Shown: positions 1-64,000, counted from the stretch's first letter. The stretch: 64,000 bases of DNA from Candidatus Flemingiibacterium sp. (GCA_045644145.1 JAZRGK010000005.1:20451-84450), one strand, 5' to 3'. Notes: generated from the sequence alone by a model not told the origin. Numbers and translations are program-made.

Positions 1-389
1 TGCGACATAAATGTCATATCTCGTACAAGTTGTGGTCTTGGACCGACAATGCTTATATCCCCTTTTAAGATGTTCCACAACTCAGGAAGCTCGTCCAACG
101 ACGTACTCCGCAAAATTTGCCCATACTTGTTCAAACGCATATGATCTGGAAGGAGAATGCCATTTTTGTCCTTCTTATTGCTCATCGTCCGAAATTTTAC
201 GAGTCGGAATATTTTTTCCTTCCCGGTATTTGGGTCGATTCTACCGGGGCGAAGCTGAGTAAAGAAAGGATTACCTCTCATTAAAATCGCGCCGCTGACT
301 ATTAATATCAGAAATATTGGCGACAATACAAACAGCGCCAAAAGCGATAGGATGAAGTCAATAACTCTCTTAAAAAACTTAGCGTACAT
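1..389 (-). CDS. Bacterial sugar transferase (polyprenyl-phosphate sugar phosphotransferase, PglC/EpsL-like); C-terminus runs off the window
   Basis: My own minus-strand translation from the ATG at 389 gives MYAKFFKRVIDFILSLLALFVLSPIFLILIVSGAILMRGNPFFTQLRPGRIDPNTGKEKIFRLVKFRTMSNKKDKNG...LDELPELWNILKGDISIVGPRPQL. It has one N-terminal TM helix followed by the KFRTM and DELPxLxNxLxGDMSxVGPRP-type motifs of the PF02397 family. It is absent from the ORF track because it has no stop inside the window. Confidence 0.8.
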   Translation of the reverse strand, partial: MYAKFFKRVIDFILSLLALFVLSPIFLILIVSGAILMRGNPFFTQLRPGRIDPNTGKEKIFRLVKFRTMSNKKDKNGILLPDHMRLNKYGQILRSTSLDELPELWNILKGDISIVGPRPQLVRDMTFMS

Positions 390-411
390 AATATGTAATC
401 CCCAAACCAAT

Positions 412-1671
412 TCAAGCAAAACAGCTTTTCACAATATCAATTACAGCATTCTGTTCTTCTACCGTCATCTTGTTATCGCTCGGCAAACACAAACCTCGTT
501 CGAAAATATCCGCACCTACATCAGCCACGCCGCCTGCAATATATGCATTTGTTCTGCATCGTCCGCTACCATCTACCGTGACAAATTCGTGCATACGGTA
601 CATCGGCTGCATGTGCATCGGTTTCCAAATCGGTCTGCCCTCTGCATTATATTTTGCAAGAATCTCCAAAATCTCGGTTGGACAGGTCTTGCCGGATTCT
701 TTTATGTACAGCGTATTTGAATCATCTCTGATTTGCCGACACATATACTCTTTATCAATAATCATAGCAGACAGCCAATAGTTAGGCACTGTACCGGCAA
801 CAATAGGATTCATCTGAATCGGCAAGTCCTTGAAACTGTCACGGTATCTTTCATAAATCGCTTTTTTCTGCGCGATGTGCTCCTCCAAATATGGATACTG
901 ACCGCGCACAACACCGGCTACCACATTGCTCATTCGATAGTTGTAGCCGACTTCCTCATGCTGATACCAAGGCGCATTTTCTCTTGCTTGCGTTGACCAC
1001 TTGCGAACCATATTTGCAACTTCGACATCGTTAGTAAGCAGGCAGCCACCTGAAGATCCGGTAATTATTTTGTTGCCGTTATAACTCACAGCAGAGTAAT
1101 CTCCAAAAGAACCGCAGGGCTTACCGTTGACAGTTGCGCCCATTGCTTCGGCGGCATCTTCAATCAAAAGCGCACCGTGACGTTCGCATATTTCTTTAAT
1201 CAGATCAACTCGTCCGGGAAAACCGTAAAGCTCGGCATATACGACCAACTTAACATCCGGATACAAATTGAATGCTTTTTCGAGCGCGGCAGGATCCATA
1301 TTCCATGAGCTTTCCTCTGTATCTATAAATACGGGAATTCCATCCTCATAAACAACCGGATTCAAAGTGGCAGCAAATGTCATGTCGGAACAGAAAACAC
1401 GTTTCCCCTCGAGAGCCCCATGGCTAATAGCAGGCTTGCCGTACAATGTTTCTCCGGCGTGCTTAACAGCCAAGTGGAGTGCAGCCGTGCAGCATGAAAG
1501 TGCTACCGCATATTTCGTACATGCGTTTTCTGCAGCAATGCGTTCCACCTCGTTGATGTTTTCACCGACCGTGCTCATCCAGTTGGTTTGATATGCCTGC
1601 TTTATATATTTCATCTCATCCCCGTGCATGGTGCGGGTGGAGAGCCAAATCTTTTTATCAAATTTCACCAT
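412..1671 (-). CDS. DegT/DnrJ/EryC1/StrS-family PLP-dependent sugar aminotransferase (PglE/EpsN-like)
   Basis: 419-aa ORF. The N-terminus IWLSTRTMHGDEMKYIKQAYQTNWMSTVGENINEVE and the region SYNGNKIITGSSGGCLLTND (lysine in NGNK as candidate PLP lysine) are typical of this family. AAGGAG-type RBS upstream. It sits directly upstream of the sugar transferase. Confidence 0.88.
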   Translation of the reverse strand: MVKFDKKIWLSTRTMHGDEMKYIKQAYQTNWMSTVGENINEVERIAAENACTKYAVALSCCTAALHLAVKHAGETLYGKPAISHGALEGKRVFCSDMTFAATLNPVVYEDGIPVFIDTEESSWNMDPAALEKAFNLYPDVKLVVYAELYGFPGRVDLIKEICERHGALLIEDAAEAMGATVNGKPCGSFGDYSAVSYNGNKIITGSSGGCLLTNDVEVANMVRKWSTQARENAPWYQHEEVGYNYRMSNVVAGVVRGQYPYLEEHIAQKKAIYERYRDSFKDLPIQMNPIVAGTVPNYWLSAMIIDKEYMCRQIRDDSNTLYIKESGKTCPTEILEILAKYNAEGRPIWKPMHMQPMYRMHEFVTVDGSGRCRTNAYIAGGVADVGADIFERGLCLPSDNKMTVEEQNAVIDIVKSCFA

Positions 1672-1750
1672 AGCTACTCCTTTTTTCTACGTGCATGGTT
1701 TGGCGCAGAATCAATTAATGTAGATTGTAGAAGCCCAAAAACCAAATATG

Positions 1751-2929
1751 TTATTCCGAGAAATTAAAGTCGAGTCCAACAAAGTTCAGCGATTGCTGAT
1801 ACTCCGATACTTCTTCAACTTTAAAGCTTAGCTTGCGATTCACAAATCGCTTAATTTTATCTGCGTGGAATATCCTATCAATAATTCTTATTATCCACAT
1901 AATCGGAAGAAGAAACGGTAGTTTCTTTAAAAGCGGATACATATTTCTCATATCGGCGTATCTCGGGAAGAGCGCTTTGAACACACGCTTACACTTGGCA
2001 GCTTGGGCTGATTTTCCATTCTTTGTACTCTTTAAAGCGCTGGATAGATTAGAGTTGTGCGTGCGTCCATATTCTCCGCTGGTAAAGATAAACTGTGTGA
2101 TGAACTCGGTCTTTTCATCTCCTGCGCAATCTTCAAACCATACTTGCAGAGTGCGCATAATATTATCATAAAACTCTGAAAGTTGAAGCTTTTTAAGCTC
2201 TCTTCTGATATATTCCTCGTCCATATCCGGATTGTGTATGCGGTAAACCCACAAATCAACTATGTGGCGAATGCCAATCCCAGCATCCCGATAATGTTTG
2301 GCGAAATGAGTGAATAGATAGATCATTTCATCGCAGGTAGTCATTTTGTAGCGGTATGAATATCCATCCATTAACGTCGCAAGCTTCCAACCGTCACCAT
2401 AATACTCATAGTAGTCCTTATTGTACGAGGGAATTAATCGCTTATGGAATTCAATATTGACCGGTTTCTTTTCCCATACAAGCTCGTGGTCGCTTTCGTA
2501 TTTTTCTATGTAACCGAACCCGTTCATGATGCTGCGTATAGTTTCATACTGGGCACAATCAATGAGAATATCCGCATCTCCCATTCGTCGCATCTCTGCG
2601 TGTGGGTAGAGATTTTTCAGAAGCGTTCCCTTTAAGGGCATATGGTTAACGCCTTGTGATTCAAATGCATCCATGATTCGACGGATCGCGGCTAACTGTG
2701 TTTCACTAACCGAGATGCCTTGATAAACGCGCATTGATTCTTCACGCATCGGCTCGGAATTTTTGCTCACACCGCAAAGTAGGGCACCGTAATACGCCAT
2801 AACATCTACGCCGTGACCTTTCGCAATTTGAAAGACTTCTGTCAAATCAAAATCACCGGGCAGAGGACAAGATTGGCTTGTGAGCGCACTTTTTATTAAT
2901 ATTATTAATGCGTGCTGTTGTTTCGTCAT
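1751..2929 (-). CDS. Uncharacterised nucleotidyltransferase-family protein (NTP_transf_5-like)
   Basis: The ORF 1751..2962 contains MPLKGTLLKNLYPHAEMRRMGDADILIDCAQYETIRSIMNGFGYIE, the G-x-pattern plus D-x-D signature of this family. I moved the start to the ATG at 2929 (MTKQQHAL) because GGAGGG lies 7 nt upstream. Confidence 0.65.
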   Translation of the reverse strand: MTKQQHALIILIKSALTSQSCPLPGDFDLTEVFQIAKGHGVDVMAYYGALLCGVSKNSEPMREESMRVYQGISVSETQLAAIRRIMDAFESQGVNHMPLKGTLLKNLYPHAEMRRMGDADILIDCAQYETIRSIMNGFGYIEKYESDHELVWEKKPVNIEFHKRLIPSYNKDYYEYYGDGWKLATLMDGYSYRYKMTTCDEMIYLFTHFAKHYRDAGIGIRHIVDLWVYRIHNPDMDEEYIRRELKKLQLSEFYDNIMRTLQVWFEDCAGDEKTEFITQFIFTSGEYGRTHNSNLSSALKSTKNGKSAQAAKCKRVFKALFPRYADMRNMYPLLKKLPFLLPIMWIIRIIDRIFHADKIKRFVNRKLSFKVEEVSEYQQSLNFVGLDFNFSE

Positions 2930-3038
2930 CTTCGTTCCCTCCGTGAATATCACTGTATACACAGTTATTTCTTTTGCCGGTTTTGCGATGATATTTTAGC
3001 TGTACCAATAATACGAAAGATACAAATCTCCAAATTAT

Positions 3039-3067
3039 ATTATATCACAACTGTGACAATTTGTCAA
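3039..3067 (-). promoter_or_regulatory. Consensus sigma-A promoter for the EPS operon (minus strand)
   Basis: The minus strand reads TTGACA (3067..3062), a 17-nt spacer, then TATAAT (3044..3039), about 110 nt upstream of the 2929 start. Confidence 0.7.
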
Positions 3068-3393
3068 TACATATAACTAATGAAATAAACGTACGCTGTT
3101 TTTATCAGTGGAATTAAGAAGGGAGTAATAATAATATTTTATATAAACTGTGATACAAGTGATAATAGTGCACCAATCTTTCTTCTCCAATACCAACCCA
3201 ATAAGTTTATTCGCTCTATCTGCCATAAAAAGCGGAATGTTAAACACACCCCCACCAAACTTTAGATTGTTATTAAACATCGGTTTCGCTGAAAAATCAA
3301 CCGAATCACATAATTATTTACAATTAGGTGGGTTGATATCACACTTTTATAACCGAAGTAATGACATCACAAACAGAAGATGAATAACCCCAA

Positions 3394-3427
3394 AGAGGAA
3401 TCGTACACGATTTGGTACGATTCCTCT
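3394..3427 (-). terminator. Hairpin just downstream of the 285-aa gene
   Basis: 13-bp perfect stem agaggaatcgtac / gtacgattcctct with an 8-nt loop, 10 nt after the stop at 3437. The U-tract on the minus strand is short (TTT). Confidence 0.5.
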
Positions 3428-3436
3428 TCTGCATAT

Positions 3437-4294
3437 TCACAAGATTACCCGATACAGACTCACACCAAATCCGGTCTCCTTCCGCTCCATAAACTCGGGC
3501 GGAAGTTTCGAAAGATACTGCTTACCCAGCGATGAGCTGCCGAGGTACGCTCCCATATTGGTCACGGGCAGTACCACCCACTCGCCGTCTGCGGGCTTAT
3601 TAGCAATGTAGTATTCTGCAAGCGTAAGTATTACCTTCAGCGGCACGCCGTCCGGCTTTAACTGCTCAATCTTTTCAATCTGCTCCGCTGAAAGCTCGAC
3701 CGATTCACGACGTAGGGGACCAAGCTCCAGCGCATCGGCGATGGCGGTGTCAAAGAGCAAAAGCCACTCGGCGTTGGTGTTCGAGGAGAACAGCGGCACT
3801 TGAAACTGCCTCACTTTCTTCTCCCACTCCGCTTCCCATTCCGCCGTCCGCTCGGAAAGGCAGTGCAGATGCTTATTGACAGCTTCCTTATTTTCACGCA
3901 CAAACTCTGCCACAGCATGAACGTGCCGCCAGTACCATCCCACGCCGTTTTCATCCACAAGCTCGGGAAACTCCTTGTGATACTCCGTAAAGCAAACGTC
4001 AATCTGCCACTCCTTCGCCGGAGTGGCTTTTTTTCGTTTCGGGATACTGCACCATGCACAGAGCGCTCGGCGTGCGTACTCGATCTGCTCATACGGATCA
4101 CCGTTTTTTATTGATCCGTCGAGATTGTGGAAAAGATATCCGCGTGCAAGAACCGTGAAAATTCGGTTGAAGCCCTTGAAATCCCTCATCATATCCGCGG
4201 TGAATCTGCCAAGAAAAGATGTATCCTTGCCATTCGACACGGTATAGACCGGTGGTTCTGTATATGCCTTGAATTCATTCCATTCGTTTGTCAT
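3437..4294 (-). CDS. Hypothetical protein, partner of the RdRP/YonO-like polymerase (no family recognised)
   Basis: 285-aa ORF. Its ATG (4294..4292) overlaps the TGA (4293..4291) of the upstream 1020-aa gene as ATGA. No TM helix and no motif that I can assign. Confidence 0.75.
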   Translation of the reverse strand: MTNEWNEFKAYTEPPVYTVSNGKDTSFLGRFTADMMRDFKGFNRIFTVLARGYLFHNLDGSIKNGDPYEQIEYARRALCAWCSIPKRKKATPAKEWQIDVCFTEYHKEFPELVDENGVGWYWRHVHAVAEFVRENKEAVNKHLHCLSERTAEWEAEWEKKVRQFQVPLFSSNTNAEWLLLFDTAIADALELGPLRRESVELSAEQIEKIEQLKPDGVPLKVILTLAEYYIANKPADGEWVVLPVTNMGAYLGSSSLGKQYLSKLPPEFMERKETGFGVSLYRVIL

Positions 4295-7200
4295 GACGCA
4301 CCGCCTTTCTTCGCATAGCGTTCAACATAATCCCACAGCACATCCCATAAGAAAGTCCGCTTTCCAAGTGCGACAGCGTATTTGACCGCCTCGCCGGGAC
4401 TGCATATTTCCTTCACCAGACCAAGGCATCGTTCTGCCACCGCCTCACGGTAATCCTTGCCCCAAACCTTGTCCACATAAGCACCTACCAGCGCCGCCAT
4501 CTCCGCGGAATCGCCGTCGTAATGCAGGCGTTCCCGATTCTGCAGGATATTTTCGTTATCGGTGTCGCATATCAATGCACCGAGCACACGGTAACCTCCA
4601 CAGCTGAAGTCGGCGAAGAGATCGTAATACGGCACAAATTCCTCATCGGGCAGATATTTGTGCAGGAACAGTACGCGCTTATCCTCGGGCAGAAACTGCC
4701 ACTTATCCTCGCGAATGGCGCGGCGGATCTCGCTGACACGCTTGGCAGGAAGATTCACAAACAGCGCATACAGCTCGTCCACATCGTATACATTCTCCTC
4801 ATCCCTCATATACAGCACACGAGCAATACCGTTTTTCTTTGCCTTTAATTTCGGCGGATGCAAGCTGGCTCGGATACGCTTCAGGCATCGTTCGTAGATG
4901 TCGATCAACGTGCGCATCTGATCCATGGTGTCGCGGTTCAGATTATCTTCCCATCCGTCCTCTGCGGCAAAAGTGAACAATTCCGATGCTTTTGCTGGTT
5001 TCCGCTTGGCTTTTGGCGTATGCTTTTTTAGCATGTCCGCGTAGTACGGCAGTTTTTCGAGATTCGAGCTGACCGAATTCCAATCGGTTTTCGCAAAATA
5101 TGCCTTGAACCGCTCGTCAAAGGTAGGCTCATACCAAGCACGATGCTCCTCGGAATCCTCCATAAGATTCTTGTATTTGAGGAAATTGCTCTTCTTGCGC
5201 TTGCCGTCAAGATACACCGACAGATCGGGCTTGATGCCGCTCTTGGCGGAGTCGATCTCAAGTCCCGTGAGAATCGCTAATTCTTCGGTTTCGCGGCGAT
5301 TTTTCTCTTTGGTTTCGGCATCGGTATTCTCATCGTAAGCGATGATGCTACGCTCCAGCGCGGCGTTGGAAATCTGCCCGACACGTGAAGAAAAGGTATT
5401 CTTAACCGTCTCAAACCGCGCCTGCCAGTCGGATGCATCGCGAATCTGCGGCTCGGCAGAGGGAATCTGCAGAAGCGGCAGGTTGTTTTTGCTGTCAAAT
5501 TCGTTGTAATCCACGCCGGAAAGATAGTTGCCGTACACGCAGTCGTTGAGAATCGGCTCAGCGATGGTTTTGATCATATCGCCGTCGAAATCTGCGCCGC
5601 CAAGACGTTCCGCGATCAGCGAGCAGGAGCCGACCATCACCACGTCGGTGAGGTGGGAGAGATATTTCTGCCGCAGCGGACCGATGCTCTCCGGCGGTTT
5701 TACCATCACTTCCTCATTGCGTGCAATGTGCGGATTGCGGAGAAGTGTGTATCGCTCCTGCTTTTCATATGCCGCACCGGGCGCGTAGAATACCGTTTCC
5801 ACGAAGGTTTCTGCATGAAGCGCGGACTGTAATTCGTTCGCCGCGGCTGAAACCTTAAAATGCGGCTCGATCAAATAATACAGCAGTTCCATCAGATCAG
5901 CGGAAAGATAGCGGTTATCGCCCTTGATATACAGCTTGCCCACCGCGTAATTTTTCAGCACTTTTTCCGCCATAGCATCAAGTTCGGATGTAAAATACGA
6001 TTCATGAATGAACAGAGGATTCTTCCTCAACAATTGCGCCATGCGGTAATTCTTGCTCTTTCTGCGAAAGCTCCAACGCTCGGCGCGGGAGATGAAGTAG
6101 TCGCGGCGGAATTCATCGTTTGCTGTTAAATCATAATACCGCTGCTCGGTTGCTTTTGTCAGCCAGCTGCGATCATCCTCGGCAGGGCTGTGATTCCATC
6201 CCAGCGGAAGGTCAGCGGGACGGAACAGTTCGGCTCTCAGGGAGATCGTATTGAGGAACTGGTAATTTAACTCAGTCAAATCTTCGGGCGTGTCCTTACC
6301 GACACCCGTGATATACAGTGCATGGCGGTACCGTTCGCAGGTAGCAATATAGCGATACCAGTGGTAGCCGTTTTCGTTGAGCCAACCGAAGCCCTTGCAT
6401 TGGCTCTTAGTCAGAATCAGCTTGATTTCATTCACGGGATGAGGATTGCCCCAGATATCCTTGATGAAGGTGATGCCGACCTCGCGCATCATGGACGGAA
6501 AATCCACCTCGTGCACCATGCCTTTGATGTATGGCATACGGATTTGGAAGGAATGGTGGGTGTGCTTGCCACAGAGAATCGTATCGATCTCATTGGCAAA
6601 TGCAGGCGAGATCAATCCTTCGCCATCGAATTCCGTGATAGGAATCCGAGTCTCCGTTTCACGACGTTCGTATTTGCGTACGCTCCCCTCACCGCTTGCA
6701 TCTTCCATCGTGATCACGTTTGCACGAGCCATATAGTTATGCGGATTATCCACGATGACAATGCTGTGATTACGCCACAAATAGGGATGCTCGATTCGTG
6801 TGCCGCTTGAAAACAGCAGACCGTTGTACGCGTACAACTTCGACAGCTGACATTCGCCTATCTTCATGTCAAGCATCATCCGAGCGCGGACGGTATCGTA
6901 CACATCGGCACGCAGAAACGACAGACGTGTATTGCGGCTCATACTGGCAGAGCGCTCAAACGCAAGATAGCGCTGTGCACCGCTGCCGAAATCCAGCGTG
7001 ATTCCCTCTGGGCGGAACATGGACTCCGCTTTCTTTTGCAGCAGAGCGATTTTCGGATTCTTCGCGTCGCGATCAAAGATTCCGGAGAAGTCTATATACA
7101 CGATAACATCGGCGAGATCATCGATAACGGTATCCGTGGATACATGGCGGTAGTCATTGCCTTTCAGTTCACACATAATCTGAAAGAAGATCGCGTTGTC

Positions 7201-7353
7201 CTCCTGCACCGTTTCACCGTGACGAAGAATGACACTCTCCGTTTCGCGCTTGTTGAGTGCGATGGTGTATATATCAGCATCGTCCGTCAGCTTTGCATAT
7301 GCGAGAATCGCCTGCGCAGACAGCATATGGATTTTGTATCGGATCTCGGGCAT
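4291..7353 (-). CDS. Single-subunit two-barrel RNA polymerase homolog (eukaryotic-type RdRP PF05183 / SPbeta YonO family)
   Basis: 1020-aa ORF with GGAGGTG 6 nt before the ATG. The motifs appear in the family order. They are RYLAFERSASMSR (aa 128-140), AYNGLLFSSG (aa 175-184), EFDGEGLISPAFANEI (aa 241-256) and SFQIRMPYIKGMV (aa 268-280). They continue with TLLRNPHIARNEEV (aa 536-549), GGADFDGD (aa 585-592, DNA 5578..5601), VGQISNAAL (aa 658-666) and LEIDSAKSGIKPD (aa 698-710). Confidence 0.8.
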   Translation of the reverse strand: MPEIRYKIHMLSAQAILAYAKLTDDADIYTIALNKRETESVILRHGETVQEDNAIFFQIMCELKGNDYRHVSTDTVIDDLADVIVYIDFSGIFDRDAKNPKIALLQKKAESMFRPEGITLDFGSGAQRYLAFERSASMSRNTRLSFLRADVYDTVRARMMLDMKIGECQLSKLYAYNGLLFSSGTRIEHPYLWRNHSIVIVDNPHNYMARANVITMEDASGEGSVRKYERRETETRIPITEFDGEGLISPAFANEIDTILCGKHTHHSFQIRMPYIKGMVHEVDFPSMMREVGITFIKDIWGNPHPVNEIKLILTKSQCKGFGWLNENGYHWYRYIATCERYRHALYITGVGKDTPEDLTELNYQFLNTISLRAELFRPADLPLGWNHSPAEDDRSWLTKATEQRYYDLTANDEFRRDYFISRAERWSFRRKSKNYRMAQLLRKNPLFIHESYFTSELDAMAEKVLKNYAVGKLYIKGDNRYLSADLMELLYYLIEPHFKVSAAANELQSALHAETFVETVFYAPGAAYEKQERYTLLRNPHIARNEEVMVKPPESIGPLRQKYLSHLTDVVMVGSCSLIAERLGGADFDGDMIKTIAEPILNDCVYGNYLSGVDYNEFDSKNNLPLLQIPSAEPQIRDASDWQARFETVKNTFSSRVGQISNAALERSIIAYDENTDAETKEKNRRETEELAILTGLEIDSAKSGIKPDLSVYLDGKRKKSNFLKYKNLMEDSEEHRAWYEPTFDERFKAYFAKTDWNSVSSNLEKLPYYADMLKKHTPKAKRKPAKASELFTFAAEDGWEDNLNRDTMDQMRTLIDIYERCLKRIRASLHPPKLKAKKNGIARVLYMRDEENVYDVDELYALFVNLPAKRVSEIRRAIREDKWQFLPEDKRVLFLHKYLPDEEFVPYYDLFADFSCGGYRVLGALICDTDNENILQNRERLHYDGDSAEMAALVGAYVDKVWGKDYREAVAERCLGLVKEICSPGEAVKYAVALGKRTFLWDVLWDYVERYAKKGGAS

Positions 7354-7429
7354 GAGCTCACCTCCGTGGATTTGTTTATATGGTTATTATATCATAAATT
7401 CGTGAATTTTTCTACCACGGGAGTAAAAA

Positions 7430-7448
7430 GAACACTACTCCCATAATA
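7430..7448. repeat. Direct repeat copy 1: GAACACTACTCCCATAATA
   Basis: 18 of 19 nt are identical to 8120..8138. This copy is also the 3' arm of a small hairpin, gggagta(N10)tactccc. Confidence 0.8.
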
Positions 7449-7480
7449 GAAAAAGCACCGCAATCAAAAACGGTGCTTTA
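7447..7480 (-). terminator. Rho-independent terminator after the HTH antitoxin gene
   Basis: Stem aaagcaccg / cggtgcttt (7452..7460 and 7471..7479) with a 10-nt loop. On the minus strand it is followed by a TTTT run, 20 nt after the stop at 7499. Confidence 0.6.
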
Positions 7481-7498
7481 ACTTCATATTTGCATTAT

Positions 7499-7810
7499 TT
7501 AGATAACTATGATTCCCGAGCTTTTTGGAAAAGTTGGATCGTTGCGTGTCAGAGTAAGCAAACGACAGGCGGCTCCCTCCGGATGATTGCGCCCGGCTTC
7601 CCATGCTTCAACGGTTTTAACAGATACGCCCATATACTTAGCAAATAAAACCTGCGTAAGCCCGGTACTCTTACGGATTTCTTTGATTTCACTGGGAGTA
7701 AAAGCGTCCACGGGCGCAATACTCAAAACGGTAGTCTTTGCTTTGAGATTCCCTTTTTCGTATTCAATGGCCTGCTCAAGTCCGGTTTTGATATCATCAA
7801 ATATTCCCAT
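7499..7810 (-). CDS. XRE-family HTH antitoxin (HigA/MqsA-like, COG2944-type)
   Basis: 103 aa. The segment EIKEIRKSTGLTQVLFAKYMGVSVKTVEAWEAGRNHPEGAACRLL is a canonical HTH_XRE domain, preceded by the short N-terminal segment typical of toxin-first TA modules. AAGGAG RBS upstream. Confidence 0.8.
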   Translation of the reverse strand: MGIFDDIKTGLEQAIEYEKGNLKAKTTVLSIAPVDAFTPSEIKEIRKSTGLTQVLFAKYMGVSVKTVEAWEAGRNHPEGAACRLLTLTRNDPTFPKSSGIIVI

Positions 7811-7829
7811 GGTACATCTCCTTTCAAAC

Positions 7830-7982
7830 TTAATTATCTTTTAACTGACGATCGAGAATTGCCACCAGCTGTTTCAGCTCGTTACGTTCAGACTGTGTCA
7901 GATTGTCTTTCTCATTCTTAGGATACCCTATTAAATAGTAGATGTCAAGCGGCGAAAGATGAAATTCAAATAAAAGATACAA
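7830..7982 (-). pseudogene. Truncated RelE/ParE-superfamily toxin remnant (C-terminal ~50 codons only)
   Basis: My own translation gives (L)YLLFEFHLSPLDIYYLIGYPKNEKDNLTQSERNELKQLVAILDRQLKDN*. The G(Y/F)xKNEKxNLT...LK..V ending is typical of the toxin paired with this antitoxin type. The frame is closed by TAA at 7985..7983, there is no ATG, and it is far too short for a functional toxin. Confidence 0.55.
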
Positions 7983-8119
7983 TTAAAATATTGCCCTCAC
8001 GTTGCCCTGTACGGCAATGAACATCGCAATCGAACGTGTACTCGCCTATATATCAGAACGCGCCGTGTGCGCCCTCGTGTGGGGCATGAGCGGACTGTTA
8101 AACAGGACTACGGTAATAT

Positions 8120-8138
8120 GAATACTACTCCCATAATA
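8120..8138. repeat. Direct repeat copy 2: GAATACTACTCCCATAATA
   Basis: 18 of 19 nt are identical to 7430..7448. The two copies bracket the antitoxin and toxin-remnant cassette. Confidence 0.8.
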
Positions 8139-8159
8139 AAACATTGGCAATCACAGATT

Positions 8160-8193
8160 ATGCTCTCCGATTTATCTCGGAGGGCATTTTTTG
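8160..8193 (+). terminator. Strong intrinsic terminator on the + strand with no annotated + gene upstream
   Basis: Stem atgctctccga / tcggagggcat (one G-U pair) with loop tttatc, followed by TTTTTT (8187..8192). Confidence 0.6.
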
Positions 8194-8227
8194 TTTGCAA
8201 TAAATCTTATGAAAGGAGGATTCTGAA

Positions 8228-8392
8228 TTGAATGAATCCGACAACATTTATGCACCGCCGTACGAGATCATCGACGGATGCCTGTATTACAGAAAGATCT
8301 CAAAGCAGGGCGAACAGTATCTCCGCCTCTGCAACTTCGCGCCGCGCATCGGCTCGGAGATTGCTCTTACCAAAATATTCAACCGGAGGTGA
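8228..8392 (+). pseudogene. Short ORF that looks like the N-terminal stub of a larger element protein (possibly primase/replication-type)
   Basis: AAAGGAGGA lies 7 nt before a TTG at 8228. The translation LNESDNIYAPPYEIIDGCLYYRKISKQGEQYLRLCNFAPRIGSEIALTKIFNRR* stops abruptly. Downstream sequence stays partly open in another frame (FLLKQGKQRVWVPAEKSGVPSQSMIG). The family assignment is only an impression. Confidence 0.3.
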
Positions 8393-8543
8393 TTACAGTG
8401 ATTCTCACGGCATAAATTCCTGCTGAAGCAGGGCAAGCAGAGGGTTTGGGTACCCGCCGAAAAATCTGGCGTGCCATCCCAATCCATGATCGGGGCAGAA
8501 GCCCCAAACCCCACTATAAAACAAAGAAACGAGGTACAGAACA

Positions 8544-8933
8544 ATAGCAGACAACAATACGAATTCAAACGAATCCCATCGCGAACGCGACAAGAAAATT
8601 TCCTTCTGGGCAAGCGAAACTGAACGACGGAAGATCAAAAAGATCATCGCAAAGTCGGGACTGTCCCAGCGCGAGTATCTTCTCGGTGCGGCACTCGGGC
8701 GGACGATCTATCAGGTGAACGAGCTGAAGCCTGTGCTCGCCGAGCTGAAAGCCATCGGCAGAAATCTCAATCAGCTCACGGTGCTGTCGCATCAAGGAAA
8801 GATCACGACCGTGAATCTAACCGAAGCGGTGTGCACATTGCAGAAAATCTATGCCGCGATCAACGTGCTCCACGATGTGTGCGACGGTGTAATTGCAAGA
8901 GGAAGCGAGGTGGATGACGATGGCGACCTGTAA
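8544..8933 (+). CDS. mobC: MobC-family relaxosome accessory protein (start codon uncertain)
   Basis: The frame is open from 8520. The translation reads ...RERDKKISFWASETERRKIKKIIAKSGLSQREYLLGAALGRTIYQVNELKPVLAELKAIGRNLNQLTVLSH..., which is RHH-like followed by the xxGxNLNQ motif of PF05713. The first canonical start is the GTG at 8715, which would delete the RHH part. GAGG sits 9 nt before an ATA at 8544. Confidence 0.6.
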   Translation: MADNNTNSNESHRERDKKISFWASETERRKIKKIIAKSGLSQREYLLGAALGRTIYQVNELKPVLAELKAIGRNLNQLTVLSHQGKITTVNLTEAVCTLQKIYAAINVLHDVCDGVIARGSEVDDDGDL

Positions 8934-10716
8934 TTATATCCCGGCGAAGAAGCAGACTCGCGGCGCGATGCAGGCAGTCATCCGCTATGTTTCGCAGGAC
9001 ATGAAGACGCTTGATGAACTCGGGCAGCGCTATCTCACCGGCATCAACTGCATCGCTCCTGCCGCGTATGATGAGTTCATGGCAACCAAAAATCTCTACG
9101 GCAAGCGCGATGGCGTGATGTATTATCACTACACGCAGTCATTCGCGCCGGGTGAGATCAAGGATTATGACACAGCGCACGAGATCGGTATGAAGCTTGC
9201 AAAAGAAATGTTCCCCGGCTTTGAGGTGTTGGTGGCAACGCATCTTGATGCTTACGATGACGATTGCCGTCAGCGTGTGCACAACCATTTCGTCATTAAC
9301 AGCGTAAGCATCGATACCGGACTGAAGCTTGATATGGGTCCGCGCACGCTTGAAAAGATGCGCAAGATCAGCGACCGCCTCTGCGATGAGCATGGACTGT
9401 CGGTGTTGCCACAGTACGAACAGCACTTTGATACCAAAGGTTTAGGTCCAAGAGAATACCGTGCGGCCCTTCGCGGCGACGCGTGGAAGTTCCGCACAAT
9501 CTATGATATCGAGGAATCCATGAAGCGTGCGGCATCCAAAGCAGAGTTCCTATCGCTGATGACGTCGCGAGGCTACTCGGTAAGATGGGAAGACAACCGA
9601 AAGTATATTACTTACACCTGCCCAAACGGCATGAAGGTGAGGGACAACAAATTACACGAAGTGAAATTTCGAAAGGAGAATATGGAATATGAATTTGCAA
9701 TCAGACAACAAATCTTTGAACACAGCACTGCAGAAGCTCAAGCAAACAACGGCGGAAACGGTACAGACGGTGACCGAAACACCGTATCAGCCTATCGTAT
9801 ACGCGATCCCGAAGGAGGATTGGAAAGCTTTTCTGGAATACATGAAGGCGACATCAGGCTTCCATCCTACGCTTTTCTCGAAGTTCCGGAATCTGGAGGA
9901 GTGCATCCTTACAAAGGAGGACTGGAACACGCTGATACACTCCCTCAACGGATGGGCGAACGCTGTGGGGGAAGAAGTGGAGGAATCTGCGAAGAAAACC
10001 GAGGACCGGATGCAGAAAATCCTCACGGAGAGCCGCGAACTCTTGTCACAGGATGGGAAGACGCGCGAATCATTTTTCTTCGATCTTCGGCAGGAAGTGA
10101 ATGGGCAGATTGGGGAGATAGAGGATTTGCTCTCGAAGATGAAGAAATGGATTCTGTGGACACTGCTTACGAATGTGGGACTGACATCCGTGTTGAGTTT
10201 GGTGATCTGTCTTCTGATGAGGTGATGGGCTTCTTCGAGAACGAGGATAACTCGGATGACAATGACATCGACGAAGAATACCCCGACGCGCAAATCGAAT
10301 ATCTACTGGAAGCCGAGCATGATGGCAGCGCATACGCCGCATATCTGCTTGGCAGAATTTATATGAACGGCGAGGTTGTTCCAAAGGACATCCCCGAAGC
10401 GATACGGCATTTCGAGATCGCGTCGGCGCGTGGCAATTCATATGCAGACTACCGGCTGGGGCAGATCTATCTGTTCGAGTCGGATTTTTTTGACATAGAT
10501 GCCGCGCTCGATCATCTGAACCGCTCGGCACAGGCAGGAAACGAATTTGCCGCATTGGCACTTCAGCGGATGGCAGAGAATTCTTTCCTTGCCATCACAA
10601 CGAATGTGCTGGAGCTTGTAGGCGGTCTGTGCGATATTGAACCGCGCCGACCGATCAAGGACTGTACCACAATACCGCAGAAACGGGAGCGCAGAAAATG
10701 GGAACAGGGTATGTAA
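8920..10716 (+). CDS. Relaxase / mobilisation nuclease (MobA/VirD2-type, PF03432) with Sel1-like repeats near the C-terminus
   Basis: The ORF is listed as 8893..10716. I start it at the ATG at 8920 (MATCNYIPAKK), which has GAGGTGG 8 nt upstream. The histidine motif is ATHLDAYDDDCRQRVHNHFVINSVS. It is followed by a low-complexity G/E/D/R linker. Then come Sel1/TPR-like repeats (SAYAAYLLGRIYMNGEVVPKDIPEAIRHFEIASARGNSYADYRLGQIY). It overlaps the mobC stop by 14 nt. Confidence 0.85.
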   Translation: MATCNYIPAKKQTRGAMQAVIRYVSQDMKTLDELGQRYLTGINCIAPAAYDEFMATKNLYGKRDGVMYYHYTQSFAPGEIKDYDTAHEIGMKLAKEMFPGFEVLVATHLDAYDDDCRQRVHNHFVINSVSIDTGLKLDMGPRTLEKMRKISDRLCDEHGLSVLPQYEQHFDTKGLGPREYRAALRGDAWKFRTIYDIEESMKRAASKAEFLSLMTSRGYSVRWEDNRKYITYTCPNGMKVRDNKLHEVKFRKENMEYEFAIRQQIFEHSTAEAQANNGGNGTDGDRNTVSAYRIRDPEGGLESFSGIHEGDIRLPSYAFLEVPESGGVHPYKGGLEHADTLPQRMGERCGGRSGGICEENRGPDAENPHGEPRTLVTGWEDARIIFLRSSAGSEWADWGDRGFALEDEEMDSVDTAYECGTDIRVEFGDLSSDEVMGFFENEDNSDDNDIDEEYPDAQIEYLLEAEHDGSAYAAYLLGRIYMNGEVVPKDIPEAIRHFEIASARGNSYADYRLGQIYLFESDFFDIDAALDHLNRSAQAGNEFAALALQRMAENSFLAITTNVLELVGGLCDIEPRRPIKDCTTIPQKRERRKWEQGM

Positions 10717-10782
10717 ACAGAATAATCCTCCCGAAACAGGAGGAAAATAAAAACAGATATTATGAAAGAACGAGGTAAATGA

Positions 10783-10959
10783 ATGGATAAATACAAAAAC
10801 AGCGATAACAGAGAAAAGCGATTTGCCGAGCAGGCATGGCTCAACTATTTCAATCGCTTCCTCTTTGAAGAAGGCACGATTAGTGAAAAGGAGTACAAGC
10901 GAATGACCGAAAAGATTGCAGAACGCACTGTAAGGGCGGAACATCAGCAGATATTATGA
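10783..10959 (+). CDS. Small hypothetical protein (58 aa) downstream of the relaxase
   Basis: My own translation gives MDKYKNSDNREKRFAEQAWLNYFNRFLFEEGTISEKEYKRMTEKIAERTVRAEHQQIL*, with GAGG 7 nt upstream. It falls below the ORF-track length cutoff. Confidence 0.5.
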   Translation: MDKYKNSDNREKRFAEQAWLNYFNRFLFEEGTISEKEYKRMTEKIAERTVRAEHQQIL

Positions 10960-11040
10960 GTTTTTTGCATGACGGTGCGAAAACGTGTTTTCAACCAAAA
11001 CAAGGGTAAGCGCGAGGTAGGATAGCGCGATTACTTCTGC

Positions 11041-11086
11041 GTTAACGAGGGCAAAATGTAAAATTATCAAATTTACCCTCGTTAAC
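11041..11086. repeat. 46-nt inverted repeat abutting the ATPase promoter
   Basis: GTTAACGAGGGCAAA...(loop)...ATTTACCCTCGTTAAC. The outer 11 bp are perfect, and it lies immediately 5' of a TTGACA -35 box. Confidence 0.7.
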
Positions 11087-11115
11087 TTGACATTATCTAA
11101 AAAATATGATATAAT
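11087..11115 (+). promoter_or_regulatory. Consensus sigma-A promoter for the AAA+ ATPase gene
   Basis: TTGACA (11087..11092), a 17-nt spacer, then TATAAT (11110..11115). Confidence 0.7.
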
Positions 11116-11126
11116 ACTAACGAACA

Positions 11127-12374
11127 ATGAAAGGAGCGATGACGGTGAACAAAAAGATCTACACAAGAAAGTATTATATCGATAAAATCCGTGGCTTTTA
11201 TAATAGCGATCTCATTAAAGTCGTTACCGGTATCCGCCGCTGCGGTAAATCCTGCTTTTTGTTATCTGTTATGGAAGATCTGAAGGCACACGGCGTCAAA
11301 GAAAAAGACATCTTATATCTCAATCTCGATAAGCGCGGATATCGAAAGATCAAAACTCCCGATGCACTTGAGGAAGCAATAGAAGCTCTAATTACCGACG
11401 ACGATTTCAAGTATCTTTTTATCGATGAAGTTCAGAATGTTAATGGATTTGAGGAGGTTATAAACGGTTTTCGTGAGGACGGCAATTTTTCTATCTTTAT
11501 AACCGGTTCCAACTCCTATCTTCTCAGCGGTGAGCTTGCCACAAAGCTAACCGGACGATATATTGAAATCGAAATGTTTACTCTAAATTTCCGCGAATAT
11601 CTTGAAATGAAAGCCTTTTTCGGCAAGGAGATCAAAGCGAATAAGGTCGAGGAATTTAACGAATATATCCGCTTTGGCGGTTTCCCGAAAGTTCTTGAAT
11701 TTGACGATCCGAGCGATAAGGATACCTATATTTCAGAGGTCATTTCACAAATACTTGACAAGGATGTAGTAAAGCACAAGAAGATCCGAAACCGTTCGGT
11801 ATTTGATAAGGTAATGACTTACGTTATCAACAATTTCGGAGCTACAATGAGCCTTTCGAGTATAGCGGAATATTTTGATAAACAGGAGCATATCAGTATT
11901 CGCACAGAAACACTCAATAATTATTTGCAGATACTCGCAAATGCTAAGATTATATACAAATGTCCACGCTTTGACGTTAAATCCAAAAAATCTCTGCGTG
12001 GCGAGCAAAAATATTATCTTGCTGACCTTGGTATCTATTTTTCTCGCAACGTGGACGCTCGTATCAATTACGGACCTGTGCTTGAAAATATCGTATATAC
12101 CTATCTGTCTGCGAAAAATTACAAGATCAGCGTTGGACGCATCGGCAAATTAGAGTGCGATTTCATTACCCGTGTCAGCGATGAGTACAGATATATTCAA
12201 GTGGCGATGACGATCATGAGTTCCGATACCGAGGAACGTGAATACAAGCCCTTCACGATGATACGGGATAATTACCCCAAATATCTGCTCACTATCGACA
12301 CTTTGCTTCAAAAGCGCGACGGTGTGATACACAAAAATATTATTGAATTTATCTCGGCAGATGAAAGCCTGTAA
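11127..12374 (+). CDS. AAA+ ATPase with C-terminal DUF4143-type domain (COG1373 family)
   Basis: Walker A TGIRRCGKS, Walker B LFIDEVQ, then GSNSYLLSGELATKLTGRYIEIEMFTLNFREY. The true start may be the GTG at 11145, since AAGGAG at 11131..11136 lies 8 nt upstream of it. By eye it is much more AT-rich than its neighbours. Confidence 0.8.
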   Translation: MKGAMTVNKKIYTRKYYIDKIRGFYNSDLIKVVTGIRRCGKSCFLLSVMEDLKAHGVKEKDILYLNLDKRGYRKIKTPDALEEAIEALITDDDFKYLFIDEVQNVNGFEEVINGFREDGNFSIFITGSNSYLLSGELATKLTGRYIEIEMFTLNFREYLEMKAFFGKEIKANKVEEFNEYIRFGGFPKVLEFDDPSDKDTYISEVISQILDKDVVKHKKIRNRSVFDKVMTYVINNFGATMSLSSIAEYFDKQEHISIRTETLNNYLQILANAKIIYKCPRFDVKSKKSLRGEQKYYLADLGIYFSRNVDARINYGPVLENIVYTYLSAKNYKISVGRIGKLECDFITRVSDEYRYIQVAMTIMSSDTEEREYKPFTMIRDNYPKYLLTIDTLLQKRDGVIHKNIIEFISADESL

Positions 12375-12388
12375 CTTCAAAAATCAGC

Positions 12389-12420
12389 AAAAGGTGTAGG
12401 AAATTCCTATACCTTTTTTG
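12389..12420 (+). terminator. Rho-independent terminator after the ATPase gene
   Basis: aaaaggtgtagg aaatt cctatacctttt followed by a T-run. Confidence 0.7.
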
Positions 12421-12629
12421 CTTGCAAAATTGAATACTGCAGTACAAATCAGATCATGAAGGCTTTTTGCCATGCAGGGAAGGAGGAATCTTACCGCAAA
12501 GCACTTGCGATATATAAACACCAAAAAACATTTGACATATTGCGATTTTAGTATTGCAATATAGTGTTCTTTGTGATATAATAATTACAAACAGATAATG
12601 ATACAACGAACTTTACAAGGAGAAATACA

Positions 12630-14321
12630 ATGGATATACTTAACATCCGCGCACTGCTGCGGACAAAATCAATATACGAAATCCCACTTCGCGTGACGTT
12701 CTACGCCCGCGTATCCACGGACAGCGACGAGCAGTTAAACTCCCTCGACAACCAAATTTCATATTACGAAAATTTCATTAAAAGCAACACACTGTGGACT
12801 TTCGTCCCTGGCTACATTGATGAGGGACTTTCCGGCATCTCCACGAAGAAGCGTAGACATTTCAACGAGATGATTGCCGATGCAAAGGCGGGGATGTTTG
12901 ACCTCATCGTCACGAAGGAAATCTCCCGATTTGCCCGTAACACACTCGATTCACTGCAATACACACGCGAGCTGCTCGGCTTGGGAGTCGGAGTGTTCTT
13001 CCAAAACGATAACATTAACACCCTCGACGAGGATGCAGAGCTTCGCCTCACGATCATGTCCTCAATCGCCCAAGACGAGCTTCGCAAGCTGTCGTCCCGT
13101 GTAAAATTCGGACATCAGCAGGCAATTAAATCAAATGTAGTCCTCGGCAACAGCCGCATCTTTGGATACAAAAAAGATGACAAACGCCTTGTCATTGACG
13201 AAACACAAGCACCCATGGTGCGCGATCTGTTCCGACTGTACGCCACGGGTGAGTACAGCATGAAACAACTTGAAACGCTGTTCTACGAGCAAGGCTACCG
13301 CAACTACAACGGCAACAAGATCGCCCACACCACAATGTCGAACATCATATCCAACCCGAAATACAAGGGCTATTACGTCGGCAACAAGGTGAAGATCGTT
13401 GATATGTTCACCAAAAAACAAAAATTCCTGCCGCCCGAGGAATGGGTGATGTTCAAGGACGAAACTGGCGAAATCGTACCGGCAATCGTAACCGAGGAGG
13501 TGTGGGACAAGGCGAACGAAGTGCTTGCTCGCCGAAGCGAAGATGTAAAGAACCGTCAAGGCATCTGCAACCACGCAAATCTGCTCACGGGCAAGCTCTA
13601 CTGCACGCACTGCGGACAGCCCTACTACCGCCGCGAATCCAAGGACAAGAACGGCAATATCAACTCCAAATGGGTATGCTCCGGCAAGATCAACAACGGC
13701 GCGGATTCCTGCCCGTCCTTCCCGATCTACGAAGCAGAGATCAAGCCGATCCTCTACGATGTATTCAGCGAAACGAGAGTGGACGTAGAAGCGCTTCTTG
13801 CGGAATACACAGAAATGTTCAAATCCATGGAAGCCGATGACGAAACCGCAAAGCAGATCGCCGAGCAAAAGCGCATCATCGAGCTTGCCGAGCAAAAGAA
13901 AAACAAGCTCCTTGAGCTTGTTACAATCGGTTCTGTCACGGCGGCGAACTTCAAATCCATGACCGACGCCTGCGACCGAGAGATCGAGGAAGCCGGCGAA
14001 GCCATCGCCGAGCTTGAAAAGCAGATGTTCACGAAAGAGGAATACAAGCGGCACATCGCCGAGGTGAAAGCCCGTCTCGACGCAGCGGTGAGGGATGCGT
14101 CGACCGGAATGATCACGCCGGAATTTGTGGCGCAGTATATCGACAAAATCACGGTCACAATAACCGACGATGATACAGCGAACTTGAATATCAAGATCTT
14201 TACGGGCAAAAACACGGAGAAATGGCTTGAAAAGCTCGCAGAACACCACCGCGGTCGTACGGGTAACATTATGAAGAAGATGATCGAGAAGTACGAGAAC
14301 GATCTTAAGGCAGGCAAATAA
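12630..14321 (+). CDS. Large serine recombinase (TnpX/TndX-like: resolvase domain + recombinase domain + zinc ribbon + coiled coil)
   Basis: 563 aa. The segment RVTFYARVSTDSDEQLNSLDNQ carries the catalytic Ser motif. It is followed by LIVTKEISRFARNTLDSLQYTRELLGLGVGVFFQNDNINT. A zinc ribbon is present as CTHCGQPYYRR...WVCSG...CPS. The C-terminus is an E/K-rich coiled coil. AAGGAG RBS upstream. Confidence 0.9.
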   Translation: MDILNIRALLRTKSIYEIPLRVTFYARVSTDSDEQLNSLDNQISYYENFIKSNTLWTFVPGYIDEGLSGISTKKRRHFNEMIADAKAGMFDLIVTKEISRFARNTLDSLQYTRELLGLGVGVFFQNDNINTLDEDAELRLTIMSSIAQDELRKLSSRVKFGHQQAIKSNVVLGNSRIFGYKKDDKRLVIDETQAPMVRDLFRLYATGEYSMKQLETLFYEQGYRNYNGNKIAHTTMSNIISNPKYKGYYVGNKVKIVDMFTKKQKFLPPEEWVMFKDETGEIVPAIVTEEVWDKANEVLARRSEDVKNRQGICNHANLLTGKLYCTHCGQPYYRRESKDKNGNINSKWVCSGKINNGADSCPSFPIYEAEIKPILYDVFSETRVDVEALLAEYTEMFKSMEADDETAKQIAEQKRIIELAEQKKNKLLELVTIGSVTAANFKSMTDACDREIEEAGEAIAELEKQMFTKEEYKRHIAEVKARLDAAVRDASTGMITPEFVAQYIDKITVTITDDDTANLNIKIFTGKNTEKWLEKLAEHHRGRTGNIMKKMIEKYENDLKAGK

Positions 14322-14335
14322 GCTTTGACCCAATG

Positions 14336-14372
14336 TGTCGGGACTTTCCTTTGAGGAAAGCCCCGACATTTT
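14336..14372 (+). terminator. Rho-independent terminator after the recombinase gene
   Basis: tgtcgggactttcc tttga ggaaagccccgaca (14-bp stem with one mismatch) followed by TTTT. Confidence 0.75.
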
Positions 14373-14385
14373 CATGTATTATTCT

Positions 14386-15006
14386 TTAACTCGGAAGCTC
14401 TGCCTCTCCGTTTCCAATCTTCCAAAGATAGAAGCTTGCAATAGTGGCATATGGCGAATAGCGCTCGCGGTATTCTTCAAACTTTGCTTTTGTCAAATCA
14501 GCTTCGCCGTGAAGAAGCATGATTCCACGCTTAATTCCAAAATCCCCAAAGCTAAGTACATTTTTGCGTTCAAGGCAAAATATGAGTATCATCTCAGCAG
14601 TCCATATACCGATTCCCTTAAGCTTTGTAAGGCTTTTAATCACCTCATCGTCAGAGAGTTTACTAAGCCCCTTAAGATCAAGCTCACCATTCAGAATAGA
14701 TTTGGCAATTGCATATATATTTTCGGCCTTTCTTCCGCTTAAACCACATTCCCTGATACCGTCAACACCAATGCGCATCACATTTTCTTCGTTGATAATC
14801 CCAATTTTATCAGAAAACCGCCTTTTAACGGTTTCAAAGGCTTTATTCGATATTTGCTGGCTTAACACCGATAATACCATCTGTGAAAATACATCCGCAT
14901 CCGTTTCTCGTCGGATAAATCCAACCTTACCAATCACTGCCCCAAGCTTTTCGTCACACGCCTTAAGATAATCCATTTCAAGTTTACCGTAAGAAAAAAA
15001 CGCCAT
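14386..15006 (-). CDS. HhH-GPD superfamily DNA glycosylase (DNA-3-methyladenine glycosylase II, AlkA-like)
   Basis: LSQQISNKAFETVKRRF...LTKLKGIGIWTAEMILIFCLERKNVLSFGDFGIKRG shows the helix-hairpin-helix G-I-G motif and the catalytic Asp region. The start is set at MAFFSYG. Confidence 0.8.
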   Translation of the reverse strand: MAFFSYGKLEMDYLKACDEKLGAVIGKVGFIRRETDADVFSQMVLSVLSQQISNKAFETVKRRFSDKIGIINEENVMRIGVDGIRECGLSGRKAENIYAIAKSILNGELDLKGLSKLSDDEVIKSLTKLKGIGIWTAEMILIFCLERKNVLSFGDFGIKRGIMLLHGEADLTKAKFEEYRERYSPYATIASFYLWKIGNGEAELPS

Positions 15007-15113
15007 TTGTCCCCCCACAATGTCCTATATATTTTCCTTTAAAACATTATAGCACATCCCCGACAAAATTTCCACCGTTTTATAAACAATATGTAAATTT
15101 GCTCTAAACCCTG

Positions 15114-15142
15114 TTGACAATCACCTGACCGCATGATATAAT
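15114..15142 (+). promoter_or_regulatory. Consensus sigma-A promoter
   Basis: TTGACA (15114..15119), a 17-nt spacer, then TATAAT (15137..15142). Confidence 0.65.
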
Positions 15143-15186
15143 CTTAGTACACACCAAAAAATCCGAGAAGGGAGGCAGGTGTTGCA

Positions 15187-15774
15187 ATGAAACTAGAGAT
15201 ACAGAGCACTTTTATTCCGGGAACTACAATGGACAAGGAAAAAATGGGAAACGTAACCGGTATGGAATTTCTTAACAAGATTTTTTATATCACCAACGGC
15301 ATTATGCTCGCTCAAATACGGGAGATATGCAGTATCGACGGTTCCACACTGCAAAATTGGACTAAACGCGGTTGGGTAGCAAATTCCAGAAGCAAAAGAT
15401 ACGATAAAAATCAGCTTGCGCGCATACTTATAATAAACATGATGCGCGATTCCATGCAGCTTGACCATATAACAAAAATATTAGCCTATGTAAACGGAAG
15501 CCTTTCGGATGAAAGTGACGATATTATCCCCGAATCGGAGCTTTACGATTATCTTTGCCGCATCATCGACAAACTTGTTGACGAGGATATGCCGTCAGAA
15601 GCCGACAGCATTGCCGAACTTATCAGACGCGTGCTCTCATCTTATGAAGAGCCGACGGCAGGCGCATTTAAACGCCTTGAGAGGGCTTGCGGAATTATTA
15701 TAATGTCTTATTATGCGGCACTAATCAGACAAAAAGCCAACAGTATGTTCAGCGATTATATTCTTCGTTTGTAA
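15187..15774 (+). CDS. DUF1836-like (MerR-like HTH) protein
   Basis: STLQNWTKRGWVANSRSKRYDKNQLARILIINMMRDSMQLDHI matches the pattern I recall for DUF1836 proteins in Firmicutes. The start could instead be 15229. Confidence 0.55.
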   Translation: MKLEIQSTFIPGTTMDKEKMGNVTGMEFLNKIFYITNGIMLAQIREICSIDGSTLQNWTKRGWVANSRSKRYDKNQLARILIINMMRDSMQLDHITKILAYVNGSLSDESDDIIPESELYDYLCRIIDKLVDEDMPSEADSIAELIRRVLSSYEEPTAGAFKRLERACGIIIMSYYAALIRQKANSMFSDYILRL

Positions 15775-15808
15775 ATCACTGATTTTTTAGAAAAGGAGTG
15801 CTTTAATT

Positions 15809-16405
15809 ATGTTCGCTTGGTGGGATTCTCTCACACCTTTACAGCAGATATTTGCCTGCATCGGTATCCCCGCCACGCTTATCCTCATTGTGCAGACAGT
15901 ACTGCTTTTATTCGGGATCGGCGACGGTGACGGCGCAGATGCGGATATTGATCCCGACGGCTTTGATATAGCCGAAGCCGCATCCGGTGATGACGGACTT
16001 ACGCTTTTCACAGTGCGCGGAATTGTTTCAATGTTCTGTATCGGCGGATGGTCAGGAATCGTATTTGTTGATCTGGGGCTTTCTCAAATGCTTTCCGTTT
16101 TCCTCGCTTCTATCTGCGGTATTGCCGCTCTTGTGGGAATTGCTTATCTTATGAAAGCTGTATTAAAGCTTCAGTCAAACGGAAACATAAGCCTCGGCAG
16201 TGCTCTCGGAAAAGTGGGAGAAGTATACATCCCTATTCCGGGAAACGGTGAAGGCAAAGGAAAAATCAACATTACCGTTCAGGACAGACTTATAGAAGTG
16301 GATGCCATTTCGGCAAGCGAAACACCTTTAAAAACCGGTGAAGCCGTCCGAGTGGTATCAACCGATGAATCCGGTCTTGTGGTAGTCGAAAAGGTTATTA
16401 AATAA
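15809..16405 (+). CDS. NfeD-family membrane protein (YuaF-like flotillin partner)
   Basis: It has N-terminal TM helices and a C-terminal OB-like segment, GKVGEVYIPIPGNGEGKGKINITVQDRLIEVDAISASETPLKTGEAVRVVSTDESGLVVV. It lies directly upstream of the flotillin gene. Confidence 0.75.
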   Translation: MFAWWDSLTPLQQIFACIGIPATLILIVQTVLLLFGIGDGDGADADIDPDGFDIAEAASGDDGLTLFTVRGIVSMFCIGGWSGIVFVDLGLSQMLSVFLASICGIAALVGIAYLMKAVLKLQSNGNISLGSALGKVGEVYIPIPGNGEGKGKINITVQDRLIEVDAISASETPLKTGEAVRVVSTDESGLVVVEKVIK

Positions 16406-16427
16406 ATTATATAAAGGAGATATTATT

Positions 16428-17846
16428 ATGACAAACTTTTTAACTGCAGTCCGTCCGGGCTCTTCCAGCGTTCTCATGCTTTTCTGCATAATTGCACTGC
16501 TTGTCGTTACCACACTTGTGGTTATCGCATCGCGCTACAGAAAATGCCCATCAGATAAAGTAATGGTTATCTACGGTAAGGTTGGAAGCAATGCCGACGG
16601 CACTTCCCGTTCCGCAAAATGTATCCACGGCGGCGCGGCATTTATCTGGCCCGTAATTCAGGCTGTTGAATTTCTTGATCTTACACCTATGTCCATAAAC
16701 GTAGACCTTCGAAATGCTCTTTCCAAGCAGAATATCCGTGTTGATGTTCCCTCTCGTTTTACCGTAGGTATATCCACCGAAGCAGGTGTTATGCAGAACG
16801 CGGCTGAGCGTATGCTTGGACTTAAGCTTGACGATATTCAAGAGCTTGCAAAGGATATTATCTTCGGTCAGCTTCGCCTTGTAGTTGCTACAATGGAAAT
16901 CGAAGAAATCAACAACGACCGCGACAAATTCCTTGAAGCTGTATCAAGGAATGTGGAAACCGAGCTTAAAAAGATTGGTTTACGTCTTATCAACGTAAAC
17001 GTAACCGATATTACCGATGAAAGCGGATACATCGTAGCTCTCGGTAAGGAAGCTGCAGCTAAGGCGATCAATGATGCTAAAATCTCCGTTGCTCAGGCAG
17101 ATCGCGAAGGTGCAATCGGTTCTGCAAACGCAGAGCGCGATCAGAGAATTAACGTATCTATTGCTAACTCCGAGGCTATCAAGGGTGAAAACGAGGCCAA
17201 GGTTCAGGTGGCTGAATCCGAAGCACTCCGCCGCGAGCGCGAGGCAGAAGCACTCAAACGTGCGACTGCGGCTGAAAAGATTCAGGCTGCAAAGGCGCTG
17301 GAAGAAGCATACGCCGCACAGCAAGCCGCCGAGCAGGCCCGTGCCGCACTTGAGCAGGCAACCTTGGAAGCGGACATCATTGTTAAGGCGGAAATTGAGA
17401 AGAAGCAGTTGGAGCTTAAAGCGGAAGCCGAGGCTGAACAGATTCGCCGCCTTGCAAAGGGTGAAGCTGATGCAACACTTATGCGCATGCAGGCTGAGGC
17501 TGACGGTATGCGCGAGATGCTCACTAAGCAGGCAGAGGGCTTTGCTGAAATAATCAAGTCTGCCGGCGGTGAATCTAATGATGCTATCCGCCTTATGATT
17601 GCCGACAAGCTTGAAGAGCTTACCAAGATTCAGGTTGAAGCTGTTAAGAATCTCAAGATCGACAAGGTTACTGTTTGGGACGGCGGCAATGCCGGCGCTG
17701 ACGGAAAGACCGCAACGGCTAACTTTTTGTCCGGCATGATGAAATCCATTCCTCCCATGAACGAAATGTTCGACATGGCTGGCATGAAGCTTCCCGAATA
17801 TTTAGGCAAAGAAAAAGCTGAAACCCCCGCACCTGCAGAAGAATAA
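16428..17846 (+). CDS. Flotillin / SPFH (band 7) domain protein (FloT/YuaG-like)
   Basis: 472 aa. It has an N-terminal TM helix, then an SPFH core (PVIQAVEFLDLTPMSINVDLRNALSKQNIRVDV). A long A/E-rich coiled coil follows. Confidence 0.88.
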   Translation: MTNFLTAVRPGSSSVLMLFCIIALLVVTTLVVIASRYRKCPSDKVMVIYGKVGSNADGTSRSAKCIHGGAAFIWPVIQAVEFLDLTPMSINVDLRNALSKQNIRVDVPSRFTVGISTEAGVMQNAAERMLGLKLDDIQELAKDIIFGQLRLVVATMEIEEINNDRDKFLEAVSRNVETELKKIGLRLINVNVTDITDESGYIVALGKEAAAKAINDAKISVAQADREGAIGSANAERDQRINVSIANSEAIKGENEAKVQVAESEALRREREAEALKRATAAEKIQAAKALEEAYAAQQAAEQARAALEQATLEADIIVKAEIEKKQLELKAEAEAEQIRRLAKGEADATLMRMQAEADGMREMLTKQAEGFAEIIKSAGGESNDAIRLMIADKLEELTKIQVEAVKNLKIDKVTVWDGGNAGADGKTATANFLSGMMKSIPPMNEMFDMAGMKLPEYLGKEKAETPAPAEE

Positions 17847-17895
17847 ACAAATCCTCCCCTTGGGCGTGTGCCCAAGGGGATGTATGCTATAAACC

Positions 17896-18741
17896 ATGAA
17901 ACAAAACAAAGAAAAAAGGCTAAAGAAAACAGGATTTTTAAAGCAGTTAGAAAACGAGTTCAAACGAAGCCGTTCCACGTTTATACTGTTTATCGTGCTT
18001 CGCACAATAGTTATACTTATCGGAATACGGTCATTGTATACAGCGCATTACGAGAACACATTCATGTGCGCTCTGACACTTGCGCTTTTTATGCTTCCGC
18101 CCTTTGTGTCAAAGACTTTTCAGATAGAGCTTCCCTCGCTTCTCGAAAAAATCGTTCTCGTGTTTATTTTCGCAGCTGAAATCTTGGGCGAGATCGGCGA
18201 CTATTATATAAAGTATCCCATGTGGGATACCATGCTCCATATAACCACCGGCTTTCTCGCCGCCGCAATGGGGCTTTCGCTGATCGACTTACTTAACCGA
18301 AGCGAAAAATTCAAATTTAACCTTTCCCCCATATTTGTAGCACTTGTAGCGTTTTGCTTTTCCATGACTATCGGCGTGCTGTGGGAATTTTTCGAATTTG
18401 GTGCGGATGTAATTCTTGGAACTGACATGCAGAAGGATACGGTTATCTCAGCAATCTCCTCTGTGGCTCTTAATCCGGACGCCACCAATACAGCGGTTAC
18501 AATAAACGGTATAACAGACACCGTAGTAAACGGTCAGACGCTTGGAATCGCAGGATACCTTGATATCGGTCTTTTTGATACGATGAAAGATATGTTTGTC
18601 AACTTCATCGGAGCTGTTGTCTTTTCCGTATTCGGTTATTTTTACGCAAAATATACGGGGCAAAACCGAAGTGCGCGAATAGTGGACGGACTGCGAATAA
18701 GGCGGCGCACAAACAAATCCGACTACTCAGAAATATCCTAA
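17896..18741 (+). CDS. Polytopic membrane protein of unknown function
   Basis: 281 aa with several hydrophobic helices. I cannot assign a family with confidence. Confidence 0.5.
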   Translation: MKQNKEKRLKKTGFLKQLENEFKRSRSTFILFIVLRTIVILIGIRSLYTAHYENTFMCALTLALFMLPPFVSKTFQIELPSLLEKIVLVFIFAAEILGEIGDYYIKYPMWDTMLHITTGFLAAAMGLSLIDLLNRSEKFKFNLSPIFVALVAFCFSMTIGVLWEFFEFGADVILGTDMQKDTVISAISSVALNPDATNTAVTINGITDTVVNGQTLGIAGYLDIGLFDTMKDMFVNFIGAVVFSVFGYFYAKYTGQNRSARIVDGLRIRRRTNKSDYSEIS

Positions 18742-18890
18742 ATTTCGATACTGTATTTAAGCTCTGTCAGGCATAAATATGAAATCAAAAAAATTAACAT
18801 ATATTTTCCTGAAAGCTCTTGATTTACGGGCGCAAAAGGAGTATAATAATATAGTTAAATTATAAAACTTCAATAGGAGCGTGTAAAAAC

Positions 18891-19850
18891 ATGGCACTTG
18901 TTACAACAAAGGAAATGTTCAAGAAAGCTTATGCCGGCGGCTACGCTATCGGTGCTTTCAACATCAACAACATGGAGATAGTTCAGGCTATTACCGAGGC
19001 GGCAGGCGAGCTTCGCTCTCCCGTTATCCTCCAGGTATCCGCAGGCGCGAGAAAGTACGCAAAGCAGGAGTACCTTTTGGCTCTCGCTAAGGCTGCTATC
19101 GCTGATGCTGATATCGACCTCGCGCTTCACCTTGATCACGGCGCAGATTTTGAAATTTGCAAGGCCTGCATCGACGGCGGTTTCACTTCCGTTATGATCG
19201 ACGGCTCTCACCACAGTTTCGAAGACAACATCGCTGTTACTAAGAAGGTCGTTGAGTACGCTCACGAACACGGCGTAGTTGTTGAAGGTGAGCTTGGCGT
19301 CCTCGCAGGCGTTGAGGATGACGTTGTTGCAGAACAGTCCTCTTACACCCGTCCCGAGGAAGTTGAGGAGTTCGTATCCCGCACCGGCGTTGACTCTCTC
19401 GCTATCTCCATCGGTACCTCTCACGGCGCATACAAGTTCACTCCCAAGCAGTGCACCAGAAACGAAAAGGGTATCCTTGTTCCCCCTCCGCTTCGTTTCG
19501 ATATTCTCGAAGAGATCGCAAAGCGTATTCCCGAATTCCCGATTGTCCTCCACGGCGCGTCTTCTGTTCCCCAGGAATGTGTACAGGAGATCAACTCCAT
19601 CGGCGGCAAGCTTCCGGACGCAGTAGGTATTCCGGAGGAGCAGCTCCGCAAGGCTGCAACACTTGCAGTGTGCAAGATCAATATCGACTCCGATATCCGT
19701 CTTGCAATGACCGCAGGTATCAGACGTGTTCTCACCGAGGATCCTTCCGTGTTCGACCCCAGATCTTACCTCTCTGTAGCTCGCACCGAGGTAAAGAAGA
19801 TGGTTGCTCACAAGATAAAGAACGTGCTCGGTTCTGCAAACACCCTCTAA
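18891..19850 (+). CDS. fba: Class II fructose-1,6-bisphosphate aldolase
   Basis: MALVTTKEMFKKAYAGGYAIGAFNINNMEIVQAI...LHLDHG...HGASS, the canonical class II FBA signature. Confidence 0.93.
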   Translation: MALVTTKEMFKKAYAGGYAIGAFNINNMEIVQAITEAAGELRSPVILQVSAGARKYAKQEYLLALAKAAIADADIDLALHLDHGADFEICKACIDGGFTSVMIDGSHHSFEDNIAVTKKVVEYAHEHGVVVEGELGVLAGVEDDVVAEQSSYTRPEEVEEFVSRTGVDSLAISIGTSHGAYKFTPKQCTRNEKGILVPPPLRFDILEEIAKRIPEFPIVLHGASSVPQECVQEINSIGGKLPDAVGIPEEQLRKAATLAVCKINIDSDIRLAMTAGIRRVLTEDPSVFDPRSYLSVARTEVKKMVAHKIKNVLGSANTL

Positions 19851-19861
19851 TAGAAGACATC

Positions 19862-19896
19862 ATCGGTGCCAAGCTAAGCTTTGGCACCGATATTTT
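19862..19896 (+). terminator. Terminator after fba
   Basis: atcggtgccaagc taa gctttggcaccgat followed by ATTTT. Confidence 0.7.
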
Positions 19897-19925
19897 AATA
19901 GTGTTTATACCGAAAGGCAATATTC

Positions 19926-20642
19926 ATGAAATGGATTGAAAACTACCGCATAAATTCCCACGACTGCGACGAAAACGGCAGAGTCCGCCCCTCTCTCATG
20001 CTCAGGTATATGCAAGAAACCGCAAATCTTCAGTTAAGAGCACTCGGCCCAACCCCAGAACAGCTCATAAGTGAAGACAGGGCATTTATTCTCAGTCGCG
20101 TAAACATGAGCATATACGGCACACTTCATGCATACGAGGAGATCCAAGTAAGCTCGTGGGCATGCGAAAGCCGTGGCGTAAGCTTTGGGCGATGCTATCA
20201 GATACGAAGATGCGGTGAAATCATAGCTGAGGCCGCATCCGTATGGGGGCTTATCGGCATCAGCAGCCGAAAGATATATCGCGTAGAGGACGCGGTATTA
20301 GGATTTGACACAGACGAACCATTAGAGCTTGATCTGCCTAAGCGTGTTCACATTCCCCGTGATCTGCCGCTTTCCCTTGTAGGCGAACGCACTGTCGTAT
20401 ACAGTGATATTGATGCCAATCGCCACATGAATAACACCAATTACCCCGATATGCTGTGCGGTTTCATTCCGGATATTGCAAAAAAGAATGTGCTTAATGT
20501 GTCCATAAGCTTCGCCGCCGAGGCAAAGCAAGGTGAAACGCTGAAGGTGTACATGACTGAATCAGACGGAACTTATTATTTCAGGACTGTTCGTCAAGAC
20601 GGTGCTATTAATGTGGAAGCTATTATAATGGCGGATGAGTAA
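19926..20642 (+). CDS. Acyl-ACP thioesterase
   Basis: YRINSHDCDENGRVRPSLMLRYMQETANLQL and VVYSDIDANRHMNNTNYPDM indicate the double hot-dog fold of PF01643. Confidence 0.85.
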   Translation: MKWIENYRINSHDCDENGRVRPSLMLRYMQETANLQLRALGPTPEQLISEDRAFILSRVNMSIYGTLHAYEEIQVSSWACESRGVSFGRCYQIRRCGEIIAEAASVWGLIGISSRKIYRVEDAVLGFDTDEPLELDLPKRVHIPRDLPLSLVGERTVVYSDIDANRHMNNTNYPDMLCGFIPDIAKKNVLNVSISFAAEAKQGETLKVYMTESDGTYYFRTVRQDGAINVEAIIMADE

Positions 20643-20764
20643 GATACTCAAAATGCCGAGGGCATGCTAAATTGTTGACAGCGCAAACGTTATATGGTAT
20701 AATATTCTTGTAGTAATGCCCTTTTTGTATGCTTTTCACCCATCTGCCCCTCAAGGAGGACAAA

Positions 20765-23335
20765 ATGAAAAAATTCTTTATCGATCTCTCATTCACGGCG
20801 CTCGGTTTCATTCTTTGCTTTGCCATACTTCTTTCAAGCGGAAGTGTATTTGCGGCATCATCATTTATTGTAGGCGACGTAAATGATGACGGCATAGTGA
20901 ATTCTCTTGATGTAATTATCCTTGCAAGACATATCGCAAACTGGAAAGGATATGAAACCCTTCCGTACATCAAGGATACGGAACCTCTCAAAAAGGAAAC
21001 TTTCGTTATAACAGAAACACCGAATCGGCGTTTCTTTGCGTCAAACGGCGGAGTACCGACAGCATCTGCCGCAAGCGGACAAATAGGAATCCAAAAGCTT
21101 GAAAACGGTGTTCCCGTTGGGACGGTTTTTTATATCTCTGCAGAGAATCTCGGATTTGACGCGGAGACCGCGGATGAATATCTTAATTATACTGTAACGC
21201 TTGAAAATTTCGACACTGAAACGCTTTCCTTCGAAGGTGCTATTGTCGGGGATTCTCCAAGATCGCTCGCTTATACGGATGTAGACTATTCTGACGACGG
21301 TACAAACCTCATTGTAGACGGGGTTACTTATACCGCTGTTGATTTACTCTCCGCAAGTTCTGAAACAAATGAGATTATTGTGTATGAATGTACACCTTAC
21401 ACAGAAATAGAACGTAAACTTATCACAAATGAGGCTGGTGATATTACGGATTCAAGTGGCAATGTATTGGCACCACTGGCATACGAATCAACTTCCGGCA
21501 ATAAATATTACGCCGATACTTCCTCCGGTACAAATACGCTTATTAACGAAACTCAGGCGCTTGCGCTTTACGGAATTTGTGTAGGAGAACCTATCGAATA
21601 TACCCATACGCTTATCACATCTACCACCTTAAACGGCAATTCCGTAGCAGAAAAGATGTGCGAAAATCTGTACAGTATACTTCTTTTCGACGATGATCGC
21701 GACGGCGATTATGACCGTGCATTTTACGATATTCTTACATACGACAGATTTATCGTAGTCCAAGATATCTCAGGTTTTGACCTCTATGAAATCTACCTCA
21801 ATATGTATGTGGACGGCGAACTTACTGAAGGTGCGCTTGTAACCGATATCCTTGGCAATCATCTCTCCACTCTCTCTGCCTACAGATTCTCCATGATTCT
21901 TTCTAAGAAGGAATACTACTATCCCGGCACCATCTATGCCGCAACCGTTACCGGGGATGCTTACAGCCTCAAAGCAATTGTTGCTGACAGCAACTTCGAA
22001 GACTACGGTCTTATCAATGCTAAGGTTGCTTCTACCGATGCAGTTGATGGCGCAGGCTCAATCAAGTTCAACGATAATTGTTCAGAGAACCCTGACACGA
22101 GCCTGATGATCCGCATCGATTCTGACACTGTATTCTATTTTATCCAGCCCGGAGAGTGCGACTGCGATCTGTTCACAGCTACAGGTGTTCACGATGACGA
22201 GTGCGCATCCATTGATCCCTATGAAGTGACCATAACTGTATTAAAGGGGCAACCGGATAATGCAACAATATTCTTCGATGAAAATACTGATATTTGGACA
22301 GATAAGCTCGGCTACGGAAACACTGACCAAAACGGTATTGCTTCTGTAGTGTTCATAGTCGGCAATATGGAATGCATCGCCGAATCGCTTGACCCTTGCT
22401 ATGTGTATATATCAAACACTTCTGACTTCCTCATCAATTCTGCTGAGGCCTTCGGTCTTCCCCAAGCATACACCGACAACTACTATAGGTACGAAAGTGC
22501 GGCTCTAAATCTTGATGACGCTTCAGTTATAACCATCTACTCTAAGGTTAAGCTAACCGCTGCAGGCTACTATAAGATTGACGAGAACGGTGTTGTTGTT
22601 GATAAAGCTGATGATGTTATTACTGAAGCAACCGGAACTCGTCACTTCATCAAGTACGGTATCGGTAACTTTAACGGTTCCGGTGCAACCAGTACCTCGA
22701 ACCGTTGGGGCAGCTACTATGATAAGGACTGGAAGACCATGACTGTAGACATTTACGACTACATCTGGGCTACCGATCTTGGTAACATCAGAAAGGGTCC
22801 TCTTGAGTCCAAGCAGAAAGAGCTCGCTGATGCTCTTATGGATGTAATCGCCGGTAACACCGCGATTGCTGATCACCCAGTTCTTGGTGGTGCTAAACTC
22901 TCCGCACAAGCATATATTGATTGGGTTGTAAATAACAACGACGGTGTGATTGAATTTATCGACATTCCCCAGAACTACGCTGATATCCGTCTTGTCGATC
23001 CAATTTTATATGCTGAGTACAACGACGACGGTTACCTCACTATTGAGGTTCTCAGAACTGAGGAAGAGGGTGGCTTCGCTGGTCTTACCCAGGATGACTA
23101 TCTCCTCGATCAGGAAGACCACGTCAAGAATATCATCGTTGTTGACAATGACAATATCAATGCTAAGTGGACCGGCATGGATGCTATTGAAATCCTCAAC
23201 AATGCTCCTTATATAGCACTCGTTGGTGCAGTTGATGCAGGCGATGCAGAAAACGCATACCTCGTAGAGAATCTCTTCAAGGAACTCCTTGTTGACGGTA
23301 CTATCGTATTCCTTGTTGACTACAACAATCTTTAA
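20765..23335 (+). CDS. Large secreted protein with an N-terminal dockerin-like Ca-binding segment
   Basis: The start is moved to MKKFFIDLSF, with AAGGAGGA upstream. A signal peptide is followed by GDVNDDGIVNSLDVIILARHIANWKG. I do not recognise the remaining ~800 aa. Confidence 0.7.
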   Translation: MKKFFIDLSFTALGFILCFAILLSSGSVFAASSFIVGDVNDDGIVNSLDVIILARHIANWKGYETLPYIKDTEPLKKETFVITETPNRRFFASNGGVPTASAASGQIGIQKLENGVPVGTVFYISAENLGFDAETADEYLNYTVTLENFDTETLSFEGAIVGDSPRSLAYTDVDYSDDGTNLIVDGVTYTAVDLLSASSETNEIIVYECTPYTEIERKLITNEAGDITDSSGNVLAPLAYESTSGNKYYADTSSGTNTLINETQALALYGICVGEPIEYTHTLITSTTLNGNSVAEKMCENLYSILLFDDDRDGDYDRAFYDILTYDRFIVVQDISGFDLYEIYLNMYVDGELTEGALVTDILGNHLSTLSAYRFSMILSKKEYYYPGTIYAATVTGDAYSLKAIVADSNFEDYGLINAKVASTDAVDGAGSIKFNDNCSENPDTSLMIRIDSDTVFYFIQPGECDCDLFTATGVHDDECASIDPYEVTITVLKGQPDNATIFFDENTDIWTDKLGYGNTDQNGIASVVFIVGNMECIAESLDPCYVYISNTSDFLINSAEAFGLPQAYTDNYYRYESAALNLDDASVITIYSKVKLTAAGYYKIDENGVVVDKADDVITEATGTRHFIKYGIGNFNGSGATSTSNRWGSYYDKDWKTMTVDIYDYIWATDLGNIRKGPLESKQKELADALMDVIAGNTAIADHPVLGGAKLSAQAYIDWVVNNNDGVIEFIDIPQNYADIRLVDPILYAEYNDDGYLTIEVLRTEEEGGFAGLTQDDYLLDQEDHVKNIIVVDNDNINAKWTGMDAIEILNNAPYIALVGAVDAGDAENAYLVENLFKELLVDGTIVFLVDYNNL

Positions 23336-23344
23336 TCTTCCCAA

Positions 23345-23380
23345 GTCGGCTCAAATCTGTTCGATTTGAGCCGACTTTTT
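23345..23380 (+). terminator. Rho-independent terminator
   Basis: gtcggctcaaatc tgttc gatttgagccgac followed by TTTTT. Confidence 0.85.
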
Positions 23381-23439
23381 CCCACGCAGATTATCAAACT
23401 GTGATTTTTCTGGTTTTGAAAAAATATTTTCACAACCCC

Positions 23440-23468
23440 TTGACAAACTCCGAAATATATGATATAAT
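23440..23468 (+). promoter_or_regulatory. Consensus sigma-A promoter for tRNA-Ser
   Basis: TTGACA (23440..23445), a 17-nt spacer, then TATAAT (23463..23468), 21 nt before the tRNA 5' end. Confidence 0.75.
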
Positions 23469-23489
23469 ACTAAGGTATTCGACCGATAC

Positions 23490-23580
23490 GGAGAAGTCGC
23501 CTAGTTGGTCGAGGGCGCACGATTGGAAATCGTGTAGGCCTTAACGGGTCTCCAGAGTTCGAATCTCTGCTTCTCCGCCA
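23490..23580 (+). tRNA. tRNA-Ser (anticodon GGA), encoded CCA
   Basis: Hand-folded. The acceptor stem is GGAGAAG/CTTCTCC. The anticodon stem is CACGA/TCGTG with loop TTGGAAA. It has a long variable arm and a T-arm CAGAG-TTCGAAT-CTCTG. The discriminator is G, followed by CCA. Confidence 0.9.
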
Positions 23581-23587
23581 TAGAAAA

Positions 23588-23610
23588 AGCACGCGAAATG
23601 CGTGCTTTTT
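23588..23610 (+). terminator. Terminator after tRNA-Ser
   Basis: agcacgc gaaat gcgtgct followed by TTTTT. It is flanked by an A-run, so it may work in both directions. Confidence 0.75.
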
Positions 23611-23709
23611 CTCTTTATTGAACAAAATCTCGCGGACAGTGAAAACAATTCACTCGCCCACGAGATTTATTTATCCTATGACATCCTAACGCTTGACTGC
23701 TTGTCGGTA

Positions 23710-25317
23710 TCAGCTATGCGCCTCGGAATCAATTTCGGTATTTGTCATTACCTTCTCGCAATCGGATATTATTTTGGTAGCCATGTCACGAAGCATGTAG
23801 AATCTTCCGTCACCGTTGACTGTATAATATGCGCGTCTTGTAGAATAGGGATAGAACTTGTACTGCGTAATCTTTCCTGCGCGGGTTTCAACGGTCAATA
23901 CAAGATACGGCTCATCTTCGAGGAGAGCAGTCACCTCTTCGTCCGTAAGATCGCCTGAAACGTATCCCTGGATATATATCGAAAGCAAAGATTTGTAGAA
24001 TTGACGGAAATTATGTACCTCCGGCTTAAATTCGGTTTCCCTTTCCGTAACAACAAGCTCTTTTGATTCTCCCACAAGATCGTATACGCGAACCGCCGTG
24101 TCGCTTTCAACCTTTATGGAAGCCACATCGTTGATGTTCATCATAAATATGGGCGTGTCAACCCATTTGATGAGATCCCATTCAAGCCAAGATGCTTGCG
24201 CCTCGTCAACCTCTGTTATAAGATCGAAAAGCGGCGTATACGCATAATATTTGCCGTTATCATTTTTAGCGCTAAACACAACATACTGCTCTATACCCTG
24301 ATACTCATAATAAATGGTATATGCAGGCTCAAGAAGACCGTATTCCTTCATGTCCCCTTCTGCCGGATTGTACACCAAAGTAGAGTTTCCGGTGAAGTTA
24401 TTCAAAACCTCAACTACAGTGGAATAGTTGGTGGCGTGTACAGCATATCCCGAGGGATATATCATGTAATAGGCATTTGTTGCCGCCAAAGCCGCCTTTT
24501 CCTCCTCATTCAGGTAGGTTATCATTACATTAACGTCCTGTCCCTGTATTACCGAGAAATTTTTGATAGTAAAATAGTCATTCTGATTCATTGGCAGCGT
24601 AAGCGTTGGAGTTATCATGTTTTCAAGAGGCATAAGAACCGTATTGCCAATGTCGGAGCCGAGAACATACACTGCATTTCTACCTTCATACCGTGCATAA
24701 TATCCGGCACCGCTGGGAATAGCGTCGCCGATATACACTGTGTGGGTTTCACCGTCACGGGTTGTAAGCGTGTACCACGCCGGTGACTGCTCATCTGCAA
24801 GTCCGTACTCAGACATGTCCTCACAGTCCATGCTTATGCGCTCAATTGAAAGCGGCTGTCCGGCGCTTACCACTAACGATGAAAACAATTCTTTGTTGTA
24901 CGGAGCCGCCGGATGATCAGTAACGTAAAATGCTTCATCGGTTTCGTCATAATAGAATCCAAACTCGCCATATTCGTTGTGTACATCGATAGACTGAATA
25001 TCTTTTCGCTCATTGCGCTCAAAGATCAGAATTCTGTCGTTTATTCCAAGCGCTTCGCCATCCAGTAATTCCACGGTTTCTTCGGCGGCTTCCTCAACAT
25101 AATTGACAATAGGAAGCACTACAAAGAAATAGGCGCATATGGCGGCAGCTACGATAATTGCCATAATCACGATCAGACGGCTTTGCTTTTTGAGAGCGCC
25201 GGCACGTCTTTTCTGATCAAATGTGGGACTTGGAACATCGGGGGCCGAAAAAATAGTTGACTGCTCCGCCTGATTTTCCGCCTCGCCCTGCAGATTGTTT
25301 TTATCCTGTTCCATCAT
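23710..25317 (-). CDS. DUF4340-like secreted or anchored protein (auxiliary component of the GldG-type ABC system)
   Basis: The start is set at MMEQDKNN, where the ATGA overlaps the upstream stop. It has one N-terminal TM helix. Its position downstream of the GldG-like gene is the usual arrangement. Confidence 0.65.
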   Translation of the reverse strand: MMEQDKNNLQGEAENQAEQSTIFSAPDVPSPTFDQKRRAGALKKQSRLIVIMAIIVAAAICAYFFVVLPIVNYVEEAAEETVELLDGEALGINDRILIFERNERKDIQSIDVHNEYGEFGFYYDETDEAFYVTDHPAAPYNKELFSSLVVSAGQPLSIERISMDCEDMSEYGLADEQSPAWYTLTTRDGETHTVYIGDAIPSGAGYYARYEGRNAVYVLGSDIGNTVLMPLENMITPTLTLPMNQNDYFTIKNFSVIQGQDVNVMITYLNEEEKAALAATNAYYMIYPSGYAVHATNYSTVVEVLNNFTGNSTLVYNPAEGDMKEYGLLEPAYTIYYEYQGIEQYVVFSAKNDNGKYYAYTPLFDLITEVDEAQASWLEWDLIKWVDTPIFMMNINDVASIKVESDTAVRVYDLVGESKELVVTERETEFKPEVHNFRQFYKSLLSIYIQGYVSGDLTDEEVTALLEDEPYLVLTVETRAGKITQYKFYPYSTRRAYYTVNGDGRFYMLRDMATKIISDCEKVMTNTEIDSEAHS

Positions 25318-26783
25318 GCGTGTTTTCTCCTGATCCAGATAATGATACCTGCTGTAAATACACACGCAGGCATTGCTACAGCAATTCCCCAAGTCCATGC
25401 GCCTGCCTCGGATTCAAGAATGTCAAGGGATTCATCCTCAAACACCTTGAATTTAAGTTCAAGCGGAACCTGCACTCTGCCCATGGCGCGCATCATAGTA
25501 TATATGATATCTCTGTTTGCATATGTGGGAGTAAGGAATGTGTCAGCCGTAAAATACTTTGAACCAATCGCAAACACATACGAATAGTGGGGGGTGTTAT
25601 CGATATAGCGTGTTTCACGACTGAGAGCTACGAGAGAATATCTTCCCTCCTCCGCCAGCTTTCCGTCAACGTATTTCTGTGCTTTATCAGAGGTATAAAT
25701 GGCTGTAGATGTCTGTCTGCTGTTCTGATAATCATACAGCAGATTTATGGGGCTTGCGTAGTTTACTATGGTCTTCGGCACAGTACCAACCGACACGATA
25801 TCGGTTACAAGAGAGGTTCCAAGAGAATTCTCCTCTAACGAGTACTGTCCGGAAATCGCATAATGGGTGGTGTCAATGGAGCTTGACGGATCCTTAAGCA
25901 CGGAATTGTCAAACTCGATACCCCATTCAACGAGGAATTCCTCAAGTTCGGGAAGCTCGTTTGTGTCGGGATCCATAAACACCATAAGATTCCCGAAGCC
26001 GTCGAGAAAATCGTCGATCTTTTCAATCTCGGATTTTCTTCCTGCCGTAGCTTCGGATATGCCTTCAAAGTCATACAGAGGGTCTGAAATTACAAGTAAA
26101 CGTCCGTCTTCATGGAAATCTTCCTTTGTAAGATCGATCGTGCGAAGCTCATATCCGGCATCGTAGAACATCTCCTGCATGGAGTTTGAGATAGATTCGC
26201 CGTGAGTATAAGTAAAATACGCAATGGGTGTTTCCGCCTGTGTACACTGTACCATGGCAGTGATCAGCTTAAGCTCGCCATTGAACGCCCAAACGGTAGT
26301 ATTATCGGTATCGAATATAAACAATGCTTCAAGAGCAAACTTTCTGAATTCCGTGCCACTTTCCACAATTATCGTCTGCGCGTTTATATTGTCGGCGGCA
26401 GAGGATTTATATTTCAGTACAGCGGTAGGATTCTTAACGGGATCTATGTAGTCATATGTGATATTGTCATATTCCGCCGCCATCTCGCGTACAAGCTCAA
26501 ACACCATTTTCTGCGCGGAGTTAGATTCCATAACGTCAAAAGGGGAGCAGAAATGTATCTGTATGGGCGCGTCGATATCGTCAAGCATTGCGCGTCCGGC
26601 ATCCGTAAGCCCGAATATACCCTCTTTGGTGAGGTCTACATACCAGTTGTTTTTATATGCAAATGCGGAAAATATTACGTTGGCGATCACCACAGCGGCA
26701 ATAACTACAACCGTTAGCAAGAGCGATATCGAGCCGTGTTTTACTTTTTTACCCATTTCAAGGGCTTTTTGATTCTTATTCAT
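25314..26783 (-). CDS. GldG-family ABC-transport auxiliary protein
   Basis: 489 aa with TM helices at the N- and C-termini. Its position after an ABC-2 permease and ATPase fits the family. Confidence 0.7.
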   Translation of the reverse strand: MNKNQKALEMGKKVKHGSISLLLTVVVIAAVVIANVIFSAFAYKNNWYVDLTKEGIFGLTDAGRAMLDDIDAPIQIHFCSPFDVMESNSAQKMVFELVREMAAEYDNITYDYIDPVKNPTAVLKYKSSAADNINAQTIIVESGTEFRKFALEALFIFDTDNTTVWAFNGELKLITAMVQCTQAETPIAYFTYTHGESISNSMQEMFYDAGYELRTIDLTKEDFHEDGRLLVISDPLYDFEGISEATAGRKSEIEKIDDFLDGFGNLMVFMDPDTNELPELEEFLVEWGIEFDNSVLKDPSSSIDTTHYAISGQYSLEENSLGTSLVTDIVSVGTVPKTIVNYASPINLLYDYQNSRQTSTAIYTSDKAQKYVDGKLAEEGRYSLVALSRETRYIDNTPHYSYVFAIGSKYFTADTFLTPTYANRDIIYTMMRAMGRVQVPLELKFKVFEDESLDILESEAGAWTWGIAVAMPACVFTAGIIIWIRRKHA

Positions 26784-26807
26784 TTTCGGTATCTCCTTTC
26801 TGCCTTG

Positions 26808-27518
26808 TCACGACCAGCGGCGCTTTTCGTATACGCGCACGGTGAGGAACATGAATATAAAGCATATTGAGAAGTAATAAAGAAGCGAGGCTATATCAAG
26901 AATTCCGTATGCGAAATTGCTGTAACGGCTGAATACGGATATCCATGTAAGCGCAACTCTGATAGCATACACATCAATAAAGCTGGAAAGAAATCCTATA
27001 ACCAGCATAAAGAGTATAATACCGATAGTACCTACAGCGGCAACGATCTGATTTTCTGTCAGTGCCGACACAAAAATTCCGATAGCAATAAATGCCGCGC
27101 CGATAAGAAGGATTCCGACTGCACTTGAGATAAGCGTTGCAGTATTGGGAGTACCGTATTTGTAGAGTAACGAGAAGTTAATGATGCTTCCAAGCACAAA
27201 AGTTCCGGAGAACATCGTGTATGCGGCAAAGAATTTACCGGCAACCATGCCCATAAGGCTGATAGGCGCTGTAAGCAATAACTGCTCAGTGCGTGCTCTG
27301 CGCTCCTCGCTGAACATCTTCATGGTAAGCATAGGCACAAGAACAATAAACGCCCACATTACGAACTGAAAATAGGACGACACACTGCTTCCTGTTCCCA
27401 TAAGGAGCGTACAGAACGCAAATAGAAAGGCATTTACGGCAAGAAACATAGCCATAAACACATATCCTACGGGTGAGGTAAAATAAGCCAGCATCTCACG
27501 CTTATATATAGCTAACAT
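26808..27518 (-). CDS. ABC-2 type transporter permease (GldF-like)
   Basis: 236 aa with six hydrophobic helices. Its start overlaps the ATPase stop by 1 nt (TAATG). Confidence 0.8.
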   Translation of the reverse strand: MLAIYKREMLAYFTSPVGYVFMAMFLAVNAFLFAFCTLLMGTGSSVSSYFQFVMWAFIVLVPMLTMKMFSEERRARTEQLLLTAPISLMGMVAGKFFAAYTMFSGTFVLGSIINFSLLYKYGTPNTATLISSAVGILLIGAAFIAIGIFVSALTENQIVAAVGTIGIILFMLVIGFLSSFIDVYAIRVALTWISVFSRYSNFAYGILDIASLLYYFSICFIFMFLTVRVYEKRRWS

Positions 27519-28537
27519 TACTTGTTTTCCTCCTTATTTTCAGATTCGGGGAGCTTTATGTCAAATTCAGGTACTTCACGGGACTTTTTAGGTGTCTGCT
27601 CCTTCTTATCCACAAGCGAGATGAAAACATCCTCAAGGTTAGTTCCTTCTGCCTCAAGTCCGATAAGCGCCCAGTTGTTCTTTGCAAGCATGAAGAACAG
27701 CGGCTTTCGTATATCCACACCGGAACGGCTTTCGATAGCGTAAAGGAAGCTGTCGTTTTCGCGCTCACCCACTACATCCGCACGGATTATTTCGGGAAGT
27801 GCGCGAAGCTCGTGGAGTATCTCGCGCTGTGGGCCGCAGATGCGCGCGTTCAGACGCCTTGTACCTTCAAGCATATTCACGATACTTTCAGTTTTCTCAT
27901 CGGCAATAAGCTTACCGGAATTTATAATAAGTATACGGTCGCAGACTGCCTGCACCTCGGTGAGAATATGTGTTGACAGGATAACAGTATGAGCTTGTCC
28001 CAGCGTTCTGATAAGCGAACGTATCTCGATTATTTCTTTAGGGTCAAGACCAACCGTAGGCTCGTCCAGAATTATTACAGCAGGGTTTCCAACAAGCGCC
28101 TGAGCAATACCCACACGCTGTTTGTAACCTTTTGAAAGATTCTTGATAAGACGGTTCTTATTGTAGTCGTCAATCAGCTTGACAACCCGACAGATCTCCT
28201 CAAGATGCTTTTTGCGGTTAAGAGTACAGCCTTTAAGATCATACACAAAATTAAGATACTCGCGTACGGTCATATCAGTGTACAGCGGCGGCTGTTCCGG
28301 AAGATATCCGATAAGCTTTTTCGCTTCAATGGGATTTTCCAAAATATTTATGCCGCCAATCTCAGCAGTTCCGAGAGTTGAGGACATATATCCCGTTATA
28401 ATGTTCATGGTGGTGGATTTTCCCGCACCGTTAGGGCCGAGGAAGCCTACTATCTCGCCTTTTCCCACGGAAAAGCTGATGTCGTCCACAGCATATTTGC
28501 TTCCAAAGCGTTTGGATAGATTTTTTACTTCTATCAT
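27518..28537 (-). CDS. ABC transporter ATP-binding protein
   Basis: The start is moved to MIEVKNLSKRFG, with GGAGGAATATCCA before the ATG. Walker A is GPNGAGKST, the signature is LSKGYKQR and Walker B is ILDEPT. Confidence 0.9.
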   Translation of the reverse strand: MIEVKNLSKRFGSKYAVDDISFSVGKGEIVGFLGPNGAGKSTTMNIITGYMSSTLGTAEIGGINILENPIEAKKLIGYLPEQPPLYTDMTVREYLNFVYDLKGCTLNRKKHLEEICRVVKLIDDYNKNRLIKNLSKGYKQRVGIAQALVGNPAVIILDEPTVGLDPKEIIEIRSLIRTLGQAHTVILSTHILTEVQAVCDRILIINSGKLIADEKTESIVNMLEGTRRLNARICGPQREILHELRALPEIIRADVVGERENDSFLYAIESRSGVDIRKPLFFMLAKNNWALIGLEAEGTNLEDVFISLVDKKEQTPKKSREVPEFDIKLPESENKEENK

Positions 28538-28734
28538 TGGATATTCCTCCAAAAATTTATATTGTATGTTATATATTGTCCTTTGAAAAACGCCGTCGTG
28601 CCTTAAAAAGGCACGACAAAAGTATACCATAACAATTTGAACAAATCTTGAACATTCGCCCCGTTCACATAAGAAATCGGGAAAGTTTTCACATACCGTC
28701 ACTTAGCGGTGATTTTATTCACAATATCCTCACA

Positions 28735-29541
28735 TTATTTGCCAAGTGATATTACAGACAGCATTGTGCCCCTCAGCCCTTTGGAATAACGATGGGAGAA
28801 AAACAGCTCCGGATGACAGCAGGTGCACATATCGCATACATCGATATTTTCTTCCATGAGTCCGCCATCAAGCAACATTCTTCGGTTCATCCCCACAATA
28901 TCGGCGTAAAGCTTACCGTCCTTTTTTTTAATAAAGTCTTGTGCTATTTCATCGCCGGCAAGCTTAATAACACTTTGAAGAAAGTCCTCGCCAACCTCAT
29001 AACAGCAGGAATGTATTGCCGGCCCTACTGCGGCACGGATATTTTCAGCCTTCGCACCAAGAAAGCACATCTTTTTTATACATTCGGTAACGATTCCCGA
29101 CACTGTACCGCGCCAGCCTGCATGCACCGCGCCGATAATACAGTTCACCGGATCATGGAGCAGTATGGGCACGCAGTCAGCGGTCTTTACGCCGAGAGTG
29201 ACTCCACTATCTTTTGCGGCGTATCCGTCGCATGGATCTTCGGTTTCCGTAAAATATCCCTCTCCGCAGTCGCAGCAGTTAACACAGACCACATCACGGG
29301 AGTGTACCTGTCTGCGGCTTATTATGCTCCTTGCTTCAACGCCTACAGCTTTAGAAAAACGGAACAGATTTTCAAGCACCGTTTCCTCGCTGTCACCGCG
29401 TCCGAAAGCAAGATTAAGTGACGAAGTATGCGCCTCGCGGCTGACACCGCCTATTCGGGTAGAAAATCCGTGCGGAACGGTTATTTTATCTGAACACAAG
29501 TATTTTACGCCGTTTTCGGCGCTTACAATTTCAAATGCCAT
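28735..29541 (-). CDS. pgeF: YfiH/PgeF-family (DUF152, laccase-domain) protein
   Basis: HGFSTRIGGVS...TADCVPILL...HAGWRG...CTCC motifs. Confidence 0.85.
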   Translation of the reverse strand: MAFEIVSAENGVKYLCSDKITVPHGFSTRIGGVSREAHTSSLNLAFGRGDSEETVLENLFRFSKAVGVEARSIISRRQVHSRDVVCVNCCDCGEGYFTETEDPCDGYAAKDSGVTLGVKTADCVPILLHDPVNCIIGAVHAGWRGTVSGIVTECIKKMCFLGAKAENIRAAVGPAIHSCCYEVGEDFLQSVIKLAGDEIAQDFIKKKDGKLYADIVGMNRRMLLDGGLMEENIDVCDMCTCCHPELFFSHRYSKGLRGTMLSVISLGK

Positions 29542-29548
29542 CTCTACC

Positions 29549-30451
29549 TCACAATGAGAAAAGTTTTATTACTTTTACAGCGCTTCCTGCCTCAAAATCA
29601 CGCACCTCCGCGAGGGCATAGAACCCATCCTTACCGTAAAGACGCAGTCTTGTACCCACAGGATAGTCTGTTTTGATCTTTTTTTGATATATTTCGTTGC
29701 CATCCCGTGAAAGCTTTTCAAAAAACGGCGCAAGCTTCACACAAGGAAGCTCCGAAAACAGCGTTTCGACCGGCAAAAGAAGCAAAACACGTTCTTCATA
29801 GGTCGTTTGCTCAAGCGCTTCCAATGTGGTGCACTTATCAAGGGTAAATCCTCCGCTTGCAAGCCGCACAAGAGAGCTCATAGCGCCGCCGCATCCCAGC
29901 CTTGTACCTATATCAGCGCAAAGCGTGCGTATATATGTACCCTTTGAGCAGTGAACGGTCAGTGTATAATCACAGTCCGACGCACCTGCCTCAGCTTCTA
30001 TAGAAAAGACAGTTATTGGGCGAGCTTCACGCTCCACATTTATGCCCTGCCTTGCCAAATCAACAAGCTTCTGTCCGCCCACCTTCAAAGCAGAATACAT
30101 AGGCGGCACCTGCATGATGTCACCCACAAATTCTCTGCATGCGGCAAGGACCCGATCTGACGAAGGGACTTCCTCACACTCGGTCAGTATTTTTCCCGTG
30201 GTATCTTCGGTGTCGGTGGTAATTCCAAGGTAAAGTCCGGCACGGTACTTTTTATTGTCGCTTGAAAGAAGGTCTGCAGCTTTTGTAGCCCTGCCGATAA
30301 GTATGGGAAGCACACCGGTAGCCATAGGATCAAGAGTGCCGGTATGCCCCACTTTTTTTGTGTTAAACAGACGGCGCATGCGATTTACGCAGTCGTGGGA
30401 TGTAACCCCCTCGGGCTTATTTAACAGTATAACTCCCGATGGCTCAGTCAT
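29549..30451 (-). CDS. truB: tRNA pseudouridine(55) synthase
   Basis: GVILLNKPEGVTSHDCVNRMRRLFNTKKVGHTGTLDPMATGVLPI. Confidence 0.93.
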   Translation of the reverse strand: MTEPSGVILLNKPEGVTSHDCVNRMRRLFNTKKVGHTGTLDPMATGVLPILIGRATKAADLLSSDNKKYRAGLYLGITTDTEDTTGKILTECEEVPSSDRVLAACREFVGDIMQVPPMYSALKVGGQKLVDLARQGINVEREARPITVFSIEAEAGASDCDYTLTVHCSKGTYIRTLCADIGTRLGCGGAMSSLVRLASGGFTLDKCTTLEALEQTTYEERVLLLLPVETLFSELPCVKLAPFFEKLSRDGNEIYQKKIKTDYPVGTRLRLYGKDGFYALAEVRDFEAGSAVKVIKLFSL

Positions 30452-31497
30452 AATTCGTCTGCTCCTTTGAAAGCATCCGCCGCATCGAGGGAAGCAAGTT
30501 CGCGAAGAATCTCACCAACTACAGCTTCCTCCGCAGCTTTTTTATTTTCCGCTGTAAGCGTGCAGCCTGCCGCACGCTTATGTCCGCCGCCGCCGAATAC
30601 GGCACAAAGCTTCGCAACATCGGCAACGCGGTTTGAGCGCATGGAAACCTTATAGAGATTCGGCGTATCGGGGCTTTCCTTTATGGCAACGCCTACTTCT
30701 ACGCCCTCAATTCCTCTCGTAAGCGATATAATATCGTCAATATCCTCGCGTGTAACATCATTTTCTTCCATCATTGCTTTGGTGAAGTTTATAAGCGCAA
30801 CACGGCTGTTATCGTAAAAATGCAGTGCATTCAGTGCTGCACGGGTGGCACGTATCTGAGAAATGGGGCGTGAATCATACAAACGGCGCGCTATCTCTGA
30901 ATGATTTATTCCCGTTTCGTGAAGCATTGCAATGCGCATATGGGTTTCTGCCGTTACCGCCTCAAATTTAAAGCTTCCGGTATCAGAAGATATAGCCGCC
31001 CACAAGGCAGTCGCCGCTCCCTTATCAAGAAAATCATAGCCGCGCGATTTGAATTCCGAGAAAATGTCAACAATAATCTCGCCGCATGCACCTACATCCC
31101 CAACATATGTTTCCTTCGCAAAAGGAGTGCCGAGTCCGTGGTGGTCTATAGCGAGGTCAACACGGCTTCCGTATTCATCTTCAAGGTTGTCGAGAAGCTT
31201 TTTTGTGGAAACATCCACGGAAACAATATATCCCGGCACAAAATCCGCAGGAAGCGTTTCCGGTCGCAGTGAATCCGTACCGAATATGAACGCAAGGCGC
31301 TTCGGAATAGATTCCTCAGAGTTTATAACCTCCGCACGCTTGCCAAGACATCTCAGTAAAGTGCGAAGACCGAATGCGCTTCCAAGCGTATCGGCATCGG
31401 GGCGCATATGAGTAAGAATAAGCACATTCTCCGCCGCTTCAAGCCTATCGCAAACCGCATGGAAGGATATGTTTGAAAGCTCACTCACCGTCTGCAT
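30448..31497 (-). CDS. nrnA: DHH/DHHA1 phosphoesterase (NrnA-like oligoribonuclease / pAp phosphatase)
   Basis: HMRPDADTLGS and DHH (AIDHHG), followed by a C-terminal GGGHKRAAG. The start is set at the ATG at 31497, 6 nt after GGAGG. It overlaps the end of rbfA. Confidence 0.8.
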   Translation of the reverse strand: MQTVSELSNISFHAVCDRLEAAENVLILTHMRPDADTLGSAFGLRTLLRCLGKRAEVINSEESIPKRLAFIFGTDSLRPETLPADFVPGYIVSVDVSTKKLLDNLEDEYGSRVDLAIDHHGLGTPFAKETYVGDVGACGEIIVDIFSEFKSRGYDFLDKGAATALWAAISSDTGSFKFEAVTAETHMRIAMLHETGINHSEIARRLYDSRPISQIRATRAALNALHFYDNSRVALINFTKAMMEENDVTREDIDDIISLTRGIEGVEVGVAIKESPDTPNLYKVSMRSNRVADVAKLCAVFGGGGHKRAAGCTLTAENKKAAEEAVVGEILRELASLDAADAFKGADEL

Positions 31498-31855
31498 CTT
31501 CATCCTCCGGGAAATCCGTGAACTCGATTTTATTAAGAAGCTCATTTATATGTGCACCGTATGCAATGGAATCATCGGTCACAAATGTAAGCTCCGGTGT
31601 CTGACGGAGATTAAGGGTTTCCGCGATACGCTTTCTGATATATCCCGATGCGCTCTTAAGTCCCTTTCCGACTTCCTTTGCATCACCGCTCATTACGGAA
31701 TAGAATATCTTTGCAAATTTAAGGTCAGGTGTAACATCAGCCGCCGTAACGCTGACGAAAGCCTCCGAAACACGGGGATCCTTGATCTCGCGCAATATAA
31801 CGGCAAGCTCCTTTACCATTTCTTCGTTTATTCTGCCACGTCTGTATTTTGCCAT
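31481..31855 (-). CDS. rbfA: Ribosome-binding factor A
   Basis: MAKYRRGRINEEMVKELAVILREIKDPRV...VTAADVTPDLKFAKIFYSV. Confidence 0.88.
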   Translation of the reverse strand: MAKYRRGRINEEMVKELAVILREIKDPRVSEAFVSVTAADVTPDLKFAKIFYSVMSGDAKEVGKGLKSASGYIRKRIAETLNLRQTPELTFVTDDSIAYGAHINELLNKIEFTDFPEDEDADGE

Positions 31856-32139
31856 AATTATGACCATTCCTTTCTAACAAGTGTAAAGTTTTGTGGCGGT
31901 TTCCGCCAGGAAATTCGAATCGAAGATGCGAAAGGCACAAAACTTCCTGGCTTGAAAAACGATCTGTTTTTCAAGCTTGCCTCCTTGGTGCATTTACTTA
32001 TATTTAAGCCAAAGGGCTGTAAAATTCATTAACACATTTATTTTATCATAAATCGTAACAAATATAAAGGCTCTTTTGTAAATTTCTTTTGCAAAATGCG
32101 ATTTTTTTAAAGAAAGCGGCTTAAACCTTTCGATATATA

Positions 32140-32168
32140 TTGAAAAATTCATATTTTCATGGTATGAT
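32140..32168 (+). promoter_or_regulatory. Sigma-A promoter with extended -10
   Basis: TTGAAA (32140..32145), a 17-nt spacer, then TGgTATGAT (32160..32168). Confidence 0.6.
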
Positions 32169-32215
32169 ATTAAGGTAATAAGATAAAATCCCACTGTTAC
32201 GGAGGACAAATTCAA

Positions 32216-34507
32216 ATGGTAGAACTTATAAAGAACGGTGCTTACCTTGCTTACGGCAATACGTTGATCGAGGATGATACAAATGCCGCATATCAGCTTA
32301 AGGCGCTGGGCAAGGACGGCATTTCAAAGGAAGAAGCCAAGAAAAACACCATGGCTTACGGAATACTCTCCGCCCACAATACTTCCGACAGCGAAAACGA
32401 GCTTCGAATCAAGTTCGATGCAATGGCATCCCACGATATAACCTATGTGGGCATTATTCAGACCGCCCGTGCAAGCGGACTTGAAAAATTCCCTATCCCC
32501 TATGTGCTTACCAACTGCCATAACAGTCTTTGCGCTGTAGGCGGAACCATAAACGAGGACGACCATGTATTCGGTCTGTCCGCGGCGCAGAAATACGGCG
32601 GAATCTATGTACCTGCACACATTGCGGTTATACATTCATATATGCGCGAGATGATGAGCGGATGCGGACGCATGATACTCGGCTCTGACTCTCACACACG
32701 TTACGGTGCGCTTGGTACTATGGCGATCGGCGAAGGCGGTCCCGAGCTTGTTAAGCAGCTTCTCTGCCGCACATACGACATTAAGCGTCCCGAGGTTATC
32801 GCCGTACACATGACCGGCAAACCGAGGGCTGGCGTTGGTCCGCAGGACGTTGCCCTTGCCATTATCGGCGCGGTGTTCAAGAACGGCTTTGTTAAAAACA
32901 AGGTGCTCGAATTCGTAGGCGACGGAATTGCTCAGCTTCCCATAGAATTCCGCAACGGCATCGACGTTATGACCACCGAAACCACCTGTCTTTCCTCTAT
33001 CTGGGTAACAGACGATGAAACCAAATGTTACTTCGATCTCCACGGCAGAAGCGATGCTTACAAGAAGCTTGCTCCCGGATCTCTCGCTTACTATGACGGC
33101 GCAATAAAGGTTGACCTTTCAAGAGTAGAGCCTATGATAGCTCTCCCGTTCCATCCGTCAAACACCTATACTGTAAGGAATCTCATCGACAATGCGGCTG
33201 ATATTCTCCGCGAGGTTGAGCTCAGTGTTGCCGAGCAGCTTGACAATCCCAATATCAAGCTTTCCCTTACCGATAAAATTACCAAAGAAGGCATCAGAGT
33301 GGATCAGGGTGTTATCGCAGGCTGTGCCGGCGGTACATTCGACAACCTTGTGGCGGCAGCGGATATCCTTTCCGGACATTCCACTGGATACGGCGCATTC
33401 AATCTGTCCGCATACCCTGCAAGCCAGCCTGCCTATATCGAGCTTGTGAGAAACGGCTCGGCGGCTAAGCTTATGGAAGCCGGCGTAACACTTCGCACCG
33501 CTTTCTGCGGCCCTTGCTTCGGCGCAGGCGATGTTCCTGCCAACGGCGGACTTTCCATTCGTCATTCCACCAGAAACTTCCCCAACCGTGAGGGTTCAAA
33601 GCCCGGCAACGGTCAGATCGCGGCAGTTGCGCTTATGGATGCACGCTCCATTGCGGCAACCGCAAGAAACGGCGGTATCCTTACGCCCGCAACCGAGATT
33701 GAAGTTGAATACACCACCCCGAACTACAGATTTGATTCCACCGTATACGACCACAGAGTATACAAGGGCTACGGCAAGGCAGACACAGCGGCAGAGCTTA
33801 AGATTGGCCCCAACATTGCCGACTGGCCCGTTATGCCTGAGCTTACCGAGGATTTGCTCCTGCGCGTGGCATCGGTTATCACAGACCCCGTAACCACAAC
33901 CGATGAGCTGATTCCCTCAGGTGAAACCTCATCTTACCGCTCCAACCCCCTTAAGCTTTCAGAATTTGCACTTTCCAGAAAAGATCCCGAATACGTTGGA
34001 CGTGCAAAAGCGGTTCAGGCTTTTGAGAAGGCAAGAGAAGCAGGCGAGAACCAGTTTGAAGGCGAGCTTGCGGACGTATTCGCAAAGATGAGTGAAATAA
34101 AGCCTTCTCTTAACGCCGCAAACATTGGTGTAGGAAGCGTTGTATACGCAAACAAGCCGGGCGACGGTTCAGCCCGTGAGCAGGCAGCATCCTGCCAGAA
34201 GGTGCTTGGCGGATGGGCAAATATTGCCGTTGAATACGCCACCAAGCGTTACCGTTCTAACCTTATCAACTGGGGTATGCTCCCCTTCCTCTTTGACAGT
34301 GCGGACGACTTCGCAGTGGGCGATCATATCTATGTTCCCGATGTCCGCGCGGCTGTTGAGGCTGCAAAATATGAATTTGCGGCATATATAATCAAGGCGG
34401 ACGGAACAGTTAAGCCTATAACTCTCAGAATGGGTGAACTTACCGATGATGAACGCACCATCATTCTCTGCGGATGCCTTATCAACTACTACAGAGCAGG
34501 AAACTGA
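32216..34507 (+). CDS. Aconitase-family hydratase (putative aconitate hydratase)
   Basis: 763 aa with [34 protein letters not shown] and a swivel-domain [12 protein letters not shown]. These are equivalents of the aconitase Fe-S and substrate motifs. Confidence 0.8.
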
Positions 34508-34533
34508 TAAAAAATAATTATTTGGAGATTATC

Positions 34534-36213
34534 ATGAAATTTACTGATATGCCCTATGAGCGCGTTGATCTTGAAGCCCTTGGTGCTGAGATGGGCAGAC
34601 TTACCGAAAAGGTCAAAAACGCCGCTAACGGCGAAACTGTACTTGAAGCATTCCGTGAGCAGGAGAAGCTTAGTATACATGCGCAAACTATGATCTCCCT
34701 CGCTTCTGTGCGCAACTCCATTGATACGAGAGATAAATTCTATGAAGCGGAACAGGAGTTTTACGATACCGCTCTCCCCGCTTTTCAGGAGCACTCCCAG
34801 AATCTGATGCTTGCTATTCTTGAATCCCCCTACAGAAGCGCGGTTTCAGACGTGGCAGGAGAGCTTATGTTTAAGAATATGGAGATGGAGCTTAAAACCT
34901 TCTCTCCGGCTGTCATTGATCTGCTGGGACGCGAAAACAAGCTGGTATCCGACTATCAGAAGCTTATCGCTTCCGCAAAAATAGATTTCGACGGCAAAAA
35001 GCTGAATATTTCCCAACTCGGCGCTTACAAGGAGAATCCCGACCGCGAAGTTCGTCATAACGCATACAAGGCGGAAAGCGGATTCTATATGTCCCACGCA
35101 GACGAGCTTGACTCTATCTTCGACGAACTTGTAAAGGTGCGTACCGAAATCGCCCACAAGCTGGGCTTCAAAAGCTTCACTGAGCTTGCGTATATGCGCC
35201 GCACAAGAAACTGCTATGATCCCGAAATGGTGGCAAATTTCCGCCGTCAGGTGGTTTCCGACCTTGTGCCTATAGTAAAGGAACTGAAGCTTCGTCAGGC
35301 AGAACGTATAGGTCTTACGCCCGACGAAATGCGCATCTATGACGATCCCTTCAGCTTTAAGGAAGGTAATCCCAAGCCTATGGGCATGCCGGATGATATC
35401 ATGGCGGCAGGCAAAAAGATGTATGAGGAAATGTCCGCCGAAACAGGCGAGTTCATTAACTTCATGTATGAAAATGAGCTTCTTGACGTCCTTGCCAAGG
35501 AAGGCAAGGCTGTTGGCGGCTACTGCACAGAGTTCCCTGAGTACAAAGCACCGTTTATCTTCTCCAATTTTAATGGAACCTCAGGCGACGTGGATGTTCT
35601 CACCCACGAGGCAGGTCATGCATTCGCGGCGTATACAACACGCGATTTTGAGTTCCTTGAAAATGCTCAGCCTACAATGGAGTCCTGCGAATGTCACTCC
35701 ATGTCTATGGAATTCTTTGCATGGAAATGGCTGCATCTGTTCTACGGTGACGATACACCGAGAGCTAAATATATGCACCTCGAATCCGCGCTTATATTCA
35801 TCCCCTACGGATGTCTTGTTGACCATTTCCAACATGTGGTTTACGATAATCCAGAGCTTACTCCTGCTGAGCGTCACGAAAAGTGGCTGGAGCTGGAGAA
35901 TATCTACCGTCCGTATATGAATTTCGGCGATGTTGACTTCTACGCAGGCGGCAGAGGTTGGCAAAGACAGCTCCACATTTATCACTATCCCTTCTACTAC
36001 ATCGATTACTGCCTTGCACAGGCCGTGTCACTTAAATTCTGGAGCATGTCCCAAAAGGATTACGCCGATGCATGGGAACGTTACTATAGGTTCGTATGCG
36101 AGGGCGGCAAAAAGACCTTCGTAGGTCTTTGCGAAAGCGCCGACATAACCGTTCCTTTTGAAGACGGTGCTCTTAAGTCCATCTGCGAAACTGCGGCGGA
36201 ATATTTGAAATAA
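34534..36213 (+). CDS. M3-family oligoendopeptidase (PepF-like)
   Basis: The start is moved to MKFTDMPYERVD. Zinc motif THEAGHAF. Confidence 0.85.
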   Translation: MKFTDMPYERVDLEALGAEMGRLTEKVKNAANGETVLEAFREQEKLSIHAQTMISLASVRNSIDTRDKFYEAEQEFYDTALPAFQEHSQNLMLAILESPYRSAVSDVAGELMFKNMEMELKTFSPAVIDLLGRENKLVSDYQKLIASAKIDFDGKKLNISQLGAYKENPDREVRHNAYKAESGFYMSHADELDSIFDELVKVRTEIAHKLGFKSFTELAYMRRTRNCYDPEMVANFRRQVVSDLVPIVKELKLRQAERIGLTPDEMRIYDDPFSFKEGNPKPMGMPDDIMAAGKKMYEEMSAETGEFINFMYENELLDVLAKEGKAVGGYCTEFPEYKAPFIFSNFNGTSGDVDVLTHEAGHAFAAYTTRDFEFLENAQPTMESCECHSMSMEFFAWKWLHLFYGDDTPRAKYMHLESALIFIPYGCLVDHFQHVVYDNPELTPAERHEKWLELENIYRPYMNFGDVDFYAGGRGWQRQLHIYHYPFYYIDYCLAQAVSLKFWSMSQKDYADAWERYYRFVCEGGKKTFVGLCESADITVPFEDGALKSICETAAEYLK

Positions 36214-36241
36214 GCAGCGCGGCAAAAACAAGCATAAATCG

Positions 36242-36274
36242 AACCCGTTACGGCAGGATTTGCCGTAACGGGTT
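36242..36274. terminator. Bidirectional terminator between convergent genes
   Basis: aacccgttacggca ggatt tgccgtaacgggtt followed by AATTTTTT. Confidence 0.8.
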
Positions 36275-36280
36275 AATTTT

Positions 36281-37702
36281 TTATTTGGACTGCAATTTCT
36301 CCGAAGCGGAACTGATATACTCGCCCCCAACGCGCTTTATTACCTTGTTGTAGATACGAACAAGATAAAATGTTGAGAGAGCAACGGAAGCAATCTCGGC
36401 AATTGGGAAAGAAAGCCATACGAGATTGATATTTCCCGTAAGCGAAAAAAGAAAAGCTACAGGAAGAAGAACGCCAAGTTGACGTGTAGCTGAGGTGATC
36501 AAACTGTATACCCCGTTACCAAGCGCCTGGAATACCGAGCCTACAGTAATACAAAAGCCTGCAAATGCAAATGAAAGAGAAATAAACCGAAGCGCTGTGG
36601 TACCTATTTCAATCATAAGCGGTGAAGCCTCAAAAAGCATAAGAAGCTTGTCGGGAACAAGCCACATAAGCGCGATTCCCATAAGCATTATGGTCACGGC
36701 ATACACACACGATACCTTAATGGTTTTTATCATGCGATCACGTCTGCCGGCGCCGTAATTGTAGCTGACTATGGGTACAACGCCGTTGTTAAGACCGAAC
36801 ACGGGCATAAATATGAAGCTCTGAAGCTTGAAATATGCACCGAATACAGTAACCGCCGTTTCCCCGATTTCTTCAAATCCGAGCAAGATATTGTTCATTC
36901 CCACAGTCATCACTGAGCCGATGGACTGCATGATTATTGACGGAACACCGATTTTGTATATAGCGCCGATACTCTGCGTATCCGGGCGATATTTTCTAAG
37001 AGATATCTTTATTTCGCCGTTGAGTTTAAGATTAAGAATAAGCCCCAGCACTGCCGCAAGTATCTGTCCTACAACAGTTGCAATAGCCGCACCGGCGATT
37101 CCCATTGCCGGGATCCCAAGAGGCTCTACGCCGAAAATGAATATCGGGTCTAAAATGATATTGGTAATCGCGCCAACGCCCTGGATAACCATAGACATCA
37201 CGGTTTTTCCCGTTGACTGCATGAGTCGCTCAAATATAAACTGTCCGAAAAGTCCGATGGAAGCGCAAAGAACAATGCGAAGATAGGATATTGCTCCGTT
37301 AGCAATGACCGCGTTGTCGGTCTGCATGTTTATAAACGCCGGAGCGAAGAACATTCCGAGCAGCAAAAAAAATATGTAACTGCAAAATGCAAGAAAAATT
37401 CCGTTGTTGGCTATACGGTTTGCACTGTCGGAATTTTTCTCTCCAAGACGTTTGGAAAGCAGAGCATTCACGCCCACCATTGTACCTGCGCCCACGGCTA
37501 TCATCAGTGTCTGCAGTGGGAACGCCAATGACACAGCACCCAGCATTTGCTCTCCGATTTCCGGTATGCGAGATACAAAAATACTGTCAACGATGTTATA
37601 AAGTGCCTGCACCAGCATGGATACCATCATGGGAAGGCTCATGGTAAGTACAAGCTTATTTATGGGCATCGTACCCATTTTGTTTTCTTTTATTTTTTCC
37701 AT
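36281..37702 (-). CDS. MATE-family efflux transporter
   Basis: 473 aa with 12 predicted helices. The N-terminus PINKLVLTMSLPMMVSMLVQALYNIVDSIFV is typical of the family. Confidence 0.88.
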   Translation of the reverse strand: MEKIKENKMGTMPINKLVLTMSLPMMVSMLVQALYNIVDSIFVSRIPEIGEQMLGAVSLAFPLQTLMIAVGAGTMVGVNALLSKRLGEKNSDSANRIANNGIFLAFCSYIFFLLLGMFFAPAFINMQTDNAVIANGAISYLRIVLCASIGLFGQFIFERLMQSTGKTVMSMVIQGVGAITNIILDPIFIFGVEPLGIPAMGIAGAAIATVVGQILAAVLGLILNLKLNGEIKISLRKYRPDTQSIGAIYKIGVPSIIMQSIGSVMTVGMNNILLGFEEIGETAVTVFGAYFKLQSFIFMPVFGLNNGVVPIVSYNYGAGRRDRMIKTIKVSCVYAVTIMLMGIALMWLVPDKLLMLFEASPLMIEIGTTALRFISLSFAFAGFCITVGSVFQALGNGVYSLITSATRQLGVLLPVAFLFSLTGNINLVWLSFPIAEIASVALSTFYLVRIYNKVIKRVGGEYISSASEKLQSK

Positions 37703-37795
37703 ATACCCTTGTTTTTTCGTAAAATTTCAGATTTTCGGCAATCTACTGCCGTTATGTGTTAAGCGGGGGCTGTTTTTACAGCCCCCTGCCTTATT

Positions 37796-39193
37796 TTATA
37801 CGGTGTGGATCTTATTGTCAGCATCGGCATGATCTGCATCTATGCCGTACATCTGATTCTTTCTCCACTCAAAGAATTTTGTGGCTACCTGTTCAAAGAG
37901 CGCATAGGAGAGAACGTCCTCATCCTGAACAGCCCACGGCTTCACCTTTTCGCGAAGCTCCTCAAGCTCCGGCGCAAGATCATCTGCCGGACGGTAAGTG
38001 ATAGGCTTTGCGTCACCGATTATCTGCTTCTGGAAATCGGGCTTGATGGGCATAGGAGATTTGCCGTACTCACCGCGCACAAGTCCTTTAAACTCTTTCG
38101 TAACATTCTTGTAACGCTCGCCCATGATTACATTGAACACAGCCTGCGTGCCCACAATCTGGCTGGAGGGAGTTACGAGAGGGGGATATCCTGCATCAGC
38201 GCGCACACGAGGTACTTCCTCAAGCACCTCAATGAACTTGTCGGACTTGCCCGCCTGCTTAAGCTGGGAAACAAGATTGGATAGCATGCCGCCGGGAACC
38301 TGGTAGAGAAGTGCGTTTACGTCAACCTTAAGCACCTTGGGGTCAAGAAGACCGCTTTCCATATATTTTTCACGGAGCGGCATAAAGTGCTTAGAAATCT
38401 CATCAAGTTTCGCAAGATCAAGACCGGTATCGTACTCAGTGCCTGCAAGAGAAGCTACAAGCGGCTCCGTAGGCGGCTGAGATGTGCCCATGGACATAGG
38501 CGAAATAGCTGTATCCACAACATCAACGCCTGCTTCTATAGCCTTAATAAGGGTCATAGATGCAACGCCTGCCGTATAGTGGGTATGGAGCTGTATCGGA
38601 ACTTTAACAGTTTCCTTGATTGCCTTTACGAGATCGTAAGCATCAAAGGGCTTAAGAAGTCCTGCCATATCCTTAATACAGATAGAATCTGCGCCCATTT
38701 CCTCAAGCTGACGGGCATATCTTGTGTAGTATTCGGTATCATAAACCGGACCCGTGGTGTAGGAGATCGCCGCCTGAACGTGACCGCCCTCTTTCTTTGT
38801 TGCGTTTATAGCAGTCTTAAGGTTTCTCGGGTCATTTAACGCATCGAAAATGCGCAGAATATCAATGCCGTTTGCGATAGACCTCTGCACGAAGTATTCA
38901 ACTACATCGTCCGCATAGTGACGGTAACCGAGGATGTTCTGACCGCGAAAAAGCATTTGGAGCTTGGTGTTCTTTACCTTATCGCGAATCTTTCTGAGCC
39001 TTTCCCATGGGTCTTCGTTTAAAAATCTCATGCAGGAATCAAAGGTAGCGCCGCCCCACGCCTCGAGAGAATGGTAGCCAACAGCATCCATTTTTTCAAG
39101 AATGGGGAGCATTTCATCCGTAGTCATGCGCGTTGCAACAAGCGACTGATGGGAGTCACGCAGGACTGTTTCGGTAATTCTTACTTTAGCCAT
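37796..39193 (-). CDS. Oxaloacetate decarboxylase alpha / transcarboxylase 5S-type carboxyltransferase subunit (no biotinyl domain)
   Basis: MAKVRITETVLRDSHQSLVATRMTTDEM...LEAWGGATFD. At 465 aa it ends before any lipoyl/biotinyl domain. Confidence 0.85.
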   Translation of the reverse strand: MAKVRITETVLRDSHQSLVATRMTTDEMLPILEKMDAVGYHSLEAWGGATFDSCMRFLNEDPWERLRKIRDKVKNTKLQMLFRGQNILGYRHYADDVVEYFVQRSIANGIDILRIFDALNDPRNLKTAINATKKEGGHVQAAISYTTGPVYDTEYYTRYARQLEEMGADSICIKDMAGLLKPFDAYDLVKAIKETVKVPIQLHTHYTAGVASMTLIKAIEAGVDVVDTAISPMSMGTSQPPTEPLVASLAGTEYDTGLDLAKLDEISKHFMPLREKYMESGLLDPKVLKVDVNALLYQVPGGMLSNLVSQLKQAGKSDKFIEVLEEVPRVRADAGYPPLVTPSSQIVGTQAVFNVIMGERYKNVTKEFKGLVRGEYGKSPMPIKPDFQKQIIGDAKPITYRPADDLAPELEELREKVKPWAVQDEDVLSYALFEQVATKFFEWRKNQMYGIDADHADADNKIHTV

Positions 39194-39241
39194 TTATGTG
39201 TTTCCTCCATTATATAGGATTTATGTAGAATATGCAAATGA

Positions 39242-40465
39242 TTATTTGAACATTGAAAGGAATACGCCTGCCGCAACAGCCGAACCGATAACGCCTGCTA
39301 CGTTGGGGCCCATTGCGTGCATGAGAAGGAAGTTTGCGGGATTTGCCTTCTGTCCCTCTGTCTGTGCAACGCGCGCCGCCATAGGTACGGCGGAAACGCC
39401 TGCAGAACCGATAAGGGGATTTATCTTGCCCTTTGTTACAGCGCACATGATCTTACCGGTAATAAGACCACCGCAGGTGGAGATGCAGAATGCAGTCAGA
39501 CCCAAAGCTATGATCTTGAGAGTGTCGATTGCAAGGAAATTCTCTGCATTGGCAGTCGCACCGACGGAAACGCCGAGAAAAATAGTAACAATGTTCATAA
39601 GCTCATTTTGCGCGGTCTTGGAAAGTCTGTCGGTAACACCGCACACGTTAAGAAGGTTGCCCAGCATCAGGAAGCCAACAAGCGGCGCCGCATCAGGCAC
39701 GATGATGGCAACAACTACGGCAACAACGATGGGGAAAATAAGCAGCTCGATTCGTGATACAGGGCGTAGCGCGGTCATAACGATCTCGCGTTCCTTTTTA
39801 GTGGTCAGCAGTCGCATAAATGGCGGCTGAATGATCGGAATAAGTGCCATGTAGGAATATGCGGCGATAGCGATAGCTCCGAGAAGGTGGGGGGCGAGAG
39901 TCTTGGTGACAAGAATTGCCGTAGGTCCGTCCGCACCACCGATAATACCGATAGAGCCTGCTTCAAGAGGTGTGAATCCCAGAAGCAGTGCGCCGAAGAA
40001 TGCCACAAATACGCCAAGCTGTGCGCCTGCGCCCATGAGAAGGCTCTTGGGGTTTGCGATAAGGGCAGTAAAGTCGGTCATAGCACCGACGCCCATAAAT
40101 ATGAGCGAGGGATAAACACCAAGCTTTACGCCGAGATAGAGGATGTCCACAAGTCCGCCATTATTAAAAACTTCCTTCAGCATCATGGACATTGTAGCAT
40201 GCTCGCCCTGGGCGATAGCGCCCATATTAAGATAATATTCATCGAAGAAAAATTCCGTATGAATAAGATTCGCTCCGGGAAGATTGGCAAGAAGCATACC
40301 GAATGCTATGGGTAAAAGGAGCAGTGGCTCAAACTTCTTTGCAATGGCAAGATATATGAGCACAAATGCAATTCCCCACATAACCACGGTTTTCCACCAA
40401 TCGGCTTCGCCCATAAGGCGCATTATGCCCGTGGTATTTATAAAATTATTTATAGTATCTAACAT
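39242..40465 (-). CDS. Na+-translocating decarboxylase beta subunit (OadB/MmdB/GcdB family)
   Basis: 407-aa polytopic protein with IIGGADGPT and MGPNVAGVIGSAVAAG segments typical of the family. Confidence 0.88.
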   Translation of the reverse strand: MLDTINNFINTTGIMRLMGEADWWKTVVMWGIAFVLIYLAIAKKFEPLLLLPIAFGMLLANLPGANLIHTEFFFDEYYLNMGAIAQGEHATMSMMLKEVFNNGGLVDILYLGVKLGVYPSLIFMGVGAMTDFTALIANPKSLLMGAGAQLGVFVAFFGALLLGFTPLEAGSIGIIGGADGPTAILVTKTLAPHLLGAIAIAAYSYMALIPIIQPPFMRLLTTKKEREIVMTALRPVSRIELLIFPIVVAVVVAIIVPDAAPLVGFLMLGNLLNVCGVTDRLSKTAQNELMNIVTIFLGVSVGATANAENFLAIDTLKIIALGLTAFCISTCGGLITGKIMCAVTKGKINPLIGSAGVSAVPMAARVAQTEGQKANPANFLLMHAMGPNVAGVIGSAVAAGVFLSMFK

Positions 40466-40494
40466 AGCAGTACCTCTTTAAGTCGGATGAGGTA

Positions 40495-40899
40495 TTAGTT
40501 CATGGTAACGAGAACATCGCCGGAGTTTACGGATGCGCCATTCTGTACGTTTACGGATGCAACTGTACCGTCAGCCGGTGCAGGTATATCATTCTCCATT
40601 TTCATTGCTTCAAGCACGCAAATAACATCTCCCTTCTTAACTGCCTGACCTACAATTACATTAACCTTAAGAATGTTGCCGGGCATGGGGGCTGTAACGC
40701 TTACTGCGCCTGCAGATCCGGCGGAAGCCGCCGCTTTAGGAGCAACAGGAGCCGCTGTGGGAACTGCTTTGGGAGCCGCAGGAGCTGTAGCGGGTGCGGC
40801 TGCTGGAGCTGACACGGGCGCCACAGATACGCCTGCGCCAAGTTCTTCTACTTCTACTTCGTATACATTACCGTTAACGGTTACACTGAATCTTCTCAT
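40495..40899 (-). CDS. Biotin carboxyl carrier protein of the decarboxylase
   Basis: An A/P-rich linker is followed by VLEAMKMEN, the biotinyl-lysine motif. Confidence 0.88.
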   Translation of the reverse strand: MRRFSVTVNGNVYEVEVEELGAGVSVAPVSAPAAAPATAPAAPKAVPTAAPVAPKAAASAGSAGAVSVTAPMPGNILKVNVIVGQAVKKGDVICVLEAMKMENDIPAPADGTVASVNVQNGASVNSGDVLVTMN

Positions 40900-40920
40900 T
40901 ATATTATCTCCTTTATAATT

Positions 40921-41277
40921 TTACTTTTTTGCCGTACGTCTGAAGGATACCACACGGAAAGAGGTTTGGGGTGCATCAAGCATGGAAGCTATAGCTGCTG
41001 TTATTACCGCAACAAGCTCACTGTCGTCCGCCTGAACGCAAATTGGAGCACTCACAGGCACTTCGGTTACAGCAGGAGCAGGCGCTTCCACTTTTTCCTC
41101 TTTTCGCGCAGGCTTTGCAAATACCAGTTTAAATACGCCAAGCACCGCCCAAAGGATAATAAGCACCGCAAACACTACTCCCATACCGAGAAGTGTGGTT
41201 TGAAGTCCGTACGATATCTTGTCTGCCATTGTTTCAAGAACAATCGCATCAGAAAGAAACACAGGATTTATACTCAT
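40921..41277 (-). CDS. OadG-like small membrane subunit
   Basis: 118 aa with one TM helix (LLGMGVVFAVLIILWAVLGVF), positioned inside the decarboxylase operon. Confidence 0.65.
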   Translation of the reverse strand: MSINPVFLSDAIVLETMADKISYGLQTTLLGMGVVFAVLIILWAVLGVFKLVFAKPARKEEKVEAPAPAVTEVPVSAPICVQADDSELVAVITAAIASMLDAPQTSFRVVSFRRTAKK

Positions 41278-41292
41278 ATTGATTCCTCCCCA

Positions 41293-42777
41293 TTATAAAG
41301 GAAGATTGTTGTGAAGCTTCTTCGCGCAAAGCGTATTTTTCGCACCAAGCATCTCAAAAGCAGATGCCGCACGCTGACGAAGCTCGTCAAGCCTTATTAT
41401 ATCATCAATCTCGCCTGCCTTAGCCGCCGCAACGGGAGAAGCCATTACCTTATCCCATTCGGCTTCGATCTCGCCGCGCTTTGCATTGTCGGTAACCTTT
41501 TCGTTCCATGCGAAAGCCACTGCGCTCTTTGTTGGCATTGCGCTTATCTTCGCGTTTTCGGAAGCGAAGGCAATATCCGCGCCTATGGACTTTGACCCCA
41601 TGATAGCATAAGCCGCACCGTATGCATTGCCAAGCACTACGGTAACCTTTGCCATTTCGCTTGATGCATAAGCAGAAGCCAGCTTTGCAAGCGCCGCACC
41701 GTATCCCGCCTTTTCAGCTTCGGGGGACACCTCATAGCCTTCTGTATCAACAAGTGTAAGAAGCGGAATCTTGAAGCAGTCGCAGAAGGAGATAAATCTT
41801 GCCGCCTTCTTTGCCGCACCGCCGCAGATCTTTCCGCCGATATGGGCAGGATTGTTACCCGCAACACCAACTACAATGCCGTTAAGCGAAATAAATCCGG
41901 TGAACATGGACTTTGCATATTCTGCGCCAAGTTCGAGGACTTCGCCATCATCGGAGATAGAAGCAACGACATCTGCCATCTTATAATTTTCGGAAGCGAT
42001 AATAGAAGATACATCGGGAGTAAGGCGGTTGGCTTCGTCCACAGTTATCGTATATGCGGTGCCGTCAGTATTATTCTGAGGGATGTAGGAAAGAAGCTTT
42101 CTTGTGTATTCAAGAGCCGCAGTATCACTGTCGCATATCACGCTTATCTGACCGTGCTTTGCCGCTGTTTCAATCTTACCAAGCTTTGCCTCTTTGTCCA
42201 TTTCTGCGGTGATGAAGGGCGGATTCACATAGAAAGAGCCATCCTTCGCACCAACCGCAATGTCAAACATGGAAGCAACGGTAGCCATAGCGCCGCCGCA
42301 GTTTCCGGCAATAACGGCAATCTGAGGAATCACACCGGATGCATCGGAAACCTTCTTCATTATCTTGCCATATCCTGCGAGGGCCTCAACTCCCTCCATT
42401 ATATAAGCACCTGCGCTGTCAAAAATTCCTATAACGGGTGCTCCGTTCTTTATGGCAAGCTCATAAAGATCGCAGATCTTCTTCGCGTGCATAGCACCTA
42501 CTGCGCCCTTCATTCTGGAAAAATCCTGAGCGAAAGCGAAAACTAATCTTCCGTCAATAGCACCGTATCCGGTAACCACGCCCTCAAGCTCACACTTTGC
42601 TTCTGCACCGAATTCCGGAGCAAGCTTGCGCGCGAACTTGCCGATTTCGGCAAATGTCCCCGCATCAAAAAGCACGGCAATGCGGCTTTTCGCGATGGAA
42701 GCTTTATTTCCGGCAATTTCACACAGCTCTGCGGCCGAAATCATGTCAGATATGCCGTTTTGCGTTTTGTTCTCCAT
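41293..42777 (-). CDS. Acyl-CoA carboxyltransferase subunit (MmdA/GcdA/12S-like, PF01039)
   Basis: GVVTGYGAIDGRLVFAFAQDFSRMKGAVGAMHAKKI...PVIGIFDSAGAYIMEG...PQIAVIAGNCGGAMA. Confidence 0.82.
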   Translation of the reverse strand: MENKTQNGISDMISAAELCEIAGNKASIAKSRIAVLFDAGTFAEIGKFARKLAPEFGAEAKCELEGVVTGYGAIDGRLVFAFAQDFSRMKGAVGAMHAKKICDLYELAIKNGAPVIGIFDSAGAYIMEGVEALAGYGKIMKKVSDASGVIPQIAVIAGNCGGAMATVASMFDIAVGAKDGSFYVNPPFITAEMDKEAKLGKIETAAKHGQISVICDSDTAALEYTRKLLSYIPQNNTDGTAYTITVDEANRLTPDVSSIIASENYKMADVVASISDDGEVLELGAEYAKSMFTGFISLNGIVVGVAGNNPAHIGGKICGGAAKKAARFISFCDCFKIPLLTLVDTEGYEVSPEAEKAGYGAALAKLASAYASSEMAKVTVVLGNAYGAAYAIMGSKSIGADIAFASENAKISAMPTKSAVAFAWNEKVTDNAKRGEIEAEWDKVMASPVAAAKAGEIDDIIRLDELRQRAASAFEMLGAKNTLCAKKLHNNLPL

Positions 42778-43063
42778 TTATTTACCTCCAAAGTTATTGT
42801 ATTTTTGTTTTTATGATAGGTGAATAGTGTTAGAGTGTAAAAGATGTCACATTTTAGCACATAAGTACTACTCTACCCCATTATAATACTATTATAAACC
42901 AAAATTCTGAAATTTGCAATATGCTTTTATCTTTTTTTACACAAAAATTTCATATATGCCTTGTTTATTCGCACTGTACATATTGTTTACAATAATGCTG
43001 TTTATTCTATCAAAAAAACGTGGTAAAATAATGGTAAATTAAAACTGACGAGGCAATACACAT

Positions 43064-43867
43064 ATGATAATAGATTTTCATACCCATGCTTTTCCCGACA
43101 GTGTCGCAGAAAAAGCTATCCCCAAGCTGTCTGCTATCGGCGAAATCAAGCCTTTTGGCAACGGCACTGTATCAAGCCTTATTTCGCATATGGACGAGTG
43201 GAAAATAGACCGAGCCGTTATACTCAACATCGCCACCAATCCGAAACAGCAGACCAATGTCAACAACTTTGCTATAGAAGTAAATTCAGCCACGGACAGA
43301 CTTTATGCTCTCGGCTCTCTTAACCCCTACAGCGACAATATCGCCGGAGAGGCATGCAGACTCGCAGATGCCGGTATTCGCGGAATAAAGATACATCCCG
43401 ACTATATGGGCGTCATGGTAAACGACGAACTGTTTGATCCAATATACGAAGCATGTATTGACAACGGGCTTTTTCTCGTATCCCATTGTGGGTGGGATTT
43501 TATCTCTCCCAATCTGATACACTGTCCGCCGGATGGCGTACTAAAGGTGCTCGATAAATACCCAGAGCTTAAATTTGTGGCGGCGCATATGGGTGCCTGC
43601 AAGCAATGGGATGAAGCAGCACGATTGCTTATAGGGAAAAATCTGTGGATAGAAACTTCCCTCGCGGCACTTTGCGGACTTGACAAAGCAAAATGCTGCC
43701 ATATGCTTAACAATCATGACCCAGATAAAATACTTTTCGGAAGTGATTTCCCATGGTACAGCATGAAGCTTGAATATGAGTATGTTGAAGAACTTGGGCT
43801 TTCGGATGAACTAAGGCGCAAGCTTTACAGCGAAAATGCCCTAAAACTGCTGGGAGATAAAAAATGA
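43064..43867 (+). CDS. Amidohydrolase-family (PF04909-like) metal-dependent hydrolase
   Basis: MIIDFHTHAFP...IKIHPDY...VSHCG...GSDFPW. Confidence 0.75.
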   Translation: MIIDFHTHAFPDSVAEKAIPKLSAIGEIKPFGNGTVSSLISHMDEWKIDRAVILNIATNPKQQTNVNNFAIEVNSATDRLYALGSLNPYSDNIAGEACRLADAGIRGIKIHPDYMGVMVNDELFDPIYEACIDNGLFLVSHCGWDFISPNLIHCPPDGVLKVLDKYPELKFVAAHMGACKQWDEAARLLIGKNLWIETSLAALCGLDKAKCCHMLNNHDPDKILFGSDFPWYSMKLEYEYVEELGLSDELRRKLYSENALKLLGDKK

Positions 43868-44274
43868 AAAAGATAGTTGTAATCGACGGGCAAGGCGGTA
43901 AAATCGGTACTCAGCTCATAACCACACTGCGCGAGAGGAATGTGGAATCCGATATAATCGCTATAGGGACAAACAGTATTGCTACCGCAAATATGCTTAA
44001 ATCCGCGCCAGATGCTGCAGCTACCGGGGAAAATCCCGTAATCGTTGCATGCCGTGATGCCGATGTTATCGCAGGCCCTATAGGCATTGTGATAGCCGAC
44101 TCACTGTACGGTGAAGTAACCCCCGAAATGGCACGAGCCGTGGGTCAGAGTCCGGCTGTTCGCGTACTTATTCCGGTCAACAAATGCGACAGCACGGTGG
44201 TAGGCGTAGCAGACTTATCACTGTCTGAACTCATCTCTGCCGCTGTCAACAAAATATTATATTCCATATCTTGA
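43864..44274 (+). CDS. DUF3842-like protein
   Basis: MKKIVVIDGQGGKIGTQLI...AIGTNSIATANMLKSAPDAAATGENPV. ATGA overlap with the upstream gene. Confidence 0.6.
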   Translation: MKKIVVIDGQGGKIGTQLITTLRERNVESDIIAIGTNSIATANMLKSAPDAAATGENPVIVACRDADVIAGPIGIVIADSLYGEVTPEMARAVGQSPAVRVLIPVNKCDSTVVGVADLSLSELISAAVNKILYSIS

Positions 44275-44447
44275 CAAACATATTTAACTGTGTTACAATG
44301 GTAACGATAGATGCGGCATGAAGCCGCAGAGCCTTGCTCATCCCCGCCAAGCGGGATTATTATATATTATATTTGTTATACCATGAAGGTATCGGCGGCG
44401 ATGCATTGTATCACCGTCCGATGCCTCTTTTAATTAGGAGAAAATTC
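44271..44447 (+). promoter_or_regulatory. Promoter plus ~150-nt structured leader with a terminator-like hairpin (candidate attenuator or riboswitch, class unknown)
   Basis: The promoter is TTGACA (44271..44276), a 17-nt spacer, then TGtTACAAT (44291..44299). The leader has small hairpins gcggc-atgaa-gccgc and cccgc-caa-gcggg. A long hairpin at 44388..44425 is followed by TCTTTT, just before the AGGAG RBS. Confidence 0.5.
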
Positions 44448-44987
44448 ATGAAAAACCACTACACCATTGTCCACAACATCGTTTCCGCTGCAATGTGCCT
44501 GGCACTTGCACTTGTCCTTCCCTTTCTCACCGGTCAAATACCGGAGATAGGACAGGCACTGGCACCTATGCATCTTCCCGTACTGCTGTGCGGTTATATA
44601 TGCGGGTCTGTATGGGGCGCGGCTGTAGGATTCACCGCACCGCTTTTAAGAACCGCGCTTTTCGGAATGCCGCCATTTCCCACCGCTGCTGTACCTATGG
44701 CATTTGAGCTTGCTGTATATGGCCTTATGACCGGGCTTCTATTCAAACTGCTTCCCAAGCGCAATATTTACATATATGTTTCCCTTATAGGGGCAATGGT
44801 AAGCGGGCGTATCGTGTGGGGAATAGTTAAATTTATAATGACCGTGGTAAAATCCGGAATCTTCACCTTTGCCGCATTTATAGCCGGTACAGTTACCACA
44901 GCAATTCCGGGGATAATATGCCAAATCGTACTTGTACCGCTTATTGTTATCGCTTTGAAACGCGCAAAGGTTATATTGGAGGACTAA
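44448..44987 (+). CDS. ECF-transporter S component (ThiW-like fold; substrate unknown)
   Basis: The start is moved to MKNHYTIV. The segment PMHLPVLLCGYICGSVWGAAVGFTAPLLRTALFGMPPFPTAAVPMAFELAVYG resembles S components of the PF12822 type. Confidence 0.65.
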   Translation: MKNHYTIVHNIVSAAMCLALALVLPFLTGQIPEIGQALAPMHLPVLLCGYICGSVWGAAVGFTAPLLRTALFGMPPFPTAAVPMAFELAVYGLMTGLLFKLLPKRNIYIYVSLIGAMVSGRIVWGIVKFIMTVVKSGIFTFAAFIAGTVTTAIPGIICQIVLVPLIVIALKRAKVILED

Positions 44988-44995
44988 ATCACCTG

Positions 44996-46072
44996 ATGAT
45001 TGATTTTTATAAAATACTGCAGGCTCACAGCCAACGCTATCCCCTTATGAAGCCATGCGATGCGGTGAAACTAATATACCAGGCAAGTTTCGGTCCGGGG
45101 CACATGATTTCCGATGAAGATTCTGTCTATAAACGCATACTCACAGAATATGAACAGTGTCGGCATGATGGGATTCATATGTATACAGAAGCTCTCGGCG
45201 AAACTTCAAGACTATATTTGAACTGCCAATACACAGAAGATGAACTGCAAATAGTATCAAAGATGTTTTGCGCTTCAGCGGCATATTTTGATAAATGCTA
45301 TGAATCCGCAGATGAAACAAATAAAGCGGAATTTGAAGCGCATATTGAAATTTTAGAGAAAATGTGCTTAGGCGGTATGTTCCCTTTCACGCCTACAGAG
45401 CTTGACTCCTATCTTGAATTCTACCGTACGGCAGGATGCCCTGCCGTACGCCACAGCGACACTTACCGCGAGGCTTATTCGCCCTCATACCGTGTAATCG
45501 ACAGCCGCTATGTCAGGCTTATTCCCTGTATTCTGCGTATCTCCGCGGAGATTTCCACAGGGAAACGAGTTATCCTTGCCATTGACGGCAGATGTGCTTC
45601 CGGCAAAACCACAGCAGCTAAGCTCATATCGGACATCTTTGATGCCGAAACCGTGCATATGGACGACTTTTTCCTACCGCCTGAGCTTCGTTCAGAGAAG
45701 CGGCTTTCAGAAATCGGCGGCAACCTTCACCGCGAGCGATTCTCTTTAGAGGTTTTACCGCATTTGAGAAACGAGGATGGTTTTTCTTACAGAAAATTTG
45801 ACTGCTCGAACTTCAAATACAGCCAATCTTCCATAGAGATCAAACCGGCACAGATAATAATCTGCGAGGGCTCATATGCGCTTCATCCATCCTTCGGGAA
45901 ATACTACGATGTTTCCGTATTCTCCGATATACAACCGAAAAAACAGCTTCAACGAATCCGTGAGCGGAACGGAGAATATATGCTGTCACGCTTTGAGAGC
46001 GAATGGATACCCATGGAAGAAAGATATTTCGACTCCTTCCGCATAAAAGAAAAATGCGATCTCGTTATTTGA
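44996..46072 (+). CDS. Uridine-kinase-like P-loop kinase fused to an uncharacterised N-terminal domain
   Basis: The start is moved to MIDFYKIL, with GGAGG 13 nt upstream. The P-loop ILAIDGRCASGKTT lies in the C-terminal half, followed by HMDDFF. I do not recognise the N-terminal ~180 aa. Confidence 0.6.
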   Translation: MIDFYKILQAHSQRYPLMKPCDAVKLIYQASFGPGHMISDEDSVYKRILTEYEQCRHDGIHMYTEALGETSRLYLNCQYTEDELQIVSKMFCASAAYFDKCYESADETNKAEFEAHIEILEKMCLGGMFPFTPTELDSYLEFYRTAGCPAVRHSDTYREAYSPSYRVIDSRYVRLIPCILRISAEISTGKRVILAIDGRCASGKTTAAKLISDIFDAETVHMDDFFLPPELRSEKRLSEIGGNLHRERFSLEVLPHLRNEDGFSYRKFDCSNFKYSQSSIEIKPAQIIICEGSYALHPSFGKYYDVSVFSDIQPKKQLQRIRERNGEYMLSRFESEWIPMEERYFDSFRIKEKCDLVI

Positions 46073-46169
46073 GGTCGCATTTTCAGTGTATGGCAATCTT
46101 GTGGTGTATTTCCACGGTCTTTGTTCTATGTAAGGTAGTTTTCATTATGCCCAAAGCACCGTCTGACAA

Positions 46170-47000
46170 TTATTCCGCAGAAGCCTCGTCAAGCCAACGG
46201 TTATACGCCGCAAGTGTTGCATCGGCATCTGCATAGCAATCCTTAAGCTCAGGACGCCAAGGAAGCTCCCACTCAAGCGAAAGACATCCGTCATACCCCG
46301 CCCCTTCAAGCAGCTTCAGCACCTTTGCAAGCGGCACAGCCCCTTTACCAAGAGCCGTATGACGGTACTGTGTCAGCGTTTTATCCTCTTGGGGTACGCC
46401 GTCCTTTAGATGGACGTGTACAAGACGGTCTCCCATTATTTTTACGGATTCCTCTACAGGTTCTTGGAACTCCATAGAATGAATAACGTCCCACAGCACC
46501 TTTAGGTTATCTACTCCCACCATATCACAAAGCTCACATATAGATTTTGCGGTAGAGAGCGCACTGTGAGTTTCCGCCCATATCTCAACGCCTTTTTCTT
46601 TTGCGTAAGCACACATTTCCATGAGCGTTTCAGCTATTCCATCAAGACTTTGGTTTGGAACATCGGAAAATGTCTTCATATGTGCGCCAACAAAAATACG
46701 GATGCCTTTTGCACCCAATGCCGATGCAAAATCTATGCATTTCTTTGCCTTTTTAAGCATTACATCGTTTTTATCAGCAAGACTTACTGCTGTGGCAAGG
46801 TCAAGCACTGTGCAACCTGCGTTTTCAAATTTTGCTTTGATCTCATCGGCTTTTTCTATGCCAAGTCCGCAAAGATTTTCGTCCGGATCAAGTCTGACCT
46901 CAAGATATTTGATGCTTGCCTTATTTGCATGAGCAATAATCTCATCAATATCTGCATTCATGCAGGTAAGTGTGCTGAATGCACGTTTAAACTTTTTCAT
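46170..47000 (-). CDS. Sugar phosphate isomerase/epimerase (xylose-isomerase-like TIM barrel)
   Basis: 276 aa with YLEVRLD...GIRIFVG...IWAETH...LVHVHLKD...SLEWE. Confidence 0.75.
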   Translation of the reverse strand: MKKFKRAFSTLTCMNADIDEIIAHANKASIKYLEVRLDPDENLCGLGIEKADEIKAKFENAGCTVLDLATAVSLADKNDVMLKKAKKCIDFASALGAKGIRIFVGAHMKTFSDVPNQSLDGIAETLMEMCAYAKEKGVEIWAETHSALSTAKSICELCDMVGVDNLKVLWDVIHSMEFQEPVEESVKIMGDRLVHVHLKDGVPQEDKTLTQYRHTALGKGAVPLAKVLKLLEGAGYDGCLSLEWELPWRPELKDCYADADATLAAYNRWLDEASAE

Positions 47001-47047
47001 ACCGTGCTCCCTATATATTGTTTCGTATGATAAATATACAGTTTTTC

Positions 47048-47335
47048 TTAAAAATACTGATGCTTACATTTAGGGCACTTTGGATAGTCAAAATCGTGTA
47101 CTGTTCCGCAACTCGGGCAGGTTTTTTGAGGCAGCTCATCACGGAGCTCCTGCTCCTCGGAAAGATAGAATTCTAACTTATGGCAAGCTGGGCATATGTA
47201 GATACAAACATCAAGAGCACCTGCCAAAAGATTTGGAAGATCGCCAAGCACCCAACCTGTTTTGCCAAGCTGTATATTTTCTCTAGACAAAAAGCGCATA
47301 ATTTCGCCGCATCCGGCACAAGTAATCTCTTTCAT
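47048..47335 (-). CDS. Small zinc-ribbon protein (four CxxC pairs)
   Basis: I use the internal start MKEITCAGCGEIM... (95 aa), which gives CxxC at 6/9, 48/51, 73/76 and 86/89. The longer track ORF (to 47665) crosses a terminator and the end of the permease gene. Confidence 0.5.
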   Translation of the reverse strand: MKEITCAGCGEIMRFLSRENIQLGKTGWVLGDLPNLLAGALDVCIYICPACHKLEFYLSEEQELRDELPQKTCPSCGTVHDFDYPKCPKCKHQYF

Positions 47336-47524
47336 AGCTGCCCCTTCCGGCTTTCTAAGTGCATAAGCCCTTTTAAAGTTTCTGTAGACGATAGGTAAAA
47401 AACTCAGAACAAATTTTTTGATAATGGACTGTTTCCGTCTTATGCTTCTCCATAAATAAAGTATAGCACACACCGCAAAAAAAGTCAATGACCTATCTAT
47501 CTGCAAATTCTCCCCATTAAAATG

Positions 47525-47562
47525 AAAATAACTGCCGTACGAAGTACAGCAGTTATTTTTTC
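47525..47562 (-). terminator. Terminator ending the long ABC/NHL-Yip1 operon
   Basis: aaaataactgccgtac gaa gtacagcagttatttt with T-runs on both strands. Confidence 0.75.
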
Positions 47563-47568
47563 CTTTAA

Positions 47569-48627
47569 TTAACCAACGATACCGGAACGCTCGATACCAC
47601 CGATCAGGTATCTCTGCAGGAAAACATACATAATCAGAAGAGGAAGCAGTATTAAAAGACCGCAAGTGTTTCTGATAGCAGATTCATACAGATTCTGAGC
47701 CGCATACTGTGTATCAAGACTAGCAGGTATACCAACGATACTCGGCATGAGTGTCATACCGGTCTTGGTGAAGAATACCGTGGTATAGAAGTTATCCGTC
47801 CACTGCCACGAGAACGCAAACAGGAAGATAGTAATCATCATCGGCACAGAAAGCGGGAGTATGATCTGAAGGAATGTTCTGAACACGCCCGAGCCGTCGA
47901 TATATGCGGATTCTTCAAGTTCGTCCGGAACACCGTGGAAGAACTGACGCATCATGAAGATATAGAGTCCGTTCTTGAACGCAAGACCGCCAAGTGACAG
48001 CAATGCAAGCGGCCAGTAGGTGTTGTTGAGATTAAGGGAGGAGAACGGAAGAATACGAAGCCATTCAAACACGCCGCCGCCGAGGAACTTGAATATTCCG
48101 AGGATATCGAAATATCTGAACTTCATGAACATAGAGAGCTGAAGTGTTCTATGGGGAATTACCATCGTAAAGATTACGAGGAAAAACAGCAGCTTATTGC
48201 CCTTGAACTTAAACTTAGCAAGACCGTAGCCGATTACACAGCATACAAAGGTCTGAATAAGTCCGCAGAGCACCGAAAGCGTAAATGTGTTGAATAGTGC
48301 TGTAAAATATCCGTTTTCACTGATGATTGCTTTATAGGTATCAAGGGTGGGGTACTTCGGAATCAGCTTTACCGTTACATCAACGAAGTCTTCTTTGCTC
48401 ATAAACGAACCGGAGATCTTAGCGAAGAACGGGAAAAGAATAACGTACGAAATACCGATAAGCAGAACGTAGGTGAAAATTCTTACAACAACATTCTTGA
48501 AGAAATTCATGTTGAGGAATTTCGCCTTGAGACGCTCCTTCAGAGGGGTTCTTTCAAACTCAACTCTGATTTTATTTTTGCTCTCCTTCATAACGCGGGG
48601 AGCATTTTGTGTCTGTTGAGAATTCAT
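47569..48627 (-). CDS. Carbohydrate ABC transporter permease (MalG-like)
   Basis: 352 aa with multiple TM helices. ESAYIDGSGVFRTFLQIILPLSVP is the EAA-loop region. Confidence 0.85.
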   Translation of the reverse strand: MNSQQTQNAPRVMKESKNKIRVEFERTPLKERLKAKFLNMNFFKNVVVRIFTYVLLIGISYVILFPFFAKISGSFMSKEDFVDVTVKLIPKYPTLDTYKAIISENGYFTALFNTFTLSVLCGLIQTFVCCVIGYGLAKFKFKGNKLLFFLVIFTMVIPHRTLQLSMFMKFRYFDILGIFKFLGGGVFEWLRILPFSSLNLNNTYWPLALLSLGGLAFKNGLYIFMMRQFFHGVPDELEESAYIDGSGVFRTFLQIILPLSVPMMITIFLFAFSWQWTDNFYTTVFFTKTGMTLMPSIVGIPASLDTQYAAQNLYESAIRNTCGLLILLPLLIMYVFLQRYLIGGIERSGIVG

Positions 48628-48639
48628 TTGTTATCCTCC

Positions 48640-49614
48640 TTAATCGCGTTTCTGATAGAAGACGTAAGAGCTGAGAAGAGCAGCTACAATACCGATAATA
48701 ACGAGCACTATCAGGAAGTATATCCAAGACATAGCGGAACTGAGTACGTTACCGCCTGCAGTATCGTATATATTTGAAATATATGTCATTACCGTATTCG
48801 ACTGAGACGTGAAGGAGTCGATGACCGTGTAGACTGAGTTTACAAGGATCATCGGGCTTATCATCGGGAAAGTAACCTTCCAGAATGTTTCCCACGCGCT
48901 TGCACCGTCTATAGAACAAGACTCGTAAATTGCGGGAGAAATGGACTGAAGACCTGCAAGATAAATAAGCATCTGTACACCCGAGCGGTTGATAATATCA
49001 TAAATATTGTTAACCATATTTACAACGTAATCAACAAGCTCTGTACCAACCTTCATGTTTTCAAACAATCGCTCAATATCAACCGCCGAAAGTATCTCTG
49101 TTGTCGTGTTCTGCCCCGAACCATCGTTAATACCCTCTTCGGTGTTGCCCATGTAGTCGAGCATCGTGTTGGACTGGTCGATCTGGTCAACAAGACCGGT
49201 AGAGATAATAACGGGTATGAAGAAGATTGCACGGAACGCAGCGCGTCCTGCCATCTTCTGGTTGAGAAGAACCGCTATAAAGAGCGAGAAAATTACAATC
49301 GCAGGGATATCAAATATAAGCTGCTGGATACCGGAAGTAAGTGTCTGAACAAACTGTGGGTCTACGAAAAGTGCCTTCTGGTAGTTTTGAAGTCCTACAA
49401 ATGTAAGCGTAAAGCCGCCGCCGCGTCCGTATTGAATCTTATTAAGGCTAAACTTAATGGAGTCAATAACGATCGGAAGATAGATGATTATAAAGCTGAG
49501 TACGAAGGGGAGCACGAACACCCAACCCGCACGAGCTTTCTTTGCATCAAGAGAGGCGATGCGCTTACGCTTCTTGGAAGCGCCGGACTTTGTAAGCTTT
49601 GCTTGGCTATTCAT
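48640..49614 (-). CDS. Sugar ABC transporter permease (MalF-like)
   Basis: 324 aa with ESCSIDGASAWETFWKVTFPMISP as the EAA loop. Confidence 0.85.
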   Translation of the reverse strand: MNSQAKLTKSGASKKRKRIASLDAKKARAGWVFVLPFVLSFIIIYLPIVIDSIKFSLNKIQYGRGGGFTLTFVGLQNYQKALFVDPQFVQTLTSGIQQLIFDIPAIVIFSLFIAVLLNQKMAGRAAFRAIFFIPVIISTGLVDQIDQSNTMLDYMGNTEEGINDGSGQNTTTEILSAVDIERLFENMKVGTELVDYVVNMVNNIYDIINRSGVQMLIYLAGLQSISPAIYESCSIDGASAWETFWKVTFPMISPMILVNSVYTVIDSFTSQSNTVMTYISNIYDTAGGNVLSSAMSWIYFLIVLVIIGIVAALLSSYVFYQKRD

Positions 49615-49633
49615 ATATTACACCTCTCTTTTC

Positions 49634-52600
49634 TTATTTAACCTTTACGAAATCAAGTGCGCCGACAGTATAGGTTTTGCCGCCGTCCTCTACAGTGATC
49701 TCGAAGTTATTGTAGTTAAGGATGAAGGATACGCCGCCCTCGTAAGTTACCTTAACGATGCGTCCGTCGTCGGATGTATACTTGGTGTATACATACTCGT
49801 CGTTGCCCCCATCTGTCTTTCCACCGATCACACCAGAAGCCGAACCAACTATAACAGTGGGCTGGGAAACAGTCTCACCGCTCTCGGCCGCCTTAAGAGC
49901 TGCAAGACGGTCAGCAAGCTTCTGCGCCTTCTCTGCCTTTTCAGCCGCGATCTTTGCTTCTTCCTCTGCAAGAACAGCAGCCTCTTCAGCAGCTATTCTG
50001 TCAGCCTCTGCTTCTTCAGCGGTGGGAACACGCTCACCGATAAGGAACTCGTGACCTACTATCTGCTTATCCTGGAGATCGCCGATAGCATCGTTGAGGG
50101 TTGTGTAGATTTCCACAACCTCATCCTTCCAAATGTCGAATGCAACAGAGTAATACTTGTTGAATTCAACGTCTTCCTTGAGAAGTGAGGTATTCTGCAT
50201 AGAAAGGGTGAAGTAAAGGGATGCACCGTTCTCAATTGCCTTAAGAAGCTCATAATCGGTATCGCCTGCCATGTTGATCGCATTGCCCGCAAATCCTACA
50301 CAGCCATGGAGAACAAGTCCCACAAACGGAACAGCCTCACTTGCATTGGAATAACGGCTGGAGTCAAGGGGTGCACCAATAATATGGTCAGCGTAGCTTA
50401 CAGCATACATGTTACCGCCATTGATCATCACATTGCCATATGCCTCATCGATATCAGCAAGAAGATCGGTGGTAAACACCTTTGTATCCTCGCGGTTGTA
50501 AGGCTCATCCTCGTCAAAGTCGGAGTTCAGATCCGTGCCGAGTGTAGAAACCGAAATTCCGATAGGAGAAAGCTTGCTATATTCCTCATTGAAGTTTTCA
50601 AAGACGTATTCGTAAACAGAGGGAGAGATAGCGAGCGAATATCCCCTTTCAAAAGACTGAAGCGTAGAATCGTAGTGACGCTTGGTGGTATAACGGTTAT
50701 CCATTGTCTTTATAAGATGCTTACCCTTGGAAATACCGTCAAACGCTTCAAACACCTTTACATTAGCAAAGTCGAAATCCGGATATACACCAATAGAGTT
50801 CTCATTTGCAAACTCAACAAACTCCTTGAATCCGTCATTGCCGCCTACAGCTGTCTCAAACTCAACATGATAGGGGTAAGTATTATTCATACCGCCGTTG
50901 GTATAACCTGTCAGCTTATAGTTGACATTGGTAATACCTGCTTCGGAGAGAGTGGTGTACATAGTCTTAAGGTCCTCAAACGTGGTAAGGGGCTTAAGAA
51001 CAGTAACGGGAATTGAAAGAATTCTCTCGATAGTCTCGATCGCACCAAAAGATTCAATGTACAGCGGAATATCGTTATCAGGATCTTTGATCTCTGTCAG
51101 TATACCTTCCTCGATAAGATAATCCCTGTATGCCTTTGCCATACCTACATAGCTGTCCTCGTAGTAATCCTCAACCCCTGCAGCCTTTGCAGTTTCTTCG
51201 GAAGTAAGCATGATGTACTTGATACGGTAGCTTCCGGTGTATTTGCGCTCGGAAACAACAGTATATGTTGCATCGGAGCCTACAGAAATCGCATCTGCAA
51301 GGTTGTAAGTATCCTTAGGTCTGGGATAGAATGTGGTATAAACAGTGTTGTACTTGTGAAGGTTTCCGCCATGCTCGGTACTGATCTCGGCGAGTGAATC
51401 ACCTTCCTCGATAATCGCAATGAAACCGGTGCTGAGCTTTCCTTCCGGAGCCTTATATGTAAAGCCCATCAGCTCCTGCTCGAAGGTGAGTGCCGGCGGA
51501 TCATATTTATCGGTTTCAACTATACCGTAAACGGGGAACCGCATGATTTCCTTGTTCTGACCGCTAACTTCCTGATAAGCGTAGTCCTGACCGTATATCT
51601 TGCCGGTAAGGGTAAGTGACTTGGTTTCTACGTCTTGGAAACGAACCAGTGTACCTGAGCCATCAGGAATAAAGGTGTACCCTTCCCAATCGGAAGAACC
51701 TGCACCGAACCACGGAAGCATGCTGATATAGGTAAGCTGATATGCGCTTTCGTCAAAACGGATACCGTTGGCAGGCAGACGCACATCAAGGGAACCGTCA
51801 TCGTCCAGCTTATACTCAAGAGAGAGTCTGAACAGTACGGGAGCCTTATCGACGCCGACATAGTCGGTGATAGTGTGATCCTCTTCAAGGGTTTCGTAGG
51901 TGTACTCAGGGCAGTATGTCTTTATCCAGCCCTCGATAAGGTTCAGCTCACGCTCTGTGGCAGTTGGGTCGAACACATAGATCGCCATCTGGTTACAAAT
52001 CGGGAAAGCTGCAAGAAGCTCACGTTTTCCGCGCTCGGTAAGACCCGGAGCGTTAGGATCCTGGAGCGTGTAGTATGACGTAAAGCGGTTTTTGGTACTG
52101 CCCTCAGGGAAATTCGCAACAAGCAGCTCCTCAAAACGCTCCTTTTCAATGCGCTTCGGTACAAGCTTACGGGTTTCTTCTCGACCCATGGTATACTCAA
52201 CGCGAACACCGTTCTTGATCTTCTTTACGTTGATCTGACCTCTCTGGCAAGCCTCAACAAAGCTAAACATTTCAAGTTCGGAAGTATTATCCACATACTT
52301 GATTGTAATCTGGGAAAGAAGTTCTTGCTTCAAGGACTTCGCACAATCGGTGGAAGAAACATCGTAGGGGTTGGAGAACAAAATCTGACCTGTTTTATTA
52401 TTTACATATGCAACCTCTCCGGACACAGGCTCAACATACAATGAGAAATTGCCTTTATCAAGGTATTTTGTCATTGTAGCCAGCTTATCCTCGGGAGTTT
52501 TGTAAATCTGAGAAAGATAGTCAATTGTAGGGGTTCCGGTATCCTCGTCAATGCCGGGAACGGGTGGCTCGGCATTGGCATTCGCCGCAGAAACCGGAAG

Positions 52601-52669
52601 TGCGGCGCTGAACATTCCCATCGCTAAAACAACAGACAGGAACGCCGATAATAATCTGAATTTTTTCAT
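49634..52669 (-). CDS. Large secreted protein of unknown function (DUF5696-like is my impression, not verified)
   Basis: 1011 aa with the signal peptide MKKFRLLSAFLSVVLAMGMFSAALPVSA and an A/E-rich coiled segment near the C-terminus. It is embedded between ABC permease pairs. Confidence 0.6.
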   Translation of the reverse strand: MKKFRLLSAFLSVVLAMGMFSAALPVSAANANAEPPVPGIDEDTGTPTIDYLSQIYKTPEDKLATMTKYLDKGNFSLYVEPVSGEVAYVNNKTGQILFSNPYDVSSTDCAKSLKQELLSQITIKYVDNTSELEMFSFVEACQRGQINVKKIKNGVRVEYTMGREETRKLVPKRIEKERFEELLVANFPEGSTKNRFTSYYTLQDPNAPGLTERGKRELLAAFPICNQMAIYVFDPTATERELNLIEGWIKTYCPEYTYETLEEDHTITDYVGVDKAPVLFRLSLEYKLDDDGSLDVRLPANGIRFDESAYQLTYISMLPWFGAGSSDWEGYTFIPDGSGTLVRFQDVETKSLTLTGKIYGQDYAYQEVSGQNKEIMRFPVYGIVETDKYDPPALTFEQELMGFTYKAPEGKLSTGFIAIIEEGDSLAEISTEHGGNLHKYNTVYTTFYPRPKDTYNLADAISVGSDATYTVVSERKYTGSYRIKYIMLTSEETAKAAGVEDYYEDSYVGMAKAYRDYLIEEGILTEIKDPDNDIPLYIESFGAIETIERILSIPVTVLKPLTTFEDLKTMYTTLSEAGITNVNYKLTGYTNGGMNNTYPYHVEFETAVGGNDGFKEFVEFANENSIGVYPDFDFANVKVFEAFDGISKGKHLIKTMDNRYTTKRHYDSTLQSFERGYSLAISPSVYEYVFENFNEEYSKLSPIGISVSTLGTDLNSDFDEDEPYNREDTKVFTTDLLADIDEAYGNVMINGGNMYAVSYADHIIGAPLDSSRYSNASEAVPFVGLVLHGCVGFAGNAINMAGDTDYELLKAIENGASLYFTLSMQNTSLLKEDVEFNKYYSVAFDIWKDEVVEIYTTLNDAIGDLQDKQIVGHEFLIGERVPTAEEAEADRIAAEEAAVLAEEEAKIAAEKAEKAQKLADRLAALKAAESGETVSQPTVIVGSASGVIGGKTDGGNDEYVYTKYTSDDGRIVKVTYEGGVSFILNYNNFEITVEDGGKTYTVGALDFVKVK

Positions 52670-52693
52670 TACTATAAACTCCTATCCTGTTAT

Positions 52694-54820
52694 TTACATA
52701 CGGAACGTGATCTCGGTGATAATACTGGAAACAAAGCTTACGATCTTGGCAAGCAATGTCGAGAACAGAACACCGATGAACATGATAATCGCCATGCCGA
52801 CGATTGTACCGATCGAAGTAAGCACGTTCTTAGAGAATGTGTAGTCGTGTGTTACCATCATACCGAAGAATATGAGTAAACCGCACCATACAAACGCGAA
52901 TGTTACAAGCAGGTTAATGATGGTAGACTCGGTAATCAGTGCTACATTTGAATAGAGAACCGAAGGAATAATGAGTATCGGCAGGGGAACAAGTGCATAG
53001 CTGGTAGCTACGAAAATATCCTTTAAGCTGCCCTCACCGTCGAAGAGTGTAGTCAGGCACCAGTTAGCTACAGTCCACAGGATTACAGGCACCATTACGG
53101 CGGTAATCTGAACAAAGATAGTCATGGAAGTCTGACGGGGATCGAAGATGTATCCGGTTCCCACATCCTGATAGAAGAATGTGAGGATTGCAAGTGCAAG
53201 CCATACAAACGAAGCTCTTACAGAGCCGCGCTGTTCATGCTTCAAATCCCAGAATCCGTCAAACGGATGCAGGATAAGGTGGCATGCGTAGATAAGCTCT
53301 TCCCAGAAGGTCTTTCTTCCCTTCTTGAGCTGAGTTTTCTTGTTGAGATTTGCCGCATACTTGTTGAAAAGCACGAAAAGCACAACAGCTACAATAACAA
53401 AGAGCGGAATCAAAAGAATATAGTTGGAAATCCAATTCTTTCTGATTTCCTTGAAGGATTCGGAGTAATTATCCGTATCGTAAGCAGACTTATAATATCC
53501 AAGAGACTCCTCGTACTCTGCACTTCTGTAAAGGCTCTTACCTATTCCGATGTACGCAGTGTCGAAGTTGTTGTTTCTCTTGAGAATCTCTGTCCAATAG
53601 TTAACAGTGGTGTCGTAGTTACGCTCATTGGTATTTCTGATAGCATCGAGAAGCAGATCGCCGTACTCGGTGCGTCTGAATACCGTAATATTATCCGCAG
53701 TCTTATCGAGTATAAGAATATCTGTATCAAGGTATGCAATAGCTTCGATAGACTGGATATTACCGAGCTGCTGACCTATATCGCCAAAGATGAAGAGCAG
53801 GTTTCCGTCCTCATCGTAGGTATAGATCTTGGAACGTTTTTCGTCGATGATGGACCATGTGTTTTCCGGACCTACAGCCGCATCGATGATCTTAGATGGG
53901 CCTTTGATCTCTGCCGTGGAAAGATTAGTTATATTAACCTCACCGCCGGGACCGAAGAAGCCGTTACGCTTCATAATGTCCGAACCTGCTGTATTAAGCT
54001 TCTTGACAGGAGCGTATGTGCCGCTCTTGTCCTGCAGCGCAGACTGCTGGGATTCCTCTTTTATTGAAGAAGTAGTAACGTAAATAAAGCCTTTTTCATC
54101 AATTGTAATATTATTAAACTCAGTAGAAATAAGCTTCTCGCTAAGTGCGCGCTGCTCTGCTGTCTGGAATCTTCTCCATATTATCTGCAAAGGATCAGGG
54201 GTAACCTTCTGGGCACCTATAAATCCCTGGAATACGCCATCCTCATTGATAGCGATAACACCCATGTATGTAGATGAGGATACAACATAGATACGTCCGT
54301 ATGCATCTACCGCAAGAGCAACCGGTTTATAGATGGAGCCTGCGGGGAATACGTCTGCATCCGGCTCTTCGATAACCTTATAGAAGGTACCGTCAAGCTC
54401 AAACATAACAATACGGTTATTATCAGTATCTGCAACATATATCTTATCCTCGGTTACAAACACACCGGAGGGAGATTTAAGTGCATCCGGAACACCGTTC
54501 TGGTTAATAAATTCATTGATTGTAAACTTAACCTTGAAATATCTGTCAAGCACTACTATGCGGTTATTTGCCGCATCTGCGATATAGATATTCTTGTTTC
54601 CGTCAACAACCATATCCCTGGGATCATCGATAGGAGTTTCAAGCCCCATATAAGCGGAATCCACCTGTCTGTCAGGCACATATGCGTCCGGCGACATGAG
54701 TGCGAAACCATCGATAGAATAGGTGTATGTGGAATAGGGAGTAATAGCTCCGAGAGGCATACATCCAAGCACAAGGATAAGGCACGCTGCGAGGGCAAGA
54801 ATTTTTGTAAGTTTTTTCAT
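52694..54820 (-). CDS. NHL-repeat beta-propeller fused to a C-terminal Yip1-type multi-TM domain
   Basis: It has a signal peptide. NHL-like repeats follow (NKNIYIADAANNRIVVLD, DKIYVADTDNNRIVMFELDG, GRIYVVSS, GFIYVTTS, DGNLLFIFGD). Next is a TPR-like segment, then five or six TM helices at the C-terminus. Confidence 0.7.
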   Translation of the reverse strand: MKKLTKILALAACLILVLGCMPLGAITPYSTYTYSIDGFALMSPDAYVPDRQVDSAYMGLETPIDDPRDMVVDGNKNIYIADAANNRIVVLDRYFKVKFTINEFINQNGVPDALKSPSGVFVTEDKIYVADTDNNRIVMFELDGTFYKVIEEPDADVFPAGSIYKPVALAVDAYGRIYVVSSSTYMGVIAINEDGVFQGFIGAQKVTPDPLQIIWRRFQTAEQRALSEKLISTEFNNITIDEKGFIYVTTSSIKEESQQSALQDKSGTYAPVKKLNTAGSDIMKRNGFFGPGGEVNITNLSTAEIKGPSKIIDAAVGPENTWSIIDEKRSKIYTYDEDGNLLFIFGDIGQQLGNIQSIEAIAYLDTDILILDKTADNITVFRRTEYGDLLLDAIRNTNERNYDTTVNYWTEILKRNNNFDTAYIGIGKSLYRSAEYEESLGYYKSAYDTDNYSESFKEIRKNWISNYILLIPLFVIVAVVLFVLFNKYAANLNKKTQLKKGRKTFWEELIYACHLILHPFDGFWDLKHEQRGSVRASFVWLALAILTFFYQDVGTGYIFDPRQTSMTIFVQITAVMVPVILWTVANWCLTTLFDGEGSLKDIFVATSYALVPLPILIIPSVLYSNVALITESTIINLLVTFAFVWCGLLIFFGMMVTHDYTFSKNVLTSIGTIVGMAIIMFIGVLFSTLLAKIVSFVSSIITEITFRM

Positions 54821-54831
54821 TATTACCCTCC

Positions 54832-55704
54832 TTAGTCTTTCATACCGGACGAACCCATCGTCTCGATGATGTTACTCTGTGTGATGATAAATACAGCTAT
54901 CGGCACAGCCATCATAATTACCTGAGAAGCTGCTGCCGCACCTGCACGGGCGATACCGCCGGCTACGATCTGGTTAATTGCGTAGTTGAATGTCTTAAGC
55001 TGTTCGGAATAGATGTAAATGGAACTGCCTGCATTCCAAAGTCCCTGGAAGGAGTAGATGATAAGAGTAAGCCAAGCAGGCTTAACCATCGGCATCGCAA
55101 TCCTAAGGAATGTATAGAACTCGGAAGCACCGTCAAGACGTGCGGATTCAAGCACCGCATCCGAAACGGAAGACTCCATAAACTGCTTCATGAGGTAAAG
55201 ACCGAGGGAAGTACACCAAGCAGGAACGATAATTGCAAAGTAAGTATCAACCCAGTTGAGCATACTCATGGTGAGGTAGTTTGCAATAGCGGTAACAGTA
55301 CCGTGGAACATAAGGGAAAGCACGATAACCTCGAATATCCACTTACGTCCGGGGAACTTGATCTTCGCAAGAGCATAAGCTGCAAGCGAGGAAAACATAA
55401 GGTTACCTGCAGTACCTGCAACGGAAATGAACACGGTATTGAATATGTATCTTGAGAAAGGTACCCAAGAGGTGCTCATCAGTTTAAACAGGTCGGTAAA
55501 ATTATCGAGCGTAGGGCTCTTAACATAGAAACGCGGGGGGAACATCCAAAGCTCATCAAGGGGCTTCAGTGACTGCATGATAACGTAAAGCATCGGCAGG
55601 AACATGAAAGCTCCGAGAAGGATGAGCATTACGTTAATTCCTATGTCGCCTCCAACCGAACGGTTGAGGACAACTTTATGTTTTCTGGTTCTTAATTTTG
55701 CCAT
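54832..55704 (-). CDS. Carbohydrate ABC transporter permease
   Basis: 290 aa with ESARLDGASEFYTFLRIAMPMVKP as the EAA loop. Confidence 0.88.
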   Translation of the reverse strand: MAKLRTRKHKVVLNRSVGGDIGINVMLILLGAFMFLPMLYVIMQSLKPLDELWMFPPRFYVKSPTLDNFTDLFKLMSTSWVPFSRYIFNTVFISVAGTAGNLMFSSLAAYALAKIKFPGRKWIFEVIVLSLMFHGTVTAIANYLTMSMLNWVDTYFAIIVPAWCTSLGLYLMKQFMESSVSDAVLESARLDGASEFYTFLRIAMPMVKPAWLTLIIYSFQGLWNAGSSIYIYSEQLKTFNYAINQIVAGGIARAGAAAASQVIMMAVPIAVFIITQSNIIETMGSSGMKD

Positions 55705-55705
55705 T

Positions 55706-56662
55706 TTATTGTCCCACCTTCGATAAGAGTTTCTTGATTACAAGGTTGCATCCTACCATGATTATAAAGAGGATAACCGCGATTGTGGAGGAGTAACCTA
55801 CCTCAAAACGCTGTCCGCCGTAGTCATCAAGGTGATGCATGATTGTGTGTGCTGCATAGTCAACAGACGGGAATCCGGCAAGCGCTGTAACGACAGCACC
55901 GAATCCGAAAGAGTTGGTAATACTCATAACCGCACCGAACATGAGCTGAGGCTTCATAGTCGGAAGGGTGATGTACCAAAGCTCCTGCCATCTGTTTCTT
56001 ACACCGTCAACGGCACCTGCTTCATAAAGTGATTTATCAATGGTCTGAAGACCTGCGATAAACGAAAGGAAGGAAGTACCGAGAGATGTCCAAAGAGCAA
56101 CGACAATACAAAGAGGCATAACGTAGTTCGCATCACTGAACCAAAGGATCGGGTCAGTGATAATACCTAATTCCATCAGCCACGCATTGGCGTAACCGTG
56201 AGCATCGCCGGAGAAAAGTGCTGCCCAAACAAGGTAAACCGAACCGGCAATAGACGGAGCGTAGAATATAAGCGTTACAACCGCACGGATCTTGGGCGCA
56301 AGCTCATTTATGAACCACGCAACAAGCAGTGAAATAAGGTAAGATGCGGGACCGGTGATAGATGCGAACACAAGGGTGTTCTGACACGCGGTCATGAATA
56401 TATCATCATCAAGGAACAGTCTTATATAGTTGTCCATGAAGATGAACCTGGGGAATTCGAGCATGTTAAACTCGGTGAAGCTGAGTATTATCGAAAGCAC
56501 AACCGGGAATACGGTGAAGATCGTAAAGAGAATCATGAAAGGCGCAATCATGAAATATGCGGTCTTATTACGAGCAATCTCTTTAAGAGTCCACTGGAAT
56601 TTGGTCATGTCTTTACGAGATGTCGGCTTCGGTGTTTTAACAGCCGCTGCATTCTGTGACAT
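55706..56662 (-). CDS. Sugar ABC transporter permease
   Basis: The start is moved to MSQNAAAV, with AAGGAG 9 nt upstream. EAGAVDGVRNRWQELWYITLPTMKP is the EAA loop. Confidence 0.85.
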   Translation of the reverse strand: MSQNAAAVKTPKPTSRKDMTKFQWTLKEIARNKTAYFMIAPFMILFTIFTVFPVVLSIILSFTEFNMLEFPRFIFMDNYIRLFLDDDIFMTACQNTLVFASITGPASYLISLLVAWFINELAPKIRAVVTLIFYAPSIAGSVYLVWAALFSGDAHGYANAWLMELGIITDPILWFSDANYVMPLCIVVALWTSLGTSFLSFIAGLQTIDKSLYEAGAVDGVRNRWQELWYITLPTMKPQLMFGAVMSITNSFGFGAVVTALAGFPSVDYAAHTIMHHLDDYGGQRFEVGYSSTIAVILFIIMVGCNLVIKKLLSKVGQ

Positions 56663-56751
56663 GTGTGTTCTCTCCTTTACTGATTTGATTATCACGCTGT
56701 GCCCGTCTTGCCGCTCCGAGATAAGAGCGGCAGATAGGCTTTGCAGTAAGA

Positions 56752-59718
56752 TTATTTGTCAGATTCGCTCTGCTGATTTGCCTTTGCTTCTCTGTCAGCA
56801 AGAGTCTCACCAAGCTCAAGCGTATCAAGCTCAAACTCTTTACGTTTTCTGGTTATTTCCTTATTTATATCATCAATATAACCAAGCATGCCTTCAACGG
56901 GATCGGCATGGTTATTATACGCATCAAGGAATGCGAAGCCTACATAACGGGCGATGATGTATCCACCGGGCATCTCGGGAATGGTAGCAAGATTGTTATA
57001 CTGTGCAAGAATGTTCTCGAGATCGGTGGTAGACCAAGGCAGAGATTCAAGAGCTTCTTTGTTTGCCGTAGCGTACATAGAACCCGGACCAACGATAGCA
57101 ATTTTCTCGTTAGCGTAGTTGGACTGTGTTTCAGCAGTGGTAAACCAGTCCATGTACTTCCAGGCATTTTCACGCTTTTCTTCATCGCATCCGCTCATCA
57201 TAATAACAGAGGTTACTGTTGAAATCGCTGTATTATTGATGTTGCCTTCCTCGTCCTCCATACCGATTACAGGAACAAACTCCCAAAGATCGCGTATTTC
57301 GGTCGCAAATACTGTAAGCTGATTGTACATCGTAATGTAGTCAGCAAATACCAGAGGCATTTCACCGGTTCTGAAGCGGTTTGCCGGATCATAGGTTACC
57401 GGGAAGGAGTACTGGGTGAAGTAAGAACACATAGTGTCGAAAGCTTCCAGTGCCAGGTTAGAGTCAAGGTTGATTCTCATACCATCATCAGCGTAGAGAT
57501 CGCCGCCCATCTGATAGAGGAATAGCTGAAGTCCGCCGATGTTTCCGGGAACGCCAACCTCCATGTTGTTATACTGAAGCACAGGAACAATTGACATAAG
57601 ATCGTCCCAAGTCTTGGGGATGTCAACCCCGAGATCAGCGAAAACGTCCTTGCGGTAGAATACCATGCTGAAGGTCTGAGTTTCAGGAAGACCGTATGTA
57701 GTACCGTACAGCGAAAGCGGAACGGTAGCAGACTCGGAGAATCTGGAAACCACCTCATCGAAGGTGTCGAAATCGTTAAGCGGAAGAACCGCATTACGAA
57801 TTGCGTACTGAACCGGTATAGTCTGCGCATTCTCCATCGCTACATCAGGACCCATACCTGCGAGAGTGGAGGGAAGCAGCGTACCTGCAGCAACAAGACG
57901 AAGGTTTACGCCAATGTTCTGAGTAGAGGTAAAGTAGTTATCGCAGAGAGCGCGAATAACCTGTGCGGAGTCGCGGTCACTCTGTGCCCAAACATCGATA
58001 ACAGCATCCTGACCGAGTTCAACTGTAGCACCGAGGTTGGAATAGTCAGTAACGAAAGACTTGAAGAAAGCGCTTATTTCAAAAGCAACCGCCTGGAAGA
58101 AGTTCGCTTCCGCCTTAGGCATCTTAGCGCCGGTGGGCTGAATTGAAATATAGTCAAATGAGAGAGGCTGGTTTCTTACATTATTAAGCCATGTACCGAG
58201 AGTACCGATGTAACTCTTAAGGGATCCAAGGTTTCTTGCAACTTCATCCTCGCTTGTAGCCATCTTTTTAAGTATACGGGCAATATTGTCAAGTGTCGCC
58301 GAGTTGTCACCCTTTTCGCCGCTGATCTCAACGAGCAGTCTGGAAATATCGGAAAGTTCAAGATACTGAGCATACAAATCTTTAATGGTATCGGGAATAA
58401 GCTTTCTGAAGTTGTAATCACGGTATTCATCAGGGTCAGCACCGGTAATCTGAAGAATCTTCAGATAGTCAGAGTTGATAGATGTAAGCACCGACTGAAC
58501 ACGTCCGATAATTCCGCTCATGTTTCCGAGAACGACTTCAAAACGAATCACATATTCCTTGCCTGCTTCAAAGTAGAAGTCAAAAGCACCTGCATCATTT
58601 CCAATGGGAGCAGTCTGCCACTCATCGGAGAAGTTAAACTGAAGAAAGTTTGCTTCTTCAAAGGGAATTTCACCGTTTATGTAAATACGGCGAGATGTGT
58701 ACATACCGGAAAGATCCGCCTGCTTGTAACGCGGAACGATCTGATACAGACCGGACACCTCGGGAGTGAAGGAATACTCAATCCACTGACCTACGCTCTG
58801 CCACTTTGTGCCACCTATGTAGTTAAGCTTGGACAGTGCCGGATCCTGCGGCTGAGTGATCGCAGAGGTTCTGTCGTTTGCGGGATAGATAGTACGGTCA
58901 GAGGTAGCATCGGTAAGTTCTGCCTGAAGAATTATAGGTTCAGCACCCTCAGCAGGCTTGTAGCCCTTCTTCTCATACTTTGCCGAAACCTCAGCATAAG
59001 TGGGAAGCTCCTCATAAGGATAAAGAGTAATGGTCTTAATGATCATCTCTTCACGGGTGGCTTCCAAAGAAATCGTGTGTTCGCCTTTTTCAAAAACGAA
59101 TTCAAAAGGATTGATATCGTAACCCGTAGAGTCGCATGCTGTATACTCGCACCACTCCGGAGCAATATACTTATGGGGTCTGATATCATTGCCTGCAAGG
59201 TCGGTCACAAACGACGCGGTACCGTCCTCAGCAATCACATATTCATCGTGCCACACTTTGGTCATAGAGAGGTATCTCGCGCCCTTGAACGGATACTCGC
59301 CATCAATGCGAAGTCTGCGCTCAATAGAGGTGGATTTACCGTCCTCAGGGAAGTTGTATTCGATCTTTAACGCATATTTTGCGGTGAAAGGGATCTCAAC
59401 ATTCCATGTCACAGTGCCGCTGTTCGGGGTATAAAGCCCACCGTCACGGACCTCAACGTCGGCGTCGGTCTCCTCTTTGTTGTAGTCAACTGCGTTTATA
59501 ACAATTGCTTTTTTAGCACGCGCTATATCGGCGTTTCTTGCCGCATAATCAGCATATATTTCAGCACTGAGAAGATCGCGCACGTCATCAATGTCGTAGC
59601 TGACGGTGGACGAAGCAGTTTCAGCTTCATTCGCAGTGGTTGTTACGCTGAATGCGGAACCGAGCATGAGCAATGATAAAAAAACAGCAGTTAACCGTGT
59701 TAGTCTGGTTTTTTTCAT
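56752..59718 (-). CDS. Very large extracellular solute-binding protein with N-terminal CBM-like modules
   Basis: The start is moved to MKKTRLTRLTAVFLSLLMLGSAF, with AGGAGGAAAGG upstream. Two similar modules are present (TWNVEIPFTAKYALKIEYNF...RRLRIDGEYPF and WIEYSFTPEVSGLYQIVPRYK...RRIYINGEIPF). The C-terminal ~450 aa resemble family-1 SBPs. Confidence 0.75.
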   Translation of the reverse strand: MKKTRLTRLTAVFLSLLMLGSAFSVTTTANEAETASSTVSYDIDDVRDLLSAEIYADYAARNADIARAKKAIVINAVDYNKEETDADVEVRDGGLYTPNSGTVTWNVEIPFTAKYALKIEYNFPEDGKSTSIERRLRIDGEYPFKGARYLSMTKVWHDEYVIAEDGTASFVTDLAGNDIRPHKYIAPEWCEYTACDSTGYDINPFEFVFEKGEHTISLEATREEMIIKTITLYPYEELPTYAEVSAKYEKKGYKPAEGAEPIILQAELTDATSDRTIYPANDRTSAITQPQDPALSKLNYIGGTKWQSVGQWIEYSFTPEVSGLYQIVPRYKQADLSGMYTSRRIYINGEIPFEEANFLQFNFSDEWQTAPIGNDAGAFDFYFEAGKEYVIRFEVVLGNMSGIIGRVQSVLTSINSDYLKILQITGADPDEYRDYNFRKLIPDTIKDLYAQYLELSDISRLLVEISGEKGDNSATLDNIARILKKMATSEDEVARNLGSLKSYIGTLGTWLNNVRNQPLSFDYISIQPTGAKMPKAEANFFQAVAFEISAFFKSFVTDYSNLGATVELGQDAVIDVWAQSDRDSAQVIRALCDNYFTSTQNIGVNLRLVAAGTLLPSTLAGMGPDVAMENAQTIPVQYAIRNAVLPLNDFDTFDEVVSRFSESATVPLSLYGTTYGLPETQTFSMVFYRKDVFADLGVDIPKTWDDLMSIVPVLQYNNMEVGVPGNIGGLQLFLYQMGGDLYADDGMRINLDSNLALEAFDTMCSYFTQYSFPVTYDPANRFRTGEMPLVFADYITMYNQLTVFATEIRDLWEFVPVIGMEDEEGNINNTAISTVTSVIMMSGCDEEKRENAWKYMDWFTTAETQSNYANEKIAIVGPGSMYATANKEALESLPWSTTDLENILAQYNNLATIPEMPGGYIIARYVGFAFLDAYNNHADPVEGMLGYIDDINKEITRKRKEFELDTLELGETLADREAKANQQSESDK

Positions 59719-60384
59719 TAACCTTTCCTCCTGCCAAGAATTACTTTTGAAGGGTATAGAATCGCATAAAAGCCCTGTGCCCCCTGCCAAATCTACCGTG
59801 GTATGCGTTCCGTCAAGCGTGGCAAAGTTATGTGAAACAGCACGCACGATGTCAAAAAAACGGCGGCACAAAGCCTTGAACTAACCGGTATTTCATCAAC
59901 TTTTGAGAATGTACACCGATTTTTTCATACCAATATAATAGCACAAGGTCAAGAAAAAGTCAAGAGCGGTATTATATGTATAGGTTTTTGAGCTTCTCGT
60001 CAAAACTCATACACGAGCCATTTGCAGGGTGTTCACATTTAAGTTTTTTCATTTTTCTCCCACCATCTCTTGTGAGTAACTAACAACGAAACAAACAATG
60101 TAAAAATTATTTACCATATTCACAAATTTATTTCGGCATTTACAGTATTTTATTTTGTTTGGTGACCTCACATCAAAAAACAGTAACTCCAAATTACCCG
60201 ATTTGCGTTTGCGCATCTCTTTCACTAACAGATATTGGCATCGTTTTTTAAGGCATTTTGTACAAAAAAAACACATTTTTTTCTACATCTATACAAATTG
60301 AACAAACCCTGTTTTTGCATCCCAGCTTTTTACATTTATGTATGTATTTGTGCTGTGATGCTAAAATCTCCTCTTTTACTGGAT

Positions 60385-60424
60385 AAAAATGAGCTGTTGC
60401 ACTGATGTGCAACAGCTCATTTTT
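60385..60424 (-). terminator. Terminator after nifU (bidirectional shape)
   Basis: aaaaatgagctgttgcac tgat gtgcaacagctcattttt. It overlaps the nifU stop codon. Confidence 0.8.
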
Positions 60425-60857
60425 ATCCATGATGTTTGGTGCATGTTGCGCAGTGTCCTGCACACCCCTTGCGGAGATCATGCTTGATGCCCTTTTTGTC
60501 ATAATAGTTTGCAATCGCTTCTTTGACTGCTTCCTCAGCAAGCACGGAGCAGTGTATCTTCTGAGGCGGAAGTCCGTCAAGTGCTTCAACAACTGCTTTA
60601 TTGGTAAGCTTAAGCGCTTCTTCTACAGTTTTCCCTTTAATAAGCTCCGTAGCCATAGATGAGGTAGCTATTGCGGCGCCACAACCAAAGGTTTTAAACT
60701 TAACGTCCTCTATAACCTCATTTTCGTTTATTTTGAGATACATTCTCATAATATCGCCGCAGGTTGCGTTTCCAACCTCGCCAACCGCATCTGCATTTTC
60801 AATTTCACCCACATTTCTCGGATTTGAGAAATGGTCCATTACTTTTTCACTGTACAT
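60423..60857 (-). CDS. nifU: Fe-S cluster assembly scaffold (NifU/IscU-like)
   Basis: MYSEKVMDHFSNPRNVGEIENADAVGEVGNATCGDIMRMYL...FKTFGCGAAIATSS...LPPQKIHCSVLA. Confidence 0.9.
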   Translation of the reverse strand: MYSEKVMDHFSNPRNVGEIENADAVGEVGNATCGDIMRMYLKINENEVIEDVKFKTFGCGAAIATSSMATELIKGKTVEEALKLTNKAVVEALDGLPPQKIHCSVLAEEAVKEAIANYYDKKGIKHDLRKGCAGHCATCTKHHG

Positions 60858-60887
60858 ATATCTATTCTCCTTAAGGAACAAGTTTGT

Positions 60888-62066
60888 TTATGCATTATAA
60901 AGGGGGCTCATCATACGAAGTCTTTCAACTATCGGAGGAAGCTTTTCGAGAATATAGTCGATATCCCCATCGGTAGTATCTCTGCCGATAGAAAGCCTGA
61001 GAGAACCGTGAGCCTGCTCAACGGGCACGCCTATGGTAAGCAGAACATGGGAAGGTTCAAGCGAAGCCGAGGAACATGCGGATCCGGTAGATGCGCAAAT
61101 ACCCGCCATATCAAGTAACAGAAGTAAGCTTTCGCCCTCAATGAATTCAAAGGAAACATTCACGTTTCCGGGAAGCCGTCCCTCTCTCGGGCCGTTAAGA
61201 CGTGTATTAGGTATCTTAAGTATCTCCTCAATAAGTCTGTCGCGCATTTTTTCCACGCGTCCATTCTCGCCTATACCCGAAACTGCATCTTCCAGAGCCT
61301 TTGCCATACCGACAATATACGGTACATTCTCAGTACCCCCGCGGCGGCTTCTTTCCTGGCCTCCGCCGTCAACAAGATTCAAAATCCGCACGCCATTTCG
61401 GATATACAGCGCCCCGATACCCTTAGGAGCATGTATTTTATGTCCGGACATCGAAAGCATGTCAACACCAAGCTCAGCCATATTGATTTCAACCGCACCT
61501 ACCGCCTGAACCGCATCGGTGAACACGAGCGTTTTGGGATTCTTGGCTTTAACAGCCGCCGTAATTTCGCGGATGGGCTCTATTGTGCCGATCTCATTGT
61601 TAGCAAACATCACTTCAACGAGAATTGTATCTTCGCGTACTGCCGCAGCTACAGATTCCGGCGAAATTCTCCCCACCTCATCTGTATCTAAATATGTCAC
61701 CTCAAAGCCCTCTTTTTCCAAGGACTCAAGCGCATGAAGCACTGCGTGATGCTCAATTTTAGTGGAGATTATGTGCTTTCCCCGTTTCTGCATTGCATGA
61801 GCCGCGCCTTTTATTGCCCAGTTATCAGCCTCAGAGCCACTTGCAGTAAAATATATCTCGTTCGGTTTTGCACCGAGGAGCGATGCCATCTTTTCGCGCG
61901 CTTCGGTTATCGCCGCCTTTGCGACTCTGCCTACGCTGTGCAAGCTTGACGGATTTCCGTATACATCCGTCAAATACGGGATCATTGCTTCGAATACAGC
62001 TTTTGACGTTGATGTGGTCGCCGCATTATCGGCATAAACCAATCTCTCTGCCATAATATTTGTCAT
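60888..62066 (-). CDS. nifS: Cysteine desulfurase (NifS-type)
   Basis: YADNAATT...[17 protein letters not shown] (PLP lysine)...STGSACSS (catalytic Cys loop). The start could be the second ATG (MAERL). Confidence 0.92.
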
Positions 62067-62194
62067 CCTTTCGCTTTTGAAAGATAATAGTTATAAATTC
62101 ACACGGCTTTTATCACCGCATACATATTGTATACCATTTTGGTGCAGATTTCAATATCTGCGCCGCACTTTTCTTGTAAACAATTCGTGAACAG

Positions 62195-62632
62195 TTATCT
62201 GAACCTTTCCGCCTGCATGCAAGCAAGTTCGTCACACCGTTCGTTGTATGGATGTCCGGCATGACCTTTGACCCACACAAAGCTTACTTTGTGCACAGCA
62301 AGCAGCCCAAGTAAGCGCTCCCACAAATCGGGATTCAGCGCCGGGCTTTTATCGGATTTCACCCATCCGCGCTTTTTCCAACCGTATACCCATCCTTTTT
62401 CAATGGAATCTATCACATACTTTGAATCCGAGGTAAGCGTAACCTCACAAGGCTCCTTTAAAGCCTCAAGTGCGCTTATCACCGCCGTAAGCTCCATACG
62501 GTTGTTGGTGGTATTCGCCTCACCGCCTGACAGCACTTTTTCAATTCCCTTAAAAACTATAATACTCCCCCAACCGCCTGGACCGGGATTATGCTTGCAG
62601 GCACCGTCGGTGTAAATATCTACATGCTTCAT
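62195..62632 (-). CDS. rnhA: Ribonuclease HI
   Basis: [17 protein letters not shown]...[10 protein letters not shown]...SDSKYV...[18 protein letters not shown]. Confidence 0.92.
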
Positions 62633-62644
62633 TTTTAAGCTCCG

Positions 62645-63343
62645 TTACATGCGTATTCCGGTTTCGTCGTATCTATCCTCAAAAAGCTCTGCACCGCCAT
62701 CCATGATGAGGCGGATATAGTCCGAAACCGATGTGAGCCGCTCTTTTGAATATACGCCGCCAAGACGTTGACGCATACCAACATGATTGTCAGAGCCGGC
62801 AGTTGTTTTCAAATCATACTCCCTTGCGTACCACTCAGCACGCCGGTTATATTCAGGTGGCATGGATGTGTTATTGATTTCCACAGCATCCACATGCCGC
62901 GGAAGCAGTCTTATATGATCAATGTAGTCAGCCTCGCGGAACGGATGGGCGTGAACAACCATGCCTCCCGACTCATGTACCAAATCAAGATAATCACGCA
63001 GCTTCAGCGAAAGCTGATCTGAGTTTTCATGCAGCCATTCTTCATCAAGACCGTATATAAGGAAATCATTCCCCTTGATGGAATACTCGAACCCAAAGAA
63101 AACATCAAGACCGATCTTATCCCCTTCCGCCTTTGCATTTCTGTATCCGAGCATGAAGGTTTCCACCCATTCGTCCCAAGAAAGTGTTCGAGGAACAGCC
63201 GTATTTCCGTTATAAAAGTGATCGGTAATAAAAACTCCCGTATAACCGAGGGATTTATAAAATCTTGCAAGCGAAGCTCCGTCGATATGTGAGCACTTGC
63301 TCGTCTCAGAAGTATGACTGTGTGTTTCGTATTTATAAAGCAT
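62645..63343 (-). CDS. PHP-domain metal-dependent phosphoesterase
   Basis: The start is set at MLYKYETHSHTSETSKCS, with VHAHPFRE and GSDNH further on. Confidence 0.75.
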   Translation of the reverse strand: MLYKYETHSHTSETSKCSHIDGASLARFYKSLGYTGVFITDHFYNGNTAVPRTLSWDEWVETFMLGYRNAKAEGDKIGLDVFFGFEYSIKGNDFLIYGLDEEWLHENSDQLSLKLRDYLDLVHESGGMVVHAHPFREADYIDHIRLLPRHVDAVEINNTSMPPEYNRRAEWYAREYDLKTTAGSDNHVGMRQRLGGVYSKERLTSVSDYIRLIMDGGAELFEDRYDETGIRM

Positions 63344-63554
63344 CTCATCCACCTCGGTACATATAAATTGCCTGAATAATACCGTATGAAACCACACTTA
63401 TATTATTATACCACACTTTTCCGTTTTTTTCAAACATTTATATAAGTTTAAAATGAAAATTCTTTGCCCGATATCACACGATATTTATGTAAAATGCCCA
63501 CATTCTGTGTTTTTTCACTTTGTTCACCGAATAAAGCTTTTGAAAATGTGCAAA

Positions 63555-63584
63555 GAGAGGGACTTTTGTTGAAAAGTCCCTCTC
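63555..63584 (-). terminator. Terminator after FGAM synthase
   Basis: gagagggactttt gttg aaaagtccctctc, 15 nt after the stop at 63599. Confidence 0.6.
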
Positions 63585-63598
63585 CGATAATATACACA

Positions 63599-64000
63599 TT
63601 ATTTAAAATACTTGACGCCGGACTCGAAGATCTTCTGATCCTTGTCCCCTTCAATGTTCACAGCCACATTTCTGCCGATACGCTCGCTGTGTCCCATCTT
63701 TCCGAGAATACGTCCGTCGGGGCTGAGAATACCCTCGATAGCGTATGCGGAACCGTTGGGGTTGTAGCGGATGTCCATGGTGGGATTGCCGTCCATATCA
63801 ACGTACTGGGTTGCGATCTGACCGTTTGCCGCAAGGCTTCTGATCACATCCTCGCTTGCCCAGAAGCGGCCCTCACCGTGGGATATCGGAATAGAATGTA
63901 CGTCACCCTCATTTACTCCCATAAGCCAAGGTGACTTAACGGAAGAAATTCTTGTGCGAACCATCATGGACTGATGACGTCCGATAGCGTTGAATGTAAG
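63599..64000 (-). CDS. purL: Phosphoribosylformylglycinamidine synthase, C-terminal glutaminase end (5' part outside window)
   Basis: ...IPISHGEGRFWASEDVIRSLAANGQIATQYVDMDGNPTMDIRYNPNGSAYAIEGILSPDGRILGKMGHSER... The frame stays open to the window edge. Confidence 0.85.
   Translation of the reverse strand, partial: LTFNAIGRHQSMMVRTRISSVKSPWLMGVNEGDVHSIPISHGEGRFWASEDVIRSLAANGQIATQYVDMDGNPTMDIRYNPNGSAYAIEGILSPDGRILGKMGHSERIGRNVAVNIEGDKDQKIFESGVKYFK

Follow-up and report, generated by a model that had tools for sequence, protein, structure and literature searches.

What does an RNA polymerase of the RdRP/YonO type do on a small mobilizable island? The question is raised by a 1020-aa gene in the window, by which we mean the whole 64,000-nucleotide stretch of Candidatus Flemingiibacterium sp. 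DNA analysed here. A preliminary description had recognised the polymerase from sequence motifs and placed it in a non-phage island with a decaying backbone. We examined the gene, its neighbours and its relatives by profile, structural and comparative analyses, and the features of the locus are collected in Table 1.

Table 1. Features of the polymerase island in the window (L250 is an intact sister element)
Feature	Position	Strand	Evidence
Whole integrative mobilizable element, about 10.9 kb, decayed copy	3392..14321	.	blastn against L250
Partner gene, 285 aa, no known domain	3437..4294	-	adjoins polymerase 3' in 67/70 loci
RdRP/YonO-type single-chain two-barrel polymerase, 1020 aa	4291..7353	-	PF05183, AF2 model, Foldseek, hhalign, dN/dS
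Metal-binding loop GGADFDGD, aa 585-592	5578..5601	-	G586, D588, D590, G591 and D592 invariant in 38 sequences
First-barrel catalytic blocks EFDGEGLIS (D243) and SFQIRMPYIKG (R272, K277)	6514..6633	-	residues invariant in alignment
Predicted host-type promoter TAGAAA-17-TATAAT with upstream TG, and RBS GGAGGTG, polymerase operon	7360..7414	-	sequence
Backbone motif, copy B (TATTATGGGAGTAGT...), in hairpin, 91 nt before polymerase start	7434..7448	-	motif conservation
HTH_3 regulator, 103 aa, just upstream of polymerase, own promoter and terminator	7499..7810	-	Pfam HTH_3, E 4e-8
Backbone motif, copy A, beside mob/helicase operon	8124..8138	-	motif conservation
Stub of DUF927-like (SaPI-Rep/Cch-type) helicase gene	8228..8392	+	aligns to N-terminus of 579-584-aa L001/L250 gene
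NikA/MobC accessory gene, open frame, start lost	8520..8933	+	sister element uses GTG start
MobA/VirD2-type relaxase with Sel1 repeat	8893..10716	+	PF03432, E 1.5e-31
Cargo insertion, 1.6 kb, with AAA_14/DUF4143 ATPase (11127-12374)	10952..12572	+	absent from L250
Large serine recombinase	12630..14321	+	Resolvase, Recombinase and Zn_ribbon_recom domains

A predicted single-chain two-barrel polymerase

The polymerase reading frame opens with ATG and is uninterrupted, as had been described, and the eight motif blocks quoted in the preliminary description are all present (aa 128-140, 175-184, 241-256, 268-280, 536-549, 585-592, 658-666 and 698-710). Pfam PF05183 matches the protein at 51.1 bits against a gathering cut-off of 23.8 (E 1.2e-13), covering aa 564-734 and profile positions 409-559, which places the proposed family membership far beyond chance; the same domain is present in all 120 homologs listed. 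In an alignment of 38 sequences with identities down to 22%, the invariant residues are D243, Q270/R272/P274/K277/G278, R539/P541/H542, G586/D588/D590/G591/D592 and E699/D701/K704, and thus include the three DFDGD aspartates for which conservation had been claimed. The invariant set of PMC2919709, D243, R272, K277, R539 and P541 (RxP before the loop), is kept in full, the residues being mapped to Rpb1/Rpb2 positions via motif order rather than superposition.

An AF2 model of the polymerase (pLDDT 87.1, pTM 0.82) supports the two-barrel fold proposed earlier. With the whole model as query, the top 21 PDB matches in Foldseek are all RDR2 or QDE-1 (E 3e-14 to 2.5e-10, probability 1.0), two-barrel RdRPs of the eukaryotic kind that works in RNA silencing. 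These enzymes and ours have in common the DxDGD loop and the basic motif of the first barrel. In contrast, identity is 12-16%, the TM score is only about 0.4-0.46, and here the host is bacterial, the neighbourhood lacks RNAi machinery, and a small partner is obligate.

The suggested relationship to YonO of the Bacillus prophage SPbeta is borne out by a significant profile match. Alignment A2 matched the YonO ortholog of Spbetavirus BUCT082, picked by synteny with HU-like and YonK genes, in hhalign (99.9%, E 7.2e-33, 511 columns), and homology via this ortholog extends over polymerase aa 127-708. YonO is likewise a single chain of about 100 kDa with both barrels, encoded on a mobile element. 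Identity, however, is about 20%, the loop reads DFDYD in YonO, the phage measures 125-135 kb against an 11-kb island here, and the next gene after YonO is unrelated to the 285-aa partner described below. Apart from two close matches in IMG/VR contigs, no phage relative of the polymerase exceeds about 28% identity, and the partner is absent from the phage relatives.

Other claims about relatives fared less well. The crAss-like phage RNA polymerase, named as a relative, gave no detectable structural match: phi14:2 gp66 (6vr4_A) scored E 0.91 and probability 0.11 in Foldseek, which is not significant, and P74 gp62 and the P23-45 protein reached only 1e-4 and 2e-4. The crAss-like enzymes and the virion RNA polymerases of Thermus phages P23-45/P74-26 are mobile-element-encoded members of the two-barrel superfamily, but they are phage transcriptases. 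Naming only phage enzymes as the known bacterial relatives is incomplete, as it leaves out some 50 YonO-like genes on Firmicutes chromosomes, those of 'Bacteroides capillosus' among them, which were described in 2010 (PMC2919709) and taken up again in 2017 (PMC5467207). A further paper speaks of 'transposon relatives' (PMC7824862).

As judged from these sequence and model comparisons, the gene encodes a single-chain two-barrel polymerase of the QDE-1/RDR2/YonO lineage with its catalytic residues complete, and its dN/dS is 0.046. Such an enzyme could in principle be a true RNA-templated RNA polymerase that, like QDE-1/RDR2, makes double-stranded RNA from a transcript of the element or produces further copies of a regulatory RNA. 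Its best structural matches are RNA-templated enzymes, and it scores above the threshold of the Pfam RdRP model, which the YonO ortholog does not reach. We nevertheless regard this role as very unlikely: QDE-1 accepts templates of DNA as well (PMC9508822), YonO is a DNA-dependent enzyme (PMC5467207), the genomic context is one of DNA processing (relaxase, helicase), and no Dicer- or Argonaute-like partner is present among the conserved neighbours.

A translationally coupled partner gene

The partner ATG overlaps the polymerase TGA as ATGA, and the gene lies directly downstream of the polymerase in 67 of 70 loci, including beside polymerases only 32-34% identical to the query. Its 2158 homologs carry no Pfam domain. 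The AF2 model has a pLDDT of 81.5, and the C-terminal ~85 aa bear a weak resemblance to winged-helix DNA-binding domains (Foldseek E 0.4). We detected no homology of the partner to sigma factors or to DUF6076. With a dN/dS of 0.094 for the partner, the two genes form a translationally coupled module under purifying selection. Neither the conserved partner nor the association with a helicase figured in the preliminary description, and we found no published account of this partner or of the island context of the polymerase.

The window copy is a decayed mobilizable element

Comparison by blastn with L250 aligned four blocks of the window, 3392-7823, 7923-8362, 8364-10952 and 12572-14321. The alignment ends 45 nt beyond the partner stop codon on one side and exactly at the recombinase stop codon on the other; host genes lie on both flanks, and the element ends could be mapped to within about 20 nt, with no att repeats identified. 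The intact 11-kb sister has eight genes, encoding a recombinase, a 58-aa ORF, a relaxase, NikA, a DUF927-like helicase, an HTH protein, the polymerase and the partner, with no T4SS-like gene among them.

Measured against this sister, the window element is a decayed version of it. The helicase gene, a borderline DUF927 match when full-length (22.1 bits against 22.6), has lost all but its stub through a 1.68-kb deletion mapped against L250. The serine recombinase, the relaxase, the stub ORF and a NikA/MobC frame that lacks a start codon had all been noted correctly, and by comparison with L250 the true start of the relaxase is likely the MATCNY methionine near 8920. The inserted AAA_14/DUF4143 gene is a defence candidate, matching the PADLOC candidate PDC-S01 (E 2.8e-141); this is the sole PADLOC match. 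The picture of an eroding backbone around an intact, selected polymerase is upheld by the sister comparison and the dN/dS of the polymerase. A supposed toxin-antitoxin remnant proved to be an HTH_3 gene and is not clearly a decayed toxin-antitoxin pair: it is conserved before the polymerase in the intact sister and kept at the same place in L250-L255. The reported lack of phage structural genes throughout the window holds for positions 1-25 kb and the element, the extent checked.

A large family of polymerase-bearing elements

Homologs of the polymerase number more than 1700, mostly in Oscillospirales. One architecture recurs in 79 genome loci, across which the non-phage mobilizable context described for the window also holds: recombinase, (ParB), relaxase, NikA/MobC, then either a helicase (DUF927-like or AAA_25) or ParM-like genes. 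Running divergently from these mob/helicase (or ParM-like) genes, the polymerase comes next and then the partner, after which the element ends. Among the 40 loci having at least 6 kb upstream, a relaxase is found in 34, a helicase in 23 and ParM-like genes in 9; a recombinase is found in 29 of 33 loci with enough flank. The recurrent neighbour families of the polymerase loci include no canonical primase or Rep and no T4SS-like family. Many copies also carry ParB and actin-like partition genes, which suggests that the elements pass through a phase of autonomous replication.

The window and sister elements pair a recombinase with a relaxase and have no type IV secretion genes of their own, as expected of an integrative mobilizable element (IME), and they occupy different chromosomal sites: the window copy lies between NTP_transf_5 and HhH-GPD genes, and the ~85%-identical L250-L255 copies adjoin AraC/GH2 genes. 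Some genomes hold several element copies. Throughout this large family of ~11-kb elements in Oscillospirales / gut Clostridia the module is a constant part, always at one element end and divergent from the helicase/NikA/relaxase operon. The intergenic region between module and operon contains a conserved hairpin-plus-motif site.

Promoters, backbone motif and alternative roles

The RBS GGAGGTG, rightly called strong, stands 6 nt before the polymerase ATG, with a TGnTATAAT promoter farther upstream. This promoter and those ahead of the recombinase and the cargo gene are of the host type, with an extended -10. The polymerase operon is thus predicted to be transcribed from a host-type promoter, and the three genes would need no private transcriptase. 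On the + strand ahead of the window mob operon, we found no sigma-70-like promoter.

The only conserved non-coding motif near the polymerase, GTGGGAG[CT]AGTAT[TC]C, lies 27-235 nt upstream of it in 35 of 65 loci, always in sense orientation, and also occurs in elements without the polymerase. The intact L250 has the same two-copy layout, at 9306 and 9912. The hairpin-plus-motif is a candidate oriT or operator, though its presence in two direct copies is unusual for an oriT.

These observations bear on whether the polymerase might be an element-specific transcriptase, with the partner as a sigma-like specificity factor, so that part of the element is transcribed without host RNA polymerase. Candidate targets would be the helicase-NikA-relaxase operon, ahead of which we found no sigma-70-like promoter in the window, or a regulatory RNA that starts at the conserved site between the operons. 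We consider this plausible but rather doubtful. It draws on YonO, a DNA-dependent RNA polymerase for phage (SPbeta late) genes (PMC5467207), on the single-chain two-barrel phage transcriptases P74 gp62 and P23-45 among the fold matches, and on the possible winged-helix C-terminus of the partner; moreover, in polymerase-less sister elements the same slot beside the AAA_25 helicase holds DUF6076 plus a Sigma70_r4 protein, which suggests a transcription-control slot. The partner's lack of homology to sigma or DUF6076 speaks against it, as do the good host-type promoters on three element genes, the polymerase itself included, and the occurrence of the sole conserved motif in polymerase-less elements. 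A 3.9-kb private apparatus would also be costly for about five genes.

Judged from motif orientation only, and if the inverted repeat lies 5' of the nick as is usual, it would be the sense strand of the polymerase gene that is transferred. In that case the polymerase could not be made from incoming single-stranded DNA, and would have to act later or be transferred as protein.

The module sits at the probable leading end of the element, and anti-defence genes are enriched in the leading regions of conjugative plasmids (PMC11541004). It might be accessory cargo whose RNA products, for example antisense, double-stranded or decoy RNA, shield the element on entry or help the host to resist phages. 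Polymerase-less sisters carry AbiU2, two D12 methyltransferases, an AlwI-type endonuclease and an HATPase protein on the same backbone side, and HipA-like, Macro and CAT genes adjoin the module in some loci. The module is paired with several relaxase lineages, Ser or Tyr recombinases and three kinds of neighbour, the pattern of a shuffled cassette, and eukaryotic relatives of the polymerase work in RNA-based defence. We nonetheless judge a defence or anti-defence role unlikely, since neither the polymerase nor the partner matches any PADLOC 2.0 model, the module is accompanied by no nuclease or other effector, and its position is invariant beside the backbone control region rather than in a variable hotspot. 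If the strand assignment is right, its orientation is also opposite to that of typical leading-region genes, for which the transferred strand is the template.

A possible primase for the element

The reading that we prefer, tentatively, is that the polymerase and its partner form the element's primase/replication module. Once the element has been excised, or transferred in single-stranded form, single-stranded element DNA would be exposed by the relaxase, by the neighbouring self-loading helicase, DUF927-like (SaPI-Rep/Cch-type) or AAA_25 (DnaB/RepA-type), or by both. On this DNA the polymerase would start RNA de novo, as QDE-1 does on single-stranded DNA (PMC9508822), with the winged-helix-like C-terminus of the partner providing DNA binding or site choice, and host DNA polymerase would extend the RNA. 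The module would thereby replace host RNA polymerase, the normal primer-maker at ssi/Frpo and single-strand origins. In favour of this reading we count the fixed pairing of the two genes, the relaxase and helicase context with no canonical primase or Rep among the recurrent neighbour families, the partition genes, and the host-type promoters that make a private transcriptase unnecessary for three of the element's genes.

We found no Pfam or NCBIfam match to a primase domain (DnaG/Toprim, AEP/PrimPol) in the polymerase, and no Pfam match to one in the partner or the DUF927-like helicase. Any primase role of the polymerase would therefore be analogous, not homologous, to that of canonical primases.

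At Frpo/ssi sites the primer is made by host RNA polymerase, and single-strand origins and the plasmid primases Sog/TraC also start the complementary strand on single-stranded DNA. We know of no element-encoded two-barrel polymerase in a priming role. Frpo/ssi hairpins serve as single-strand promoters and priming sites (PMC11541004), and the step is the same as that proposed here, the start of the complementary strand on transferred or rolling-circle single-stranded DNA; unlike here, all these systems rely on the multisubunit RNA polymerase of the host or on primases of the DnaG/Toprim type.

A parallel in logic is SCCmec, whose primase consists of a non-canonical polymerase (CCPol) and a small domain-less partner (MP), beside a self-loading Cch/Cch2 helicase, with DUF927 in Cch (PMC7581432). 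SCCmec is also a small island with a large serine recombinase and without a canonical primase. The two modules are not homologous, however: CCPol belongs to the A family of DNA polymerases and its primers are DNA, whereas ours is a two-barrel RNA polymerase, and SCCmec has no relaxase.

Several observations weigh against priming. YonO, the only characterised bacterial relative, is a transcriptase and not a primase (PMC5467207). Sister elements that lack the polymerase but share the AAA_25/NikA/relaxase backbone likewise show no recognisable primase, which means that this backbone is able to function without one. About a quarter of the polymerase-bearing elements have ParM-like genes and no helicase, and the window copy keeps its polymerase intact without a helicase, which a helicase-independent role would fit equally well. 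The winged-helix resemblance of the partner, moreover, is weak. The strand assignment suggested by motif orientation, under which the enzyme could not come from incoming single-stranded DNA, is a further difficulty.

The polymerase island is not an oddity; it belongs to a recurrent family of elements. If the primase reading is true, the polymerase, partner and helicase would together be a functional analogue of the CCPol-MP-Cch2 replication module of SCCmec.

A two-barrel polymerase of the RdRP/YonO type

The polymerase gene is uninterrupted and encodes 1020 aa, as the preliminary description had stated, and all eight sequence blocks quoted there (8/8) are present in the protein, with GGADFDGD at residues 585-592. 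The strong ribosome-binding site is likewise borne out (GGAGGTG, 6 nt from the ATG), and the gene has a promoter of the form TAGAAA-17-TATAAT with an upstream TG. The proposed membership of PF05183 (RdRP) is supported by a profile score of 51.1 bits (E 1.2e-13), where the gathering score is 23.8. PHROGs returned phrog_8308 (7e-44, annotated as unknown function) and phrog_4291 ("RdRP", 1e-4). NCBIfam and PADLOC searches gave no match, and a sequence search of the PDB returned nothing, even at E 10.

We aligned the polymerase with homologs (38 in all, identity down to 22%). D243, Q270, R272, P274, K277, G278, R539, P541, H542, G586, D588, D590, G591, D592, E699, D701 and K704 are invariant, including the three DFDGD aspartates (D588, D590 and D592) whose conservation the metal-loop assignment had predicted. 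This set comprises the aspartate triad, acidic and basic residues of the first barrel and the RxP motif, which, according to Ruprich-Robert & Thuriaux, all two-barrel polymerases share (PMC2919709).

An AlphaFold2 model built from the same alignment (pLDDT 87.1, pTM 0.82) agrees with the expected two-barrel fold: its best 21 PDB matches are all RDR2 (maize or Arabidopsis) or QDE-1 (E 3e-14 to 2.5e-10, probability 1.0), followed by the Thermus phage P74 gp62 polymerase (1e-4). In this fold search of the PDB, the crAss-like phi14:2 enzyme and bacterial RNAP were not significant. Among viral models, the top matches were gut-phage proteins named "RdRP" (6e-30, 4e-24) and a P23-45 protein. Homology to YonO was also recovered, with the family profile matching the ortholog of Spbetavirus BUCT082 at 99.9% (E 7e-33, aa 127-708). 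That ortholog differs in carrying DFDYD and fails to reach the Pfam RdRP model; the polymerase is therefore nearer the eukaryotic RdRP profile than YonO is, in a comparison made with one YonO ortholog.

Domain fusions were sought among 149 polymerase representatives. The long forms turned out to have insertions but an unchanged architecture; C-terminal extensions were few, and inspection by eye found nothing recognisable in them. Some copies are not intact: the frame is split in five MAG contigs (L007, 1-3170; L029; L037; L066; L085), which are pseudogenes or assembly errors, and in L007 the stops lie within the N-terminal 175 codons.

An old and co-inherited partner

The ATG of the partner gene overlaps the polymerase TGA, reading ATGA. 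The partner has 2158 homologs, none with a Pfam domain, and it matched nothing significantly in Pfam, PHROGs or PADLOC. Helices dominate its model (pLDDT 81.5), whose last ~85 residues form three helices and a beta hairpin. Foldseek found nothing significant with this model, the C-terminus being weakly winged-helix-like (PagR, CodY-C, CadC; E 0.4-1.2).

The partner profile detects genes immediately 3' of two polymerases of only 32-34% identity (E 4e-6 and 3e-5; truncated ORFs), on contigs too short to inform beyond the partner. Polymerase and partner are therefore an old, co-inherited pair. In phage loci the profile detected nothing. In Bacillus phage BUCT082 (L087, 1716-6870), the YonO ortholog lies between overlapping genes, with a CoiA-nuclease-domain protein upstream and a 278-aa ORF downstream. 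The 278-aa gene 3' of YonO was ruled out as a partner homolog (hhalign probability 0.1%), as was a relationship of the partner to the Sigma70_r4 or DUF6076 proteins of polymerase-less elements.

The polymerase has a dN/dS of 0.046 and the partner one of 0.094 when set against L007, a copy of ~85-90% identity; the corresponding values for recombinase and relaxase, measured against L005 (a 78%-identical element), are 0.05 and 0.16. These ratios indicate purifying selection on both proteins of the module.

A non-phage clade borne on mobilizable islands

A word-indexed search returned 1749 polymerase homologs; among the matches listed, all carry PF05183 and most are 1000-1040 aa long. Some 90%-identity clusters hold 357-1169 sequences each, and an exhaustive search of 50%-identity representatives gave 1295 at E<=1e-3 and 414 at E<=1e-30. 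Scanning one genome per species yielded 79 loci from rumen and gut, nearly all in Oscillospirales (Ruminococcus, Acutalibacteraceae, and Oscillospiraceae, where "Bacteroides capillosus" is now placed). Complete genomes of cultured strains are among them, and in some genomes the locus occurs two or three times.

IMG/VR holds a close relative in two contigs only (51% identity at full length; 59% on an end fragment), all its other phage relatives being at or below about 28% identity. GenBank phages and PLSDB plasmids have relatives only at <=28%, in Enterocloster, Thomasclavelia and Bacillus phages and in C. perfringens phage-plasmids. Because phage and plasmid relatives, the two IMG/VR contigs aside, are so distant, the polymerase represents a distinct non-phage clade. 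One remote homolog (~21% identity, 906 aa) lies at 8605-11325 of the 36-kb C. perfringens "plasmid" NZ_MK275623 (L086), which has terminase, portal and capsid genes and is thus a phage-plasmid; just before it are a DEAD/DEAH helicase and a DUF3102/DnaJ protein, so that a helicase is a neighbour here too.

For the neighbourhood analysis, ORFs were called in all loci, clustered, and positioned relative to the polymerase. Upstream, on the opposite strand and from far to near, lie a serine or tyrosine recombinase, often ParB, a PF03432 relaxase and a NikA/MobC/RHH accessory protein. Nearest the polymerase is one of three alternatives: a DUF927-like P-loop protein (about 580 aa, a borderline Pfam match), an AAA_25/DnaB_C-like ATPase, or 1-3 actin-like ALP_N genes. 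The polymerase and, directly behind it, the ~285-aa partner run divergently from this relaxase/helicase operon; the partner marks the end of the element, since nothing conserved follows. With at least 6 kb of upstream sequence (n=40), a relaxase was found in 34/40 loci, a helicase-like gene in 23/40 and actin-like genes in 9/40. Where the flank suffices, 29 of 33 loci have a recombinase; with at least 1 kb downstream, 67 of 70 have the partner, the three exceptions (L005, L006, L071) being copies of one element. The recurrent neighbour families include no T4SS genes, no canonical primase and no Rep. The polymerase-bearing loci are integrative mobilizable elements. Nothing in this context supports a strictly RNA-templated role for the polymerase, which we regard as very unlikely.

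A chloramphenicol acetyltransferase gene (PF00302, E 9e-29) stands directly upstream of the polymerase on the same strand in L009 (7750-8427) and five other loci (cluster c16); some islands therefore have antibiotic resistance among their cargo. In L176, L193 and L183, the module has HipA-like and Macro-domain genes nearby.

The window copy is a decayed form of an intact element

A polymerase of the same 90%-identity cluster (P0391) is found on 19 contigs, in an intact 11-kb element. The element encodes, in order, a recombinase (563 aa), a 58-aa ORF, a relaxase (598), a NikA-like protein (130) and a DUF927-like protein (579), with HTH_3 (103 aa), polymerase (1020) and partner (285) on the divergent side, and is inserted beside AraC/GH2 genes, a different site from that in the window. 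Alignment to this sister element bounds the window copy and confirms the decay reported earlier, in the form of three lesions (see table). The supposed TA remnant is, by the same comparison, the HTH_3 gene kept in the intact element; in the window it has its own perfect promoter and its own terminator.

Features of the window element and of polymerase-less sister elements
Locus	Feature	Position	Strand	Remark
Window	Element	3392..14321		Bounds from alignment to sister element
Window	Perfect 14-bp inverted repeat, 8-nt loop	3393-3428		Right behind partner stop, at mapped left end 3392
Window	Partner gene	3437..4294	-	285 aa
Window	Polymerase gene	4291..7353	-	1020 aa
Window	GGADFDGD codons	5578-5601	-	
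Window	15-nt motif, two copies	7434-7448; 8124-8138	-	
Window	Helicase-gene stub	8228-8392		1.68-kb deletion, only first ~45 codons left
Window	NikA gene			GTG start lost in window copy, by comparison with sister element
Window	Insertion	10952-12572		1.6 kb, absent from intact sister element
Window	AAA_14/DUF4143 ATPase gene in insertion	11127-12374	+	Matches PADLOC candidate defence system PDC-S01, E 2.8e-141
L242	Region of DUF6076 slot and associated genes, no polymerase	3062-4928		
L212	Region of DUF6076 slot and associated genes, no polymerase	253-7653		
L228	Region of DUF6076 slot and associated genes, no polymerase	2631-3296		

The inserted AAA_14/DUF4143 gene has a perfect TTGACA-17-TATAAT promoter. 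The inverted repeat behind the partner may serve as terminator, as part of the attachment site or in both roles. In L252, L253 and L255, a second large serine recombinase (530 aa; 1367-2959, next to 2943-4634) overlaps the end of the element's own recombinase by 17 nt, and the recombinase-side flank differs between these otherwise identical contigs. The second recombinase and the variable flank suggest tandem accretion of elements at one site.

The window flanks encode a dockerin-containing 868-aa protein (20729-23335) and polysaccharide-biosynthesis proteins (412-2962; DegT aminotransferase, NTP_transf_5), as would suit a Ruminococcus-like host with a cellulosome. L005 likewise has polysaccharide-biosynthesis genes, one of them for a DegT aminotransferase, within 10 kb downstream.

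Related elements without the polymerase

As a control, we scanned metagenomes with the window relaxase, obtaining 80 loci with relaxases of 35-53% identity. The polymerase is present in 10/80, accompanied by the partner wherever the flank permits, and is missing from many others with ample flank. On the AAA_25/NikA/relaxase/integrase backbone, the slot divergent from the helicase holds either polymerase and partner or a DUF6076 protein (E 6e-51), so the module is dispensable to this backbone. Sometimes a Sigma70_r4 protein comes next after DUF6076, and then defence cargo: AbiU2 (HEPN), two D12 methyltransferases, an AlwI-type endonuclease and a HATPase protein.

The module's side of the element is thus also home to regulatory and defence genes. 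These neighbours in sister elements, together with the combinatorial spread of the module, speak for a cargo or (anti-)defence role; PADLOC gives it no support, however, and no effector is associated with the module, and we consider such a role unlikely.

A conserved intergenic motif belongs to the backbone

In 35/65 loci a 15-nt motif, GTGGGAG[CT]AGTAT[TC]C, is found 27-235 nt upstream of the polymerase start, always in sense orientation and in most cases as, or after, the 3' arm of a hairpin; in one clade the variant GTGACGCAGTATTC takes its place. Elements often have two direct copies of it. By itself, the degenerate pattern occurs at a background rate of about 1 per 85 kb, and a looser 17-nt version with the core required occurs 0 times in 80 phage loci. 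The window has two copies (0.07 expected by chance), and the intact sister L250 has the same two direct copies, at 9306 and 9912.

A promoter or priming site of the polymerase itself was rejected, because AAA_25/NikA/relaxase elements without polymerase carry the motif too; it is therefore a backbone site. With a TATCCT-like sequence behind its hairpin and an accessory protein of the NikA type, it is a candidate oriT nick region; it could alternatively be an operator. That there are two direct copies speaks against activity of both as nick sites. A 29-nt direct repeat was considered as the scar of a TA-module insertion and rejected, as the intact sister has both copies around the HTH gene.

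An Rfam scan of the element returned nothing at E 0.1 or better. A conserved ~270-nt stretch lies between motif copies, upstream of the AAA_25 gene, in L235, L237, L244 and L246 (and L211-L226), with or without polymerase. It is called as a dubious ORF of 76-131 aa and could be a regulatory RNA or a small gene.

Possible functions of the module

Taken together, the islands hold a catalytically complete two-barrel polymerase with an obligate partner, fixed beside a relaxase/helicase operon, served by a host-type promoter and kept under purifying selection. Our tentative first choice, at somewhat less than an even chance, is that polymerase and partner act in primer synthesis, replication or establishment of the element. 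A relaxase-driven element must begin its complementary strand on ssDNA, and the polymerase would make the primer. This reading draws on the replication-type helicase of the elements (DUF927-like, of the SaPI-Rep/Cch family, or AAA_25/DnaB_C-like), their frequent partition genes and their lack of a primase or Rep. It also draws on QDE-1, which initiates de novo on ssDNA (PMC9508822), and on SCCmec as a worked precedent, where a serine-recombinase island has a primase/replication module made up of a helicase, a non-canonical polymerase and a small partner whose fold is unknown (PMC7581432). Against it, polymerase-less sister elements manage without any primase, a quarter of elements have no helicase, and with the inferred strand polarity the enzyme could not be made from incoming ssDNA.

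YonO, a transcriptase, also speaks against priming and is the precedent for the polymerase serving as a transcriptase itself. The Sigma70_r4 protein that fills the equivalent slot in polymerase-less elements and the possible winged helix of the partner point the same way. A private transcriptase is unnecessary for the polymerase, recombinase and cargo genes, since all three have host-type promoters, and we judge this role rather improbable. Extending the priming proposal, the polymerase and its small subunit might constitute an island primase of a class unlike DnaG, AEP or the SCCmec A-family enzyme, and the clade might be the best extant model of the ancestor of eukaryotic RNA-silencing polymerases; we hold this combined view to be possible, though doubtful.

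Relation to earlier work and significance

The protein family itself is established in Pfam under the name RdRP. A 2010 paper (PMC2919709) had already listed chromosomal "YonO-like" genes from Firmicutes, with "Bacteroides capillosus" among them; a 2017 paper termed them intriguing (PMC5467207), and PMC7824862 refers to "transposon relatives". In a literature search that did not extend to Iyer et al. 2003 and Iyer & Aravind 2012, we found no paper tying PF05183/YonO-like genes to mobilizable elements, and none that describes the architecture of the islands, the partner, the association with a helicase or any function. What is new here is a non-phage, partner-dependent, island-borne clade of YonO/RdRP-type polymerases.

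The module gives single-chain two-barrel polymerases, which are rare, a concrete home in small islands, which are extremely frequent in the gut Clostridia of humans and ruminants. The system is abundant and experimentally tractable, with cultured hosts in Ruminococcus and Acutalibacter, among them Ruminococcus sp. JL13D9 (L047) and JE7B6 (L067), R. flavefaciens ND2009 (L050) and Acutalibacter sp. 1XD8-36 (L029). If the module primes DNA synthesis, it would represent a new route by which mobile elements gain independence from host priming; if it transcribes, it would be the first case of a mobilizable island with its own RNA polymerase. In both cases the module matters for the spread of islands, some copies of which carry CAT and defence genes, and for the origin of eukaryotic RNAi polymerases, to which a link is plausible.
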